From NCBI GenBank assembly GCA_021773235.1, contig JAJFKL010000021.1:59540-123539 (forward strand): a DNA stretch of 64,000 nucleotides, in the 5' to 3' direction. Below are positions 1-64,000 of the stretch, piece after piece; positions within the stretch are counted from its first letter, which is position 1; each line of letters begins with the position of its first letter. Below the pieces are notes generated by a model. It was not told the origin of the DNA, did not search any database, and was given only the letters and a program-made list of their open reading frames with translations. Both the position numbers and the translations under genes were made by a program. The stretch is from Gammaproteobacteria bacterium (GTDB lineage Bacteria; Pseudomonadota; Gammaproteobacteria; Eutrophobiales; Eutrophobiaceae).

Positions 1-851
1 GCAATCTTGTTTAATTGAGCACTTTCTTTTCTGAATATTGCGTCTTCTATTTTCTCTATAGGGTTTGATTCATTACGATTAACCTGAGCCACCTCGCAAT
101 AATAAAATATGCATTCACACAATTTCTCAGCGTAAAACTGTGGGTTCTCCAATAATCCAAAATGCGTCAGGTAGATACTTTCAGGATTGTAGCTCATTAA
201 TAAATTTATCGAATTTATCAATTTTTCAGGTGAAAACTGAACTGGTGAAGTCGTTGGAATAATATGTCGCAAATCTGGACCAATCATTTCCTGATATGAA
301 ACACCGAAAGTATCGCCAGTAAACCAGCCTTTACTCTGTTCATCCCAAATACAGATATGGTGCTCAGCATGTCCTGGAGTGTGACGAATAAGCAGTGTTC
401 TACCTGCCAAGTCAAGTTTCATCTCATCTGCTGCTTCTACAATCCTGTTTTTTGAAACGGCAATGAGTTCACCATAGAGTGAGTCATATTTCTCTTGGCC
501 ATAGACATCAATTACGCCTTTCATTAAGCGAGATGGATCTGCCAGATGTCTTGCACCTCGTGGGTGAACTATCAATTCTGCATTGGGAAATATATCCATC
601 ATGCTGCCCGCCCCACCAGCATGATCAAGATGAACATGTGTTGGAATAACATAGCGTACTTGCGAAGGCGCTATATTTTTTTTATCAAGTAATGTTAATA
701 CTCTAGCGAGACTATGATTAGTGCCCGTTTCAATGATGGCTACCTCTTCACCATGCTCAAGCAGATAAATAGCTGCCATTTTTGGTCTGATATATCCTGA
801 ATCTATACAGGTTATTCCATAATCATAGTGACTAAATATTTCTTCTGACAT
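1..851 (-). CDS. MBL-fold metallo-hydrolase, 3' end truncated by the window edge
   Basis: Not in the ORF track. Manual translation from ATG at 851 gives MSEENIFSHYDYGITCIDSGYIRPKMAAIY...IPTHVHLDHAGGAG...HTPGHAEHH...FTGDTFG, with the HxHxDH MBL motif; frame stays open to position 1. Confidence 0.88.
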   Translation of the reverse strand, partial: MSEEIFSHYDYGITCIDSGYIRPKMAAIYLLEHGEEVAIIETGTNHSLARVLTLLDKKNIAPSQVRYVIPTHVHLDHAGGAGSMMDIFPNAELIVHPRGARHLADPSRLMKGVIDVYGQEKYDSLYGELIAVSKNRIVEAADEMKLDLAGRTLLIRHTPGHAEHHICIWDEQSKGWFTGDTFGVSYQEMIGPDLRHIIPTTSPVQFSPEKLINSINLLMSYNPESIYLTHFGLLENPQFYAEKLCECIFYYCEVAQVNRNESNPIEKIEDAIFRKESAQLNKI

Positions 852-899
852 GCGTTTATAATAACTAACTTGGATGGATTGTTAAGAATAATAGAAGAA

Positions 900-1721
900 C
901 TAAACCTTAATTAGAATCTTATCTAAAAGAAACCCCGGAAGGATGCGTTTGAGGATTGCAAATAAATAAGTAGGGAACGTCACATAGTAACGCGCCTTTG
1001 GATTATCACTTTCCAGCGCATGTACCACCTTCTTAAGTACTGCTTCAGGTCCTAATGAGAATGGCACGGTATAGTTTTCGCCGATTAATTCATTTTCTAT
1101 CTTAGCGTAGTCTTCTTTGAAGTGACTGTGTTCTTTGTTAACCACTGATTGAAAATTATTAAGCGCGTTATTTCTGAAACTACTAGTTATTGGTCCGGGT
1201 TCGATTAAGCTAACTTTTATACCGGTATCATTTAATTCATATCGCATTGCATCGCTAATTGCTTCCAATGCATATTTTGACGCACAGTATGGTCCTCGGT
1301 ATTTCATTGTGATAAAACCAAGTACTGAACTTATTTGAATAATGCGACCGGTATGTTTCTTACGCATTACGGGAATTAATAAATTGGTTAATTCCTGTGT
1401 ACCAAAGATATTAGTTTCAAATTGATCTCGTAATGCCATTACGGGAATATCTTCCATGGCGCCGGTTAGACCATAAGCAGCGTTGTTTACCAATCCATAG
1501 AGTTGGTCATTCGTTTTGCTTAAAAGCGTTACAACAGCGGCTTGAATTGATTTAGTGTCGGCAAGGTCGAGCATAATCGCCTCGAAACCTGCCTTGCTTA
1601 ATGCATCGATATCTTCTTTTTTTCTTGCGGTAACAAAAACATTAAAGCCACGTTCTTTTAGTCCGTCAGCGATACAACGTCCTATACCTGATGAACAACC
1701 TGTTACGAGTACATGTTTCAT
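900..1721 (-). CDS. Short-chain dehydrogenase/reductase (YbbO-like SDR)
   Basis: TGCSSGIG Rossmann motif, NNAAYG, YCASK catalytic YxxxK; 4-bp overlap with the RND stop codon. Confidence 0.9.
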   Translation of the reverse strand: MKHVLVTGCSSGIGRCIADGLKERGFNVFVTARKKEDIDALSKAGFEAIMLDLADTKSIQAAVVTLLSKTNDQLYGLVNNAAYGLTGAMEDIPVMALRDQFETNIFGTQELTNLLIPVMRKKHTGRIIQISSVLGFITMKYRGPYCASKYALEAISDAMRYELNDTGIKVSLIEPGPITSSFRNNALNNFQSVVNKEHSHFKEDYAKIENELIGENYTVPFSLGPEAVLKKVVHALESDNPKARYYVTFPTYLFAILKRILPGFLLDKILIKV

Positions 1722-4700
1722 ACTGTTACATTTCCATCTGCTTTCTCACCTTTCCATTTAAAAACCCACGTACGAATATCGTCAGCGATTAAATAGAAGC
1801 ACGGTAAGGTTAGCAGGATTAAGACCGTCGCAAACAATAAACCAAAACCAAGACTAACGGCCATCGGTGATAAGAATGCGGTTTGTCCGGTTGCGAAAAA
1901 GATGAGAGGTGACACCCCAAGAAAGGTTGTAATCGTTGTTAAGATTATAGGCCTAGCTCTTACCTTACCTGCTTCAACAATAGCTGTGATTCTTTCATTT
2001 CCTTCTCTACGCAGGCGTTTTATAAAATCGACCATAATTAAAGAGTCGTTAACAATGATACCGGATAAGGCCAACATGCCGACTGCGGATAAAAACTGGA
2101 TATTGTAACCAAACACGGCATGCCCAATCACAACACCAATGAATCCAAACGGAATAGCAAACATTACTACTAAGGGATCAACTAATGATTTGAAGAGTGC
2201 CGTTAACATAAAAAAGATAACTGCGAGTGCAATGATCAATGCTTGATTCATACCTTTGAACGAATCGGCTGCTCTTTTCTTTTCGCCTAAATATAATAAT
2301 GAATAAGGACGTTTATCTGCTGCTTTGCCAAAGACATCGTTGATCTGTTCTGTTACTACGCTTGGTGTTGTAATCGATGTATCAACATCAGCAGTGATCT
2401 TAGCCATACGTTGTGAATCACGCCGACGTATTTGATTTAAACCACGGCCAATACTGATATCGGCGACATCATTCAGATAAACTGTTTGCCCTGTTGTAAG
2501 AATGATAGGCAGGCTATTCAAACTTGTCGATTGTTCGCGCATTGATTCTGGATAGATAACACGCACAGGCAAACGTTTATCTTCCCAGGTAACATGAACT
2601 ACTTCGTTACCCAGATAACCGCTACGTACAGCACTGGCTAATTCGTTTTGTGTTAGGCCGAGACGTTTACCACGTTCATTTAATTGGTATTTATATTCCA
2701 ATTTGCCCGGCTCTTGGTCATGCACGACATCATTTACACCGGGCATGCGTTTCATATAATCACTTATCTCAACCGCAGTTTTATGTAACACACCAAGATC
2801 AGCACTGACGATGCCAAGCTCAATATCATCACCGGCCGGTCCTGCATTTGGTTTCAGAATACTCAAACGATCCACACCGGGTACTTGTAATAGATCCTTT
2901 CTAATGACATTAATGATTTCATCTGCACTTCGAGTCCGTTTACCACTCATATTAAAATCAAAACTGACTATAGGTGTAACCCATTCTTCAATAAAGCTAG
3001 CAGGCACCGGTTTTTGCAAGTCGATGACAAACTGCAATATATTACTTCCCGTTTTACTTCGGTTTGGGTCGATCACGCTAACACCGACATTAGTCAATAA
3101 TGTGAGTAACTCATCTTCTGTCATGAGTGCATTTACTCTGTCTTCAAGTTCAACTGCCAGCTCAAGCGTATCCTCAAGACTGTAGGTATTAGGTGCTTCT
3201 ATATTGACAAAGAACTGTCCTATTTCCACATCACCAAATAACTGAAAGGGCAAGCGCGTACCCGCATAAGTAAGACTGATAGCCAAGGCACCAATACTAA
3301 GTACTGCAACAAAATAACGATTCATTGCCGACCAATGCAATATCCGAGCGTATCTATTTAAAATAGCGGTCCAATTAAATCGTGGTTTCTTTTTTTCAAG
3401 TTTCAAGATATGTCCTGCATGCGAAGGCAATACGACAAACGCTTCAAGGAGTGACCCAACGAGAGCGCAGCAAACAACAACCGGGATTACTTTTATAAAC
3501 GCACCTAATATCCCGCCAATTGCAAACATCGGTAAGAATGCAGCAATGGTGGTTAATGTTGAGACAACTACAGGCCAGAAGACTTCTTTCGCACCTAATG
3601 AAGATGCTTCCATTGGAGTCATCCCCGCTTCAATATGCCGATATACATTCTCTGTGACGATGATTGCATCATCGACGATCATTCCCAGCACAATCAAGAA
3701 CGCAAACAAGGAGACCATGTTGATCGTGTAATCGAAATAATAAAGTAGAATGACGGTGAAGAGGAACGATACTGGTATTCCAAAAGCGGTGATTGCCGCT
3801 ATACGAAAGTTCAATAGTATATATAGGGAAATCAAAACCAGTATCAATCCGATCAAGCCTGATGATTTCACCAGATTTAAACGCGTCTTGACATAGATAG
3901 ACGAATCCGTGTGATACCCGGCATTAATACTTTCGGGTAGTTCCTCACTGAGCTCATCAGCCAACGCTCTTATTTTTTCTGAGATACGTATCGTTGATGC
4001 CTCTCCTGTCTTTGTTACTGTTAAGTTAACCGAGGGCTTTCCATTAAATCGTGCGTAGGTTTCTGCTTCCTCAAACCGGCGAACTACTTTGGCAACATGG
4101 CCCAATTTTAATTCACCACCATTGGCATTTGTGCGTAAGACTATTTGTTCAATATTCTCCGGTTCAGGTTTAACACCCTTTCCTCTTAAACGTATATCAC
4201 CTTCATTTGATTTTATTGATCCTCCAGGTTGATCAACTAGATTATTTCTAAGCGCATCATTAACCTGAGCTAAGGGGATATTAAGTGCTGCCAACTCATG
4301 TGGATTGATCTCAACCCAAATCTCCCAGTCGCGTTCACCTGCCATGCCGACACTTGCGACACCTTTAATCTTCTGCATTTTTCTACGGGCTTTTTCTGAA
4401 TACTCGTACAAGTCAGCTTTGGAAAGATTGCCAAAGAGTGTGAGTGTAATTACTGGGAAACGTGTACGGATACGATTTAATCCTGGTTCTTCAGCTTCAT
4501 CAGGCAAATCATCTACGCGATCAATCAATGTTCTGGTATCACGCATAAAATCATCTACGTTTGAACCCGACTTTAACTTTATATATATACTGGAAAGACC
4601 TTCCTTACTAGTGGAATGGATGTAATCGATATCCTGGCTGTCTTCGAATTCTTCTTCGATAGGCAGCGTCACTTGTTGTTCTACTTCTGCAGGCGAAGCA

Positions 4701-4858
4701 CCTTCATAGGTGGTTTGAATGCTTATCAAATCCAGATCCACAACCGGAAATATTTCCTGAGGTAAACCACGCCAAGCAAACACCCCCATTATTAAAACAA
4801 TAAAGAGACTTAGATTGATTAATAATGGGTTTTTAAGTGAAAAATGAATTAGTGGCAT
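1718..4858 (-). CDS. RND efflux permease (AcrB/AcrD/AcrF family)
   Basis: 1046 aa with RND topology; GASPAEVEQQVTLPIEE, TM4 GMIVDDAII, TM11 RARPIILTT. Confidence 0.93.
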   Translation of the reverse strand: MPLIHFSLKNPLLINLSLFIVLIMGVFAWRGLPQEIFPVVDLDLISIQTTYEGASPAEVEQQVTLPIEEEFEDSQDIDYIHSTSKEGLSSIYIKLKSGSNVDDFMRDTRTLIDRVDDLPDEAEEPGLNRIRTRFPVITLTLFGNLSKADLYEYSEKARRKMQKIKGVASVGMAGERDWEIWVEINPHELAALNIPLAQVNDALRNNLVDQPGGSIKSNEGDIRLRGKGVKPEPENIEQIVLRTNANGGELKLGHVAKVVRRFEEAETYARFNGKPSVNLTVTKTGEASTIRISEKIRALADELSEELPESINAGYHTDSSIYVKTRLNLVKSSGLIGLILVLISLYILLNFRIAAITAFGIPVSFLFTVILLYYFDYTINMVSLFAFLIVLGMIVDDAIIVTENVYRHIEAGMTPMEASSLGAKEVFWPVVVSTLTTIAAFLPMFAIGGILGAFIKVIPVVVCCALVGSLLEAFVVLPSHAGHILKLEKKKPRFNWTAILNRYARILHWSAMNRYFVAVLSIGALAISLTYAGTRLPFQLFGDVEIGQFFVNIEAPNTYSLEDTLELAVELEDRVNALMTEDELLTLLTNVGVSVIDPNRSKTGSNILQFVIDLQKPVPASFIEEWVTPIVSFDFNMSGKRTRSADEIINVIRKDLLQVPGVDRLSILKPNAGPAGDDIELGIVSADLGVLHKTAVEISDYMKRMPGVNDVVHDQEPGKLEYKYQLNERGKRLGLTQNELASAVRSGYLGNEVVHVTWEDKRLPVRVIYPESMREQSTSLNSLPIILTTGQTVYLNDVADISIGRGLNQIRRRDSQRMAKITADVDTSITTPSVVTEQINDVFGKAADKRPYSLLYLGEKKRAADSFKGMNQALIIALAVIFFMLTALFKSLVDPLVVMFAIPFGFIGVVIGHAVFGYNIQFLSAVGMLALSGIIVNDSLIMVDFIKRLRREGNERITAIVEAGKVRARPIILTTITTFLGVSPLIFFATGQTAFLSPMAVSLGFGLLFATVLILLTLPCFYLIADDIRTWVFKWKGEKADGNVTV

Positions 4859-4891
4859 GATTAAATATTAAACAGACTTAAAGTTTCTGTT

Positions 4892-6028
4892 TTAAGGGAT
4901 GATAACGGCTTGACCATCAGCCAAACTGGAAACATCCTTGCTTATTATGGTGCTGCCAGATTCAATTCCTGCAATCACTTGAACATCCTTATATCGCTCA
5001 ATCAACTTAACTGTTCTTTTAACTGCACGATTATCAATTACTTCAAAAACGTAAGACTGTCCGTCTTCATACAAAATGGCGCTTATAGGAATAACATTTG
5101 CAGCTTTATAAAAATTTCCAGGCAATTGAGCGACTGCTAATTGTCCTGCAAACAACCCATCTGACGGTAGACGTATTTTTAATGCATGGGTGTTTGTCTC
5201 TGCATCAGGAGCAACTGCTAGTGCGATTATCTGCCCTTCTCTTTCATCACTATTGGTTGTTACTTTTATATTCTGTCCTAACTGTAATTGCGCTGCTGAT
5301 GTCCCTGTTATTTCGAGATTTAAATCAAGCTTATCAACTTGCACAATCTCAAGTGCTGCTTGACCCGGTGAAACATAATCACCGATTTCTACATAAATAT
5401 CATTAACTGTCCCATCAAATGGAGAAATCAATTGAGCTCGCTTAAGGTTTCTTTCTGCTTTATTGAGACGGGCCTGTTCTATCATCAAACGAGATCGCGC
5501 TGAATCCACACTGTGTTTGAGTCGCGCCTCTTCAGCTTGCTGTCGATATAAAGCTTGTAACGCCTGATCATAATTTGATTTTGATGCCAGTGAATCCCGG
5601 CCTAGTTTTTTAATTCTAGCGACTTCTTGTTCTTGTAATCCACGCTCTTGTCGCATCAATTCCAATAATCGAGAATCTCGTTCAATAGCGGCTCGTTCCG
5701 TTTTTAATATTGCTATCGACTCTTCTACAGCATCCCGAAAATCACCCGATTCAATACTGAGCATTTGGCCGTTTTCTGTAACATATTGACCCGCTTCAAC
5801 AAATCGTCGATCTATTTGCCCGGAAACCTGAAAATGGAGGCGTGCTCTTCGAGCCGGTTGCAATTTCCCGGTAACTTCTGTGATAGGCTGGATGTCACTT
5901 TTCTCCACAATATCGACATTCACCGTGGGTGGCGGTAAAGACTGAAGTTCAGCGTGGGTATCAGGCCTCGTCCAAAATAAGGCCATTACTATCACTAGCG
6001 AAACAGTGCTTATAAAGAGTATTCTCAT
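4892..6028 (-). CDS. RND periplasmic adaptor (membrane fusion protein)
   Basis: N-terminal anchor, lipoyl halves (FQVSGQI...VEAGQYV and ISPFDGTV...VEIGDYV) around a coiled-coil hairpin; directly upstream of the RND gene. Confidence 0.9.
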   Translation of the reverse strand: MRILFISTVSLVIVMALFWTRPDTHAELQSLPPPTVNVDIVEKSDIQPITEVTGKLQPARRARLHFQVSGQIDRRFVEAGQYVTENGQMLSIESGDFRDAVEESIAILKTERAAIERDSRLLELMRQERGLQEQEVARIKKLGRDSLASKSNYDQALQALYRQQAEEARLKHSVDSARSRLMIEQARLNKAERNLKRAQLISPFDGTVNDIYVEIGDYVSPGQAALEIVQVDKLDLNLEITGTSAAQLQLGQNIKVTTNSDEREGQIIALAVAPDAETNTHALKIRLPSDGLFAGQLAVAQLPGNFYKAANVIPISAILYEDGQSYVFEVIDNRAVKRTVKLIERYKDVQVIAGIESGSTIISKDVSSLADGQAVIIP

Positions 6029-6184
6029 CAGATTAATTATGTATTGATTTGCTTATTTTTAACCAAAAATAGACGCGATTAAGTGTTTGACAATGATATT
6101 GAATAAAAATTTGAAGATAAAACCATTGTATGTGATTTTAGACACTATAAACTAGGCGAATAACAATAAAATACACGGAACGGA

Positions 6185-8467
6185 ATGAGGCTTGTACTGA
6201 ACAAATTCATAGCATTTAGTGGTGTCGGATTGCTATCGCTAGGACTAACGCCGGGGGTAACTGCCGCTGAACTTGGTGGCGATTATAAAACACTTCTCTG
6301 CCCACAAGGACTCAATATCCCCGAGAGACCACATGTCGATGCTGTATTGGAACCCGGTGATACTCATATGGCTGCTGATAACGCAGATCTGATTGAAAAT
6401 GGCATCTCAACCTTAGTCGGTAACGCAGAAATAACTCAAAATGCCCAGCAAGTCTCAGCAGATAATATTGAATATAATCAACCCAACGATACTGCTAATT
6501 TAGACGGTAATGTTAATTATTGGGATGAAACAACATTTTTAAATAGTAAGGATGCTTTTTTACAATTTGATAATGGGATTGGTGAGTTTTCTGATGCTGA
6601 CTATACCTTGATAGATAGTCGTGGAAGAGGCGATGCTGAGAAATTGACCTTAGATATTGGTACTCGTACTGATATGGAAAAACTTGAATATACAACTTGT
6701 GACCCAGGTGATGAATTCTGGAGTTTCACAGCAAGCAGTCTATCTTTAGACCACGAGGAAAACCACGGTACAGCGCGAAATGTTGTACTTAGAATTAAAG
6801 ATTACCCAGTCTTCTATACTCCTTACATGTCATTTCCTCTCAGTAAAGAACGTAAAACCGGGTTTCTAGCACCAAGCTATGGCACAACAAACAGAAATGG
6901 CTTCGAATTTCGTACACCCTATTACTGGAATATATCTCCAAATATGGATGCAACATTAACACCTCGTTTGTTGACCGATAGTGGTGTTATGGCTATGGGT
7001 GAATATCGTTACTTACATTCTAGTGGTAGCGGTGAAATAAACCTTGAATATTTACCTAGTGATAATGGTAGAGGTGATGAACACAGAAATTATATAGATC
7101 TTGAACTTAACCAACGTTTTTTAAGTTCAGGTAATGTATTTGCCACATATAGCAGGGTTTCTGACAAGTTTTATTTCGAAGATTTTGGTAGCCAGCTAAG
7201 TGTCACCAGCACCTCATTTCTAGAGCAACGGGCGGATGTAGTTTACACAGGAACAAACTGGAATATATTTGCAAGAGTACAAAACTTTCAAACTGTAAAT
7301 CGTAGCATACCCAATATAGCCAGACCTTATAAACGACTACCACAAATTGTCTATAATTATAATCAACCTAAGAAAAGTCAAAAACTGAACTTTGGATTTA
7401 GAAGTGAGGCTGTTTATTTTGATAGAGGGGATGACGCTGTATTTGTTGATGCTAAAACTAATGTAAATGGGTTACGTTTAGACTTAAAACCTTATGTTAG
7501 TTTGCCATTATCAACACAAGCAACTTTTCTTGAACCAAAACTAACATTACGATATACACAATATGCCTTAGATGATAACCCATCTTTTAAGTCCAGCCCA
7601 AATCGTGTCTTGCCAATATTTAGCCTAAATAGTGGAGTTTTTTTGGAAAGGGAGACAAGCCTTTTTGGTAATGATTTCATACAGACACTTGAACCTCGTC
7701 TATTTTATTTATTTGTCCCACATGATGGGCAAACCGATCTTCCTGTATTCGATACTGGCCAATATACGTTTTCATTTGCATCCCTGTTTTATGAAGATAG
7801 GTTTAGTAGTGCTGACCGTGTTGGTGATGCTAATCAACTTACATGGGCTGTAACGTCACAATTAATACAACAAGATACAGGGGAAAGTTTTGGTTCCGTT
7901 AGTCTCGGTCAGTTAGTCTATTTCCGTGATAGAGAAGTGACGCTTCCTGGTACCTCGGAAAGAGGCCAAGGCATTTCCTCATTTGTTGCCTCATTTAATA
8001 CTAGTATAGTCAAAGACACTTATATCAGCGGGGACTTCCAATGGAACCCAAAGGTCTCTAATGGCACAGAGAAAATTACTCTGCAATCTACTTATAACCC
8101 TGGTGCAGGTAAAATTATAAACTTGGCCTATCGCATAGTTAGAAACAATGAATTTAATTTCGTAGGTACCGATATAGATCAAAGTGACATATCATTTCGC
8201 TGGCCGATCAGAAACAACTGGAGTGTTGTCGGGCGATGGAATTATGCAATCCCTGAAGGACGCTCATTAGAATTATTTGGCGGTGTTGAATATGAAGATT
8301 GTTGCTGGGGCGTTAGGGCAGTGGCTCGACGATTCTTATCTAGCATAGACGGCGAATTTGATACCGGCATATTCTTACAAATGGAGCTAAAAGGACTGGC
8401 GGGAATAGGTAAAAAGACAGTAGACTTCCTTAAACAACAGATCCCCGGTTACCGTAGTGAATTTTAG
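6185..8467 (+). CDS. lptD: LPS-assembly protein LptD
   Basis: YTTCDPG, PVFYTPY, TPYYWNISPN, QTLEPRLFYLFVP, DRFSSADRVGDANQ, YEDCCW motifs; lptD-surA-pdxA-rsmA order. Confidence 0.96.
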   Translation: MRLVLNKFIAFSGVGLLSLGLTPGVTAAELGGDYKTLLCPQGLNIPERPHVDAVLEPGDTHMAADNADLIENGISTLVGNAEITQNAQQVSADNIEYNQPNDTANLDGNVNYWDETTFLNSKDAFLQFDNGIGEFSDADYTLIDSRGRGDAEKLTLDIGTRTDMEKLEYTTCDPGDEFWSFTASSLSLDHEENHGTARNVVLRIKDYPVFYTPYMSFPLSKERKTGFLAPSYGTTNRNGFEFRTPYYWNISPNMDATLTPRLLTDSGVMAMGEYRYLHSSGSGEINLEYLPSDNGRGDEHRNYIDLELNQRFLSSGNVFATYSRVSDKFYFEDFGSQLSVTSTSFLEQRADVVYTGTNWNIFARVQNFQTVNRSIPNIARPYKRLPQIVYNYNQPKKSQKLNFGFRSEAVYFDRGDDAVFVDAKTNVNGLRLDLKPYVSLPLSTQATFLEPKLTLRYTQYALDDNPSFKSSPNRVLPIFSLNSGVFLERETSLFGNDFIQTLEPRLFYLFVPHDGQTDLPVFDTGQYTFSFASLFYEDRFSSADRVGDANQLTWAVTSQLIQQDTGESFGSVSLGQLVYFRDREVTLPGTSERGQGISSFVASFNTSIVKDTYISGDFQWNPKVSNGTEKITLQSTYNPGAGKIINLAYRIVRNNEFNFVGTDIDQSDISFRWPIRNNWSVVGRWNYAIPEGRSLELFGGVEYEDCCWGVRAVARRFLSSIDGEFDTGIFLQMELKGLAGIGKKTVDFLKQQIPGYRSEF

Positions 8468-9767
8468 ACATTTCCAGATTAGACTCCGACATTATATGTT
8501 GGGGTTGCTTACCCTATTTTTATTTCAGTCAAATGCATACTGCTATGTGCCACTTGATCGTATTGTTGCCGTAGTCAATGACGACGTAATTATGCAAAGC
8601 GAACTGGAGACAAAGATTCGAACTGTACGTGGTCAATTACAACAACAAGGGACTCAATTACCGCCGGCATCTATTCTCGAACGTCAGGTATTGGATAAAA
8701 TGGTTCAAACCCGTATTCAGTTGCAGATTGCTCAAAGAACCGGCGTCAAAGTAGACGACGAATCGCTAAATCGAACTATCAGCAATATCGCTTCTGAAAA
8801 TCAAGTGTCATTAAGTCAATTTCGCGAGATCTTGGAACAAGATGGGTATAATTATGAACGGTTTCGAGAAGACATCCGTAACGAAATAACATTGAGTCAA
8901 TTACGCAAACGACAAGTCGACAATCGTATTGTTGTTACTGAAAAAGAAATTGATAACTTTCTGGTAAATCAGGAATTTCAGGGAACGACTCAAACCGAAA
9001 TACAAATCTCTCACATATTACTAGCGTTACCTTCAGCAGCAACTCCAGATGAACTTGCACAAGTTCGCCAAGTTGCGCATCAAGTACGCGAAGATCTTCT
9101 GTCTGGCGCAGATTTTGCCGATACGGCAAAAACTACTTCTGATGGAGGCAATGCTGAAAATGGTGGCGATCTAGGCTGGCGAAAAATGGAAGATGTACCA
9201 TCCTTATTCGCAGACTATCTTCCCGATATGGAAAAAGGCGATATCAGTGAATTAATCCAGAGTCCCAGTGGCTTTCACATTATTAAGATTTCTAATATTC
9301 GAAGTGATGAGAAAAATATCGTCCAGCAAACGCATGCAAGACATATATTGATAAAACCAGACGATCTCATTTCTAGCACACAAGCAAGAGATAAAGCGGA
9401 ACAGTTAAAAGTTCGTATTGAAAATGGTGACGACTTTGCATTATTAGCTAAAGGTAACTCTGATGATCCAGGTAGCGCCATAAAGGGCGGAGACCTGGGT
9501 TGGCAAACACCCGGTGCTTTAGTCCCCGAATTTCAAAAAGCAATGGATAGTATGGAACCTGGCCTAGTCAGTAAGCCTTTTAAAACTGATTATGGATGGC
9601 ATATCCTTGAAGTAATAGAACGCCGAGAGCATGATAATAGCGAAAGCGTAAAACGTGCTAAAGCTAGGTATGCCATTAGAAATCGAAAATTGGAAGAGGC
9701 TATGCAAAACTGGACCCGTCAACTTCGAGACGAAGCCTATGTCGAATATCGCCTAGATGAAATATGA
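8457..9767 (+). CDS. surA: Periplasmic chaperone/PPIase SurA
   Basis: LDRIVAVVNDDVI N-terminus, two parvulin domains (GGDLGW twice), synteny. True start may be the later ATG near 8496. Confidence 0.95.
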   Translation: MNFRHFQIRLRHYMLGLLTLFLFQSNAYCYVPLDRIVAVVNDDVIMQSELETKIRTVRGQLQQQGTQLPPASILERQVLDKMVQTRIQLQIAQRTGVKVDDESLNRTISNIASENQVSLSQFREILEQDGYNYERFREDIRNEITLSQLRKRQVDNRIVVTEKEIDNFLVNQEFQGTTQTEIQISHILLALPSAATPDELAQVRQVAHQVREDLLSGADFADTAKTTSDGGNAENGGDLGWRKMEDVPSLFADYLPDMEKGDISELIQSPSGFHIIKISNIRSDEKNIVQQTHARHILIKPDDLISSTQARDKAEQLKVRIENGDDFALLAKGNSDDPGSAIKGGDLGWQTPGALVPEFQKAMDSMEPGLVSKPFKTDYGWHILEVIERREHDNSESVKRAKARYAIRNRKLEEAMQNWTRQLRDEAYVEYRLDEI

Positions 9768-10803
9768 GCAAAGCAAACCACGAATCTTAGTATCGAGCGG
9801 TGAGCCTGCTGGAATTGGTCCAGATTTAATAATAAAAGTAGCTCAAATTGATCATCAATATGACCTGACTATTATAGGTGACCCTGATCTACTTATAGAA
9901 CGTGCAAAATATTTATCTCTCCCTTTAGAAATTCACACGCTATCAAATACTAGTAATTCTCAATATTCAAATAATCCTGATTCATTAAGAGTCATCCCTG
10001 TTAAATTAAACACGGCATGTATTCCAGGCGAATTGGATACTCGCAATGCAGGCTATGTTCTTGAGTTACTTGATATAGCCTCACGTGAATGTTTATCAAA
10101 AAACTATGACGCCATTGTCACAGCACCCATACAAAAATCTATTATTAATGACTCTGGGGTAAATTTTAGTGGTCATACCGAGTATTTTGCGAAACGGTGC
10201 GGTGATGTGTTACCTGTGATGTTACTTGCCTGTCCGGAATTACGTGTAGCACTGGTAACTACTCATTTAGCCTTGCGTGATGTGCCTGATGCAATAACAT
10301 CAGAAAGAGTTGAAAAGACTATCCGTATTGTTATCGATGAAATGCAGAAACGATTTGGCATTAAGAACCCTAGAATTACTGTATGCGGCTTAAACCCCCA
10401 TGCTGGCGAAGGCGGGCATCTTGGGACCGAAGAAATCACAATTATCTCACCCGTGATTGACGAATATATAAAACAAGGACACGCAATCACAGGACCATTA
10501 CCTGCAGACACGGCTTTTAACTCTGATTTACGAAACAATACAGACGCGTTTATTTGTATGTACCACGATCAGGGGCTACCAGTCCTCAAAACACTTGGTT
10601 TTGGCGAGGCTGTGAATATCACTCTTGGTCTGCCCATTATCAGAACATCAGTAGATCATGGCACGGCACTAGAATTAGCAGGAACCGGTAAAGCCGAATG
10701 TAATAGTCTATTAGCCGCGATAAACATGGCAAATGAATTATCACGACATCAGTTAGACTCAGCAAATTTATACAATAGTTCTGAAACTGTTGATGAACAC
10801 TGA
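9757..10803 (+). CDS. pdxA: 4-hydroxythreonine-4-phosphate dehydrogenase
   Basis: GEPAGIGPD, GHTE, GLNPHAGEGG, MYHDQGL, RTSVDHGTA motifs. Confidence 0.96.
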   Translation: MKYEQSKPRILVSSGEPAGIGPDLIIKVAQIDHQYDLTIIGDPDLLIERAKYLSLPLEIHTLSNTSNSQYSNNPDSLRVIPVKLNTACIPGELDTRNAGYVLELLDIASRECLSKNYDAIVTAPIQKSIINDSGVNFSGHTEYFAKRCGDVLPVMLLACPELRVALVTTHLALRDVPDAITSERVEKTIRIVIDEMQKRFGIKNPRITVCGLNPHAGEGGHLGTEEITIISPVIDEYIKQGHAITGPLPADTAFNSDLRNNTDAFICMYHDQGLPVLKTLGFGEAVNITLGLPIIRTSVDHGTALELAGTGKAECNSLLAAINMANELSRHQLDSANLYNSSETVDEH

Positions 10804-11593
10804 TAAACACCGTGTTCGAAAACGTTTCGGTCAAAACTTCTTACATGACCAAACTGTTATTCAGCGAATCATTGATACTATTAACCCTCAGGAGCATGAC
10901 CATATAATCGAAATTGGGCCTGGAAAAGGAGCGCTAACCTCACCATTACTTAGTTGCGTAGAAAAACTCAATGTTATTGAAATAGACAAAGACCTCGCTG
11001 CTGCATTAAGAACTAACTTCGGAGATGAGAAGCGTTTAATCATTCAAGAGACAGATGCGTTAAACCTAGATTTCAATTCATTTGACCATACAGATTTACG
11101 CATTGTAGGAAACCTGCCCTATAACATCAGCACACCTATTTTATTTCATCTATTAAAATACCGAGAACGTATTAAAGATATGACGTTCATGTTGCAAAAA
11201 GAGGTAGTCGATCGAATATGTGCAAACAGTGGGAACAAACAATATGGCCGCTTATCAATAATGCTGCAATATTATTGTGATGTTGAGTCGCTTTTTGTTG
11301 TTAAGCCAGGGGCATTCACACCCATTCCTAAAGTTGACTCAGCTATTATAAAATTAACACCCTTTCAGCACCCAAGATATGAGTTGTCAGATCATGAGAG
11401 TTTTAAAATTATTGTAAGAGAATCTTTTTCACAGCGGCGAAAGACCATACGGAATGCACTAAGAAAGTACCTGGATGAATCAGTGATTAGAAAGGCCGGT
11501 ATTGCGCCAGAAAATCGTGCTGAAAATTTAGAGGTTTCCGACTTTGTAACACTCGCGAATTGTTACCATCATATGAAAATCAATAGCTTATAA
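10790..11593 (+). CDS. rsmA: 16S rRNA m6,2A dimethyltransferase RsmA/KsgA
   Basis: RKRFGQNFL, EIGPGKGALT, GNLPYNISTP motifs. Confidence 0.97.
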   Translation: MMNTDKHRVRKRFGQNFLHDQTVIQRIIDTINPQEHDHIIEIGPGKGALTSPLLSCVEKLNVIEIDKDLAAALRTNFGDEKRLIIQETDALNLDFNSFDHTDLRIVGNLPYNISTPILFHLLKYRERIKDMTFMLQKEVVDRICANSGNKQYGRLSIMLQYYCDVESLFVVKPGAFTPIPKVDSAIIKLTPFQHPRYELSDHESFKIIVRESFSQRRKTIRNALRKYLDESVIRKAGIAPENRAENLEVSDFVTLANCYHHMKINSL

Positions 11594-11596
11594 CCC

Positions 11597-11830
11597 TGTG
11601 GATAACTCTGTGAATGTTTTCTTGTCAAATTATCGTCACTAATGACTTCTCATTTTAATAAATGCGTATCAAATATGGCTCTAAATAATTAATTATTATT
11701 ATATTCAAACACTTACAACAATACCATAGGCTTTCAGACTCATAGGTCTTATTTCTCATTCAAGCTCTGTACGCAGTATCAAACACTGTGCATAAATTAT
11801 AAGTTTAGGTGAATTGCTAGCAATAACTTA
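11597..11830. promoter_or_regulatory. Cluster of DnaA boxes with IHF-like sites (datA/DARS-like locus?)
   Basis: TGTGGATAA at 11597-11605 (perfect TTATCCACA on the minus strand), TGTGAATGT at 11609-11617 (2 mismatches), TGTGCATAA at 11787-11795 (TTATGCACA). WATCAAN4TTR-like sites with 1 mismatch at 11703-11715 and 11818-11830, in an AT-rich spacer. Confidence 0.5.
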
Positions 11831-11931
11831 CAACAGATATCTCCCAAGTAAGTATTCACCGACCTGTTCTGCTTTTTCTTCTCTATAGTTTATACTCTGC
11901 CGTCCATATTGATGCTAACAACAATAACAAA

Positions 11932-12453
11932 TTGAAAAACATCTTAAGCATAGCCAGCTCAAAAATTGATGCATTTACCGAATATACTGGGAAGTGCACA
12001 TCATGGTTGATAATCACCCTTGTTTTACTCGTTGGCTATGACGTATCAATGCGATATCTATTCCGAAGTGGTTCGATAGGAATACAAGAGCTGGAATGGC
12101 ATTTATTCTCAATCATTTTTCTTATCGGAGCTGCGTATACCCTAAAACATGATGAGCATGTCCGACTCGATATATTTTACAAAAGCAAATTCTTGACCGA
12201 TCAACACCGCGTCTGGATTGATGTATTTGGCTCAATATTTATCCTGATTCCATTTTGTCTGTTGATTATCATCAGTGCCTGGCCTTTTGTCTCCCAAGCC
12301 TATATTCATAATGAAGCTTCACCCGATCCAGGTGGCTTACCATTGCGTTGGTTGATTAAATGCATGATCCCTGCAGGCTTCTGTCTTGTATTAATTCAAG
12401 GCATTGCAGAAACCATAAAAAAACTGACACTAGCACTGGATAAAAGCCAATGA
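11932..12453 (+). CDS. TRAP transporter small permease (DctQ; FcbT2-like)
   Basis: 4 TM segments; QELEWHLF and AYTLKHDEHVRLDI motifs; TTG start; overlaps dctM. Confidence 0.9.
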   Translation: MKNILSIASSKIDAFTEYTGKCTSWLIITLVLLVGYDVSMRYLFRSGSIGIQELEWHLFSIIFLIGAAYTLKHDEHVRLDIFYKSKFLTDQHRVWIDVFGSIFILIPFCLLIIISAWPFVSQAYIHNEASPDPGGLPLRWLIKCMIPAGFCLVLIQGIAETIKKLTLALDKSQ

Positions 12454-13763
12454 CATTGTGGATCATTATGATGTTTGTTGCCCTAATGGTCTTGCTGTTG
12501 ATGGGCTATCCTGTTGCCTTTACCTTGGGTGCCGTTGCGCTCGCCTTTGGCGGTATTTTTCTCGGGTTTGATTTTTTCAACTTATTACCCCTGCGTATTT
12601 GGGGAATCATGACTAACTTCACCCTGATAGCAGTCCCATTGTTTGTCTTCATGGGTGTCGTTCTGGATCGATCTGGTCTGGCTGAAGACCTGTTAGAAAC
12701 AATGGGAAAGCTTTGCGGAAAATTAAACGGTGGTCTGGCACTCTCAATAGTTATTGTTGGAGCGATGCTAGCGGCGACGACAGGTGTTGTTGGCGCAACG
12801 GTAGTAACCATGGGGATTATTGCCTTACCGACAATGTTAAAACACAATTATTCTGCGCCTCTGGCAGCAGGCACTATCGCAGCATCCGGAACACTTGGCC
12901 AAATAATTCCCCCGAGCATTATATTGATACTTTTAGGCGATGTAATGGGTGTGCCTGTTGGTCGCTTGTTTATGGGCGCAGTGATACCTGGTTTTATGCT
13001 TGTATCTTTGTTTATGGTCTATATTCTTATTTATTCATGGTACAGACCTGCCGCTGCACCAGCTCTTAGTACCAGCGCGGATGAACTCAGCTACCTGTCC
13101 ATACTGACTACTCTGTTCCCTCCCCTAATCCTGATTTTGGCGGTATTAGGTTCAATCTTTTTTGGTATTGCCTCGCCAACTGAATCGGCTGCCGTTGGCG
13201 CCATAGGCGCACTGATACTGGCTGCACTACATAAAAGATTAACCCTGAAAAACCTGATCGACTCAATGCAACAAACCACAAAACTAACCAGCATGGTCTT
13301 TATGATTTTAATCGGTGCTACGGCTTTTGGTCTTGTATTCAGGGGAATGGGGGGAGATAGCCTTGTTTCAGAAATCATGTCTAACTTACCAGGAGGAATG
13401 TGGGGGTTCTTATTTGTTAGTATGCTTTTGATCTTTGTACTTGGATTTTTTCTCGATTTTCTACAGATTTGTTTTATTGTGATCCCCATCCTTGCACCGA
13501 TAGCTAATCAATTTGGTGTCGACCTACTCTGGTTCGCTGTGCTTATTGCTATCAACCTGCAAACTTCGTTTCTTACACCACCTTTTGGTTTCTCATTATT
13601 TTACTTAAAGGCCGTTGCACCCGAAGAAGTTCGTATTCAGGATATTTACTCCGGCATAATCCCATTTGTACTATTACAGGTTGCTACAATAATCATAATT
13701 ATATTAGTGCCTGACCTAGTAACCTGGTTGCCTGACCTGATGGATAACATTCATGGCCTTTAG
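12450..13763 (+). CDS. TRAP transporter large permease (DctM; FcbT3-like)
   Basis: AATTGVVGA, GTLGQIIPPS, NLQTSFLTPPFGFSLFYLK motifs. Confidence 0.93.
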   Translation: MTLWIIMMFVALMVLLLMGYPVAFTLGAVALAFGGIFLGFDFFNLLPLRIWGIMTNFTLIAVPLFVFMGVVLDRSGLAEDLLETMGKLCGKLNGGLALSIVIVGAMLAATTGVVGATVVTMGIIALPTMLKHNYSAPLAAGTIAASGTLGQIIPPSIILILLGDVMGVPVGRLFMGAVIPGFMLVSLFMVYILIYSWYRPAAAPALSTSADELSYLSILTTLFPPLILILAVLGSIFFGIASPTESAAVGAIGALILAALHKRLTLKNLIDSMQQTTKLTSMVFMILIGATAFGLVFRGMGGDSLVSEIMSNLPGGMWGFLFVSMLLIFVLGFFLDFLQICFIVIPILAPIANQFGVDLLWFAVLIAINLQTSFLTPPFGFSLFYLKAVAPEEVRIQDIYSGIIPFVLLQVATIIIIILVPDLVTWLPDLMDNIHGL

Positions 13764-13790
13764 ATATAGACCCAAATATTTATTCTGATT

Positions 13791-14633
13791 TTATTTTCTA
13801 AGAGTGTTGATCACTGAGATAGTCTCAGGCTTTACCCCATGCCAGATAAAGAACGATTCAGCTGCTTGCTCAACCAACATACCCAAACCATCTATGACCT
13901 TTGTTGCGCCCAGCTCAGAAGCCCACCGCATGAATACCGTAGCTGTATCTGAATACATTAAATCATAACAACAGGTGTTTTTATTGATCACTGAGTCATT
14001 TATAGCTGGCAGTTTACCCTTTAAGCTTAGAGAAGTTCCATTAACAATCAACTCAAATGATTGAGTTGCTATATCGGAATATGAGCATGCGATAATATTC
14101 CCTAACTCAGAAAATTTATCTGCTAATTCTTCGGCACGTGAAACGGTGCGATTCGCAATAATAATTTGAGCAGGCTGTTGTTCGCATAATGGTTCAAGAA
14201 TTGCTTTTACTGAACCTCCAGCACCTAAAATGAGTACGGCTTTATCCTTAATATTGATCTGATGATTTATTCTCAAATCATTAATAAAACCTCGCCCATC
14301 GGTGGTATCACCAATACTTTCTAACTGCTCATCAAAGCGAATCGTATTGACCGAACCACATAGTTCAGCACGTTGAGTTAATGAGGTGCAAAATGAATGC
14401 GCATCTTCCTTAAAAGGTACGGTTATATTTAAGCCAAGGCCACCCTGAGATGCAAATAAGTCTACATACTCGTCGAATTTATCTGTGGGTACTTCTATAG
14501 ATTGATAATGAAGTTCTATGCCCGTTTGCTTGGCAAAAAGAGAATGTATTTGAGGAGATTTACTGTGATTTACCGGGTGACCAAATACAGCATAATTTGA
14601 TACAGAACGATCCAGTATAAAATCACCTGTCAC
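13791..14633 (-). CDS. aroE: Shikimate dehydrogenase
   Basis: GHPVNHSKSP, NITVPFK, GAGG, NRTVSRA, DGLGMLVEQAA motifs. Confidence 0.95.
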   Translation of the reverse strand: MTGDFILDRSVSNYAVFGHPVNHSKSPQIHSLFAKQTGIELHYQSIEVPTDKFDEYVDLFASQGGLGLNITVPFKEDAHSFCTSLTQRAELCGSVNTIRFDEQLESIGDTTDGRGFINDLRINHQINIKDKAVLILGAGGSVKAILEPLCEQQPAQIIIANRTVSRAEELADKFSELGNIIACSYSDIATQSFELIVNGTSLSLKGKLPAINDSVINKNTCCYDLMYSDTATVFMRWASELGATKVIDGLGMLVEQAAESFFIWHGVKPETISVINTLRK

Positions 14634-14675
14634 AATAAATTATTAGAATAATATTACTGATTCAATAAAAATGTA

Positions 14676-15734
14676 TTAGCCGCTTGACCGTTCGACCAAG
14701 CCGCCCTTGAGACAATGAACCAATAGGCCTCGCTCACTCAATAAATAAGCACATGCTGAACTTTGACGACCACTATTACAATAAAGAATATATTCTTTTT
14801 CTGGGTCGAGCGATTGTGCTTTTAGACGCAACATAAAGAGTGGAATGTTAATACTGCCTTCGATATTTGCGTTCTTAAACTCACTATCTAACCTGACATC
14901 TACCCAGACTGCGCCTTTATCCTTAACCAAGGCATCTGCTTCTTCATTGGTCACCCAACTTAGCATCGGTTCTTTTAACAGCTCATTGAAATCCTCTTTG
15001 GATAAACGCATTAAAGAACCATCAGTGGTCATGATGATGTTTGCATTTCTTTTTGCTTCTGAGAGCAGTGCTTCTTCTCCAAAAGCGTCACCATCACCTA
15101 AAGTAGCCAAGGTCAATTCTGAACCCGTTTTCGAATTACGTGTGACCTTACATTTGCCATGCTTAATGATGTAATAATAATCGCCGTCTTCGCCTTGACT
15201 AATAACAGCATCACCTGCCTTCATGGGTACTTCCTGAACGCGCATGAATAAGGCCTGTATATTAGCTGGTGGGACTTGTAGAAAGGCCTTGGACTGCAAG
15301 ATACGTGTCATCCAGTCACTATCATCATCTTCCTCTTCATCTCCTTCATCAACCTGGATTTCATCAACTTCAATGCCTGACAACTGGTCCCAGGTGAGCA
15401 AAATATCGAGTAGATCGCTATCGATTCGTATTACTTTTGAATCTACCTTGGCCATCGCGGTGTGTTTTCGAGGTTGTTGATTCACAAGTGGATGTTTGGC
15501 TATATCTGAACCGGCTAAAACAGTCTTGGTTTCACCTGCACTTGATGAAATCTCCGCCTGACCATCAAGTAAATAAACAGATTGTCTATCAGCGTCGCCT
15601 TCTTTAAAAATAGCTTTGCCCGCAGGGACATCTTCAACAAATGTCTTGCCTGCCAACTCTTGAAAGTTTTCAGCGTTTAGCGCGCTTGGCGGCACAAATG
15701 ATTTTAATAAACTTTTATCAACAAGATCAGACAT
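14676..15734 (-). CDS. Tandem cyclic-nucleotide-binding domain protein with C-terminal rhodanese domain
   Basis: CNB1 (IFKEGD...YLLDG), acidic linker, CNB2 (VISQGEDGDYYYII...FGEEALL...RNA), rhodanese (VDVRLDSEF...IEGSINIP...YCNSGRQS). Confidence 0.85.
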   Translation of the reverse strand: MSDLVDKSLLKSFVPPSALNAENFQELAGKTFVEDVPAGKAIFKEGDADRQSVYLLDGQAEISSSAGETKTVLAGSDIAKHPLVNQQPRKHTAMAKVDSKVIRIDSDLLDILLTWDQLSGIEVDEIQVDEGDEEEDDDSDWMTRILQSKAFLQVPPANIQALFMRVQEVPMKAGDAVISQGEDGDYYYIIKHGKCKVTRNSKTGSELTLATLGDGDAFGEEALLSEAKRNANIIMTTDGSLMRLSKEDFNELLKEPMLSWVTNEEADALVKDKGAVWVDVRLDSEFKNANIEGSINIPLFMLRLKAQSLDPEKEYILYCNSGRQSSACAYLLSERGLLVHCLKGGLVERSSG

Positions 15735-15996
15735 TTAGGTATTTTCCTTACACAATTTCTTATTATCAACTCAACAGAATACCAATTGTAAGCGTTGAGT
15801 AGAAATATTTAAATACACAAATTCATATTGACTAGCTCAGTAATGAATTTGTATTCAAAAGGAGACTAATTTCAATCAGAATATCATGGAGAATTTAAAT
15901 GCAAAATGAGAGCCAAACCAAATTAATGACGACGCATTATAGGGTGGTTTTTATGAAAATTTTTCTGCAGTTTGTTTGAAAAAAAACTATATTCTC

Positions 15997-16028
15997 CGCT
16001 TGATTGCCTAAAATCAGACAATCAAGCG
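15997..16028 (-). terminator. Hairpin just downstream of amtB; probable terminator or stabiliser
   Basis: CGCTTGATTG-N12-CAATCAAGCG inverted repeat about 25 bp after the amtB stop. Confidence 0.45.
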
Positions 16029-16052
16029 AGGTTTATTCGCGGACAAGATTTA

Positions 16053-17327
16053 TTACATATTATAACCGCGCTCATTATGTAGAACGAGATCAAGGCCTTC
16101 AGTCTCTTCGTCTTCATCAACTCTCAAGCCAATGAACATATCTATCAATTTAAGCAAACCAAATGTAATCAGACCACACCAAGCAATAGTGGCAACTGCT
16201 CCTAGTGCTTGTACGCCTAATTGAGAAACTATTGAATAAGACTCATCAGTCGCTAAACCACCAAATGAGTTTGCATAAAAGACCGCTGTTAATAATGTGC
16301 CTAAAATACCACCGACGCCATGGACCGGAAAGACATCTAGCGAATCATCAATCTTCAATACGCGTTTGATATACTGTGTGGCAAAGAAACATATCACACC
16401 TGCCAATAAACCAATTAACAATCCGCCCATAGGACCAACATAACCGGATGCCGGTGTGATAGTACCTAATCCGGCCACCATTCCGGTTACAATACCAAGA
16501 ACACTGGGTTTCTTAAATTTTATCCACTCACACATCATCCAGGCTATTGAACCAGCTGCTGCTGAGATGTGGGTCACCGCTATTGCCATACCTGCCCCAG
16601 CTCCGGCTGTTAATGCACTCCCACCATTGAATCCAAACCAACCAACCCAAAGCATTGCAGCACCTGTCACGACTATTGTCATATTATGCGGTGGCATAGG
16701 CGTCTGTGGAAAACCCTTTCTGTTACCAATAACTACTGCTGCGACAAGAGCGGCAACACCAGCATTAATGTGAACCACAGCACCACCAGCAAAATCCATA
16801 AAACCGAGATCACTTAACCAACCGCCGCCCCAGACCCAATGACAAACCGGAGCATAAACGAGGACAAGCCAAATAGCGCTAAACCAAAGAACTGCGGAAA
16901 ACTTCATTCTCTCAGCAAAACCACCCACTATTAATGCGGGGGTGATAATGGCAAAGGTCATCTGAAACATAAAAAAGACCATTTCAGGAATAGTCCCACT
17001 CATACTCTCTAATTTGATATCAGAGATCATAAAATTACCTAACCCAATGATCTTATTTATCGAATCGCCATCACCAAAGGCCAAACCATAGACGCCGACC
17101 ATCCACATGATAGAAACAAGACAGGCAATGGCAAAACATTGCATCAACACTGATAGAACATTTTTAGCTCGTACTAAACCAGAATAAAATAAGGCAAGAC
17201 CTGGTAGGGTCATAAATAAGACCAACGCCGTAGAAGTTAAAATCCACGCTGTATCACCACTATTTAATTCATCCGCAAATACAATGCTTGGACATAATGT
17301 AACTAAAAATAATAACGCGCGACTCAT
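16053..17327 (-). CDS. amtB: Ammonium transporter, AmtB type
   Basis: FQMTFAIITPAL, DFAGGAVVHINAG, WFGFNGGS, DDSLDVFPVHGVGG; twin His retained. Confidence 0.96.
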   Translation of the reverse strand: MSRALLFLVTLCPSIVFADELNSGDTAWILTSTALVLFMTLPGLALFYSGLVRAKNVLSVLMQCFAIACLVSIMWMVGVYGLAFGDGDSINKIIGLGNFMISDIKLESMSGTIPEMVFFMFQMTFAIITPALIVGGFAERMKFSAVLWFSAIWLVLVYAPVCHWVWGGGWLSDLGFMDFAGGAVVHINAGVAALVAAVVIGNRKGFPQTPMPPHNMTIVVTGAAMLWVGWFGFNGGSALTAGAGAGMAIAVTHISAAAGSIAWMMCEWIKFKKPSVLGIVTGMVAGLGTITPASGYVGPMGGLLIGLLAGVICFFATQYIKRVLKIDDSLDVFPVHGVGGILGTLLTAVFYANSFGGLATDESYSIVSQLGVQALGAVATIAWCGLITFGLLKLIDMFIGLRVDEDEETEGLDLVLHNERGYNM

Positions 17328-17384
17328 TCAAATCTCCCCGTATGCAATGCTGTAATATGAAATATCTAATTTAAAAATATATAA

Positions 17385-17735
<351 letters not shown>

Positions 17736-17811
17736 TTAAGTAGTAATACAGTTAATGCACTTTTTTGGGGTAACAAGATTAACAATAATTACAATTTGGT
17801 GCATTCGTAAA

Positions 17812-17828
17812 GGCAGGTATTATGCCAA
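17812..17828 (-). promoter_or_regulatory. sigma54 (-24/-12) promoter of glnK2-amtB
   Basis: Minus strand TTGGCATAATACCTGCC = TGGCA-N7-TGC with GG-N10-GC spacing, about 90 bp upstream of glnK2. Confidence 0.75.
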
Positions 17829-17886
17829 TTAAGTTTTTAGCATCTGTGACAAGGACTTATAGTTTTAAATGTGTTTTTTTCAGCTT

Positions 17887-17933
17887 CAAATCACAATTAT
17901 ATGCACTTATTAAGTGCATATAATTGTGATTTG
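17887..17933. repeat. Perfect 47-bp palindrome (23-bp arms, 1-nt centre)
   Basis: CAAATCACAATTATATGCACTTA-T-TAAGTGCATATAATTGTGATTTG. Confidence 0.95.
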
Positions 17934-17948
17934 CACCAAGTTAATTCA
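17902..17948. promoter_or_regulatory. NtrC enhancer boxes for glnK2-amtB
   Basis: TGCAC-TTATTAA-GTGCA at 17902-17918 matches TGCAC-N7-GTGCA; weaker TGCACC-N5-AATTCA at 17932-17948. Confidence 0.75.
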
Positions 17949-17955
17949 GAAATAT

Positions 17956-18104
17956 TCAGCATGGATGTTGCGGATATCAAAGAGGCAGGAGATGAATATC
18001 TGTTCAGTACATCCTGTACATCGTCGCTTCGGACTCCTCGACTCTGTCTCCTCATTGACGCGGAGCTAATCCTTTAGGGCGTTCTAACTCCTCGATCCAT
18101 GGAT
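17956..18104 (-). repeat. Modular REP/MITE-like intergenic element, copy A
   Basis: Shares ATGTACAGGATGTACTG (17/17), CGAGGAGTCCGAAGCGAC (18/18), CTCCTGC and CATCCATGC with the element at 42279-42484. Confidence 0.75.
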
Positions 18105-18106
18105 AT

Positions 18107-18132
18107 AAAAACGGGCGCATGAAGCGCCCGTT
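18107..18132 (-). terminator. Rho-independent terminator of the porin-glnK1-amt1 unit
   Basis: Minus strand AACGGGCGC-TTCAT-GCGCCCGTT ending in a T run, about 25 bp after the amt1 stop. Confidence 0.8.
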
Positions 18133-18157
18133 GTTGGTTTAAAATTAACTATAATAA

Positions 18158-19438
18158 TTATCTGCTAGTAGACATCCCAGATGAAGCGGTAAATTCAGGA
18201 TAGGCTTCTTGTCCACATTCACTGATGTCGACACCTTCCATTTCTTCATCTTCACTGACCCTGACACCCATGACTGTTTTAATTACTAACCACGTAACCA
18301 GACTTGCGGCAAAGACCCAGACAAAGATAGTCAACATACCAATCAACTGTCCGCTAAATGTAGCATCCGCATCGGTAATCAAGACTGCAAAGATACCCCA
18401 AATACCAACTACACCATGTACCGAGATTGCACCTACAGGGTCATCAATCTTGAGTTTGTCCATTGTGATAATACTGAAGACTACTAATGCACCACCGGCG
18501 GCACCAATCAGAGTGGCCTGTAGTGCAGTTGGATCAGCAGGTTCTGCAGTAATCGCGACCAAGCCAGCCAATGCACCATTAAGCGCCATCGTTAAATCAG
18601 CTTTACCAAACATCAATCTGGCAACGATTAAGGCAGCGATTAAACCACCTGCTGCTGCTGCATTCGTATTAAGGAATACATAAGCGACTTCATTAGCAGC
18701 TGCGATTCCACCTAACTTCAGTGTTGAACCACCATTAAAACCGAACCAGCCCATCCATAGAATGAAAGTACCTAAGGTAGCTAATGGAAGGTTTGCACCC
18801 GGTATAGCACGAACTTTACCATCCTTAGTATATTTACCTTTACGAGGACCGAGTATTAATACACCTGCTAATGCAGCAGCTGCACCAGCCAAATGCACGA
18901 TACCTGAACCTGCATAATCACTATAGTTTAATTCGTATAAACCAAATACAGCGTTACCACCCCAAGTCCAACTACCTTCTAAAGGATAAATAAGACCGGT
19001 CATCACCACTGCGAAGGCAAGGAACGCCCAAAGTTTCATCCGCTCAGCAACTGCACCTGACACAATCGACATGGCTGTTGCGACGAAGACAACTTGGAAG
19101 AAAAAGTCTGAAGCACCTGAATAGACTGCACCGCCACCAAACTCATTTTCTGCAGAAGCTGCTAACGCCCCAGCAACATCAAGGTTGCCCACTGTTTCGA
19201 CACCTGACAAGAACATGCCGCCGCCATACATGAAGTCATAACCACAAACCATGTACATTGTTGAAGCTATAGCAAACAACGCGACGTTCTTCGTTAAAAT
19301 TTCAGTTGTATTCTTTGAACGAACTAAACCGGCTTCCAACATTGCGAAACCTGCCGCCATCCACATAACCAGTGCACCACAGACCAGGAAGTAAAATGTA
19401 TCCATGGCGTACTGTAATTCGAAAATATTATTTTCCAT
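18158..19438 (-). CDS. amt: Ammonium transporter, second subfamily (Amt1-like)
   Basis: AGFAMLEAG, FFFQVVFVATAMSIVSGAVAER, DYAGSGIVH, DDPVGAISVHG; twin His retained. Confidence 0.95.
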   Translation of the reverse strand: MENNIFELQYAMDTFYFLVCGALVMWMAAGFAMLEAGLVRSKNTTEILTKNVALFAIASTMYMVCGYDFMYGGGMFLSGVETVGNLDVAGALAASAENEFGGGAVYSGASDFFFQVVFVATAMSIVSGAVAERMKLWAFLAFAVVMTGLIYPLEGSWTWGGNAVFGLYELNYSDYAGSGIVHLAGAAAALAGVLILGPRKGKYTKDGKVRAIPGANLPLATLGTFILWMGWFGFNGGSTLKLGGIAAANEVAYVFLNTNAAAAGGLIAALIVARLMFGKADLTMALNGALAGLVAITAEPADPTALQATLIGAAGGALVVFSIITMDKLKIDDPVGAISVHGVVGIWGIFAVLITDADATFSGQLIGMLTIFVWVFAASLVTWLVIKTVMGVRVSEDEEMEGVDISECGQEAYPEFTASSGMSTSR

Positions 19439-19463
19439 CTCTAATCTCCAGGAATATTAATTA

Positions 19464-19877
<414 letters not shown>

Positions 19878-19888
19878 TTAAAAGGTAT

Positions 19889-20638
19889 CTAGAAACTACT
19901 TGATACGGTGAACACTACTGCTTCTTCAAATCCGGTTCCCCAAAAGGTATCCGCATCATCAATACTGTCATACCAGGAAACATCTAATGTGAAAATTGCG
20001 ACGTCTTTGCTGAGCCCTACGGAGTAATGTGAATAATCAGACAAGGTAGAACGATCAAATGCTTGGTGACCTACTTGTCCGGCTAAGCTTATGCCATATG
20101 GTAGAGATAACCCCATATCAATGGCGGTGTAATAAGAATCGCCACTTTCGCCAAAATAGTCTGGGCTGTAAGCGAAAAACACACCAACTGCAGGTTCGAG
20201 TTGTACATTACTAAATGTGTATCCTAAAGAGCCATAGACTTCAAAGAAATCTGCATCACCACCATAGGCTGCTTCTTCACTATCTTTAGTGCCTGCATAA
20301 TGATAATAAAGGCCACCCACATCCCAGCTGATTCCGTTAGCGAGTTCACCAGCAACACCACCGTAGTAATCAAGCTCAATATTACTAGAGGGTAAACCGA
20401 TGTCTTGAAAATCAACGTTTGATGCCCAAACACCGACATAAACGCCGGAGGAATGTCCATAATCAAAACCACCTGAAATTGCAGGCTGTTCATCTGTTTG
20501 AGACCCACCTCGATACATATAGTCAGTTGCGATTGCCACATTAGCACTGAACTCATGCGGCGAGTCGTCGGCAATTGCTACATTTGATATCAACATTGCC
20601 GAACCAACCATGATTGAAGTCATTATCTTTTTCATCAT
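19889..20638 (-). CDS. TorF/Gcw_chp (TIGR02001) family putative porin
   Basis: Signal peptide, ATDYMYRGGSQT, PAISGGFDY, YVGVWASNV, C-terminal Phe; typical position upstream of glnK-amt. Confidence 0.88.
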   Translation of the reverse strand: MMKKIMTSIMVGSAMLISNVAIADDSPHEFSANVAIATDYMYRGGSQTDEQPAISGGFDYGHSSGVYVGVWASNVDFQDIGLPSSNIELDYYGGVAGELANGISWDVGGLYYHYAGTKDSEEAAYGGDADFFEVYGSLGYTFSNVQLEPAVGVFFAYSPDYFGESGDSYYTAIDMGLSLPYGISLAGQVGHQAFDRSTLSDYSHYSVGLSKDVAIFTLDVSWYDSIDDADTFWGTGFEEAVVFTVSSSF

Positions 20639-20701
20639 CTTTCCTCTCTGTAAAAGTTAATCCAATAAAATGAGTGTTAATATTCCTAATAATTATTCAA
20701 T

Positions 20702-20718
20702 TGCATCTTCTGTACCAA
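20702..20718 (-). promoter_or_regulatory. sigma54 promoter of porin-glnK1-amt1
   Basis: Minus strand TTGGTACAGAAGATGCA with GG-N10-GC spacing; IHF-like TTTCAATAACTTA at 20738-20750 lies between it and the NtrC box. Confidence 0.75.
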
Positions 20719-20793
20719 CTATGCTAAAACTATATATTTTCAATAACTTACTGAGTATTATTAACCTATATTATAGCATACAGCTTGTAGTTC

Positions 20794-20808
20794 GCACTGA
20801 ATTAGTGC
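20794..20808. promoter_or_regulatory. NtrC box
   Basis: GCAC-TGAATTA-GTGC (GCAC-N7-GTGC) about 80 bp upstream of the -24 element; a weaker GCGC-N7-GTTC lies about 30 bp further. Confidence 0.7.
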
Positions 20809-20936
20809 TTGTGATAGCCGTATTGCGCCTTATTAGTTCATATCATTGCTTACAGGATCGAAATTTAAGCTGTATGAATGACATATAAACAAATAAAAAT
20901 TATGATGAAGATAATGTTTGAGGAATTAGAGGCATC

Positions 20937-21173
20937 ATGCTTAAAAACAAAATAGAATCGATACTAACGGATGTATCAAGTGCGTTACCTGAAGACATAC
21001 AACATATCAAAGATGAAATTGAAACGAATTTACGTGCAACACTTAATGCAAGTTTTTCAAAACTGGATTTAGTGACGCGAGAAGAGTTTGATATTCAAAC
21101 CGCATTACTGCAACGGACACGTGCAAAGCTGGATACATTGCAGGAAAAATTATCTGAGATAGAAAAAATGTAA
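20937..21173 (+). CDS. ubiK: Ubiquinone biosynthesis accessory factor UbiK (YqiC)
   Basis: KLDLVTREEFDIQTALLQRTRAKL motif; divergent from glnK-amt and upstream of comM, a common proteobacterial arrangement. Confidence 0.88.
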   Translation: MLKNKIESILTDVSSALPEDIQHIKDEIETNLRATLNASFSKLDLVTREEFDIQTALLQRTRAKLDTLQEKLSEIEKM

Positions 21174-21249
21174 AGTAACAAAAAGTTAATTCAATGATAA
21201 ATTCGAATTAAATGTAAGCTTTTAAAACACAATTCAAGGATGAATAACC

Positions 21250-22770
21250 ATGAGTGTCGCAGTAATATTTTCTCGTGCGCAGGACGGTATCAATGCGCCG
21301 CTAGTCACAGTTGAAGTGCACCTCTCGCGTGGTCTACCCGGTTTTACTATTGTCGGTCTTCCAGAAACTACGGTTAAAGAAAGTAAAGAGCGCGTTCGAA
21401 GCGCTATACTTAATAATCAATTTGATTTCCCACTCAGCAGAATTACCATCAATCTAGCGCCGGCAGATTTACCAAAGGAAGGTGGCCGTTTTGATCTACC
21501 TATCGCGCTGGGTATTTTGATCGCCTCGGGCCAGATACCCGAAAAAGGAATGGAACAGCATGAGGCAATAGGTGAATTATCGTTAACCGGCGAATTAAGA
21601 TCAATAAAAGGCGCGTTACCTGTTTCATTGGCTGTAAGAAAATCTCAACGAAGTTTGATCTTACCCATCGAAAATGCAGATGAAGCTGCTCTTGTTTATG
21701 GAACATCATGTAAACCAGCCGACCACATACTAGATGTCTGCGCGCATATTTCTGGAATGAAAATTCTAGAAGAACATCAATCGAAAAAATTTGAATATGT
21801 AACGAAATATGACAAAGACTTGAATGAAGTCTATGGTCATGAACATGCAAAACGAGCATTAGAGATCGCTGCTGCTGGTGGACACAATCTACTTATGGTA
21901 GGACCGCCCGGTTCAGGTAAAACTATGTTGGCAGAACGTTTGCCCAGTATCATGCCGGCAATGTCGGATAAGCAAGCACTTGAAACTGCAGCAATTTCAT
22001 CAATTAGCAATAAAGGTTTCGACCCATCTACATGGCGTCAACGTATTTTTCGCTCGCCTCATCACTCGGCATCATCCGTAGCCTTGGTCGGGGGCGGCAG
22101 CCATCCTAAGCCGGGAGAGATATCACTAGCACATAACGGTGTATTATTTCTCGACGAACTACCTGAGTTTAATCGACATGTATTAGAAGTATTACGAGAA
22201 CCACTGGAGTCAGGGCGCATCGTAATATCTCGCGCCGCTAATCAAGTCGAGTATCCGGCAAACTTCCAGCTAATTGCCGCAATGAACCCTTGTCCCTGTG
22301 GCTATCTCGGCGATGAAAGTAGTCGTTGCCGCTGTACAGAAGAGCAAATCAATCGATATCAAAATAAAATATCCGGACCACTTATGGATAGGCTTGATAT
22401 GGTCATCGAAGTCCACAGTATTCCTGGCGCAATCATCAATCAGACAAGAGATGTCGATTCTGAAACCAGCGCAACTATTAGAGAACGCGTATGCAATACA
22501 TTCAAACGACAAATAAAACGGAATGGTTGCGCAAACTCAGCACTTAAGACAAATGACATTGAACAGTATTGTGATTTGACTGAAAGTGATAAGTCATTGC
22601 TACAAACGGCGACAAGAAAACTGGCACTTTCGGGTCGCGCTATACACCGAATTATAAAAGTCGCCCGGACAATTGCCGACCTCTCTGACAGTGAACAGAT
22701 ACAAACCCAACATCTAACTGAAGCGATGAGTTATAGAAAGAAGATAAATCAGTCTAATACATTGATATAG
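21250..22770 (+). CDS. comM: ComM/YifB Mg-chelatase-like AAA+ ATPase
   Basis: ITINLAPADLPKEGGRFDLPIA, GPPGSGKT, GEISLAHNGVLFLDELPEF, AMNPCPCG. Confidence 0.94.
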   Translation: MSVAVIFSRAQDGINAPLVTVEVHLSRGLPGFTIVGLPETTVKESKERVRSAILNNQFDFPLSRITINLAPADLPKEGGRFDLPIALGILIASGQIPEKGMEQHEAIGELSLTGELRSIKGALPVSLAVRKSQRSLILPIENADEAALVYGTSCKPADHILDVCAHISGMKILEEHQSKKFEYVTKYDKDLNEVYGHEHAKRALEIAAAGGHNLLMVGPPGSGKTMLAERLPSIMPAMSDKQALETAAISSISNKGFDPSTWRQRIFRSPHHSASSVALVGGGSHPKPGEISLAHNGVLFLDELPEFNRHVLEVLREPLESGRIVISRAANQVEYPANFQLIAAMNPCPCGYLGDESSRCRCTEEQINRYQNKISGPLMDRLDMVIEVHSIPGAIINQTRDVDSETSATIRERVCNTFKRQIKRNGCANSALKTNDIEQYCDLTESDKSLLQTATRKLALSGRAIHRIIKVARTIADLSDSEQIQTQHLTEAMSYRKKINQSNTLI

Positions 22771-22823
22771 ATAGGTTTTTAGACCGACTTGAACCAAGTT
22801 CATGAATGAGGTGAAATACGCCT

Positions 22824-23204
22824 ATGGATGAAAAACAGTACGACATCAGTATCAGCACTGAAACCCAATATGTTAATGACCAATCGCTCCCGGAACAGGA
22901 ACGTTTTGTGTTTGCATACACCATTACTATCACCAATAACGGGAGTATGGCAGCGACACTGTTACGCCGACATTGGCTAATTACCGACGCCAATTGCAAG
23001 GTACAGGAAGTCCAGGGAGACGGTGTCATCGGCGAACAGCCTTATTTGCAACCAGGTGAATCATTTCAATACACCAGTGCCGCAGTATTAGAAACCCCAG
23101 TCGGTTGCATGCAAGGCAAATATGAGATGGTCGCCGATGATGGCAAGGATTTCGATGCCCAAATACCGATTTTCAACCTCGCTACACCCAACACACTACA
23201 TTAA
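22824..23204 (+). CDS. apaG: ApaG
   Basis: FVFAYTITI, RHWLITDA, VQGDGVIGEQP, FQYTS motifs. Confidence 0.95.
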   Translation: MDEKQYDISISTETQYVNDQSLPEQERFVFAYTITITNNGSMAATLLRRHWLITDANCKVQEVQGDGVIGEQPYLQPGESFQYTSAAVLETPVGCMQGKYEMVADDGKDFDAQIPIFNLATPNTLH

Positions 23205-23206
23205 CA

Positions 23207-24040
23207 ATGAGCACCTACGCGATAGGTGACCTGCAAGGTTGTTACGCAGAGCTACAAGATTTACTCGATAAGATAAATTTCGATAAAACGAATGACCAAC
23301 TCTGGTTTGTAGGTGACCTCATCAACCGCGGACCAGAATCACTCGAATGTCTACGTTTTGTTAAATCATTAGGCCACTCAGCTAGAGCTGTCCTAGGGAA
23401 TCACGACCTACACTTACTTGCTGTAGCGAATAAGGTTCGTAAACCACATAGAAAAGATACGCTCGATGAAATTCTAAACGCCGATGATGCTGTCGAGCTA
23501 TTGCGTTGGGTAAGAGAACTGCCGCTACTTATAAATGACACAGATCTAAATTTCACCATGGTGCACGCAGGTCTACCTCCACAATGGTCATTAGCAAAAG
23601 CTATAGAACTTGCACATGAAACAGAAACCTTATTACGTGGCGGCCAGTTTAGTGACTTTATACAGCATATGTATGGCGACCAACCCGATAGCTGGTCTGA
23701 ACAATTAGACGGTTATGATCGTCATCGCTTCATCATTAACTGTCTAACACGCATACGCTATTGCTATGACGGTGGAGAATTGAATCTCAAAGCAAAAAAG
23801 ACACCGGGCAAAGAAGATGAAAAGTTAATACCTTGGTATGCATTATCTGACAGAAAAACAAAAAATAATAAAATCGTTTTTGGACATTGGTCAACCGTTC
23901 ACTTGGGTAATGAAAAGAACTTTAGTCAATACAATGTCTACCCATTAGACACGGGATGCTTATGGGGTGGATATATGACAGCGATGCGCTTGGAAGATGA
24001 AGAACTATTTAGCGTGTCTTCTAGACAACCGAAGATATAA
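23207..24040 (+). CDS. apaH: Symmetrical bis(5'-nucleosyl)-tetraphosphatase
   Basis: GDLQGC, GDLINRGP, LGNHDLHLL, FGHWS, DTGCLWGG. Confidence 0.96.
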   Translation: MSTYAIGDLQGCYAELQDLLDKINFDKTNDQLWFVGDLINRGPESLECLRFVKSLGHSARAVLGNHDLHLLAVANKVRKPHRKDTLDEILNADDAVELLRWVRELPLLINDTDLNFTMVHAGLPPQWSLAKAIELAHETETLLRGGQFSDFIQHMYGDQPDSWSEQLDGYDRHRFIINCLTRIRYCYDGGELNLKAKKTPGKEDEKLIPWYALSDRKTKNNKIVFGHWSTVHLGNEKNFSQYNVYPLDTGCLWGGYMTAMRLEDEELFSVSSRQPKI

Positions 24041-24090
24041 TAATCACTACTAGCGATCACCGAAAGCCGTCATCGTAAATAATTACAAAT

Positions 24091-24426
24091 ATGCCCATTA
24101 ACCATAATATGGTCTATTTAATGACTTCTCGTATACCAGAAGGACGCATTGCTACTTATGGTCAAATTGCAAAATTGGTTGGTTTCCCTCGGCATGCCCG
24201 ACAGGTGGGTTTTGCATTGTCCGCTATAGAGAACGGTTCGTCTGTACCTTGGCACCGTGTTATTAATGCAAAAGGCAAGATCAGTCCCAGAGGTCTTGAT
24301 GGCAGTGATGATTATCAACGACTGTTATTAAAAGAGGAAGGTGTTATCTTTGGTGAAAATGATTGTATTTCATTAAAACAATTTCAATGGCAACCGGACT
24401 CGTCGGAGCTGAGTGATGGCAAATGA
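24091..24426 (+). CDS. Alkyltransferase-like protein (ATL/YbaZ; MGMT family)
   Basis: IPEGRIATYGQIA, ARQVG, and PWHRV, where Trp replaces the catalytic Cys of PCHRV. Confidence 0.9.
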   Translation: MPINHNMVYLMTSRIPEGRIATYGQIAKLVGFPRHARQVGFALSAIENGSSVPWHRVINAKGKISPRGLDGSDDYQRLLLKEEGVIFGENDCISLKQFQWQPDSSELSDGK

Positions 24427-24856
24427 ATTAGAAGACATTATTCGAACTGAGATTGAAGACTTGCATAAATTCTTTGTCGGCTGGTTTACGGGCGCACTAG
24501 ATGCCAGTCATTTTGAACAAGACTTTCATGCGCGTTTTGATGCCGACTTTTTATTGATCCCACCTGCGGGAATAATTCTTTCATTAGCAGAATTAAGCAC
24601 TGGCATCAAAAGCACCTACGATACTAACCCTGATTTTCGTATCGCTATTCGCAACGTTAAAATTCAACGTATTCTAGATAATGAAATTATCGCAACTTAT
24701 GAAGAATGGCAGCGTAATGCCCTCGCCTCTACACCACCAGACAATGGTCGACTGGCGACGGTCATCTTCAAAATGACAGAGCCTTTGCAATGGTTACATG
24801 TACATGAGACCTGGATGCCTGAGAATGTACAAAAAGCAGGTCCTTTTGATTTTTAA
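24413..24856 (+). CDS. NTF2/SnoaL-like (DUF4440-like) protein
   Basis: LHKFFVGWF...ATYEEWQ...RLATVIF...WLHVHETW pattern; family assignment from memory of the motif. Confidence 0.55.
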   Translation: MMANELEDIIRTEIEDLHKFFVGWFTGALDASHFEQDFHARFDADFLLIPPAGIILSLAELSTGIKSTYDTNPDFRIAIRNVKIQRILDNEIIATYEEWQRNALASTPPDNGRLATVIFKMTEPLQWLHVHETWMPENVQKAGPFDF

Positions 24857-24900
24857 GGCTTATACGCATTTCAATATCTTAACAATATAACATAAAAACC

Positions 24901-25326
24901 ATGTATAAATTACCGGAATATAATCGTTCATCAAATTGCCAGTCAGGTTTTGGTGAGGCTTATTTATTCCCCGTTTTAATTGGTCTGGCTATTTGTATTT
25001 ATCTTCTACTACCGGGCGTTAAGGCGCTTTACGATGATGGATTAACTATACCTGCTATCGTTCTTGGTGTTTCCGGACTGTTATGTAGCCTTTGGTTGGC
25101 CACACAACTTTTTGGCGATTATCTCAATTTATTCATCATCATAATCTTCGCCGCTATTTGGATGATGAGCAGTATCTGGATAATGAGTCACATTGGCAGT
25201 AGCACTGAATCGATTTTTAATAACAGTGATTTCCTCCAATCAGCTATCCCCTGTGGATATTTTCTAATTCACGCAATCATTTTAACGATCATCAATTTTC
25301 TTAATAAAGATTCAAACGATCACTAA
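24901..25326 (+). CDS. Hypothetical membrane protein (about 4 TM)
   Basis: Hydrophobic segments; fills the gap in a co-oriented gene run. Confidence 0.6.
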   Translation: MYKLPEYNRSSNCQSGFGEAYLFPVLIGLAICIYLLLPGVKALYDDGLTIPAIVLGVSGLLCSLWLATQLFGDYLNLFIIIIFAAIWMMSSIWIMSHIGSSTESIFNNSDFLQSAIPCGYFLIHAIILTIINFLNKDSNDH

Positions 25327-25338
25327 TAGTTTATTACG

Positions 25339-25707
25339 ATGCCTAAGAGTGACGCCAAGTTTCCTTTTCATTTCAAAATAATGCAGGGCATTGGAGAGTT
25401 AGGCGATAAGTTACTGGGTGAATCTCGTAAATTACCGGGCTTTATAGTTGAGTTGAATAGTGATGGGCACATCATTAAAACAGTAAGCGAAGCAGATAAC
25501 CTTGATTTCATTCAGCTTGATGAAAAATTTAAGTCTTATCTTATGATTGATGTCATCGATCATGGTGAATATATTTATATTAAATGGCAAGATCTATCAA
25601 AAGAACATATTGAAACCCTTTTGAATACTAAGTTTATAGAAAAGGACTTTGTAGATTCCATGGGCATCACTAAAGGTTACACGCGTACTGGTAGCGTTAT
25701 GTTCTAG
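25339..25707 (+). CDS. Hypothetical protein
   Basis: 122-aa ORF tightly packed in the run; no recognised motif. Confidence 0.6.
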   Translation: MPKSDAKFPFHFKIMQGIGELGDKLLGESRKLPGFIVELNSDGHIIKTVSEADNLDFIQLDEKFKSYLMIDVIDHGEYIYIKWQDLSKEHIETLLNTKFIEKDFVDSMGITKGYTRTGSVMF

Positions 25708-25711
25708 GGTT

Positions 25712-26242
25712 TTGTTTATTGTGAATATAGAAAAAACACTCCATCTATCTTCGTTGCTAATTTGCAGCTTGTTCATCATCGACTTTATTTTCCCAATTCT
25801 TTTTTTAGATTACTTTGGAGTAAGAGTTTCTGAGTTATGGATTTTTTTAATTTACACATGTTACACAATATGGGCCGCATTTATATTAATTGTAATAGTC
25901 AGCCTCGTTTACGATTCTATTAAAGAAAAAGTATATGATAAAAAACATAAAGCTATCCTCAATGATGAGCTCGAGTACGTTTTAACTGAACATCAAAAAC
26001 AAATCCTATTTGAAAAAGAAATTATCGAAGTCAGCCTAATGTTTAATAGTCGTGAAACTGGAATTTTCTCGATTGAAGGAGATAGTCCCATTATTAATTT
26101 TCATGTGAAAGCGAATAATGCAGTGCCTGCTGAAAAAGAACTACAGGATTATTTCAAAAAATTCCTTGATAAAAATATCACGGTTATGCCAGGCCAACCT
26201 GAGAACCACAGTCGTTGGTATAGGACAATTCATTTAAATTAA
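25712..26242 (+). CDS. Hypothetical protein with 2 N-terminal TM segments
   Basis: 176-aa ORF, TTG start uncertain; hydrophobic N-terminus and soluble C-terminus. Confidence 0.5.
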   Translation: MFIVNIEKTLHLSSLLICSLFIIDFIFPILFLDYFGVRVSELWIFLIYTCYTIWAAFILIVIVSLVYDSIKEKVYDKKHKAILNDELEYVLTEHQKQILFEKEIIEVSLMFNSRETGIFSIEGDSPIINFHVKANNAVPAEKELQDYFKKFLDKNITVMPGQPENHSRWYRTIHLN

Positions 26243-26274
26243 GACAAGCCCTGTTTTTTTAGGTTAACTGAACA

Positions 26275-26772
26275 TCAGATCTCATAGTTCCTTAAGGCTT
26301 GTGCAACATCTGTATTAAATTCAATATGATGATGATCTACCGCCTTAACATCATAACCAATTAATTCTCTGGTTTTCGGTACAACGACTTTAAGACTGGT
26401 ATAAAGATCTTGAAAAAAAGCATTATCTTTAAAACCAAAATCTTGTCTCCATGTTAGATAATCATTCGCTTCTTCATACCATTCACATGCTTCAACGACA
26501 AGGTGTAACCAGAGGATTGGGTTATTAATATCTGCATCTCGGTATTCATCGGAGACCACGATTGCGACCACATTATTACTATCAGTACTATTCTGAATCG
26601 ATATCACCCTTAGCGATTCTTCTGACAAGGGATTAGTTTCCTTCTCAACACTTAGAATAAGGTTTTTATTCTTATAACAATCCGCGAGGGCCATTATTCT
26701 ATTTTTATCGTGCACAATAATATCCTGGTAACTATCTTGTTTAATAAGGTGGTAATAGTCGTCTAAATCCAT
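26275..26772 (-). CDS. Hypothetical protein
   Basis: Probable start at ATG 26772 (MDLDDYY), overlapping the ARH 3' end by about 32 bp; no recognised motif. Confidence 0.6.
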   Translation of the reverse strand: MDLDDYYHLIKQDSYQDIIVHDKNRIMALADCYKNKNLILSVEKETNPLSEESLRVISIQNSTDSNNVVAIVVSDEYRDADINNPILWLHLVVEACEWYEEANDYLTWRQDFGFKDNAFFQDLYTSLKVVVPKTRELIGYDVKAVDHHHIEFNTDVAQALRNYEI

Positions 26773-28132
26773 GACCCAATACCCACAACATAAAAAAGGC
26801 ATTTCGGAGTAAGAGGCGTATAGGATCCATCCACTGTGTGCGCCCTACCTGTTTGGACCATTTCACAACAGCAAGTTCTTCGCCGAGTAAGCGAATATAA
26901 TTTTTATCCCTTGGCCAATCTTTTAAATTATCTATCCAATCAGCTGGTATTCCTGCCTTCCCGACATTTGCACCCACAATGCCACCGATAATAGCCGCTA
27001 CTGTATCGGTGTCACCACCACAAGTAATCGCCTCTGTGATTGCTTTTTCGTAATCATCGTTATGCCGAAGAACAATCTGTACAACAACAGGAAGTGTATT
27101 ATAAATATAACCACTCACGCCTTTTTCCTGTTTATTTTCCTGACAATACTCCAATGCTGATTGACCTGACTTTGCACTTTCAACCGCAAGGCTTAACAGA
27201 ATACGAAGTTCCTCGTCATCACCAATGATACCCCCCAGTTCTATTAAACAGTTATCTACCGTTAACGGCACACCCTGCACGTTTCTCGCAGTGAGTTCAG
27301 CAACGATCTTCGAGCCTTTGATTGCCTTAGGATCAGTATGGGTAATTTGTGTATTGATGGTGACGAGTGCTGAACGTAATGTTTCATCATCATAGGCATA
27401 GGTGCCCAATATCGCTGTGCGCATCGCGGGACCATTACCGGCACTGAATACACCGCTTTTAGTTACCGGAATAAATAACCATAATTTTAAACAAGCACGT
27501 AATGTTGCCATTCCTATGCCTGCGGGTAACCCTAGGAACCACCAGCGTAGGGACCAAGCTAGTGCGTTTGAAAATAATTTTAGATCTTCTTTACTTTCTA
27601 TTAAGGCATGCGCAACAATACAGGTGTGTTCTGTATCATCCGATAGCATCCCGCAGCCAAATATAAATCGATGCCGCAATGGTATTACATTGAGTTTTTT
27701 AATTCGGCGCGAAGAAAGCCCTTCGAAAGGTAAGCCAATCGCATCTGCCACCGCTGTTCCAAATAGGCAACCTTGTAGCGCGTGATGAAATTTCAACTTG
27801 GTAGGATTGGAATACGTTGCTACCTCAACTGGCTCACAATACTGTTCTAGCTCGGCCTCAGTCAGGTAGCTGTTATAACTGTGTCGAAAATTGTTATCAA
27901 AACGATGAGTTTCTGATATCAAAAAAGGAGCCCATCCTTCACTATCGAGAGGAAAGATTTCGTAGCGATATGGTTCATCAAGTTCTTCATGCTCAGATAA
28001 GTTGAGTATCATCCCTTCTGAAAAGGAGACATCCTGAGACAGTGAATAAGGTGCTGCAAACCAAATCGTACAACTCTTCTCAAACGCTTTTTTAACGATA
28101 ATTTGGCTACGCTTGGTTTGATGCATAATCAA
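26741..28132 (-). CDS. ADP-ribosylglycohydrolase (DraG/ARH family) with an N-terminal extension of about 115 aa
   Basis: GCLFGTAVADAIG, SDDTEH, GNGPAMR, THTDP, GGDTDT metal-binding motifs. Confidence 0.9.
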   Translation of the reverse strand: MIMHQTKRSQIIVKKAFEKSCTIWFAAPYSLSQDVSFSEGMILNLSEHEELDEPYRYEIFPLDSEGWAPFLISETHRFDNNFRHSYNSYLTEAELEQYCEPVEVATYSNPTKLKFHHALQGCLFGTAVADAIGLPFEGLSSRRIKKLNVIPLRHRFIFGCGMLSDDTEHTCIVAHALIESKEDLKLFSNALAWSLRWWFLGLPAGIGMATLRACLKLWLFIPVTKSGVFSAGNGPAMRTAILGTYAYDDETLRSALVTINTQITHTDPKAIKGSKIVAELTARNVQGVPLTVDNCLIELGGIIGDDEELRILLSLAVESAKSGQSALEYCQENKQEKGVSGYIYNTLPVVVQIVLRHNDDYEKAITEAITCGGDTDTVAAIIGGIVGANVGKAGIPADWIDNLKDWPRDKNYIRLLGEELAVVKWSKQVGRTQWMDPIRLLLRNAFFMLWVLGHGFRRLLPPY

Positions 28133-28176
28133 TTTTAATTGTTGGCATTAACAACATCACTCTTTATGATTCAATT

Positions 28177-28611
28177 ATGACGAATGAAGATAAGATCATA
28201 ATCTCAGAGCTTATAGAAAGTAAGGTGATTGTTGAAGAAAACCAGCTGATTATTAATCGTAATGCTGAAAACTTCGAACAAATAATCGCTTTAAATGACA
28301 TAAAACAGATCAGTATTGATGGCGACATTAAATATATACGCTGGTTTTTATTGATGCTGATCCCGATCAGCATTGGACTTTATGCATTCAGCGCTAGCGA
28401 AACACTACCCACTTTTCTTGTATGGGTATTACTCACAATTAGTGGTGTCATTGGTCTCGTTACAATGGTTGCTCCACCCGAAAGAGATTTTATAGTGGTT
28501 AATATGAAACAAGGTGATGATATTAGACTACCTATGGATGACAAAAGAGAAGATGAACTTGAATTCATCAGAGAAACTAACGTGCACATATATAGCCTAA
28601 ACAAGAAATAA
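28177..28611 (+). CDS. Hypothetical membrane protein (2 TM)
   Basis: 144-aa ORF with a central hairpin of TM segments; its stop abuts the folA stop. Confidence 0.6.
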   Translation: MTNEDKIIISELIESKVIVEENQLIINRNAENFEQIIALNDIKQISIDGDIKYIRWFLLMLIPISIGLYAFSASETLPTFLVWVLLTISGVIGLVTMVAPPERDFIVVNMKQGDDIRLPMDDKREDELEFIRETNVHIYSLNKK

Positions 28612-29097
28612 TTACTTTTTTTCTAATACAACAAAACTGTAATCAAAGTCATTCTTTTCATCAGCTGTGTAGGCCTCTCTAGAAACCTCACTCCATTCGG
28701 CGCGATTAAATTCAGGGAAAAAAGTATCACCCTCTATCTCTGTATGTACTTCAGTTAGATACAATCGTGTTGCTTGATCTAATGTGTGTTTATATATTTC
28801 TGAGCCGCCGGTAATCATAACTTCTTCGATATCTTTGCAATGTTCGAATATTTCATCAATGCTATTTAATATTGTACAACCTTCTGCCTGATAGGTTTTA
28901 TCACGGGTAATAATAATATTTTCTCTACCGGGCAAGGGCCTGCCTATGGAATCATGGGTTTTACGCCCCATCACTATGGGTTTACCCATACTGATTTTCT
29001 TGAAGTTTTTAAGATCCGCTGAAATATGCCATGGCAATGAATCATTGTTCCCGATAACACGGTTACGATCCATAGCGACTATTATTGAGAGTTGCAT
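28612..29097 (-). CDS. folA: Dihydrofolate reductase
   Basis: IVAMDRNRVIG, LPWHISADL, MGRKT, RPLPGRENI, GGSEIY, GDTFFP. Confidence 0.97.
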   Translation of the reverse strand: MQLSIIVAMDRNRVIGNNDSLPWHISADLKNFKKISMGKPIVMGRKTHDSIGRPLPGRENIIITRDKTYQAEGCTILNSIDEIFEHCKDIEEVMITGGSEIYKHTLDQATRLYLTEVHTEIEGDTFFPEFNRAEWSEVSREAYTADEKNDFDYSFVVLEKK

Positions 29098-29118
29098 GAT
29101 TAGCGAGACGAAGTCTGA

Positions 29119-29724
29119 TTAATTTCTGGAACTAATACGGACAACATCACGTTTCATTTGTTCTAATAAACCATCAACGCCATTATTCTTGGCGATCGCT
29201 CGATATTCATTGCGGTAGCTTTGTACCAAGCTCAAATTTTCAACCGTGAAATCATATGCAAACCAAATGTTCACAAACCGTTTCATACGGTATGAGATGG
29301 GAATCTCTATATTGGTCTTATCCTTTACTATAATTGTGTCTACGGTGGAATAGCCTTCAGTGTCAGAACTCTCAGTAACATATTCGACTCGTTCACCCGT
29401 ATATTGTTTGATGCGCTGCCAATATGTATTGAGCAAAATTTGTTCAAACAAGGAGATAAATTGATTCTTTTGTTCATCATCGGCAATCTTCCAGTTTGTT
29501 GCCAGTATACGTCGGGACATCTCCTTAAAATTGATACGTTCTTTGACTATTTGAAATACAATATCTTTGCGTTGATCTTCGTTGAGATTTTTATCATTTA
29601 ATATAGACAGGACTTGTTCGACTGTTTTCTTAACGATCTTACCCGGAGATTCTTCAGTGGCTTGTAGTCCAAATGGTAGTAGACACATAAATAATGCAAT
29701 CAATACTATTTTCTTTAATCTCAT
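29119..29724 (-). CDS. MlaC/Ttg2D/HpnM-family periplasmic lipid-binding protein
   Basis: Signal peptide; INFKEMSRRILATNW, QKNQFISLF, ISYRM, AYDFTVENLSLVQSYRNEY, GVDGLL pattern. Confidence 0.85.
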   Translation of the reverse strand: MRLKKIVLIALFMCLLPFGLQATEESPGKIVKKTVEQVLSILNDKNLNEDQRKDIVFQIVKERINFKEMSRRILATNWKIADDEQKNQFISLFEQILLNTYWQRIKQYTGERVEYVTESSDTEGYSTVDTIIVKDKTNIEIPISYRMKRFVNIWFAYDFTVENLSLVQSYRNEYRAIAKNNGVDGLLEQMKRDVVRISSRN

Positions 29725-29748
29725 ATATTTTCCTTAATCAGAAATTGA

Positions 29749-32700
29749 TTATTGATACTGCTTAAAATTGACGCGAAATAATAAGCTATATAAAACCGGC
29801 ACAAGTAATAAGGTTAATAAGGTTGCGAAGGCCAAACCAAAAATTATTGAAATCGCCATAGGCCTAAACATAGCGGTGCCACCCCACCATAATGGCATCA
29901 TACCAAATACCGTTGTTGCGGTTGTTAGCAATATTGGTCGTAATCGTTGTATGCACGCGGCAATAACTGCGTCAGTTTCTTCTTTCCCAAGCTCTTCAAC
30001 TTCTATCTTTATTCTATCCAGTAAGACGATAGCATTATTTATAATAATACCGGACAGAGATATCAATCCTAATATAGTAAAGAATCCGAATGATGATCCT
30101 GCTATGAATAACCCATAGGAAACACCAATTAGACCCAATGGTATGGTGGTTAAGATTATGAACGGTCGTCTCACAGAATTAAATTGACCAACAAGAAGTA
30201 ATAATATCAACATTGCGGCAATGGGTAATTTAGCCGCAATGGAGGCGTTAGCCTGACCAGACTCTTCCGCTTCACCACCTTCCTCGTAGCTATAATCTCT
30301 TGGCCAACTCGCTTGTGCTTCTTCTAACCATGGCGATAGTGATGAATTTACTTCTGCAGCGGTCGCTTCTGGCCTGAGTTGCGCTTTCAGAGTAATCGTT
30401 CTATTTCGATCTCGGCGTTCAATCTTGCCCGGTTCAAAAACCAGCTTAACGTCAGCGACCTGCTTTAAAGGAACTGATTCTCCAGTCGATTGGGAATAGA
30501 TACTTGTTCCATCTAATTTACTGATATCTTGTCTATCTGCAGCAATGGAACGTAATGTAATTGGTATTAACTTATCATCTTCACGATATTCTGTCATATC
30601 AATGCCTGACAGACTTGCTTTTAAGGAATAAGCAACATCATCGCTTGTTACGCCTGCGCGTCTTGCGCGTTCTTGGTCAACGTCGACTAATAATTTCTTT
30701 GTTTTTTTACCCCAAGTACTTTTTACTGATGAAATTAAAGACTCATCATATAAGCGATTTGTGACCTCATCGGCAATTTTATAAAGCTGTTCAAACTCTG
30801 GGCCTGATATTCTAATCTGTATGGGGTAACCGACCGGCGGGCCATTTTCAAAGCGACTCAGTTTAACGCCTAAATCAGGATAATTCTGTTTCGCATATCC
30901 TTCGATACCTTTAATGACTTCTTCGGCATCTTTACTATCTACAGTATTAGCAACAAAAAACGAATTAGCCGGATTCTGTTTAGGTGGATCAAGTGCTAGG
31001 TCAAAACGTGGACCACCATCTCCGATAAATGTCAGCCAGTTTTTTATTTTTGCCTGGCCATCTTTAGGATTAAAAAATGTTTGTTCTACATATCGATCAA
31101 TATCAGACATGACAGCCTGACTAGTTTCAATGGAAGTTCCCAGTGGCATTTCAAAACTACCGTTAAAGACAGGGTCTTCAGACTGTTCAATAAATATTTT
31201 GGGAACATATCCCATGACTTGAATGGCAGAAAAGAATAGTGCCAACATTAATAGTCCAAACCAGACTTTATGTTTCAATGCAGTCAATAAGACTTTTCTA
31301 TAAATGTTATAAACAAAACTATTATATTGTTCTCCATTTTCATGCTTTAAAGATTTTTTACATAGCGCTTTCGATGCCAACATGGGTATAACAGTCATCG
31401 CCAAAAACCATGAGGTAAGTAAAGTTATAGTAACCACATAAAAAATATCTGCAGTGTATTCACCAACCGCAGACTCTGCTAATGCTATAGGCATAAACGC
31501 GGCGCCTGTCGTCAATGAAGATACGAGTAAGGGTAAAAGTAATTCTCGGCCTGATTCAATTGCCGCTTCAACAGACGATAATCCTTGATCATATTTAACG
31601 ATGACTGATTCAACCATAACGATGGCATTATCAACTAATAAACCCAGTGAAATAATTAACGCTGCTAGGGAAATCTGATTAATCGTAATACCAAATATTT
31701 GCATCAGATAAAGCGCTATGATCATAGCCGATGGGATAAGTGCTGCAACAACGATACCTGTCCGCAAGCCTAAAGTGATCAACATGACTAAACACACAAT
31801 AGCAACAGCCTGAAATAAATTACTGATAAAATTATCGACATTATCTTTTACCAGATTCGCCTGAAACCAAATTTTTTCCAATTCAATACCCCAAGGGTAT
31901 TGTTGACGAATAAGTGGAATCGCTTGGTCTAATTTTTCCCCTAGCTTCAAAATATCGCCACCATCGCGCATAGAGATCGCAATGGCTAAAGAAGGTTTGC
32001 CATTAACACGTGTCACGCTTTTTGGCGGGTCAGTATAATCACGATAAATATTTGCTATATCTCCCAAGTAAACAACATTACCATTTGGTAATTGAATTAC
32101 TGTACTGCGCAACTCATCAATCGATTCAAAATTACCAGTAGGTTCAAGCACGATACGTTCGCGGCCAGTGAGGATATCCCCGCCAGAAGATAAAATATTA
32201 GCTGTTGATAAAACACCCGATAATTGTTGTGGTGAAACGCCCAATTCTGCTAATCGCGCATTGTTATATTCAACAAAAATTGATTCTTCTTGGGCACCAT
32301 GTATATCTACCTTTGCGACTTCCTGTATTTTTAACAATCGGTCACGTATATCATCAGCAACCTCTTTTAGTTCAGCATAGCTATAACCATCACCGGTCAG
32401 GGTATAGACACTACCAAAGACATCACCAAATTCATCATTAACAAAAGGACCCTCTATACCATCTGGCAGGTCCTGTTTAACATCTTCCACTTTACGTCGC
32501 ATATCATCAAAGATGGGACGCATGTTTTTATAAGACTCTAGAAAGTTAACATTAATAATTGAAATGCCATTACGGGATTCACTTGTAATGAAGTCCACTT
32601 CTGGCATCTCTTGAACTTTCTTTTCCAGTTTGTCAGTAACCAACAACTCAACTCGCTCTGGATTAGCACCAGGAAATTGTGTAGAGATAACGGCAACACG

Positions 32701-32826
32701 AACAACAAAGCCTGGATCACGGGCCTTGGGTAACTGTACGTAGGCACTGATACCACTAAGTATCAGGATGGTCACTAATATTATCGTGACGCGATCATAA
32801 CGAAATGCGAGTTGAGTAATGTTCAT
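29749..32826 (-). CDS. RND efflux permease
   Basis: 1025 aa; FPGANPERVELLVT, NDEFGDVF, TM4 GLLVDNAIV, TM11 RLRPILLTT. Confidence 0.93.
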   Translation of the reverse strand: MNITQLAFRYDRVTIILVTILILSGISAYVQLPKARDPGFVVRVAVISTQFPGANPERVELLVTDKLEKKVQEMPEVDFITSESRNGISIINVNFLESYKNMRPIFDDMRRKVEDVKQDLPDGIEGPFVNDEFGDVFGSVYTLTGDGYSYAELKEVADDIRDRLLKIQEVAKVDIHGAQEESIFVEYNNARLAELGVSPQQLSGVLSTANILSSGGDILTGRERIVLEPTGNFESIDELRSTVIQLPNGNVVYLGDIANIYRDYTDPPKSVTRVNGKPSLAIAISMRDGGDILKLGEKLDQAIPLIRQQYPWGIELEKIWFQANLVKDNVDNFISNLFQAVAIVCLVMLITLGLRTGIVVAALIPSAMIIALYLMQIFGITINQISLAALIISLGLLVDNAIVMVESVIVKYDQGLSSVEAAIESGRELLLPLLVSSLTTGAAFMPIALAESAVGEYTADIFYVVTITLLTSWFLAMTVIPMLASKALCKKSLKHENGEQYNSFVYNIYRKVLLTALKHKVWFGLLMLALFFSAIQVMGYVPKIFIEQSEDPVFNGSFEMPLGTSIETSQAVMSDIDRYVEQTFFNPKDGQAKIKNWLTFIGDGGPRFDLALDPPKQNPANSFFVANTVDSKDAEEVIKGIEGYAKQNYPDLGVKLSRFENGPPVGYPIQIRISGPEFEQLYKIADEVTNRLYDESLISSVKSTWGKKTKKLLVDVDQERARRAGVTSDDVAYSLKASLSGIDMTEYREDDKLIPITLRSIAADRQDISKLDGTSIYSQSTGESVPLKQVADVKLVFEPGKIERRDRNRTITLKAQLRPEATAAEVNSSLSPWLEEAQASWPRDYSYEEGGEAEESGQANASIAAKLPIAAMLILLLLVGQFNSVRRPFIILTTIPLGLIGVSYGLFIAGSSFGFFTILGLISLSGIIINNAIVLLDRIKIEVEELGKEETDAVIAACIQRLRPILLTTATTVFGMMPLWWGGTAMFRPMAISIIFGLAFATLLTLLLVPVLYSLLFRVNFKQYQ

Positions 32827-32828
32827 GT

Positions 32829-33923
32829 CTAATCGATTAAAACTTTTAGTCCCGGCCGAATAACATTAACACCTGCGACAACCACTTTATCACCATCCTT
32901 AACGCCCTCAATGATTTCCAAGCCAGTGGGAGACAATTCACCTGTGCTTACTGTTTGTCGTTTGACCAGACCCACGCCTGTTTCATTTGTTTCCTCGACG
33001 AGGAAAACATAACGGCCTGTCACATCTTCGCCGACAGCAACGGCAGGAATTATAAAGTTCGATTTGCCATTGCTCATATCAAAAGCAAAAGAAACTTGAG
33101 CGGCCAACCCGGAGCGAAGTCCATTTGAGGTATCATTTAATGCTACAGTCACTGTGTAGGTTGCACCCGCGATAGATGCAACGCCTACTTCTGTGACCTT
33201 TGCAGGAAATATTTTTTCAGGAATTGAACTAAAACTTACAGCAGCGTCCATATCTCTTTTTATCAAGGCGATCAGGCTTTCCGGAACTGCTAATTCAACT
33301 TCCAGGCGATCACCACAAGTAACAGATACAATAGTTTGACCGGCGGAGACATTTTCATTCATCTCTGTCAGTACATCAGCGACCCCACAAGGCTCGGTCG
33401 CTTTTAATTTAGTATAGGAAACATTTAAGCGCGCCAATTCCAATGCTTTTCTTGCAACACTGACTTGCGCCTTGCTTGACTCTGCCGTAGCTCTAGATGA
33501 ATCCAGGTCATTTCTGGAAGCATTATTATTTTCATACAAACCTTTTACCCTTTCGAAGTTAGATTGAGCATTACGTAAAGTAGCTTCTACTTGTGACAAG
33601 TTTGCAAAGGCTTGTTGTGCTTCCAGTTGATATTGTGAAGGATCGATTTCTGAAATTAGTTGTCCAGCTTTTAATTGATCGCCCACTTCAACCGGGACAG
33701 ATTGAATCGCCCCGCCTACTCTAAAACTTAAGTTGGATTCCTGACCTGCCTTGGCCAATCCCGAAAAAGTACGCATGGTCCCGGCTTCAATAGATGAGAC
33801 TGTGATATAACGGACTGGCCGTAATTCTATCTCTGCGTTAGTTGTATCATCCGTGTTTTCGCCACAGGCACTCAAGAGAAAAAATGAGATTGCTGGCACA
33901 CATAGTTTTATTAAGTTGTTCAT
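32829..33923 (-). CDS. RND periplasmic adaptor (lipoprotein MFP)
   Basis: Start reassigned to ATG 33923 (MNNLIKL...LLSAC lipobox); LSFRVGG...VEVGD lipoyl motif. Confidence 0.9.
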   Translation of the reverse strand: MNNLIKLCVPAISFFLLSACGENTDDTTNAEIELRPVRYITVSSIEAGTMRTFSGLAKAGQESNLSFRVGGAIQSVPVEVGDQLKAGQLISEIDPSQYQLEAQQAFANLSQVEATLRNAQSNFERVKGLYENNNASRNDLDSSRATAESSKAQVSVARKALELARLNVSYTKLKATEPCGVADVLTEMNENVSAGQTIVSVTCGDRLEVELAVPESLIALIKRDMDAAVSFSSIPEKIFPAKVTEVGVASIAGATYTVTVALNDTSNGLRSGLAAQVSFAFDMSNGKSNFIIPAVAVGEDVTGRYVFLVEETNETGVGLVKRQTVSTGELSPTGLEIIEGVKDGDKVVVAGVNVIRPGLKVLID

Positions 33924-33948
33924 ATTTCCGTTCCCGAAACAGGCTGAT

Positions 33949-36297
33949 TTAACGATTCCTCGCCTTGTAATATTGATCCAGCTCTTGATACCAATATTCG
34001 AATCCATCCTCTGTCAGTAATAGATCAAAATTTGCTACCGAGCGTTGTATTTCTATCCAATCGATCATAAAAGTATATTGTGCTTCTACCGCAGAGAGGT
34101 TTGCTGCTAGCGACGCATCTTGCGCATCAATTAAATCTGTAATTGACACAGCACCTTTTGAATATGCATCGATTACCAAAAACAGGTTTTCCTTCGCTGC
34201 ATCAGCAGCGTCTCTTGATAAGCGAATTGCAGGATAACTCCCACTTGCTTGTTGTATTGCAGACCTTACACGCGCTTCTATTTGTTCTTTTGTATTTGCA
34301 CGTTGATAGCGGCTTTGAATTAATGTGTTATTAGCTCTTGAGACTGCTGCCTTTCTGGCTCCACCAGCAAATAAAGGTAAGGTTGCCTGCAAACCGATAG
34401 TCCATTGGTCATCAGATAGATTTGAATTATCTCCCAAACCACCTCGTTCAATATTACGTCCATATTGTGTGTTTAGGTTTATATCAGGCACATAATATGC
34501 GCGTTCAGTGGCGAGTAATTGTCGTTGGTTAGATGAGATAATAAAGTCTGTTTGTTCTAATTCGGGTGAATTATTGAGTGCACGTTCGACTTCAAATTCA
34601 GTAAAAACATCAAAGCTAAGAGGATTATCAAAAAAGCGTTGAAAACGTTCACTATCGAGAATGACCAATAAATCAGCAATACCATTATCGGTTACTGCAA
34701 TGGCTTCCGATAGAGTCATATTCAATTGTCGTTTTAATTCTGTTTCAGACTGATCGCGTAATGATTGAGCTGAATACAAATTGCGTCTATCGGTCGCCAA
34801 CTGGCTTTGCCAGCGTAACACTTCTGAGCGATCGGTATAGCCAATCTTTAAACGTGTCTCTGCTAATTCAAGATTTGTTTCTGTAACAGCCAGATTGGAT
34901 CGTCTTACTTTTTCTGTCGCATTTGCTAATAATAACTGTAAATAGGCCGTTGAGCTTGTACTTATCACGTTCAGAATACTGCTTCTCAATGCAGCAGATT
35001 CAGCTTGCTGAAGCAACTTAGCTATCTCGTAGCCCGATTTATTAGTTTCAGAATAAATAACCTGACTCGCTGTCAGTTCTGAATCAGATGAACGTTGTGC
35101 CTGCGATAATCCAGCACGGTCGCGATCAATCTGCGATATGCCAGCACCAATACTAAATTGTGGTAGTAATGGTGAACGTGCATTTTTGACATCATCCTTT
35201 GATAACGCCAAATCCAGCTTATCAATTTGTAATGAAAGGTTCGAACTAATCGCTTTTTGTATTGCTTCAACCAAACTCACAGAGACTTTGTTGTTAGTAA
35301 CTTCTTCATAAAGCAGATCTGCCGATTCCAAAGATTGCCATTTAGGAGAAAAACCAATTGCCCTTGCCGTGCGCATATTGATTGCTAACTTTTGTGGTTG
35401 TTCAAGTTCGATTTTTAATGTTGATGCATTTGAGCCCAGTAATATACTCTGCATATATAAAGCAATGCGCCTTGCATAGCGTATGGTATCCACCTCACGC
35501 CCACTTGAAGTGGCAAGCAGACCCATTTCAAGTTCGACTCGGCCTAGTAAAGAGAAACTTGGAATCTTACGTTCAACCAAGTTACTGGCAAAGCGCTTGA
35601 AATCCTCTTCACTAAAGCGTAACAACGGTGGGACATAAATCGCATCTATTGTTGGTGGCAGTGTTTGTAGAGTACTTTCCGGATCATCAATAACCGGTAA
35701 TAAGGATAACTCAAACCCGAGTTCTTCCTGTACGCTATAAGTTGCTCCACGTAATTGTGGCAATGCTTCCAGGAACAATTTATCAACTACGATTGCCAAA
35801 TGTTTATATTGGTTTAATTCATAAAACTGACGCAGATCATCAGCAATGGTTCGCCCTTCACTGACATAGACATAATTATGTTTACCACTAGCTTCGTCTT
35901 TATATGGTAATTCCTGCAATATACGATCAGCCACAATCGGAGCAATAACCGGCTTGTTTAATGTTTCAATTTGAGCAGCTTGATGTGAACTCAACAAACC
36001 ATTGGCAATGATCATGTCCACTGAAGGATCATTCAATAATTCATGTAAGCTTTTATTAATTCCATCAACACGCCAGTTACCATGCAAGACCTTATCTTGA
36101 GGAAATTCTATATTGAATTCACCAGCAGTTAATTCCTTTACTTCTTTTATGATTTGATTGATTGGAAGTATTTCACGTTTGATTGGTCCATCTAAAACAA
36201 TGCCAACGCGAATAGTATCTACAGCTTGTACTGAAGACAGCGAAAGAATAAAGAGTATAAAAAGATAGTTAATTTTTTTAACTAATTTTGACATCAT
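33949..36297 (-). CDS. TolC-family outer-membrane factor fused to an N-terminal ABC-type periplasmic substrate-binding domain
   Basis: Signal peptide, then about 310 aa of periplasmic-binding-protein-like alpha/beta domain ending LAINMRTARAIGF (typical ABC_sub_bind/PF04392 tail), then OEP repeats (SLVEAIQKAISSN, LLPQFS, AYLQLL, YYVPDINL, LPLFAGG, YSKGAVSITDLIDAQ). Start at 36297 or 36294. Confidence 0.85.
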   Translation of the reverse strand: MMSKLVKKINYLFILFILSLSSVQAVDTIRVGIVLDGPIKREILPINQIIKEVKELTAGEFNIEFPQDKVLHGNWRVDGINKSLHELLNDPSVDMIIANGLLSSHQAAQIETLNKPVIAPIVADRILQELPYKDEASGKHNYVYVSEGRTIADDLRQFYELNQYKHLAIVVDKLFLEALPQLRGATYSVQEELGFELSLLPVIDDPESTLQTLPPTIDAIYVPPLLRFSEEDFKRFASNLVERKIPSFSLLGRVELEMGLLATSSGREVDTIRYARRIALYMQSILLGSNASTLKIELEQPQKLAINMRTARAIGFSPKWQSLESADLLYEEVTNNKVSVSLVEAIQKAISSNLSLQIDKLDLALSKDDVKNARSPLLPQFSIGAGISQIDRDRAGLSQAQRSSDSELTASQVIYSETNKSGYEIAKLLQQAESAALRSSILNVISTSSTAYLQLLLANATEKVRRSNLAVTETNLELAETRLKIGYTDRSEVLRWQSQLATDRRNLYSAQSLRDQSETELKRQLNMTLSEAIAVTDNGIADLLVILDSERFQRFFDNPLSFDVFTEFEVERALNNSPELEQTDFIISSNQRQLLATERAYYVPDINLNTQYGRNIERGGLGDNSNLSDDQWTIGLQATLPLFAGGARKAAVSRANNTLIQSRYQRANTKEQIEARVRSAIQQASGSYPAIRLSRDAADAAKENLFLVIDAYSKGAVSITDLIDAQDASLAANLSAVEAQYTFMIDWIEIQRSVANFDLLLTEDGFEYWYQELDQYYKARNR

Positions 36298-36301
36298 TAC
36301 A

Positions 36302-37093
36302 CTATACGGCAATAGGCGCAGTGATTTTTGGATGCGCCTCGTAATTTATTAACTCAAAATCTTCGTAACTAAATGCCAGTATATCGTTTATATTTGGGTT
36401 GATTCTCATCTCGGGAAGCGGAAAAGGTTTACGTGATATTTGTTCTTCAACTTGTTCAAAATGGTTTAAATAAATATGTGCATCACCAAAGGTATGCACA
36501 AACTCTCCAACTTTAAGTCCAGTTACCTGTGCAATCATCATTAATAGCAAAGAGTAAGATGCAATATTAAACGGCACGCCCAGAAAAATATCTGCGCTAC
36601 GTTGGTAGAGTTGGCAAGAGAGCTTTCCATCAGCAACATAAAACTGAAACAAGGCATGGCAAGGCATCAACGCCATTTGATCCAATTCACCGACGTTCCA
36701 TGCACTGACAATCAAGCGACGCGAATCTGGGTTTTGTTTTATTTGTTCAATGACGTCTGTGATTTGATCTATAGTCTTGTCTGTCGTGTTCCATGATCGC
36801 CATTGTGCACCATAAACCGGACCTAAATCACCATGCTCATCAGCCCATTCATCCCAGATGGATACACCATTATCCTTAAGGTATTGAATGTTTGTGTTAC
36901 CTTGCAAAAACCAGAGCAATTCATAAATAATCGATTTCAGATGACATTTCTTGGTTGTCACTAATGGAAAACCATTATTTAAATCAAATCGCATTTGATA
37001 ACCAAAGACGCTAATAGTCCCGGTACCCGTACGATCCTCTTTTTTTGTGCCATTTGATTTTACATGGCGTAATAAATCCAGATATTGCTGCAC
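36302..37093 (-). CDS. thyA: Thymidylate synthase
   Basis: [36 protein letters not shown]; GTG start. Confidence 0.98.
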
Positions 37094-37099
37094 TTTTAG

Positions 37100-37891
37100 T
37101 TAATTTCCTTTAGCTCGAAAAGCGATGCCAAATAAGATGAGACCGAATAATATCATAGGAGCAGAAAGCAACATGCCCATAGTTACGAAATCAAATGCAA
37201 GATAGCCAATATGCGAATCGGGTACCCGGACAAATTCAACCATAAACCTGAAAACGCCATATCCAAACAGGAACAATCCTGAAATTGCCATGGCCGGTCT
37301 GGGTTTGGATGAAAACCACCAGAGGATAATAAATAATATCAGGCCTTCAAGAAATGCTTCGTAAAGCTGCGACGGGTGTCGAGCAATCCCGCCTGCCGCA
37401 GGGTCTGGAAAAATCATCGCCCATGGCAAATTACTTGGTCCACCCCAGAGTTCGCCATTAATAAAGTTACCAATCCGGCCGGTTCCTAATCCAATAGGAA
37501 CAACGGGGGCGATAAAATCAGTAACATTGAAGAAGCGCTTATTGAATTTATGGCAAAAGAACCAGACAGCAGCAAAAACACCTAGCAGGCCACCATGAAA
37601 AGACATGCCTCCTTGTTGAAGATAAATAATCTCTATCGGGTGCTGAAGATAATAAGGCAGATTATAAAAAATCACTGACCCTAGCCGACCACCAATAATA
37701 ATACCCAGCATGGCATAGAAGATAAGGTCTGAAACCTGTTCTGAACTATATCCCCACTGCTCACGGCTACCGCGAAGCCGCAATAACCACCAAGCCGCTA
37801 AAATTCCAAGTATGTAACTGATTCCATACCAATGTATCTGTAGAAACCCAAGGTTTAGAGCAACAGGATCAATATCGGGATAGGTCATCAT
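37100..37891 (-). CDS. lgt: Prolipoprotein diacylglyceryl transferase
   Basis: IHWYG, GGRLG, GGMSFHGG, GRIGNFINGELWG, RHPSQLYEA. Confidence 0.97.
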   Translation of the reverse strand: MMTYPDIDPVALNLGFLQIHWYGISYILGILAAWWLLRLRGSREQWGYSSEQVSDLIFYAMLGIIIGGRLGSVIFYNLPYYLQHPIEIIYLQQGGMSFHGGLLGVFAAVWFFCHKFNKRFFNVTDFIAPVVPIGLGTGRIGNFINGELWGGPSNLPWAMIFPDPAAGGIARHPSQLYEAFLEGLILFIILWWFSSKPRPAMAISGLFLFGYGVFRFMVEFVRVPDSHIGYLAFDFVTMGMLLSAPMILFGLILFGIAFRAKGN

Positions 37892-38049
37892 GGTAAGTAG
37901 GCACTGACATTCAGGTGATCGATAAAGTTAGAATTCTCAGATAATAGTCTGATAAAAAAGGTAAAAATAAGTTTAAGAAATTCGACTTTGCAGCCGCTAT
38001 AAGTCATTAACGTCTCATAATATAGTTTTTATTATTAACGGATACCAAT

Positions 38050-38925
38050 ATGACAGGAAGACAGACGATTTCAAGCGTGAGATTAGAAATTCAAAAAATC
38101 GACCATTTACCCGCTATGCCATCGATAGCGCAAGAGATTCTTATTGCCTCAAATGATGGCAGCAGCGGCTTAGATGATATTGCAAAGATAATAAAAAAAG
38201 ACCCCGCCCTATCTGCAAAAATTATAGGTATGTCTAATTCTGCATTTTTCGGTTTTGGACGGAAAGTCACAACACTGGAACAAGCCATCATTAATGTTCT
38301 CGGTTTAGATTTAGTAAAAGGCTTTGCACTAAGTTTGGCGATGAGCAGTGTATTTAATCCGGAAAAGTGTCAACAGTTCGATTTAAAAAAATATTGGTCT
38401 AGTGCATTTATCACCGCAGAGCTAGCCTCTGGATTTGTAAATCTCATTGATTCAGACCAGACCCTAGACCCTAACCAGCTCTATCTACATGGATTGTTAC
38501 ACAACATAGGTATCCTGGTATTAGTCGACAGGTTTCCAAATATCATGTCCGAGTTATTTACTACTGCAGCAGAAAATAAAGAACAACGTTTAATCGATTA
38601 CGAAACAGAAACTATTGATTTCAACCATCATGAAGCAGGTGCCTGGTTAGGACATAAATGGAAACTCCCATTTGAGATTATCGATATTATCGAACATCAC
38701 CACAATCTGAAATATCAGGAAAGAAATGCTGATACTGTCGTATTAATAGGCCTATGTTCACGAATTTCTCGCCAGTGGATTTTGCAGACGAACTACGATC
38801 CTATGCAAGAGGTTGAGGCTATCAAATCACTTAATATCGATAAAAATGCTTTAGAAAAATATATATCTAAATCATATAAAAAACTTGAAAACATAAACCA
38901 GCTAGTTGATGAGATTGCGAGATAA
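38050..38925 (+). CDS. HDOD domain protein
   Basis: LPAMP, DPALSAKIIGMSNSAFFG, GLLHNIG, NHHEAGAWLGHKWKLP, HHH. Confidence 0.9.
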   Translation: MTGRQTISSVRLEIQKIDHLPAMPSIAQEILIASNDGSSGLDDIAKIIKKDPALSAKIIGMSNSAFFGFGRKVTTLEQAIINVLGLDLVKGFALSLAMSSVFNPEKCQQFDLKKYWSSAFITAELASGFVNLIDSDQTLDPNQLYLHGLLHNIGILVLVDRFPNIMSELFTTAAENKEQRLIDYETETIDFNHHEAGAWLGHKWKLPFEIIDIIEHHHNLKYQERNADTVVLIGLCSRISRQWILQTNYDPMQEVEAIKSLNIDKNALEKYISKSYKKLENINQLVDEIAR

Positions 38926-40120
38926 TACTATGGAACCAATAAAAGACATCATGGGTAAAGTTGAAATACCAGCTGTTGTTAATGCCCAGTTTATGCAGTT
39001 GCTAAACTCGCTATCTGGTCTGAGAATTATCTCGAATTTAGGTAATAAACAACTCAATCGAGATCGCTTAATTGATGCCATGATGCACGCGGTCTTCGAA
39101 CATCTTGAAGCAGAAGAATTGTCACTCTATTTACTTGAAGAAGATTCGCTTAAATGCGTTGCAAACCTAGACTGGAGTGATTTTACTAAAAATAACTCTT
39201 CAATCAATAATAAAACTCATAGCTGTTTAATGAGTGATGGCGTCTTGGGAAAGACAGCCACAAACAAAGAAATTATTCATATACCCAATTGTAAAACATC
39301 AGACGAAAACTTGATCCATTATAAAGCTAATGAGAAAGAAATCGGTTCTTTGATCTGTGCGCCTTTATTGGTTAATGATTCCTTATTAGGTGTCATTGAG
39401 TTAATTCATCCTGAACCAAACCATTTTGATTCATGGCAAGAACACTCCGTGATTATCTACGCAGATTTAATGAGCATGCTCTTAAATAACGACAAACTTA
39501 TGCACAATATGAAAAATATTGTCGATGTTCGTACTGAGGAACTTCGTAATGCCCTTGAAGAGTCTGAAAAATTAAAAGCACGCTATGAAGAAATGTCGGT
39601 TATTGACCCATTAACTAAACTATTTAATCGCCGCTATTTTTATACAGAAGTCACCGCAAGTATGGCCAGGGCAAAACGCTACGCTCAACCCTTCAGTCTG
39701 ATGCTGATGGATCTGGATCATTTTAAGATGGTGAACGATTCACATGGTCATGAATGTGGAGATAGCGTTTTAAAAACCATTGCGGAGATACTTACTCAGT
39801 TCACCCGCGAAGGAGATACGCTTGCTAGAATTGGTGGCGAGGAATTTGTGCTGGCACTGCCCGAAACTAATCCCGTAGGCGCACAAAAACTTGCTAAACG
39901 AATCATATCGACAATTCAAGAAACAGATTGGGATTGCCGGGGAACCAAAATGGATATAACAATGAGCATCGGCCTTTCTTCATTACGTCATCATGAAAAT
40001 GATTTGCTTGATGATGACTTTCAGGTAAGTGACATTCTTAGGGAAGCTGATCGTGCCTTATACTTTGTCAAAGGTCATGGAAGAAACAACATCAAATCTT
40101 ATTCAGAGATTCAAGAATAA
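38906..40120 (+). CDS. GAF-GGDEF diguanylate cyclase
   Basis: GAF domain (SLICAPLL...GVIEL), DPLTKLFNRR, DLDHFKMVNDSHGH, REGD I-site, GGEEF. Start may be ATG 38929. Confidence 0.92.
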   Translation: MMRLRDNTMEPIKDIMGKVEIPAVVNAQFMQLLNSLSGLRIISNLGNKQLNRDRLIDAMMHAVFEHLEAEELSLYLLEEDSLKCVANLDWSDFTKNNSSINNKTHSCLMSDGVLGKTATNKEIIHIPNCKTSDENLIHYKANEKEIGSLICAPLLVNDSLLGVIELIHPEPNHFDSWQEHSVIIYADLMSMLLNNDKLMHNMKNIVDVRTEELRNALEESEKLKARYEEMSVIDPLTKLFNRRYFYTEVTASMARAKRYAQPFSLMLMDLDHFKMVNDSHGHECGDSVLKTIAEILTQFTREGDTLARIGGEEFVLALPETNPVGAQKLAKRIISTIQETDWDCRGTKMDITMSIGLSSLRHHENDLLDDDFQVSDILREADRALYFVKGHGRNNIKSYSEIQE

Positions 40121-40221
40121 CGGTTCACCACAACATTTATACTACCCCTGCTTCAACTTCTCTAAATCACAAATAAATTTGTGGTTCCCCTTGATTTAGT
40201 CTACTAAAACTAGAATGATAC

Positions 40222-40266
40222 ACGGACAAGAAGCTGAGATGCGGCTTGGCGACATCAGTTGTCCGT
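40222..40266 (+). promoter_or_regulatory. Candidate structured RNA element in the pckG leader
   Basis: GC-rich island in AT-rich DNA: outer stem ACGGACAA/TTGTCCGT enclosing inner stem AAGCTG/CGGCTT. Confidence 0.35.
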
Positions 40267-40425
40267 ATTACATCATTATAATTTTAATAATTACAATTAG
40301 ATATATAAGCATCCTTCGTCTTAAAGTTAACAAATTTCAATAAAGCAGGGGTTTCTTTCTGGGAGATTCTGCTTTTATTTCTTATAGCTATTAAATTTAA
40401 ACAATCTAAAAAGAGGGAAACATTA

Positions 40426-42231
40426 ATGGCAACGCAAAATAAAAAATTGCTGACCTGGATCGACAATATGGCTGCCTTGTGTCAACCAGATAACATCGTA
40501 TGGTGTGATGGTTCAGATGCAGAATGGGACAGCATGTGGGATATCATGGTCAAAGGCGGTACCGCCAGAAAACTAAATGAGGACAAGCGTCCTAACAGCT
40601 ACCATGTTAATTCGATTCCTGCTGATGTAGCGCGAGTTGAGGATCGTACCTATATCTGTTCAGAGAAAGAAGAAGATGCTGGCCCGACAAATAACTGGGC
40701 TGATCCAACTGAAATGCGCAAGACAATGAACACTATGTTCACCGGGTGCATGAAAGGTCGCACCATGTATGTCATCCCTTTCAGCATGGGCCCTATCGGT
40801 TCTGATATAGCACAAATCGGAGTTGAAATATCAGATTCACCTTACGTCGTCGCAAACATGCATACCATGGCTAGAGTGGGTAATGCAGTACTTGATGTTT
40901 TAGGTGACGATGGCCACTTTGTTCCATGCCTACACTCAGTCGGTGTTCCATTAGCTAAAGGCGATAAAGACGCGCCGTGGCCTTGTAATCCAGACAATCG
41001 ATATATCGTTCATTATCCAGAGACCCGTGAAATCTGGTCTTTTGGTTCTGGTTATGGGGGTAATGCACTGCTAGGTAAGAAATGTTTTGCATTACGGATT
41101 GCATCTACCATGGCACGTGACGAAGGCTGGATGGCTGAGCACATGCTCATCCTGAAACTCACAAACCCTGAAGGCGATATTAAATACGTCGCCGGAGCTT
41201 TTCCAAGCGCTTGCGGTAAAACTAACCTTGCCATGCTGACGCCAACCATTCCCGGCTGGAAAGTTGAAACTATCGGCGACGATATTGCCTGGATGAAGTT
41301 TGGTGCAGATGGCCAACTCTATGCGATTAATCCTGAGGCAGGTTTCTTTGGTGTCGCGCCTGGTACTGGCATGGCCACAAACCCGAATGCAATGTTGTCT
41401 ATGGAGTCTAACGCTATTTTCACTAACGTAGGTGAAACTGATGATGGTGATGTTTGGTGGGAAGGTATGTCAAAAGAAGCACCTGCTCATTTAATTGATT
41501 GGAAAGGCAATGATTGGACACCAGAGTCAGATACCCCTTCCTCACATCCAAATGCGCGATTCACTGCTCGTGCTGGTCAATGCCCCGTCATTGCTGATGA
41601 ATGGGAAAATCCTAAAGGTGTTCCTATAAGTGCAATTTTATTCGGTGGTCGTCGTGCCTCTGTGGTGCCTTTGGCGACAGAATCATTGGATTGGAATCAC
41701 GGCACGTTCCTCGGCACTATTATCGCGTCTGAGATGACTGCGGCTGCTTTCGGAGCCATCGGCAAATTACGTCGTGACCCTATGGCAATGCTGCCCTTCT
41801 GCGGTTACAACATGGCAGATTACTGGGGCCATTGGTTAGAAATGGGTAAAACGGAAGGTGCAAAAATGCCTAAGGTTTACTACGTTAACTGGTTCCGTAA
41901 GAACGAAGCTGGCAAATTTATGTGGCCAGGCTTTGGCGAGAATAGTCGTGTACTAAAATGGGTCTTCGAACGATGTGCTGGCAGCGCTGATGCGATTGAA
42001 ACCGCAATAGGTAATATGCCAACATTAGATGCCATCGATTTTAGCGGTCTGGATATGACTGAAGATGACATTGCTAGCTTGATGCGTGTGGATACTGAAG
42101 GCTGGTTATCTGAGCTACAGGGTATCGAAGAATATTACGATACCTTTGGTGATCATTTGCCTGCAGAATTGCGAGCACAGGTTCAAGCCCTTCGAAACCG
42201 ACTTGAATCAACTCAACAAGCTGTAGCGTAA
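40426..42231 (+). CDS. pckG: Phosphoenolpyruvate carboxykinase (GTP)
   Basis: [75 protein letters not shown]. Confidence 0.97.
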
Positions 42232-42252
42232 TTAATTTACGTAATCTGATTG

Positions 42253-42278
42253 AAGCCCGCCTTGTGCGGGCTTTTTTT
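42253..42278 (+). terminator. Rho-independent terminator of pckG
   Basis: AAGCCCGC-CTTGT-GCGGGCTTTTTTT. Confidence 0.88.
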
Positions 42279-42484
42279 ATGTACAGGATGTACTGTCAGG
42301 ATTTATGCTCCTGCACCAACAGTAGGCGCTTCAAGCGAATCCTAAGTACCTGCATCCATGCAGGCAATGCTGCGGGGGCATGGACCTCGGTATCCCCTTG
42401 AGGGGTGTGCGCAGGAGCAGCGATTTACAGGGACGTATTTGGTAGAGTCGAGTCTGGAACAGAGACCGAGGAGTCCGAAGCGAC
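42279..42484 (+). repeat. Modular REP/MITE-like intergenic element, copy B
   Basis: Exact motif sharing with copy A. Nested hairpins GTACA-GGA-TGTAC, CCTGCAT-CC-ATGCAGG, CCCC-TTGA-GGGG and long-range TGCTCCTGC (42306-42314) / GCAGGAGCA (42411-42419). Confidence 0.75.
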
Positions 42485-42551
42485 AATTTTAATGTGCCTT
42501 AGCCGGGACAGCTGCCATTAAGTATTTTTTAATTCAAGATGGGAACTACAA

Positions 42552-43487
42552 TCATGTAATTCCCATCATCAATAATATTGATGTCAAACTACTAGTATTA
42601 ATTTGATACGGCGTACCTGAACGAACAAGGGGCTTACCTTTATAGCCAACGCCTATACCTGCAGCTTGCAACATGGGTAAATCATTCGCTCCATCCCCAA
42701 CTGTACAAGCCTTCTCTAGTGAAATTGCTAATTGTTTAGCTTCTTCTTTGAGTACGTTTAATTTCGTATTCGCGTCAACAATGGGTTCCCGTACTTTTCC
42801 TGTTAATTTACCATTGGTAATTTCCGCCTTGTTACAAACATAATGATCAAAGCCCAAGTTTGCAGCTACTACTTTTACTATCGGCTCAAAACCACCACTG
42901 ACAAGCACCGTACGTATGCCGTGTTTCTGGGCCAAGTTAACCAGCTCTTCTGCACCAGGGTTAATTAGAACCTCTTCTGCAATCTCACTAAAAAGCTTCT
43001 CTGAAACACCTTTCAACAAACCAACGCGTTCATCTAGAGCTTTACGAAAATCCAATTCTCCTCGCATTGCTCTGGCAGTAATTTCACAAACCTGCTCCCC
43101 AATGCCAATACTCGCTGCAATATCGTCTAATGTCTCAGTTTGAACAATCGTGCTATCCATATCGCAAATTAAAAGTTTTTTCTTTCGTCCAGCAACCGGC
43201 AAAACAAAAACATCAGCATCTATGTTTAATACCAAAACCAGTAGTTTTTGAAATATTTCCCATGTACCTTGAGTTGTTGCTGAAATAAAAAACTCAGTCG
43301 CCTGTTTATCAGGCAACGTATTGATGGAATCAATAACGATATTGTTATCATCCAAAAGCTGTTGTGCTGATTTAACAACAGCGTCATTAGTCGGCAGTGA
43401 TACCAAGACAACAACAAATGCTGTTTCTGTATCCTCTGTTTCGTTTAATAACCAATAAGGGTTTGGAAAAGACATGGGCTCATTCAT
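42552..43487 (-). CDS. serB: Phosphoserine phosphatase
   Basis: HAD motifs CDMDST, VSGGF, GDGANDLPM; follows serA. Confidence 0.94.
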   Translation of the reverse strand: MNEPMSFPNPYWLLNETEDTETAFVVVLVSLPTNDAVVKSAQQLLDDNNIVIDSINTLPDKQATEFFISATTQGTWEIFQKLLVLVLNIDADVFVLPVAGRKKKLLICDMDSTIVQTETLDDIAASIGIGEQVCEITARAMRGELDFRKALDERVGLLKGVSEKLFSEIAEEVLINPGAEELVNLAQKHGIRTVLVSGGFEPIVKVVAANLGFDHYVCNKAEITNGKLTGKVREPIVDANTKLNVLKEEAKQLAISLEKACTVGDGANDLPMLQAAGIGVGYKGKPLVRSGTPYQINTSSLTSILLMMGIT

Positions 43488-45079
43488 AAAATTAATGAAT
43501 TGAAATTCAGATACTGTGCATCACGGATATGCTCAATTGCTCTTATGCCATCAAGATCTGTTGATTTAATTGGTGCGTCTATCTCAAGTAAAGAAATCGC
43601 ATCACCACGACTTTCCCTACGCCCAAGATGCATATTGGCAATATTAATATTTTGCTTGGCCGCAAAGTTACCAATCGCGCCTATCACCCCCGGTTCATCC
43701 TGATTAGTGATATACAGCATATGCTCACCAAATTCTGATTCTAACTTAATACCTTTAATTTCAATTAACCTAGGGCGATTCTGTATTAAGGTACCGCAAA
43801 CACTTCGTGTTTTATCTCCGGCTGTAATACTGATGGTGACGCGATTGTGATACACCTCTTCGAGATCTTCTTTTGCCTCAGTAACGTGTATACCTCTATC
43901 ACGTGCTACTTCACGCGCATTAACCACATTGATATCATTAAAGTGTGGTGCTAACACAGATTGCACAACCTGAGTGGTCAACGGTTCTACATTCAGCTTC
44001 GCTGCATCACCAGCAAACGTTACTGTTATTCCTTGAATTGCCGTATGACTTAGCTGGCCTGCAAATGCCCCCAGGTAATTGGTCAATTGAAAATAAGGTG
44101 CCAGCTGTCTCACTTCTTCTGCTGACAGGTTCGGTGCATTCAGTGCATTTTTTATAGAACCTTCTAAAAGGTAATCTGAGATTTGTTCAGCAATTTGTAC
44201 TGCAACTTTCTCTTGTGCTTCTGTTGTAGATGCACCGAGATGTGGTGTACAAATCACATTCTCCAATCCAAAGAGAGGATTTTCCTTTGCCGGTTCTTCC
44301 AGATAAACATCTAACGCTGCGCCTTTTAAATGGCCGCTTTCCAATGCAACACGCAATGCCAGCTCATCGACTAAACCACCGCGGGCGCAATTGATCAACA
44401 GAGCACCTTTCTTCATCTTATTAATCGCAGATGCACTGATGATATTTTCTGTCTCTGGCGTCTTCGGGACATGCAATGAAATAACATCAGAGGTAGTTAG
44501 TAATTCTTCCAGTTCTACTTTTTTAATACCCAGTGCATTAGCACGCTCTTCTGTTAAATAAGGATCATAGGCTTGAACCTTAAGACCAAAACCTATTGCC
44601 TTCTGTGCAACGATAGATCCGATATTGCCAGAACCTATAATGCCGAGCAGCTTGCCAGTTAATTCTACACCCATGTATTTAGACTTGGCCCAGGCACCTG
44701 CATGAGTCGTTTGGTTGGCCTGCGGGATATGCCGAGCCAAAGAAAACATCATCGCTAGTGCATGCTCCGCCGTAGTAATCGCATTACCCATGGGTGTATT
44801 CATAACCACAACACCTTTCCCTGTGCATGCCGGGACATTAATATTGTCAACACCGATCCCGGCACGACCGACAACTTTTAATTGCGTTGCGGCCTGTAAA
44901 ACCTTTTCTGTCACATTGGTTGAAGAACGTATCGCCAGACCATGAAAGTCAGGAATCATATCGAGCAGTTCTTCTTCTGTCATTTTCCCAGTTTGAACGA
45001 CTTCAATTCCTCGTTGTTCAAAGACATCTACTGCTTGACTAGACATAGGGTCGGAAATTAATACTCGTACTTTACTCAT
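43484..45079 (-). CDS. serA: D-3-phosphoglycerate dehydrogenase, long form (ASB + ACT domains)
   Basis: GRAGIGVDNI, NAITTAEH, GSGNIG, NCARGG, PHLGAST; C-terminal NQDEPGVIG...INIANMHLGR ACT domain. Confidence 0.95.
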   Translation of the reverse strand: MSKVRVLISDPMSSQAVDVFEQRGIEVVQTGKMTEEELLDMIPDFHGLAIRSSTNVTEKVLQAATQLKVVGRAGIGVDNINVPACTGKGVVVMNTPMGNAITTAEHALAMMFSLARHIPQANQTTHAGAWAKSKYMGVELTGKLLGIIGSGNIGSIVAQKAIGFGLKVQAYDPYLTEERANALGIKKVELEELLTTSDVISLHVPKTPETENIISASAINKMKKGALLINCARGGLVDELALRVALESGHLKGAALDVYLEEPAKENPLFGLENVICTPHLGASTTEAQEKVAVQIAEQISDYLLEGSIKNALNAPNLSAEEVRQLAPYFQLTNYLGAFAGQLSHTAIQGITVTFAGDAAKLNVEPLTTQVVQSVLAPHFNDINVVNAREVARDRGIHVTEAKEDLEEVYHNRVTISITAGDKTRSVCGTLIQNRPRLIEIKGIKLESEFGEHMLYITNQDEPGVIGAIGNFAAKQNINIANMHLGRRESRGDAISLLEIDAPIKSTDLDGIRAIEHIRDAQYLNFNSLIL

Positions 45080-46275
45080 GATACTTCTCCTGAATTTAAT
45101 TCTTCATTTATCCAACGCGCATATGCCCAATCTAGCCACGGCATTAATTTTTCCAGATCAGTCGCTTCAACTGTTGCGCCACCCCATATTCGAAAACCTG
45201 TGGGTGCACTACGATAAGCGGCTATATCATAAGCAACGTCTTCTTCTTCCAACCATTGACACATTAAACCAACCGCTGTTTGTTGTTGTTCGTCACTTAA
45301 GATTGAAAATTCTTTGGACACAAGCTTTAAACACATTGACGTGGTAGATAATGTTTCTGATTTATTTGGCAACCAATCTATCCATTCGGTTTCACTCACC
45401 CAAGTATCCACGGCCTTAAAATTATCATCACAGCGTTGAATCAGTGCGGGTAGTCCACCAATCGATTCAGCCCAACTTAATGCCGAGTGCAGATCCTCCA
45501 GCGCCAACATACTAGGTGTATTTAATGTCGCACCTTTAAACACGCCTGAAGTCACTTTGCCGCTCTTGGTAATGCGAAAGATCTTCGGTAATGGTCGCGG
45601 TGGTTGATAATTTTCTAGACGCTTAATAGCCTTTGGACTTAAAGCTAGCATCCCGAATCCCCCTTCACTACCCAATACTTTTTGCCAAGACCAGGTAACA
45701 ACATCGAGCTTTTTATAATCCATTTCCATGGCAAATGCTGCAGAAGTAGCATCACAAAAAACAATGCCTTTTTGATCTGGAGAGATCCAGTTCAAATCAG
45801 GAACTCGAACGCCACTAGTCGTGCCGTTATAAACGAAGACGATATCGCGATCAGTTTTTGCCTGAGTTAAATCTGGCAAATCACCGTAGTCAGCTTGATA
45901 TATATTCAGATCATCAATCTTCAATTGATTCTTAATGTCACCAGCCCAATCACTGGAAAAACTTTCCCAGACAAAGACATCGACACCGCATTGCCCGAGC
46001 ATCGACCATAAGGCCAATTCAAAGGCTCCGGTGTCAGAAGCAGGCACGATCGCGAGTTGCCAATCATCAGGTAAACCTAATAATTTAGCCGAATGCGAGA
46101 TGGCTTCTTGTAAACGTGATTTTGGGATTGAGGCTCGATGACTTCGGCCAAGATTACTGACAGAAAGGTTAGAAAGATTCCAACCTGGATGTTTTTTACA
46201 CGGTCCGGATGAAAAACGAGGATCGTCCGGCCGCAATGCAGGCTTTTCACAAAGCCGTTTAGCAGATGCGTTCAT
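45076..46275 (-). CDS. serC: Phosphoserine aminotransferase, Methanosarcina/alphaproteobacterial type (TIGR01365-like)
   Basis: RFSSGPCKKHPGW, GRSHR, PASDTGAFE, NGTTSGVRVP, DATSAAFA, SWQKVLG, RIWGGATVE. Confidence 0.92.
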   Translation of the reverse strand: MNASAKRLCEKPALRPDDPRFSSGPCKKHPGWNLSNLSVSNLGRSHRASIPKSRLQEAISHSAKLLGLPDDWQLAIVPASDTGAFELALWSMLGQCGVDVFVWESFSSDWAGDIKNQLKIDDLNIYQADYGDLPDLTQAKTDRDIVFVYNGTTSGVRVPDLNWISPDQKGIVFCDATSAAFAMEMDYKKLDVVTWSWQKVLGSEGGFGMLALSPKAIKRLENYQPPRPLPKIFRITKSGKVTSGVFKGATLNTPSMLALEDLHSALSWAESIGGLPALIQRCDDNFKAVDTWVSETEWIDWLPNKSETLSTTSMCLKLVSKEFSILSDEQQQTAVGLMCQWLEEEDVAYDIAAYRSAPTGFRIWGGATVEATDLEKLMPWLDWAYARWINEELNSGEVS

Positions 46276-46467
46276 TGTCTAATCTCTAATTAGTCGACGG
46301 TTTGCTCCGTCAGGCACGGAAAATACTATCTGAATTTGGCAAGAATGCAAAAATTATTTTTTTATTTGTAAAAGGATTGATATTGCTTTGAGCATTAAAT
46401 TCACTTAATCTGCTGCGTCGCATCATTAATTAAAATATTAATCAAGTCTAAAGGTATCAGTGAAACC

Positions 46468-48654
46468 ATGGCCATTGAAACTGAAAACTACGTTACAGCA
46501 GGAAAGCTACAGATCAAAAAAAGTCTCTATGAACTCGTAAAAAAAGAGATCGCGCCAAAAACAGAAGTTACGAGCAAAAACTTCTGGGCATCACTAGAGA
46601 AAATACTTTCCGACTTCATGCCAAGAAATGCAGCGTTATTAAAAAAACGCGATGATTTACAAAAAAAGATAGATGCTTGGCATATTGAACATCGTGGAAA
46701 AAAACATAAGCCTGCAGCCTATAAAAAGTTCCTGAAAGAAATCGGTTATCTAGTCGATGAAGTTGAAGATTTTAATATTAATACTGAAAATGTTGATGAT
46801 GAAATTGCACTTGTACCGGGCCCTCAACTTGTCGTTCCATTAGATAACGCCCGTTATGTTTTAAATGCCGTTAATGCGCGTTGGGGTAGTTTATATGACG
46901 CCTCTTATACGACTGACACCATTCCACAAGGAAATGGTTGTAGAAATATCAAAAAATATAATCCCATCCGAGGTGATCGTGTTATTGAGCGTGGACGAAA
47001 CCTGCTTGATAGACATTTTGCATTGGAAAGAGATACACACAAGCATGTGACGCAATATCTTATAAGAAATAATCAACTCGTAGTGCATTTCGGCGACGGC
47101 ACTGAAACAACATTACTCAAACCACAGCAGTTTGTAGGATATACCGGTAAACCAGACAACCCCGACTCGGTGCTTCTCTCCCATCATAATTTACATGTGG
47201 AGATCAAATTTGGTGATGGCCTATTTATTGGTCGCCGCGACCATGCCAAGATTTATGATATACATATTGAGTCTGCTATCACTGCGATCATGGATTGTGA
47301 AGACTCAGTTGCCTCTGTCGATACAGAAGATAAATTAAAAGTTTATCGTAACTGGTTAGGTCTTATGAAAGGCACCTTAGTTCGTTCAGTTGAAAAAGAT
47401 GATAAAACGATCGAACGTGCCATGGAACCAGATAAAAAGTTCATTGGGTCAGGTGGCAAACCTGTAATTAAAAAGGGGCGAAGCCTGATGTTGGTGCGTA
47501 ATGTTGGCAGCCAACTTTATACCGATATGGTTTTGTTTAATGGAAAGCAGGTTCCTGAGACAATGGTAGACTTAATGGTCACATCACTTTGTGCTATCCA
47601 TGATTTAAACGGTACTTCAAAACGTCCAAACAGCTTAAAAGGCTCTGTGTATATTGTTAAACCGAAGATGCATGGCCCCGATGAAGTTGCTTTTGCTAAT
47701 GAATTATTCGCGCGCGCTGAAGAAGCACTCAATTTATCTAAAAATACCTTAAAAATGGGCATCATGGATGAAGAACGCCGTACCTCAGTTAATCTGAAAG
47801 CATGTATAAAGGCAGTGAGTGAACGTCTGGTTTTCATCAACACCGGCTTTTTGGATCGTACTGGTGATGATATCCACACGAATATGGAAGCAGGTCCTAT
47901 CGTACCTAAGGGAGAGATCAAACAGGCTAAATGGTTACATGCCTATGAAGAATCCAATGTCCAGATCGGCCTTGAATGTGGTTTGAAAGATAAAGCACAG
48001 ATTGGTAAAGGCATGTGGGCAATGCCTGAAGAAATGCAGAATATGATGAAGGCCAAGATTCAACATCTTAAGGCAGGTGCCAATACATCCTGGGTGCCTT
48101 CACCAGTTGCAGCAACATTACACTCTATTCATTACCATCGTCTCAACGTTAAAAGCAGACAAGATGCCTTGATGACTGCAGCCAAGGTACCGGTAGATGA
48201 TATTCTCGATATTCCAGTGATGGATAAAAAACGTAAATTATCCGCGCTGGAGATACGCCATGAACTGGAGAACAATGCACAAGGCATACTCGGTTATGTA
48301 TCACGATGGGTAGGCCAAGGTGTCGGTTGTTCCAAGGTACCAGACATCAATGATGTTGCATTGATGGAAGATTGTGCGACCTTAAGAATATCGAGTCAGC
48401 ATATTGCAAACTGGTTGCATCATGGCATCGTTACCAAAGAAGAAGTGCGTGATGCAATGAAACGAATGGCAGTGATAGTTGACCGACAAAACCGTGACGA
48501 TAAAAACTATGAGCCGATGTCCAAAGATTTCAAGACCAGTGTGCCATTTATAGCTGCTCTCGATCTGGTTCTAAAAGGTCGTAAACAAGCAAACGGTTAT
48601 ACTGAATTTATTCTGTATAAACGACGACAAGAACAAAAAGCGTTGGCCCAATAA
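46468..48654 (+). CDS. glcB: Malate synthase G
   Basis: GPQLVVP, NARWGSLYDA, MDCEDS, RNVG, VKPKMHGP, GIMDEERRT, NTGFLDRTGD, GCSKVPD. Confidence 0.94.
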   Translation: MAIETENYVTAGKLQIKKSLYELVKKEIAPKTEVTSKNFWASLEKILSDFMPRNAALLKKRDDLQKKIDAWHIEHRGKKHKPAAYKKFLKEIGYLVDEVEDFNINTENVDDEIALVPGPQLVVPLDNARYVLNAVNARWGSLYDASYTTDTIPQGNGCRNIKKYNPIRGDRVIERGRNLLDRHFALERDTHKHVTQYLIRNNQLVVHFGDGTETTLLKPQQFVGYTGKPDNPDSVLLSHHNLHVEIKFGDGLFIGRRDHAKIYDIHIESAITAIMDCEDSVASVDTEDKLKVYRNWLGLMKGTLVRSVEKDDKTIERAMEPDKKFIGSGGKPVIKKGRSLMLVRNVGSQLYTDMVLFNGKQVPETMVDLMVTSLCAIHDLNGTSKRPNSLKGSVYIVKPKMHGPDEVAFANELFARAEEALNLSKNTLKMGIMDEERRTSVNLKACIKAVSERLVFINTGFLDRTGDDIHTNMEAGPIVPKGEIKQAKWLHAYEESNVQIGLECGLKDKAQIGKGMWAMPEEMQNMMKAKIQHLKAGANTSWVPSPVAATLHSIHYHRLNVKSRQDALMTAAKVPVDDILDIPVMDKKRKLSALEIRHELENNAQGILGYVSRWVGQGVGCSKVPDINDVALMEDCATLRISSQHIANWLHHGIVTKEEVRDAMKRMAVIVDRQNRDDKNYEPMSKDFKTSVPFIAALDLVLKGRKQANGYTEFILYKRRQEQKALAQ

Positions 48655-48668
48655 AAGCTATTTAAATA

Positions 48669-48693
48669 AATACTCCCTCTATGAGGGAGTATT
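48669..48693. terminator. Probable bidirectional terminator between glcB and the PfkB kinase gene
   Basis: AATACTCCCTC-TAT-GAGGGAGTATT 11-bp stem between convergent stop codons. Confidence 0.75.
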
Positions 48694-48697
48694 GTTC

Positions 48698-49633
48698 TTA
48701 AAGACTAAATCCAAATTCTTTTTCAAACTTCACTTTAAACTCATCAAGTGTAAATGAATGGTTTTGTGTTCCATGCTGTGCAATTTTTATTGAACCCATG
48801 AGTGATGCAATCCTGCCAGTCGTTTCCCAATCCATATCGTTAGTTAAACCATAGAGTAAACCTGCACGGTAAGCATCACCACAACCTGTGGGATCAGTAA
48901 TTGATTCTGGTTTTACACAAGGGATATCGATTTGTTTTTCTTTGGTGTAGATAGTTGAACCATCACCGCCACGAGTAACAATCAAGGCATCAACCTGTGC
49001 TGAAATTTCATCTGCTGTCAGGCCAGATTTATCTTGCATCATCTGCCATTCATAATCGTTGACCGTTACCCATGTCGCTTTTTTGATAAACTGAGAAAGT
49101 TCATCACCATTAAACATGGGCATTCCCTGACCTGGATCGAAGATGAATGGTATGCCGGCAGCTGCGAATTGATCCGCATGTTGTAACATACCATCTCGAC
49201 CATCCGGCGATATGATGCCTAATTTACAATCTTTAGCATCGGCAACTTTATTTTGATGTGATTCATTCATCGCACCCGGATGGAATGCTGTAATCTGATT
49301 ATCATCCAGATCTGTCGTAATGAATGCCTGTCCAGTAAATGCCTCATCAATAACTGTAATGTGTTGTCGATTCATGCCGCGCTTATCCATCCAATAAGCA
49401 TAGGGATCAAAATCCTTTCCAACTGTGGCCATAGGCAACGCAATTTTGTCATCAAGCAGATTAAGATTGTAAGCTATATTCCCGGCACAACCACCAAACT
49501 CGCGACGCATCTCGGGGACAAGAAACGAGACATTTATCATATGCACTTTCTCTGGAAGGATATGATTTTTAAACTGATCGGGAAATATCATAATATGGTC
49601 ATACGCCATCGACCCACAAATCAAAACACTCAT
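48698..49633 (-). CDS. PfkB-family carbohydrate/nucleoside kinase (adenosine kinase-like)
   Basis: GGCAGNIAY, FDPGQ, DPTGCGDAYRAG PfkB signature. Confidence 0.9.
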   Translation of the reverse strand: MSVLICGSMAYDHIMIFPDQFKNHILPEKVHMINVSFLVPEMRREFGGCAGNIAYNLNLLDDKIALPMATVGKDFDPYAYWMDKRGMNRQHITVIDEAFTGQAFITTDLDDNQITAFHPGAMNESHQNKVADAKDCKLGIISPDGRDGMLQHADQFAAAGIPFIFDPGQGMPMFNGDELSQFIKKATWVTVNDYEWQMMQDKSGLTADEISAQVDALIVTRGGDGSTIYTKEKQIDIPCVKPESITDPTGCGDAYRAGLLYGLTNDMDWETTGRIASLMGSIKIAQHGTQNHSFTLDEFKVKFEKEFGFSL

Positions 49634-49805
49634 AAATTTAGAACCCTTTGCTATTAATTATTGAATACCACTAATTAAATAAAATTAATGGTGAATAAGA
49701 TTAGTTATAATGTGCAATATATCACCCCTAAAGAGGCCTGTTAATTTTATTTTTTAATTTAGTTAATGTACCGTTAAACATGAAAAATATTCGTGATTTA
49801 AGACC

Positions 49806-50450
49806 ATGACATTAACTCAGTCAATATTTCACCAACACACTCTCTTTGCTTTATTCGTCTATGGTTTAAGCATTGTTATTGTTCTGCCGATATTTGTATT
49901 TATTCACGACAAGCTTGATAACAACTTTTTGCAGTTGTGTTGGGATAAAGTAGGCATGCCATTAATTAGAGCATTTTTAATTATTGGCTTCATTCTGCTC
50001 ATTTATCCGATTAATTTTGGCCTTGATACAGCACCACCAATAAATGATCTCCTGTCTGTTGATGATAAGCGATCAAGTTTTCTGATTAATATGATCTTCT
50101 TACTGACATTCTTTTTCCCATTCATCCCCTTGTTAGGTAAGTTAGATGAATTAACTATTCCATTGCAAGGCATCCTATGTTCGATGATTATTTTTAGTTG
50201 GCTATGCCAGGGGCTAAATATTAAAGACTATAGTTTGTTTCCTGACTTCAAAGTATTTGCTTTAATCATACTCATGTCTGTAGCCACACATTGGCTGGCA
50301 AAACATATCGCCGAGTATACTGGTGACTATCTTGATAGATTATTTCATCGAGAAGGTTTTAAAACACTTAGCTTTAAAGCCGTCGTGCTTATTATGCAAT
50401 GTCCCGTTATATTAATATTTGGCATCTATCTCGGTAAACAAATACCTTGA
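49806..50450 (+). CDS. Hypothetical integral membrane protein (about 6 TM)
   Basis: 214-aa, highly hydrophobic ORF; no recognised motif. Confidence 0.7.
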   Translation: MTLTQSIFHQHTLFALFVYGLSIVIVLPIFVFIHDKLDNNFLQLCWDKVGMPLIRAFLIIGFILLIYPINFGLDTAPPINDLLSVDDKRSSFLINMIFLLTFFFPFIPLLGKLDELTIPLQGILCSMIIFSWLCQGLNIKDYSLFPDFKVFALIILMSVATHWLAKHIAEYTGDYLDRLFHREGFKTLSFKAVVLIMQCPVILIFGIYLGKQIP

Positions 50451-50458
50451 AGATAAGT

Positions 50459-53320
50459 TTAAGACACTTTTTCTAGTTTCACTTTAGTCTTTGAGTTTTT
50501 AAGAACTGCCTTAAGGAAATGTCCAGTGTGAGAGTCCGGGTGCTTAGCCAATTGTTCCGGTGTACCCACCGCAATTATTTCTCCACCACCATCACCACCT
50601 TCTGGTCCTAAATCGATTATCCAGTCAGCAGTCTTAATGACATCAAGGTTATGCTCAATGACAATGATGGTATTTCCATGCTCACGTAATCGATGAAGTA
50701 TATCGAGTAGCTGTTGAATATCATGAAAATGCAAACCCGTTGTTGGCTCGTCAAGTATATAAAGCGTTTTTCCTGTATCCCTTTTTGACAACTCCTTGGA
50801 AAGCTTTACGCGTTGCGCCTCACCACCGGATAAGGTGGTCGCATTTTGTCCAAGCTTGATATACGACAAACCGACATCCATTAATGTTTGCAACTTACGC
50901 GCAAGTACAGGGACAGCATCAAAGAATTCACGAGCCTCTTCAACACTCATATCCAATGTCTCATGAATATTTTTACCTTTATAACGTACATCCAATGTTT
51001 CTCGATTGTAACGTTTACCTTTACAGGTATCGCAGGGGACATAGATGTCAGGAAGAAAGTGCATCTCGACCTTTATCAAGCCATCACCTTGACACGCTTC
51101 ACAACGTCCTCCTTTAACATTGAAACTAAAACGACCGGGTTTGTATGCTCGTGATCGGGCCTCTGCCGTCGCTGCAAATAATTCGCGAATGGGAGTGAAT
51201 AACCCTGTGTATGTAGCCGGGTTTGAACGCGGTGTACGACCAATGGGGCTTTGATCAATATCAACGACCTTATCAAAGTGTTCCAGTCCATGAATTGATT
51301 CGTAAGGTGCTGGCATTGTATTCGCCCGATTTAAATCACGCGCTACTATTTGATAGAGCGTGTCGTTTATCAAGGTCGATTTACCTGAGCCTGACACGCC
51401 TGTAATACACGTCATTAAACTAACCGGGATAACAAGATCGACGTGTTTTAAATTATTGCCTGTCGCATCTTTTAACTCCATTACCTGCATAGGGTTATAT
51501 GGAATACGCTGTTGCGGAATCGGGATTTGTATCTTTCCTGACAAATACTGTCCGGTTAAAGAGTTTTTATCGGCAGCGATCATTTCTGGTGTGCCTTGAG
51601 AAACGATCTCACCACCATGAACACCAGCACCGGGGCCTATATCAATCACATGTTCAGCGGCATTTATCGCCTCTTCATCATGTTCAACAACAATAACAGT
51701 ATTACCTAAATCTCTAAGGTGATATAAAGTTTTCAGTAAGCGTTGATTATCTCTTTGATGTAATCCAATTGAGGGTTCGTCAAGAATATACATAACGCCA
51801 ACCAGTCCCGCACCAATCTGACTCGCCAGACGGATACGTTGCGCCTCTCCTCCAGACAAGGTTTCGGCACTGCGTTCTAGCGTCAGATAATCAAGCCCAA
51901 CATTGACCAGAAAGTTAAGTCGATCATTGACCTCTTTTAATATCTTAACGGCAATCTTGCCGCGGGCACCATCTAACTCAAGGGTTTTAAATAATGACTG
52001 CGCCTTGATAACTGTCATCGCAGTAATATCAGACAAGGCAATGTCATTGATTAAGACATTTCGTGCTGATTTATTTAAGCGTGTTCCCCCACATGACGGG
52101 CAAGGTTTATGCGTTTGGTATTTTGCCAACTCTTCACGGACCATGACTGAATCCGTTTCCAGATAACGTCGTTGTAAATTGGGTATAACACCTTCAAAGG
52201 AATGCTTGCGCGTAACAACTTTATTTTTATCACGCAAATACTCAAACTCTATCTCTTCATCACCACTGCCATAAAGTAATGTATTTTTTATTTCATCTGT
52301 GAGCTCTTCATAGGGTGTATCAAGCTCAAACTGATAATGCGCTGCAATTGAGCTAATCATCTGAAAATAATAGGCATTGCGCCTATCCCAGCCTTTTATG
52401 GCGCCACCAGGCAAACTTAGTTCAGGATGTTGAACGACACGCCCCGGGTCAAAATATTGAACATGTCCTAATCCATCACACTTACCGCATGCACCAGCCG
52501 GATTATTAAATGAAAATAAACGAGGTTCTAATTCACTCAAGCTATAACCGCACTTATTACAGGCAAACCGGGAAGAAAATAACTGTTCTTCAGTTATTTT
52601 GTCAGCTTCCATCGGTACAATGAGTGCGACGCCATCTGATAAACGCAATGCCGTTTCAAATGATTCGGCTAAACGTAATTGTAGGTCCTCCCTGACTTTA
52701 AAACGATCAACGACAACCTCGATTGTATGTTTTTTACGTAACTCAAGCTCAGGTACAGCATCCAATTCAACGATATGGCCATCAATCCGAGCGCGAATAA
52801 AACCTTCGGTGCGTAAGCGTTCAAGAACCTGAAGGTGCTCTCCTTTTCGTTCCTGTACTACGGGAGCCAACAACATGAGACGTTCTTCCTGAGGTCTGGC
52901 TAAAACCAAATCCACCATCTGTGTAATGGTCTGCGCCTCAAGTAAAGTCTTATGTTCAGGACAATGAGGCTGACCAACGCGCGCGAACAATAAACGCAAG
53001 TAATCATATATCTCTGTAATCGTACCTACTGTTGATCGGGGGTTATGCGACGTAGTCTTCTGCTCAATAGAGATAGCCGGTGATAAACCTTCAATGTGGT
53101 CCACATCAGGTTTTTCCATCATCGACAAAAACTGTCTGGCATAGGCAGACAGTGATTCGACATATCGCCTTTGTCCATCGGCATAGATGGTGTCAAAAGC
53201 CAGAGAAGATTTTCCCGAACCAGAAATACCCGTCACGACGATTAACTTATCGCGCGGGATATCAATATCAATATTTTTTAAATTATGGGTTCGAGCACCA
53301 CGTATACTAATCGTATCCAT
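50459..53320 (-). CDS. uvrA: Excinuclease ABC subunit A
   Basis: GARTHNLKN, two Walker A (GSGKS), zinc fingers, LSGGEAQR twice. Confidence 0.98.
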
Positions 53321-53398
53321 TCAAAGATTTCACTATTCTAGAGGCAACCTGTTAATATAAATGGTTTTGCATACTCGATCCAAGATAACTTCATAATA

Positions 53399-54616
53399 AT
53401 GAATTCAAAGTCCATGTCAGCTACCGAATTGAAGGCAGCATTGTCGCTCTCTGCGGTTTTTTTTCTACGTATGCTACCTTTATTCATGCTACTTCCAGTG
53501 CTCAGTCTGGCTGGAGACGCATACCATGCCTCAACACCGCAATTACTTGGTATAGCACTAGGCATTTATGGTCTGACACAGGCCAGCCTACAAATACCCT
53601 TTGGCATGTTATCGGATCGATTTGGAAGAAAGCCGATTATATGCCTAGGATTGATAATATTTATTATAGGCAGCCTAGTTGCGGCAATGTCAGATTCAAT
53701 TTATGGATTAATCTTAGGTAGAGCCTTACAAGGGGCTGGTGCTATAGCAGCGGCAATAATGGCTCTGGCAGCTGATCTCAGCACCGAAGACCATCGCACC
53801 AAGGTTATGGCCATTATCGGAATCACTATTGGCATCTCATTCTCAGTTGCCTTTGTATTAGGTCCTTTGTTGTATAATTACATAGGTATAAACGGGCTGT
53901 TTTATTTTGGCATTTGTCTGGCTATCCTGGCGATATTAACCCTGCTCATCATAGTCCCAAATCCGACAGAACAAACCAATAGAGATAAAGGTTCGATTAA
54001 TCTTCAGAGCTTAAAATCAGTTCTCTCTAACCCGTATCTGCTTAAACTAGATATCAGCATCTTTAGCTCTCATCTAATCCTGATGGCCAACTTTGTCGTG
54101 ATTCCACTCTCATTGCGCGATCATGTGCAAATCGAGCCTACATCACATTGGCAGGTATACCTTGGCGTTCTATTTGCGTCTTTATTTATTATGGTGCCTT
54201 TTATGATGTTTGGTGAACGATTGAAGAAAACAAAAGCATTTTATATCACCAGTATTCTACTTATCATCCTCTCTCAGGCTGGGCTGGCTTTTTTCCACTT
54301 AAATCTGGTGTCCTTGGTCTTATTTATGGTTTTATTCTTTGGCGCATTTAATTACCTGGAAGCACTCTTACCTTCCGAGGTCTCAAAAGCCACTTCGGCT
54401 GAAACCAAAGGTACTGCGCTGGGAGTCTATTCCAGCTCTCAATTCATTGGGATTTTTATTGGTGGTGTAATTGGTGGTTTTTTTCACCAACAATTCGGCA
54501 TTGCAAGTGTTCATTCCTTTTGTCTATTCATGGCGTTATTATGGCTCTGCATAATCATGTACCTGCCTCATAATGAGAACACGTATAAAAATAGACTTGA
54601 AGAAAATATGGTCTAA
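53399..54616 (+). CDS. MFS transporter (YajR-like)
   Basis: GIYGLTQASLQIPFGMLSDRFGRKP, GRALQGAGA, GVYSSSQFIG; uvrA-MFS-ssb synteny. Confidence 0.9.
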   Translation: MNSKSMSATELKAALSLSAVFFLRMLPLFMLLPVLSLAGDAYHASTPQLLGIALGIYGLTQASLQIPFGMLSDRFGRKPIICLGLIIFIIGSLVAAMSDSIYGLILGRALQGAGAIAAAIMALAADLSTEDHRTKVMAIIGITIGISFSVAFVLGPLLYNYIGINGLFYFGICLAILAILTLLIIVPNPTEQTNRDKGSINLQSLKSVLSNPYLLKLDISIFSSHLILMANFVVIPLSLRDHVQIEPTSHWQVYLGVLFASLFIMVPFMMFGERLKKTKAFYITSILLIILSQAGLAFFHLNLVSLVLFMVLFFGAFNYLEALLPSEVSKATSAETKGTALGVYSSSQFIGIFIGGVIGGFFHQQFGIASVHSFCLFMALLWLCIIMYLPHNENTYKNRLEENMV

Positions 54617-54765
54617 AGCGAAAATGATTTTTCAAAATATTTGTCTGGAAACTGAATCTATTCTTTATAAAATGATTCTTTGAAGTTTTATAAGCCTTTC
54701 ACAGACTTAGATAATACAGTTAACAATTAATCCAATATATTTAATATTTTTAGGAGAGCATCAAC

Positions 54766-55245
54766 ATGGCACGCGGTGTAAATAAATGCATACTAGTTGG
54801 CAATCTGGGTAACGATCCAGATATACGATACACCGCAGGTGGTGCTGCAGTGGCAAACATTAGTATTGCGACTGCTGAGTCCTGGAAAGATAAAAATAGC
54901 GGTGAGCAGCAAGAAAGAACAGAATGGCACCGTGTTGTTTTTTTCGGCCGTCTTGCAGAAATTGTTGGTGAATACCTCCGAAAAGGTTCACAAGTTTATG
55001 TCGAAGGCCGCCTACAAACTCGTAAGTGGCAAGACAAGGAAGGACATGACCGCTATACAACTGAAATTGTTGCAAATGAAATGCAAATGCTTGGTAGCAA
55101 GAGCGGTGGTTCTGCAAATTACGAGTCTGCACCTCAATCTCAACCTGCTCAGAACCAAAACTATGCACCTGCTGAATCACAAGCTGCACCGGCATCTTCA
55201 CCAGCAGCTGTAGCTGATGATTTTGATGACGATATCCCGTTTTAA
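54766..55245 (+). CDS. ssb: Single-stranded DNA-binding protein
   Basis: [26 protein letters not shown]-terminal DFDDDIPF. Confidence 0.98.
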
Positions 55246-55253
55246 TTGCAACA

Positions 55254-58200
55254 TTACTTTTTTCTATTTCTGTATCTAAGTGCACGAGGTTTAGCAATAC
55301 CATAACCTTGTGCATAATCGACACCTATTTTTTTTAGCTCTTGCAAAATAGCATCGTTTTCGACAAATTCAGCAATGGTTTTTTTACCCATGATCTGCCC
55401 AATCTCGTTGATTGATTTCACCATTGCGCGATCGATTCGATCCGTCTTTATGTCTCTGACAAAGGCTCCATCGATTTTTAGATAGTCGACCGGCAAATTT
55501 TTCAAATAACCAAATGAAGATACGCCACTACCAAAATCGTCTAATGCAAAACGACAACCTTTCTCTCTAATTTTTTTAATAAATCGTATTGCATTTGATA
55601 GGTTTGCTATCGCAGATGTTTCAGTAATTTCAAAACATATTTTATTTGGGCTGACTAGATTCTCATCTAGTTTACTAATTAGATATTCCATGAACTCATC
55701 ATTACCCAAGGTCTGCCCTGATAAATTAATGGTACACAATTCTAATTTCTTTTGCTTTGCAGGATGTGCCGCCAACCATGAAAATGCAGAGTTGATTACC
55801 CAATGATCTATTTTTGTAGATAATCCAAATCGTTCTGCGGCTGGTAAAAAAGCACCCGGAGGAATAACTTCACCATCTTTCCCAATCATGCGTATCAATA
55901 GTTCATAGTGATCACCCTGTTTTATACTCTGATCGATAGGTACTATCTTTTGATAATGTAATACAAAAAGATCTTCTTCTAAAGCTTGATTAATTCTGGC
56001 AACCCATTTCATTTCACCCCGATGCTGACTAACCTGCTTATCATCAACAGAATAAATATGTACCCGATTTCTACCCGCATCCTTAGCAGCATAACAAGCT
56101 GCATCAGCCGCACTTAATACCTCATTCACGTTACCAATTTCAACCGATATGGGTACCAATCCAATACTGACACCAATAGAGAACTTTTTGTCTTGCCAGA
56201 CAAAACGAAATTCTTCTACGGTAGCTCTCAATGAATCTGTAACCCGCCGTGCATGTGCGATATCACAATGCTCCATCAACACACCAAACTCATCGCCACC
56301 CAGCCTAGCTAAGGTATCTCGTTTCCTGACCTGGCTTAATAATATTTCACTTAACTGTCTCAATAATTCATCTCCCGCCAAATGACCACAGGTATCATTA
56401 ATTATTTTGAATTGGTCAAGATCGAGATAACATATAGCATGTTCTCCGGGCGTAGATAGATTAGCTTCTATAACTCGCTGTAATCGTCGTTCGAACTCCG
56501 ACCGATTAACGAGTCCGGTCAGCGCATCGTGCGTCGCCTGGTAAGATAGTTCTTCAGAGAGGCGAAAAGCTTCTGAAATATCCTCACATACAATAAATAA
56601 GCTATGCTCCCCTTGTGCATCATTTACAACTCGAACTGATTCTCTGACCATAATAATATGACCATTCTTATGCACCTTGCGTAGATCCCAACGATGGACA
56701 ATATCGGGCATCTCGAAACACTGCTTAATTTTTTCCCGTGCAATTTTTAAATCATTCTTATGAATAACTGCAGTAACATTTTTGCCTTTCAACTCATTAA
56801 CATTATAACCAAGATGGTTCGCACCATATTCATTTACAGTCAGGATAGTGCCATCCTCACTTGTATTAAAAAACATCGCAGGTGTATCGTCATAAAGAGT
56901 ACGGAATTGAAGCTCGCTTGCAGCCAAGGCGACACTTATTCTTTTTTGCTCTGATATATCGACATGGGTACCAACCATTCGTATTACGTCACCTGCACTA
57001 TTTCTCACACCGAAACCTCGGGACAAAATATCAACGAAATATCCATCCTTATGTAGCAGACGAAATTCGATACTAAATATATTCGTTCTACCAGATGTAT
57101 AATCATCGACCAGTGTGAATGTTTTTTCTATATCGTCTGGATGCAATAAGGCTTTAAATGCTTCAATTCCATTTAGTACATCATCAGTCTTATAACCCAG
57201 CATACTTTTCCATCTTGGTGAATAATAAATATTATTCGTATCCATTTGCCAATCCCATAATCCATCGCTTGCACCTTCCATGGCTAATGCAAAACGTTCT
57301 TCACTCTCACTTAATGCTGTCGTTATTTTTTCACGCTCAAAAATACCACCTAGGATCTGGGCAATATGTTCCATTAAGGAGACGTTATCTGCAGACTCTT
57401 GTATCGTATGAAAATAATTTCCGAACGTGCCAATTACTGAACCATCTGTCGCACGAATAGGGACAGAGTAGCTAGATTTAAGATCATAAGACAAAGCCAA
57501 CTCAAAATAATCTTTCCAAAGCGGATCATTTTCAATATCAGGAACAATAATTGTTTTATTTAAAAATGCCGCTGTACCACAACTACCTGCTTTAGGCCCA
57601 ACTTTGACCCCGTCAACCGCTTCAAGATATTCTGCTGGCAAACTAGGAGCAGCGACTGACCACAGTCGTGCGCCTTCCTCATCAAGTAAACGTATTGAAC
57701 ATTTTACATCCACAAATAGCTGTTCAATCATATTAATCACCAAGCAACATAATTCATTAAACGGTGGGTTTTGATAAATTATCTGAAATATCTCATTTTC
57801 TAACTTGAGAAGCGCTTCTGCTTTGTTGCTTTCATTTCTAACACGAATAGTTTGAATGCCATAACTCAGGTTATCAGCAAGATGTTCTAGTAATTCGACT
57901 TCTTCGATATCAAATGCATTTTTTTCTGCGGAATAGATCAAAAAACAACCAAAAGATTCTTCATCTATGTTTAATGGCAATGCAATCATGGAAGCATAGC
58001 CTCTCTCCAAGGCAGACTTTCTCCATGGTGTATAAACGGAATCTTTTAAAATATCACGACAAATATAAGGTTTATTTGTTCGTATGCAGATACCAACAGG
58101 CCCCCTCCCTCTTGGTTTATCATCCCATGAAAACAACTTATCCAAATAGCCTGCTTCATATCCGGAAATAGCATTAGGTATGACTTGTTTATTTCCATCA

Positions 58201-59912
58201 TGTTCTGCGTAACCGACCCAAGACATCCTATAATTACCGACATTGATGACAATATCGCAAATGGATTGTAGTAATTTCTTTTCATCAGTTATATGTACCA
58301 GAGATTGGTTGCATTGATTTAATACCATCAAGGCACGGTTAGTCCTGCTAAGTAATGCATCTGTATGCTTAATATCACTTATATCTCTGGTAATGGATAA
58401 TGTAGATTCTTCTCCATTATGCTCGACTAGTGAGGCAGAAATTGTGCCTGGGTAAGCTTCGCCATTTTTTCTTTTAAATTCGAATTCGTGATTACTTACA
58501 TAACCCTGATCCTGTAGTAACTTCACGTATTCTTCTCGATCTTTATTTGAAGACCATATTCCCAACTCAATACTCGTTTTACCTAATGCCTCTTCTTCAG
58601 TAAAACCGGTTGCCTGAGTAAACCCTTTATTCACCTCAATCATGTTCCCATCCTTGAGTCGGGTTAGAACGATAATATCCGGGCTAGTTTCTATAGCTTC
58701 CGATAAACGTTTCTGACTATTCTTAAAAGCGGCATCAGTTTCTTTTTGATGCGTTATATTGAACATCACGCCACGTAATCTATCCGGCACACCTGATTTA
58801 TCCTTCACGACATGCACTAAGTCTTTTATCCAAACAATTGTCCCATCTGCGGAAAGCATACGATATTCAAACTGATGGTCCTTGCCATGTTCTGTTTGGA
58901 GAGAACAGTAGTTTGCAGCATCAACTCGATCATCAGGGTGAATATGATCTAACCAAAAGTTCTCTTGGTACCAATCATCTATAGGATACCCGAGCATTTT
59001 CTCTGCTGGATCACTAACGAAGGTAAACAATAATTCTGGCAAACGCACTTCCCAAACAATCGCATCAATATCATTTATAAGCGTGATGTATTGTTGTTCT
59101 CTTTCTTTTAGTGCGAGTTCTATTTTTTTTCGTTCAGTAATATCACGCGTTACTGCAAGATGCTCAAAAACAAAACCTGAACTATCCTCTACTGGACGAG
59201 CATGAGTTTCCATCCACCTTCGGGTTCCTTTTAAACCCACAAGTTCAAATTCAAGTGAGCATGTCTCGCCAGCGAACACACGCTGATTTAGTGATTTGAA
59301 TTTTTCCCGATGATCTTCTGCAATTAATTCATAAACACACATCCCCGTTACCTGTTGTAATGAATCGGCTTCTATCATTGTCAACCCAGCAGCATTCATG
59401 TATATCAATTCACCATCTTTCCCAATCTGTTTGAAGCACTCGGGTTGGAGTTCAACCATGTATTGAAATTTTTGATAATTGAATTCAACTTCCTTGAATA
59501 GTTTCCTTTCTTCCAAAGTCTGATCAGTAATATCCTGAATAAAACAATAATGACTAACTGGAGATTTATCATTTTCCAGTCCCTTAACCATAACGATATG
59601 GTTATAAAAGACCGTCGCATTTTTACGGATACCACGTAGATTTATTTCAGATCGTCCCACCCCCATCATTTCTTTATAAGCACTGTCTGCGAAACCAATA
59701 TCATCCTGGTGAATGGTATCTTTCCATCGCATACCCATAATATCTTCAGGCTGATAACCATAGACCTCTGCATAATCAGCATTAACACTGAGATAATTTC
59801 CTTGCCTGTCTATCCGGGCAACACATTCAAGTGCATGCTCGAATATATCACTGACATTCGAAGTCGATTCAAATCGTTGTTTTTTGGGCGTGTATGTTTT
59901 TTTGGTCATCAA
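55254..59912 (-). CDS. Multi-PAS/GAF GGDEF-EAL c-di-GMP cyclase/phosphodiesterase
   Basis: About 6 PAS/PAC repeats (DITERK-type ends) and 2 GAF domains; RKRD I-site plus GGDEF; ELLIRM and DDFGSG EAL motifs. Confidence 0.93.
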   Translation of the reverse strand: MMTKKTYTPKKQRFESTSNVSDIFEHALECVARIDRQGNYLSVNADYAEVYGYQPEDIMGMRWKDTIHQDDIGFADSAYKEMMGVGRSEINLRGIRKNATVFYNHIVMVKGLENDKSPVSHYCFIQDITDQTLEERKLFKEVEFNYQKFQYMVELQPECFKQIGKDGELIYMNAAGLTMIEADSLQQVTGMCVYELIAEDHREKFKSLNQRVFAGETCSLEFELVGLKGTRRWMETHARPVEDSSGFVFEHLAVTRDITERKKIELALKEREQQYITLINDIDAIVWEVRLPELLFTFVSDPAEKMLGYPIDDWYQENFWLDHIHPDDRVDAANYCSLQTEHGKDHQFEYRMLSADGTIVWIKDLVHVVKDKSGVPDRLRGVMFNITHQKETDAAFKNSQKRLSEAIETSPDIIVLTRLKDGNMIEVNKGFTQATGFTEEEALGKTSIELGIWSSNKDREEYVKLLQDQGYVSNHEFEFKRKNGEAYPGTISASLVEHNGEESTLSITRDISDIKHTDALLSRTNRALMVLNQCNQSLVHITDEKKLLQSICDIVINVGNYRMSWVGYAEHDGNKQVIPNAISGYEAGYLDKLFSWDDKPRGRGPVGICIRTNKPYICRDILKDSVYTPWRKSALERGYASMIALPLNIDEESFGCFLIYSAEKNAFDIEEVELLEHLADNLSYGIQTIRVRNESNKAEALLKLENEIFQIIYQNPPFNELCCLVINMIEQLFVDVKCSIRLLDEEGARLWSVAAPSLPAEYLEAVDGVKVGPKAGSCGTAAFLNKTIIVPDIENDPLWKDYFELALSYDLKSSYSVPIRATDGSVIGTFGNYFHTIQESADNVSLMEHIAQILGGIFEREKITTALSESEERFALAMEGASDGLWDWQMDTNNIYYSPRWKSMLGYKTDDVLNGIEAFKALLHPDDIEKTFTLVDDYTSGRTNIFSIEFRLLHKDGYFVDILSRGFGVRNSAGDVIRMVGTHVDISEQKRISVALAASELQFRTLYDDTPAMFFNTSEDGTILTVNEYGANHLGYNVNELKGKNVTAVIHKNDLKIAREKIKQCFEMPDIVHRWDLRKVHKNGHIIMVRESVRVVNDAQGEHSLFIVCEDISEAFRLSEELSYQATHDALTGLVNRSEFERRLQRVIEANLSTPGEHAICYLDLDQFKIINDTCGHLAGDELLRQLSEILLSQVRKRDTLARLGGDEFGVLMEHCDIAHARRVTDSLRATVEEFRFVWQDKKFSIGVSIGLVPISVEIGNVNEVLSAADAACYAAKDAGRNRVHIYSVDDKQVSQHRGEMKWVARINQALEEDLFVLHYQKIVPIDQSIKQGDHYELLIRMIGKDGEVIPPGAFLPAAERFGLSTKIDHWVINSAFSWLAAHPAKQKKLELCTINLSGQTLGNDEFMEYLISKLDENLVSPNKICFEITETSAIANLSNAIRFIKKIREKGCRFALDDFGSGVSSFGYLKNLPVDYLKIDGAFVRDIKTDRIDRAMVKSINEIGQIMGKKTIAEFVENDAILQELKKIGVDYAQGYGIAKPRALRYRNRKK

Positions 59913-60060
59913 TAATAAATTAATGTACTAAGCAAAAATGTTTTGTCCTTAGTTATCGTTCCATGCACTATCCTGTGAAGCTCATATTTACGAGCATCAG
60001 GAATTTATTATTTCTTAAGTATAAGTGTAGTTATATTGCTACACTTAAATTTAATTAAAA

Positions 60061-60093
60061 TGTGATGTAGTTCACGTTGTGATGTAGTTCACA
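60061..60093. promoter_or_regulatory. Tandemly duplicated CRP-family binding site
   Basis: TGTGA-TGTAGT-TCACG (60061-60076) and TGTGA-TGTAGT-TCACA (60078-60093); 17-bp period. Confidence 0.7.
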
Positions 60094-60244
60094 TATAGAA
60101 TGTATTTACAATATCTGTGCCATTGCCCGATATATTCCTAATAGTTACTACGAAATAATATTAATAAGGCTAATTAAACTTAAATCATTATCACCCATGT
60201 TACTGATATATATATATAAATAACACTTTAGGACGTATAGGATT

Positions 60245-61699
60245 ATGTCGATAATTACTCAAATCAATTTACTAAAGAAGCGACGCACCAAGATTCTCGC
60301 TACCTTGGGTCCAGCAAGTAGTGAACCAGAACAAATACGAAAGTTGATTAAGGCGGGGGTCAATATCTTTCGTCAAAACATGTCTCATGGTGACCATAGT
60401 TATCACATAGAAACCTATAAACGAATTCGTGCAATAGCTGAGGAGCTGGATCTACCAGTCGGGATATTGGCGGATCTTTGCGGTCCTAAAATACGAACTG
60501 GAAAATTCAAGAAAGGTAGTATTGAATTAAAAAATAATGAAACGGTTATTGTTACAACCCGTGATGTTGAAGGCAAACCGGGATTAATTCCCTCACAATA
60601 TTCCTCTCTTGCAAATGATGTGGAACCAGAAGACAGGATATTGCTTGCGGACGGAACACTTGAGTTAGAAGTCGACAACATCGAAGGCACAGAAATTTCT
60701 TGTACAGTTATCTACGGCGGCACCTTAGGCAATCATAAGGGTATTAATTTACCAGGTGTAAAAGTATCAGCACCATCGCTTACTGAAAAAGATATAACAG
60801 ATGCAAAACTAGCGCTTGAGTTAGGCGTCGACTTTCTCGCACTCTCTTTTGTGCGTTCAGCAGAAGATATTCTTGATTTAAGAAAATTAATACAATCCCA
60901 TGATAGTGACGCACGAATTATTGCAAAAATTGAAAAGCCAGAGGCTCTCGATGAAGCAAGTGCTATTCTCGATGCCGCTGATGGCATTATGGTAGCGCGT
61001 GGAGATTTAGGTGTTGAACTTAACCCCGAACAAGTCCCGGTTGCACAACATCAATTGATAGATCTAGCACGTAAAAAATTCAAACCTGTGATAGTCGCTA
61101 CACAAATGCTGGAATCCATGATTGAAAATGCGCGCCCAACACGAGCAGAGGTGACTGATGTTGCCTATGCAGTAACACTAGGCACAGATGCTATTATGTT
61201 ATCTGGTGAAACTGCAGTTGGCGCTTTTCCAGTTGAAGCGGTTAAAATGATGGACCGTGTTGCAAGACAAACTGAATCCTATCTTTGGACTCACGATGCC
61301 TATAGTGCAAAGCTGCCTGAGAGTAATTCAAAAATCGCTATGTCTGTCTGGGATGCCGTCGCAAATTCAATGGCGCAAATGGCACAGGATCTTAAAGTAC
61401 ATGGAGTCGTTGTTATATCGCAAAGCGGCATGTCTGCAGCAACGATGAGTTCAGCAAGACCAGCCGCTCCTGTTGTTGCAATAACTAATCGCCCTGATAT
61501 TTGCCGAAAAATGGCAATGCTATGGGGAGTAATACCCGTCCTTTCTGAGAATGCTGGGAAGTCTAATCCTAATGTGCTCGCAAGGAAGGTAGTTCTAGAT
61601 GAAGGTCTCGCTTTAGTTGGTGAAAAAATACTACTTATACGTGGTTTTCACAGTGACAATGCATTGAACACACCATCCGTCACCGTGATAACTATTTAG
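60245..61699 (+). CDS. pyk: Pyruvate kinase
   Basis: RRTKILATLGPAS, NMSHG, DLCGPKIR, AKIEK, MVARGDLG, ATQMLESM, MLSGETA. Confidence 0.97.
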   Translation: MSIITQINLLKKRRTKILATLGPASSEPEQIRKLIKAGVNIFRQNMSHGDHSYHIETYKRIRAIAEELDLPVGILADLCGPKIRTGKFKKGSIELKNNETVIVTTRDVEGKPGLIPSQYSSLANDVEPEDRILLADGTLELEVDNIEGTEISCTVIYGGTLGNHKGINLPGVKVSAPSLTEKDITDAKLALELGVDFLALSFVRSAEDILDLRKLIQSHDSDARIIAKIEKPEALDEASAILDAADGIMVARGDLGVELNPEQVPVAQHQLIDLARKKFKPVIVATQMLESMIENARPTRAEVTDVAYAVTLGTDAIMLSGETAVGAFPVEAVKMMDRVARQTESYLWTHDAYSAKLPESNSKIAMSVWDAVANSMAQMAQDLKVHGVVVISQSGMSAATMSSARPAAPVVAITNRPDICRKMAMLWGVIPVLSENAGKSNPNVLARKVVLDEGLALVGEKILLIRGFHSDNALNTPSVTVITI

Positions 61700-61717
61700 T
61701 CATATATTCCGTTTAAG

Positions 61718-62206
61718 CTATCTTAATTTATAGATAGGTACAGCATCATCTGCTGCTGCTTGATAGCGCACAGAGAAATCATTAAAACTTTTCAGTGCTT
61801 CTTCAGCATCCTTGCCTTCACTCACTTCAAAACAATCGATACCACAACGAAACATAAAAAACATTTGATCACGTAATACGTTCCCGATCGCGCGTAACTC
61901 ACCATCGAAACCATACCGATCGCGTAACATTCGAGCATGAGTATAGGAACGACCATCTTTAAAAGCCGGAAAATCAAGTCCAACAATTGAAAAATGTTTC
62001 AAGTCTTCAGACAATTCTTCTGTCTCTATATCACCGTCAATCCAGATAGCATGTATTGAATCTTGTTTTAATAATTCTTCACAATTCGCCTGCCAATATG
62101 TAAAAGGTAAAATGACTTTACCTTCAGGAATTGGTGCTGAATCATCTAATTCACGTGCGATGATCCAATCATCATCACTAATCTTTTTATCTTTAATTAT
62201 TCGCAT
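61718..62206 (-). CDS. DUF934 family protein (sulfite reductase-associated)
   Basis: FPAFKDGRSY, LRDRYGFDGELRAIG, RDQ, RCG; overlaps the cysI stop. Confidence 0.9.
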   Translation of the reverse strand: MRIIKDKKISDDDWIIARELDDSAPIPEGKVILPFTYWQANCEELLKQDSIHAIWIDGDIETEELSEDLKHFSIVGLDFPAFKDGRSYTHARMLRDRYGFDGELRAIGNVLRDQMFFMFRCGIDCFEVSEGKDAEEALKSFNDFSVRYQAAADDAVPIYKLR

Positions 62207-63878
62207 AAGCTTTTTCCTTCACTGCTGTCTTCGGATAAACGCGATCCTTGAATGGAGTAATACCGACCCGACGATAAGTATCCAAAAAACGTTCCTCATC
62301 TTGGCGTTGCTCAACATACACATCAAGCAACTTACTAATTACATCGGCGACCTCTTCTTTCGCAATAGAGGGCCCGAGACGATCACCCAAACACGCATCT
62401 GTTTCAGCAGAGCCTCCTAGCGTTAGCTGATAAAACTCCTCGTCTTTTTTTCTGACGCCAAGAATACCGATATGCCCTACGTGATGATGCCCACAGGCAT
62501 TCATACATCCAGACATCTTGATCTTTAAGTCACCAATATCGTGCAAATAATCAATGTCATCGAATCTATCGTTGATCTGTTTGGCGATTGGGATTGAACC
62601 CGCATTTGCTAATGCACAAAAATCCAGACCAGGGCAACAGATCATGTCCGTCAACAGACCTATATTTGCTGTAGCCAGATCTTTTTCAGATAACTTTTCC
62701 CAAAGAGAAAATAAGTCAGCTTGTTTAACATTTGGCAATACCAGGTTTTGATCATGCGTTACAACAATTTCACCATAACTATATTGATCAGCAAGAGCAG
62801 CAATATGATCCATTTGTTCATCTGTTGCGTCGCCAGGTGCAATGCCGGGTGCTTTCAAAGAGACAACTACCGCTTTATAACCGGCAACCCGATGCGTAAA
62901 CAGATTTCGTTTCGCCCAATTGGAAAAAGCTTTATTTGATTTTTCTGCTTCATCAAAGCTCGTGTCGTCAGCTGCATTGTTATCATAGTCAGGAGAAGTA
63001 AAAAATCCTTTGACACGATCAATCTCTTTTTGATCAAGTTTTAAGACACTATCCTTTATATGCGACCATTCTTCCTCAACTTGACGGGTAAATTCCTCTT
63101 TACCGAGATCATTAACTAATATTTTAATACGGGCTCGATACATATTATCTCTACGACCATACCGATTGTAGACACGCAATATCGCTTCAAGATAAGAGAG
63201 CAAGTGTTGCTTCTCCAGGAATGGTCTGATACTTGGTCCGATAAATGGAGTACGACCTAAACCACCACCGACGATCACATTAAAACCAATTTCACCTGCA
63301 TCATTTTTAACCAGATAAAGACCTATATCATGTACTTTAACAGCGGCACGATCATCCGTTGCACCTGAAACTGCAATCTTGAATTTTCTCGGTAAGAATG
63401 AAAACTCAGGATGAAAGGTAGACCATTGTCTGATTATTTCGCAATAAGGTCTTGGGTCTTCTAACTCATCTTCTGCAATACCGGCAAACTGATCTGATGT
63501 CGTATTACGAATGTCATTACCACTTGTTTGAATCGCATGCATTTCAACACTGGCGAGATCAGCCAATATGTCTGGCACTGTTTCAAGTGCAGGCCAGTTG
63601 AATTGAACATTCTGACGCGTACTGAAATGGGCATAATTCTTGTCGTACTTTCTGGAAATATGAGCCAGCATTCTTAATTGTTCACTCGATAACAAACCAT
63701 AAGGAATCGCGACTCTAAGCATGGGCGCATATCGTTGAACATAAAGTCCATTCATCAAGCGTAATGGACGATATTCATCCTCAGTCAATTTTCCCGCTAA
63801 AAAACGCTCGGTTTGGTCGCGGAATTGAGCCACTCGTTCATCAACGATGGTCTGATCGTAATTATCGTACTTATACAT
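62193..63878 (-). CDS. cysI: Sulfite reductase hemoprotein (nitrite/sulfite reductase family)
   Basis: LRLMNGLY, MLRVAIPYG, STRQNVQ, LPRKFKIA; CPGLDFC and GCMNAC siroheme/4Fe-4S ligands. Confidence 0.92.
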   Translation of the reverse strand: MYKYDNYDQTIVDERVAQFRDQTERFLAGKLTEDEYRPLRLMNGLYVQRYAPMLRVAIPYGLLSSEQLRMLAHISRKYDKNYAHFSTRQNVQFNWPALETVPDILADLASVEMHAIQTSGNDIRNTTSDQFAGIAEDELEDPRPYCEIIRQWSTFHPEFSFLPRKFKIAVSGATDDRAAVKVHDIGLYLVKNDAGEIGFNVIVGGGLGRTPFIGPSIRPFLEKQHLLSYLEAILRVYNRYGRRDNMYRARIKILVNDLGKEEFTRQVEEEWSHIKDSVLKLDQKEIDRVKGFFTSPDYDNNAADDTSFDEAEKSNKAFSNWAKRNLFTHRVAGYKAVVVSLKAPGIAPGDATDEQMDHIAALADQYSYGEIVVTHDQNLVLPNVKQADLFSLWEKLSEKDLATANIGLLTDMICCPGLDFCALANAGSIPIAKQINDRFDDIDYLHDIGDLKIKMSGCMNACGHHHVGHIGILGVRKKDEEFYQLTLGGSAETDACLGDRLGPSIAKEEVADVISKLLDVYVEQRQDEERFLDTYRRVGITPFKDRVYPKTAVKEKAYANN

Positions 63879-64000
63879 ATGATTGGTGTTTGTCCTACAG
63901 TTTTAACGGATGCGAAAGATAGCAGTAAGTTTTAAGACGGAAAAGGAATGGATTTTACTATATTTATTCGTAATTGTTATATAAAGCAGCCACAATTTTC

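Follow-up and report, generated by a model that had tools for sequence, protein, structure and literature searches.

A TolC-type duct with a fused, predicted periplasmic-binding domain in an apparently unstudied variant of tripartite efflux pumps

Results

Organization of the locus

The window analysed, a stretch of 64,000 nucleotides from a gammaproteobacterial genome that is 81% complete, contains a tight run of seven co-oriented genes on the minus strand. ORF calling placed them in the order lgt (37100..37891), thyA (36302..37093), the gene for an outer-membrane factor (OMF; 33949..36297), and the genes for an adaptor lipoprotein (MFP; 32829..33923), an RND permease (29749..32826), and a MlaC-like periplasmic protein (29119..29724), followed by folA (28612..29097; the name is a reading of the sequence). 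The thyA gene ends 4 nt before the OMF gene, the OMF/MFP, MFP/RND, and RND/MlaC-like gaps are of 25, 2, and 24 nt, and folA starts 21 nt after the MlaC-like gene. The original prediction had described four co-oriented genes separated by at most 25 nt; the ORF calls agree with it, and the tight run in fact comprises seven genes. The backbone genes located upstream (thyA) and downstream (folA) from the pump were both detected in relatives by tblastn, with 72–93% identity for thyA. Scans of the locus for promoters and terminators performed no better than scans of shuffled sequences, at or below chance. We inferred the operon structure from gene spacing alone. None of the 12 flanking ORFs, located between 23.2 and 42.2 kb, encodes an ABC permease or ATPase, in agreement with the original reading of the vicinity.

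RND permease and adaptor

The MFP contains 364 residues if counted from the ATG codon of MNNLIKL (the longest frame opens at 34007) and harbors a lipobox, LLSAC, in its translation. It matched TIGR01730 (RND_mfp) with 223.3 bits for a cut-off of 94.9, in addition to HlyD families. The RND permease (1025 residues) belongs to a MexK-like clade. Residues 12–1016 matched positions 10–1020 of the 1021 positions of the ACR_tran model (PF00873) with 555.5 bits, and the closest solved chains were MexK (653 bits) and 6VEJ (622 bits), both over the full length. We take 6VEJ to be TriC.

The residues of the AcrB proton relay are D407, D408, K940, and R971. Alignment with E. coli AcrB showed that D407-D408 in TM4 correspond to Asp399-Asn400 (31627..31632, minus strand), K940 in TM10 to Asn930 (30037..30039, minus strand), and R971 to Arg963. 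Thus, the DN pair in TM4 and the Asn at the position of Lys940 reported from the sequence were both confirmed. The AcrB-type relay set is incomplete in this permease, which retains D399 and R963. Replacement of the D408/K940 charge pair by Asn/Asn reduces the relay to one aspartate, D399, and Arg963. This replacement is a property of the clade: among 41 RND permeases encoded next to related OMFs in public loci, the combination of DN, NN, and R was found in 33, DN with TM10 located off the contig in three, and DT with NN in two.

The OMF carries a predicted periplasmic-binding domain in front of a TolC body

The OMF contains 782 residues counted from an ATG codon, the longest frame opening at the TTG codon at 36312. 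All of its parts are encoded by the minus strand. The translation starts with a type I signal peptide (residues 1–25, ...SSVQA|VDT; 36223..36297) devoid of a lipobox cysteine. The following domain, which resembles ABC-type substrate-binding proteins (SBPs), spans residues 26–329 (35311..36222) and was delineated from an AF2 model, fold alignment, and a family profile, with no direct Pfam match. A linker of about 7 residues (approximately 330–336; 35290..35310) connects it to a TolC-type body (residues about 337–782; 33952..35289). DSSP analysis of the full model located the last strand of the domain at residues 327–329, the first TolC strand at 338–340, and a helix at 342–352, with a pLDDT of 70 for block 331–340. 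The TolC body was identified by two OEP repeats (PF02321; residues about 346–759, 153.5 bits), both of which were also recovered in the genome scan, and by TIGR01844 (134 bits, residues 346–759). The AF2 model of the whole OMF, computed as a monomer (pLDDT 87, pTM 0.75), displays the TolC protomer fold, with four strands and long helices. In a Foldseek search with this model, TolC from E. coli and Klebsiella ranked first (E 2e-20, TM normalized to the target of 0.74–0.86), and CD0873, 3LFT, and 3LKV were retrieved at about E 5e-11. The sequence LAINMRTARAIGF, previously quoted as the end of the binding domain, was found within the OMF frame, and no stop codon separates the domain from the TolC body.

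Modeled alone, the binding domain reached a pLDDT of 92.5. This model aligned with 6HNI over 287 of 295 residues (Z 25.4) and with 3LFT (Z 24.9; VIA), the next families scoring at most 18. A profile built from 61 N-terminal domains retrieved 3LKV (2.8e-6), 3LFT (1.9e-4), and 6HNI (9e-4) from the PDB sequences; profile searching and structural alignment succeeded where a single-sequence search of the domain against the same sequences returned nothing useful. The N-terminal domain is therefore predicted to adopt the two-lobe fold of type I periplasmic-binding proteins, the solved members of PF04392 being its nearest matches. The ORF, the AF2 model, the fold alignment, and the profile all bear out the proposal that an SBP-like domain and a TolC body share one open frame.

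The assignment to PF04392 itself was only partially recovered by Pfam. Co-occurrence of PF04392 and PF02321 on one chain, proposed as a check, was present in precomputed annotations of 10 of the 120 listed relatives, but not in this OMF, the N-terminal 343 residues of which had no Pfam match even at E ≤ 10. A PF04392 scan of the whole genome was also negative. Since the Pfam model misses this domain, the PF04392 label rests on relatives, the family profile, and the fold. PF04392 clusters in the ESM Atlas at 0.86 provided a lead only.

Thirteen residues are invariant across all 61 N-terminal domains, whatever the genomic context. An invariant arginine pair and a nearly invariant third arginine (domain residues R248, R251, and R252) are located on one helix. 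Conserved residues were tested roughly for concentration at strand C-ends, where the ligand cleft is usually located. Of 47 conserved positions, 13 fall within these zones, which is not a significant excess (odds ratio 1.8, p 0.08; control, odds ratio 1.6, p 0.13). The lipobox was absent from all the fusions whose N-termini were examined.

Distribution and genomic context of the fusion

Searches with residues 1–340 retrieved 399 clusters (90% identity) at E ≤ 1e-3, nearly all of 770–800 residues with OEP. At 50% identity, 1181 clusters scored E ≤ 1e-30. Among the best 150 of the latter, 114 had representatives of at least 700 residues with the same layout, and an assembly artefact or read-through was therefore rejected. 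Only 35 matches were short (188–601 residues), and these were fragment-like, indicating that the domain is essentially always fused. The 171 confirmed matches in species genomes were distributed among Gammaproteobacteria, Desulfuromonadales/Thermodesulfobacteriota, Myxococcota, Acidobacteriota, Gemmatimonadota, Planctomycetota, and Bacteroidota; a sample of 400 genomes from the class gave strong matches in 15. Culturable carriers include the Desulfuromonas isolate of locus L040 and Methylomonas.

We inspected 68 public loci, 15 of which were too short to judge. The fusion was followed by MFP and RND genes in 41 loci and by an MFP gene, an ABC gene with two ATPase-ABC2 units, and an ABC2 permease gene in seven, so that pump genes followed it in 48 of the 53 judged loci. 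The remaining five had no pump across 9 kb downstream. The ABC genes adjoining the fusion in relatives encode ABC-2 exporters with an adaptor. The analysis thus supports an SBP-TolC fusion encoded in a conserved operon with an MFP and an RND pump and, at the present locus, with no importer partner nearby. In the class sample, an RND permease with at least 46% identity was present in 11 genomes, seven of which also contained the fusion. Two genomes (G064 and G262) encoded an MFP and a DN/NN RND permease without an adjacent OMF, and eight of the 15 genomes containing the fusion showed no orthologue of the RND permease, only two candidates being scored per genome. These results indicate that the pairing of the fusion with the RND permease is not obligatory and that the fusion, which is conserved across phyla, may be encoded next to an RND pump, next to an ABC exporter, or without a neighboring pump. 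We found no description of an SBP-TolC fusion in the open-access literature, within which the original statement that no characterised example is known holds.

The MlaC-like gene belongs to the backbone

The MlaC-like protein (201 residues) matched PF05494 with 135.1 bits for a cut-off of 26, which places it in the same family as the MlaC and HpnM carriers of the Mla and HpnN-HpnM-HpnS systems. It differs from these carriers in scoring below the equivalog cut-offs for HpnM (TIGR03481, 79.2 versus 160.1) and for MlaC proper (NF011697, 53.7 versus 195), in being encoded away from mla and hpn genes, and in being kept with thyA and folA. The genome encodes six MlaC paralogues, three of which adjoin genes of the RND superfamily: two are located next to HAE3/MMPL-like genes, and the third is the gene beside the pump. 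Another paralogue is a bona fide HpnM (160.8 bits for a cut-off of 160.1) encoded next to an MlaA-like gene and the gene for HpnB (410 bits).

The MlaC-like gene adjoins the pump genes and lies outside the conserved pump module, as it followed the RND gene in only two of the 41 fusion-MFP-RND loci. A complete (100%) genome of the same genus, G161, harbors lgt-thyA-mlaC-folA with no pump at this site and no match to the N-terminal domain anywhere. In a genome of the same family, G326, the same backbone is present and the pump genes, on a different contig, are not accompanied by an mlaC gene. Therefore, the MlaC-like gene is a member of the thyA-folA backbone, with the three pump genes located between it and thyA. 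In one public locus, L006, an MlaC-like gene is instead located between lgt and thyA. Together, these results indicate that the MlaC-like gene is independent of the pump module and is not a fourth component, contrary to the proposed four-part system with an MlaC shuttle. Complex prediction with the N-terminal domain and the mature MlaC-like protein gave scores of 0.02 and 0.00 (mark, 0.32), which weigh neither way.

Ligands of the folate/pABA type were considered for the binding domain on the basis of the position of the pump between thyA and folA and of an AbgT transporter gene beside an orphan fusion. Both were dropped: insertion into the backbone explains the former, and the latter is a single case.

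Discussion

The locus is a variant, apparently unstudied and widespread, of tripartite efflux pumps. The best explanation, to which we assign a probability of about 60%, is a three-gene RND efflux pump located within an lgt-thyA-mlaC-folA backbone of housekeeping genes and representing an uncharacterised pump type, the duct of which opens with a domain descended from the amino-acid binding proteins of PF04392. The RND permease would presumably expel amphiphilic compounds at the expense of the proton gradient. The closest solved RND permeases belong to the MexJK and 6VEJ-type pumps of Pseudomonas aeruginosa, which likewise combine a lipoprotein adaptor with a TolC-type duct. In MexK and 6VEJ, TM4 carries DD and the position of AcrB K940 is occupied by Arg, in contrast to the DN (rarely DT) and Asn of the present clade. 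The ducts of these pumps (OprM/OpmH) are ordinary, are not known to carry a binding domain, and are encoded elsewhere, whereas the duct described here carries a fused binding domain and is encoded in the pump operon.

The domain shares its fold with the PF04392 SBPs CD0873 (6HNI), SP1069 (3LFT), and VC_1101 (3LKV), to which it is related by profile-level homology, and profile alignment revealed a common C-terminal motif, N-x-T-A...G. The tyrosine of CD0873 is retained through purification. These SBPs are free or lipid-anchored, supply ABC importers, and have Tyr, Trp, or Phe as ligands (PMC6816091, PMC10443332). In contrast, the fused domain fails the Pfam model, has no importer nearby, and occurs almost only in fusion with TolC. 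Two specificity positions reported for VC_1101, Ala246 and Tyr262 (PMC6816091), are occupied by Leu and Thr in the fused domain according to the profile alignment.

The domain is predicted to join the TolC body, via about 7 residues, at the start of a TolC-type equatorial belt. Three copies of the domain should therefore ring the duct on its outside, in the mid-periplasm, and this ring would be clear of the tip where the adaptor docks, a placement deduced for a monomeric model from linker length and TolC topology. Since the same domain and the same invariant residues accompany different inner-membrane engines, the domain is taken to serve the duct itself. Its presence with ABC-type pumps and on orphan ducts argues against a role tied to the substrate of one pump, and capture of such a substrate is probably not its function. 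A small ligand or a component of the envelope could be bound by the domain, which might in this way fix the place of the duct, stabilise it, or link it to a signal in the periplasm. Such a role would be comparable to that of YbjP on E. coli TolC, or of the lipid tail at the N-terminus of OprM-type ducts.

In PMC13082787, YbjP is described as a DUF3828 lipoprotein limited to some Enterobacterales and bound to TolC in a 3:3 ratio (PDB 9TG4, 9V52), outside the duct and from the equatorial belt to the membrane, in assemblies with both RND and ABC engines. The TolC-YbjP complex thus resembles the fusion in adding a periplasmic globular module to a duct that is used with RND and ABC engines, the placement being predicted in the present case. 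It differs in that YbjP is separate and lipidated, whereas the fused module is covalently linked, of the PF04392 type, not lipidated, and found in many phyla.

That the fused domain acts as a working receptor on the duct, gating or tuning export in response to a periplasmic small molecule or clamping the duct to peptidoglycan via a ligand resembling an amino acid, is a tentative proposal that we consider rather unlikely. The clamping version, in which the domain is an envelope anchor replacing the lipid tail absent from these ducts, is also rather unlikely. It is consistent with the absence of a lipobox in every fusion N-terminus examined, with the clustering of R248, R251, and R252 on one helix, and with the presence of the domain regardless of the pump type. 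Contact with peptidoglycan has been proposed for the equatorial belt, where the domain would begin, and YbjP provides an example of a separate protein able to anchor the non-lipidated TolC (PMC13082787). The free amino acids Trp, Tyr, and Phe are ligands of solved PF04392 members (PMC10443332, PMC6816091), as might suit an anchor. However, YbjP itself gave no convincing peptidoglycan binding (PMC13082787), and conservation at strand C-ends was not significant (p 0.08).

A sensory role, in which binding of a ligand to the domain would gate or regulate the duct and thus make it a ligand-gated exit channel, appears unlikely. The full two-lobe fold is retained with high model confidence, 13 residues are invariant across phyla, and periplasmic-binding folds serve as sensor modules in receptors, the domains of GABA-B, mGlu, and CaSR being present in the list of fold matches. 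The equatorial belt of TolC lies far from the gate at the tip. The 7-residue tether would place the domain at this belt, distant from that gate, and we know of no allosteric path between the two; conservation at strand C-ends was not significant (p 0.08).

Capture of the pump substrate in the periplasm by the domain, followed by its transfer to the pump, is highly unlikely despite the SBP fold, the pump genes that follow the fusion in 48 of 53 judged loci, and the carriage of sterols by SBP-fold proteins such as BstB in methanotrophs. The domain is found with engines as unrelated as RND and ABC-2 and also on orphan ducts, and it would be located on the outside of a closed barrel into which, to our knowledge, no lateral entry exists.

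A four-part trans-envelope system for lipids, with the MlaC-like protein as a shuttle between the RND pump and the duct's SBP domains, is very improbable: the adjacent, co-oriented genes with their 24-nt gap, the three of six MlaC paralogues adjoining RND-superfamily genes, the hopanoid genes for HpnB and HpnM beside an MlaA-like gene, and the HpnN-HpnM-HpnS carrier chains proposed in a preprint (PMC12324291) are outweighed by the two of 41 loci with an MlaC-like gene after the RND gene, by the pump-free backbone sites of G161, which lacks the fusion, and G326, by the MlaC-like gene between lgt and thyA in L006, and by the occurrence of the fusion with ABC exporters and alone. The MlaC-like bystander calls for caution against over-reading gene adjacency.

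For the three-gene pump with its PF04392-descended domain, the Asn/Asn replacement of the D408/K940 pair offers a natural test case for the number of titratable residues that an RND motor needs. TolC-type ducts are regarded as passive pipes opened by adaptors. Recent work on YbjP indicates that a periplasmic partner had been overlooked even for TolC of E. coli; in the present case, the duct itself includes a full ligand-binding fold. The fused domain has been kept for a very long time, in at least seven phyla, whether the duct is used with RND pumps, is used with ABC pumps, or stands alone, and its ligand would tell whether anchoring or regulation of exit ducts from the periplasmic side is possible. 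If the domain were a working receptor, three ligand-binding modules would be built into TolC-type channels of many phyla, and no outer-membrane efflux duct with a sensor or anchor domain of its own would have been known before. The receptor duct would here be paired with an RND clade whose proton relay operates with a single aspartate.

A tripartite pump with a binding domain fused to its duct

ORF calling in the window revealed a run of seven head-to-tail genes on the minus strand, separated by intergenic gaps of 2 to 25 nt. In order, these are lgt (37100..37891), thyA (36302..37093), the outer-membrane factor (OMF; 33949..36297, 782 residues, with two OEP matches at residues about 346-759 according to Pfam/NCBIfam), an adaptor lipoprotein (32829..33923, 364 residues, RND_mfp 223 bits, with a lipobox), an RND permease (29749..32826, 1025 residues, full-length ACR_tran match of 555 bits), an MlaC-like gene (29119..29724, 201 residues, MlaC 135 bits), and folA (28612..29097). 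The original prediction described the four genes from the OMF to the MlaC-like gene; the genes, their spacing, and the peptide quoted from them were all borne out by the ORF and Pfam/NCBIfam analyses, and the tight run extends beyond four genes. Scans of the locus for promoters and terminators returned nothing above chance. The locus is shown to encode a complete tripartite pump, the duct of which bears a fused binding domain. Across the genome, a scan counted five genes for OMFs and six for full-length RND proteins, indicating that the fusion is a dedicated duct and not the only one of the cell.

Several other genes were observed around the run. A second full-length ACR_tran RND gene is located at window positions 1784-4849 (-) (602 bits; G000:C14:61323-64388 of the same genome). 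Six ORFs of 122-176 residues at 24413-26802 and 28177-28611 had no Pfam match at E<=1e-4, and adjoin a gene for a 463-residue ADP-ribosylglycohydrolase-domain protein (26741-28132). Genes for an HDOD-domain protein and a GAF-GGDEF diguanylate cyclase (38050-40120, +) are divergent from lgt; the HDOD gene is kept at the same spot by lgt in two genomes of the gammaproteobacterial class sample, G161 and G326.

The N-terminal domain of the OMF

Single-sequence searches with the first 343 residues of the OMF detected no Pfam family, even at E<=10, and no solved chain, and the PF04392 model had zero matches across the whole genome. Precomputed matches place PF04392 and PF02321 together on one chain in 10 of the 120 relatives listed. 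A profile built from 61 N-domains (A2) matched the PDB entries 3LKV (2.8e-6), 3LFT (1.9e-4), and 6HNI (9e-4). As modelled by AF2 (pLDDT 92.5), the domain aligned with 6HNI (Z 25.4, 287/295 residues) and 3LFT (Z 24.9), and the remaining binding-protein families gave Z<=18. Foldseek analysis of the whole-OMF model (pLDDT 87, pTM 0.75) ranked TolC structures at the top, followed by 3LKV, 3LFT, and 6HNI at about E 5e-11. The periplasmic-binding fold predicted for the N-terminus was thus recovered by the profile, the model alignment, and Foldseek. Together with the PF04392 hits of the relatives, these profile and model comparisons indicate that the domain is a genuine periplasmic-binding domain of the PF04392 lineage. 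The signal peptide of the OMF is of type I, devoid of a lipobox, and the N-termini of the relatives inspected look alike.

The MlaC-like gene

The original prediction combined the OMF, the adaptor, the RND permease, and an MlaC-like shuttle into a four-part lipid system. Comparison of gene orders does not sustain this proposal. Among 41 public loci in which an RND permease accompanies the fusion, an MlaC-like gene lies past the RND gene in only two (L002 and L041); at L006, it sits between lgt and thyA. G161, which belongs to the same genus and is 100% complete, displays the order lgt-thyA-mlaC-folA with an MlaC-like protein 80% identical and no pump there; nowhere in its genome does the N-domain have a match at E<=1e-10. 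The four-gene backbone recurs, free of the pump, in G326, a member of the same family, whose pump is located on another contig without an MlaC gene. G150 has an lgt-thyA-folA backbone and its pump elsewhere. These gene orders are most simply read as three pump genes placed between thyA and a resident mlaC-like gene, and they indicate that the MlaC-like gene is a bystander to the pump.

The genome of the window, which is 81% complete, encodes six MlaC paralogues, five of them outside the window (L070, L071, L072, L074, and L075). One is a bona fide HpnM located between HpnB and an MlaA-like lipoprotein gene, one is beside MlaE and MlaD in convergent orientation, two are beside HAE3/MMPL-like (RND-type) transporter genes, and one stands alone. 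The sixth, in the window, scores under the equivalog cut-offs of HpnM and MlaC. That hopanoid producers have mlaC-like genes in multiple copies has been discussed before, in a preprint (PMC12324291).

Distribution and gene context of the fusion

Residues 1-340 matched 399 clusters (90% identity) at E<=1e-3, nearly all of 770-800 residues with OEP. Among 1.84 billion cluster representatives, the A2 profile had 1181 matches at E<=1e-30; the totals rise to 2219 at E<=1e-10 and to 11083 at E<=1e-3. Among the best 150 representatives, 114 have at least 700 residues; the 36 shorter ones mostly stop within the TolC part or have odd tails and are fragment-like, as are the proteins of 188-601 residues with the domain, of which a search found only 35. 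Since these few short matches look like fragments, the binding domain is essentially never free. According to the record titles of the matches in species genomes, the fusion occurs in many gammaproteobacterial groups, Desulfuromonadales/Thermodesulfobacteriota, Myxococcota, Acidobacteriota, Gemmatimonadota, Planctomycetota, and Bacteroidota. In a class sample of 400 genomes taken evenly, 18 matched at E<=1e-10: 15 strongly (at least 200 bits; 14 in frames of about 800 residues) and three weakly, in frames of 400-470 residues resembling ordinary binding proteins.

A search of species genomes confirmed 171 stretches and left 68 loci for analysis, of which L003 and L041 represent a single gene whose ends lie on different contigs of the same assembly. 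In 41 of the 68 loci, the fusion is followed by an adaptor and an RND permease. Seven are of an ABC type, with an adaptor, a fused double-ATPase/ABC-2 permease (about 910-945 residues), and a second ABC-2 permease. Five have no pump across 9 kb downstream, the neighbours being housekeeping or unrelated genes. The other 15 loci have <2.1 kb downstream, too little to judge their context. In the window, no ABC components were found within about 6 kb on either side, in agreement with the original prediction of no nearby ABC permease or ATPase.

Further features were observed at individual loci. The pump occupies the thyA-folA position in six public loci (L001, L002, L003+L041, L006, L007, and L008), and the orphan duct of L036 is directly followed by an AbgT-family transporter gene (L036:10961-12484, +, 549 bits). 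Taken together, that position and this AbgT neighbour, a single case, might suggest a connection to folate or pABA. The operon is broken by foreign insertions at L007, by an NYN-domain protein gene between adaptor and RND (L007:12470-13810, -), and at L008, by an Mrr-type restriction endonuclease gene between OMF and adaptor (L008:11438-12334, +). In the closest public relative (L002:11383-15542), the alignments of adaptor and RND are both split into two pieces lying in different frames, reflecting either frameshifted genes or assembly errors. A gene for a small two-pore-type ion channel (Ion_trans_2) lies just past the RND in four loci, on the opposite strand (L004:15503-15874 and L013:15566-15925) or co-directional (L032:15578-16288 and L033:15822-16547). 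Two myxobacterial loci have a gene for an NTE-type patatin-like phospholipase with a cyclic-nucleotide-binding domain after the RND (L054:11872-13743 and L066:15882-17726). MarR-family regulator genes precede the operon in Desulfuromonadales-type loci (L050:8243-8662, L064:8106-8525, and L060:4273-4734); such regulators are typical of pumps responsive to aromatic or phenolic compounds.

The RND permease

The pump belongs to the tripartite RND kind and departs from known examples by the fused domain of the duct and by its relay residues. Of the solved chains, MexK comes closest to the permease at 653 bits, followed by 6VEJ (TriC) at 622 bits; AcrB-type chains score about 173 bits. Alignment with E. 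coli AcrB equates D407-D408 with D399-N400, K940 with N930, and R971 with R963, the four AcrB residues being those of its proton relay. The DN in TM4 and the Asn at the K940 position noted at the outset are therefore correct, whereas in MexK and 6VEJ the corresponding residues are DD and, at the K940 position, Arg. Of the 41 RNDs encoded beside the fusion, 33 have DN, NN, and R, three have DN with TM10 off the contig, two have DT and NN, two distant ones (34% identity) have DD/RN or DN/KN, and one is unreadable at these positions. By these tallies, loss of the D408/K940 charge pair is a hallmark of the RND clade. An RND of at least 46% identity was present in 11 class-sample genomes, seven of which also have the fusion; eight fusion genomes showed no such RND, with only two candidates scored per genome. 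In G064 and G262, an adaptor occurs with an RND of the same clade and no OMF alongside, so that loss of the pair is not confined to the fusion. The link between the fusion and the RND clade is strong, not absolute.

Proposed role of the domain

Only about 7 residues separate the domain's last strand (327-329) from the first TolC strand and helix (338-352) in the model. TolC-type proteins start at the equatorial belt, which has been proposed to contact peptidoglycan (PMC13082787). Because of this starting point and the short tether, three domains would encircle the duct on its outer face at mid-periplasm, clear of the tip at which the adaptor docks. An N-terminal lipid is common among OMFs. E. 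coli TolC has none, and the lipoprotein YbjP holds it at 3:3 with RND and ABC pumps; YbjP is dispensable for efflux in the laboratory (PMC13082787). The fused domain is similar in that it lies at the same protein end, without a lipid, and occurs with both engine types; it is also present on orphan ducts. For these reasons we favor, by analogy, a role belonging to the duct itself: the domain would position, stabilize, or regulate the duct via something that it holds. That it acts as an anchor is possible, if doubtful; that it acts as a sensor or gate is unlikely, and substrate capture appears quite improbable.

The ligands of solved PF04392 members are Tyr, Trp, and Phe, and these proteins serve ABC importers (PMC6816091; PMC10443332, Table 1). 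Conserved positions of the domain showed no significant strand-end enrichment, which counts against any claim of a preserved pocket. Thirteen residues are invariant in all 61 N-domains, irrespective of gene context.

Automatic annotation already sees both halves of the OMF, as JGI names for some relatives show; no description of an OMF-binding-domain fusion was found in the open-access literature. The four-part lipid system, which had made the finding most striking, is not supported; the fusion architecture is widespread and conserved.
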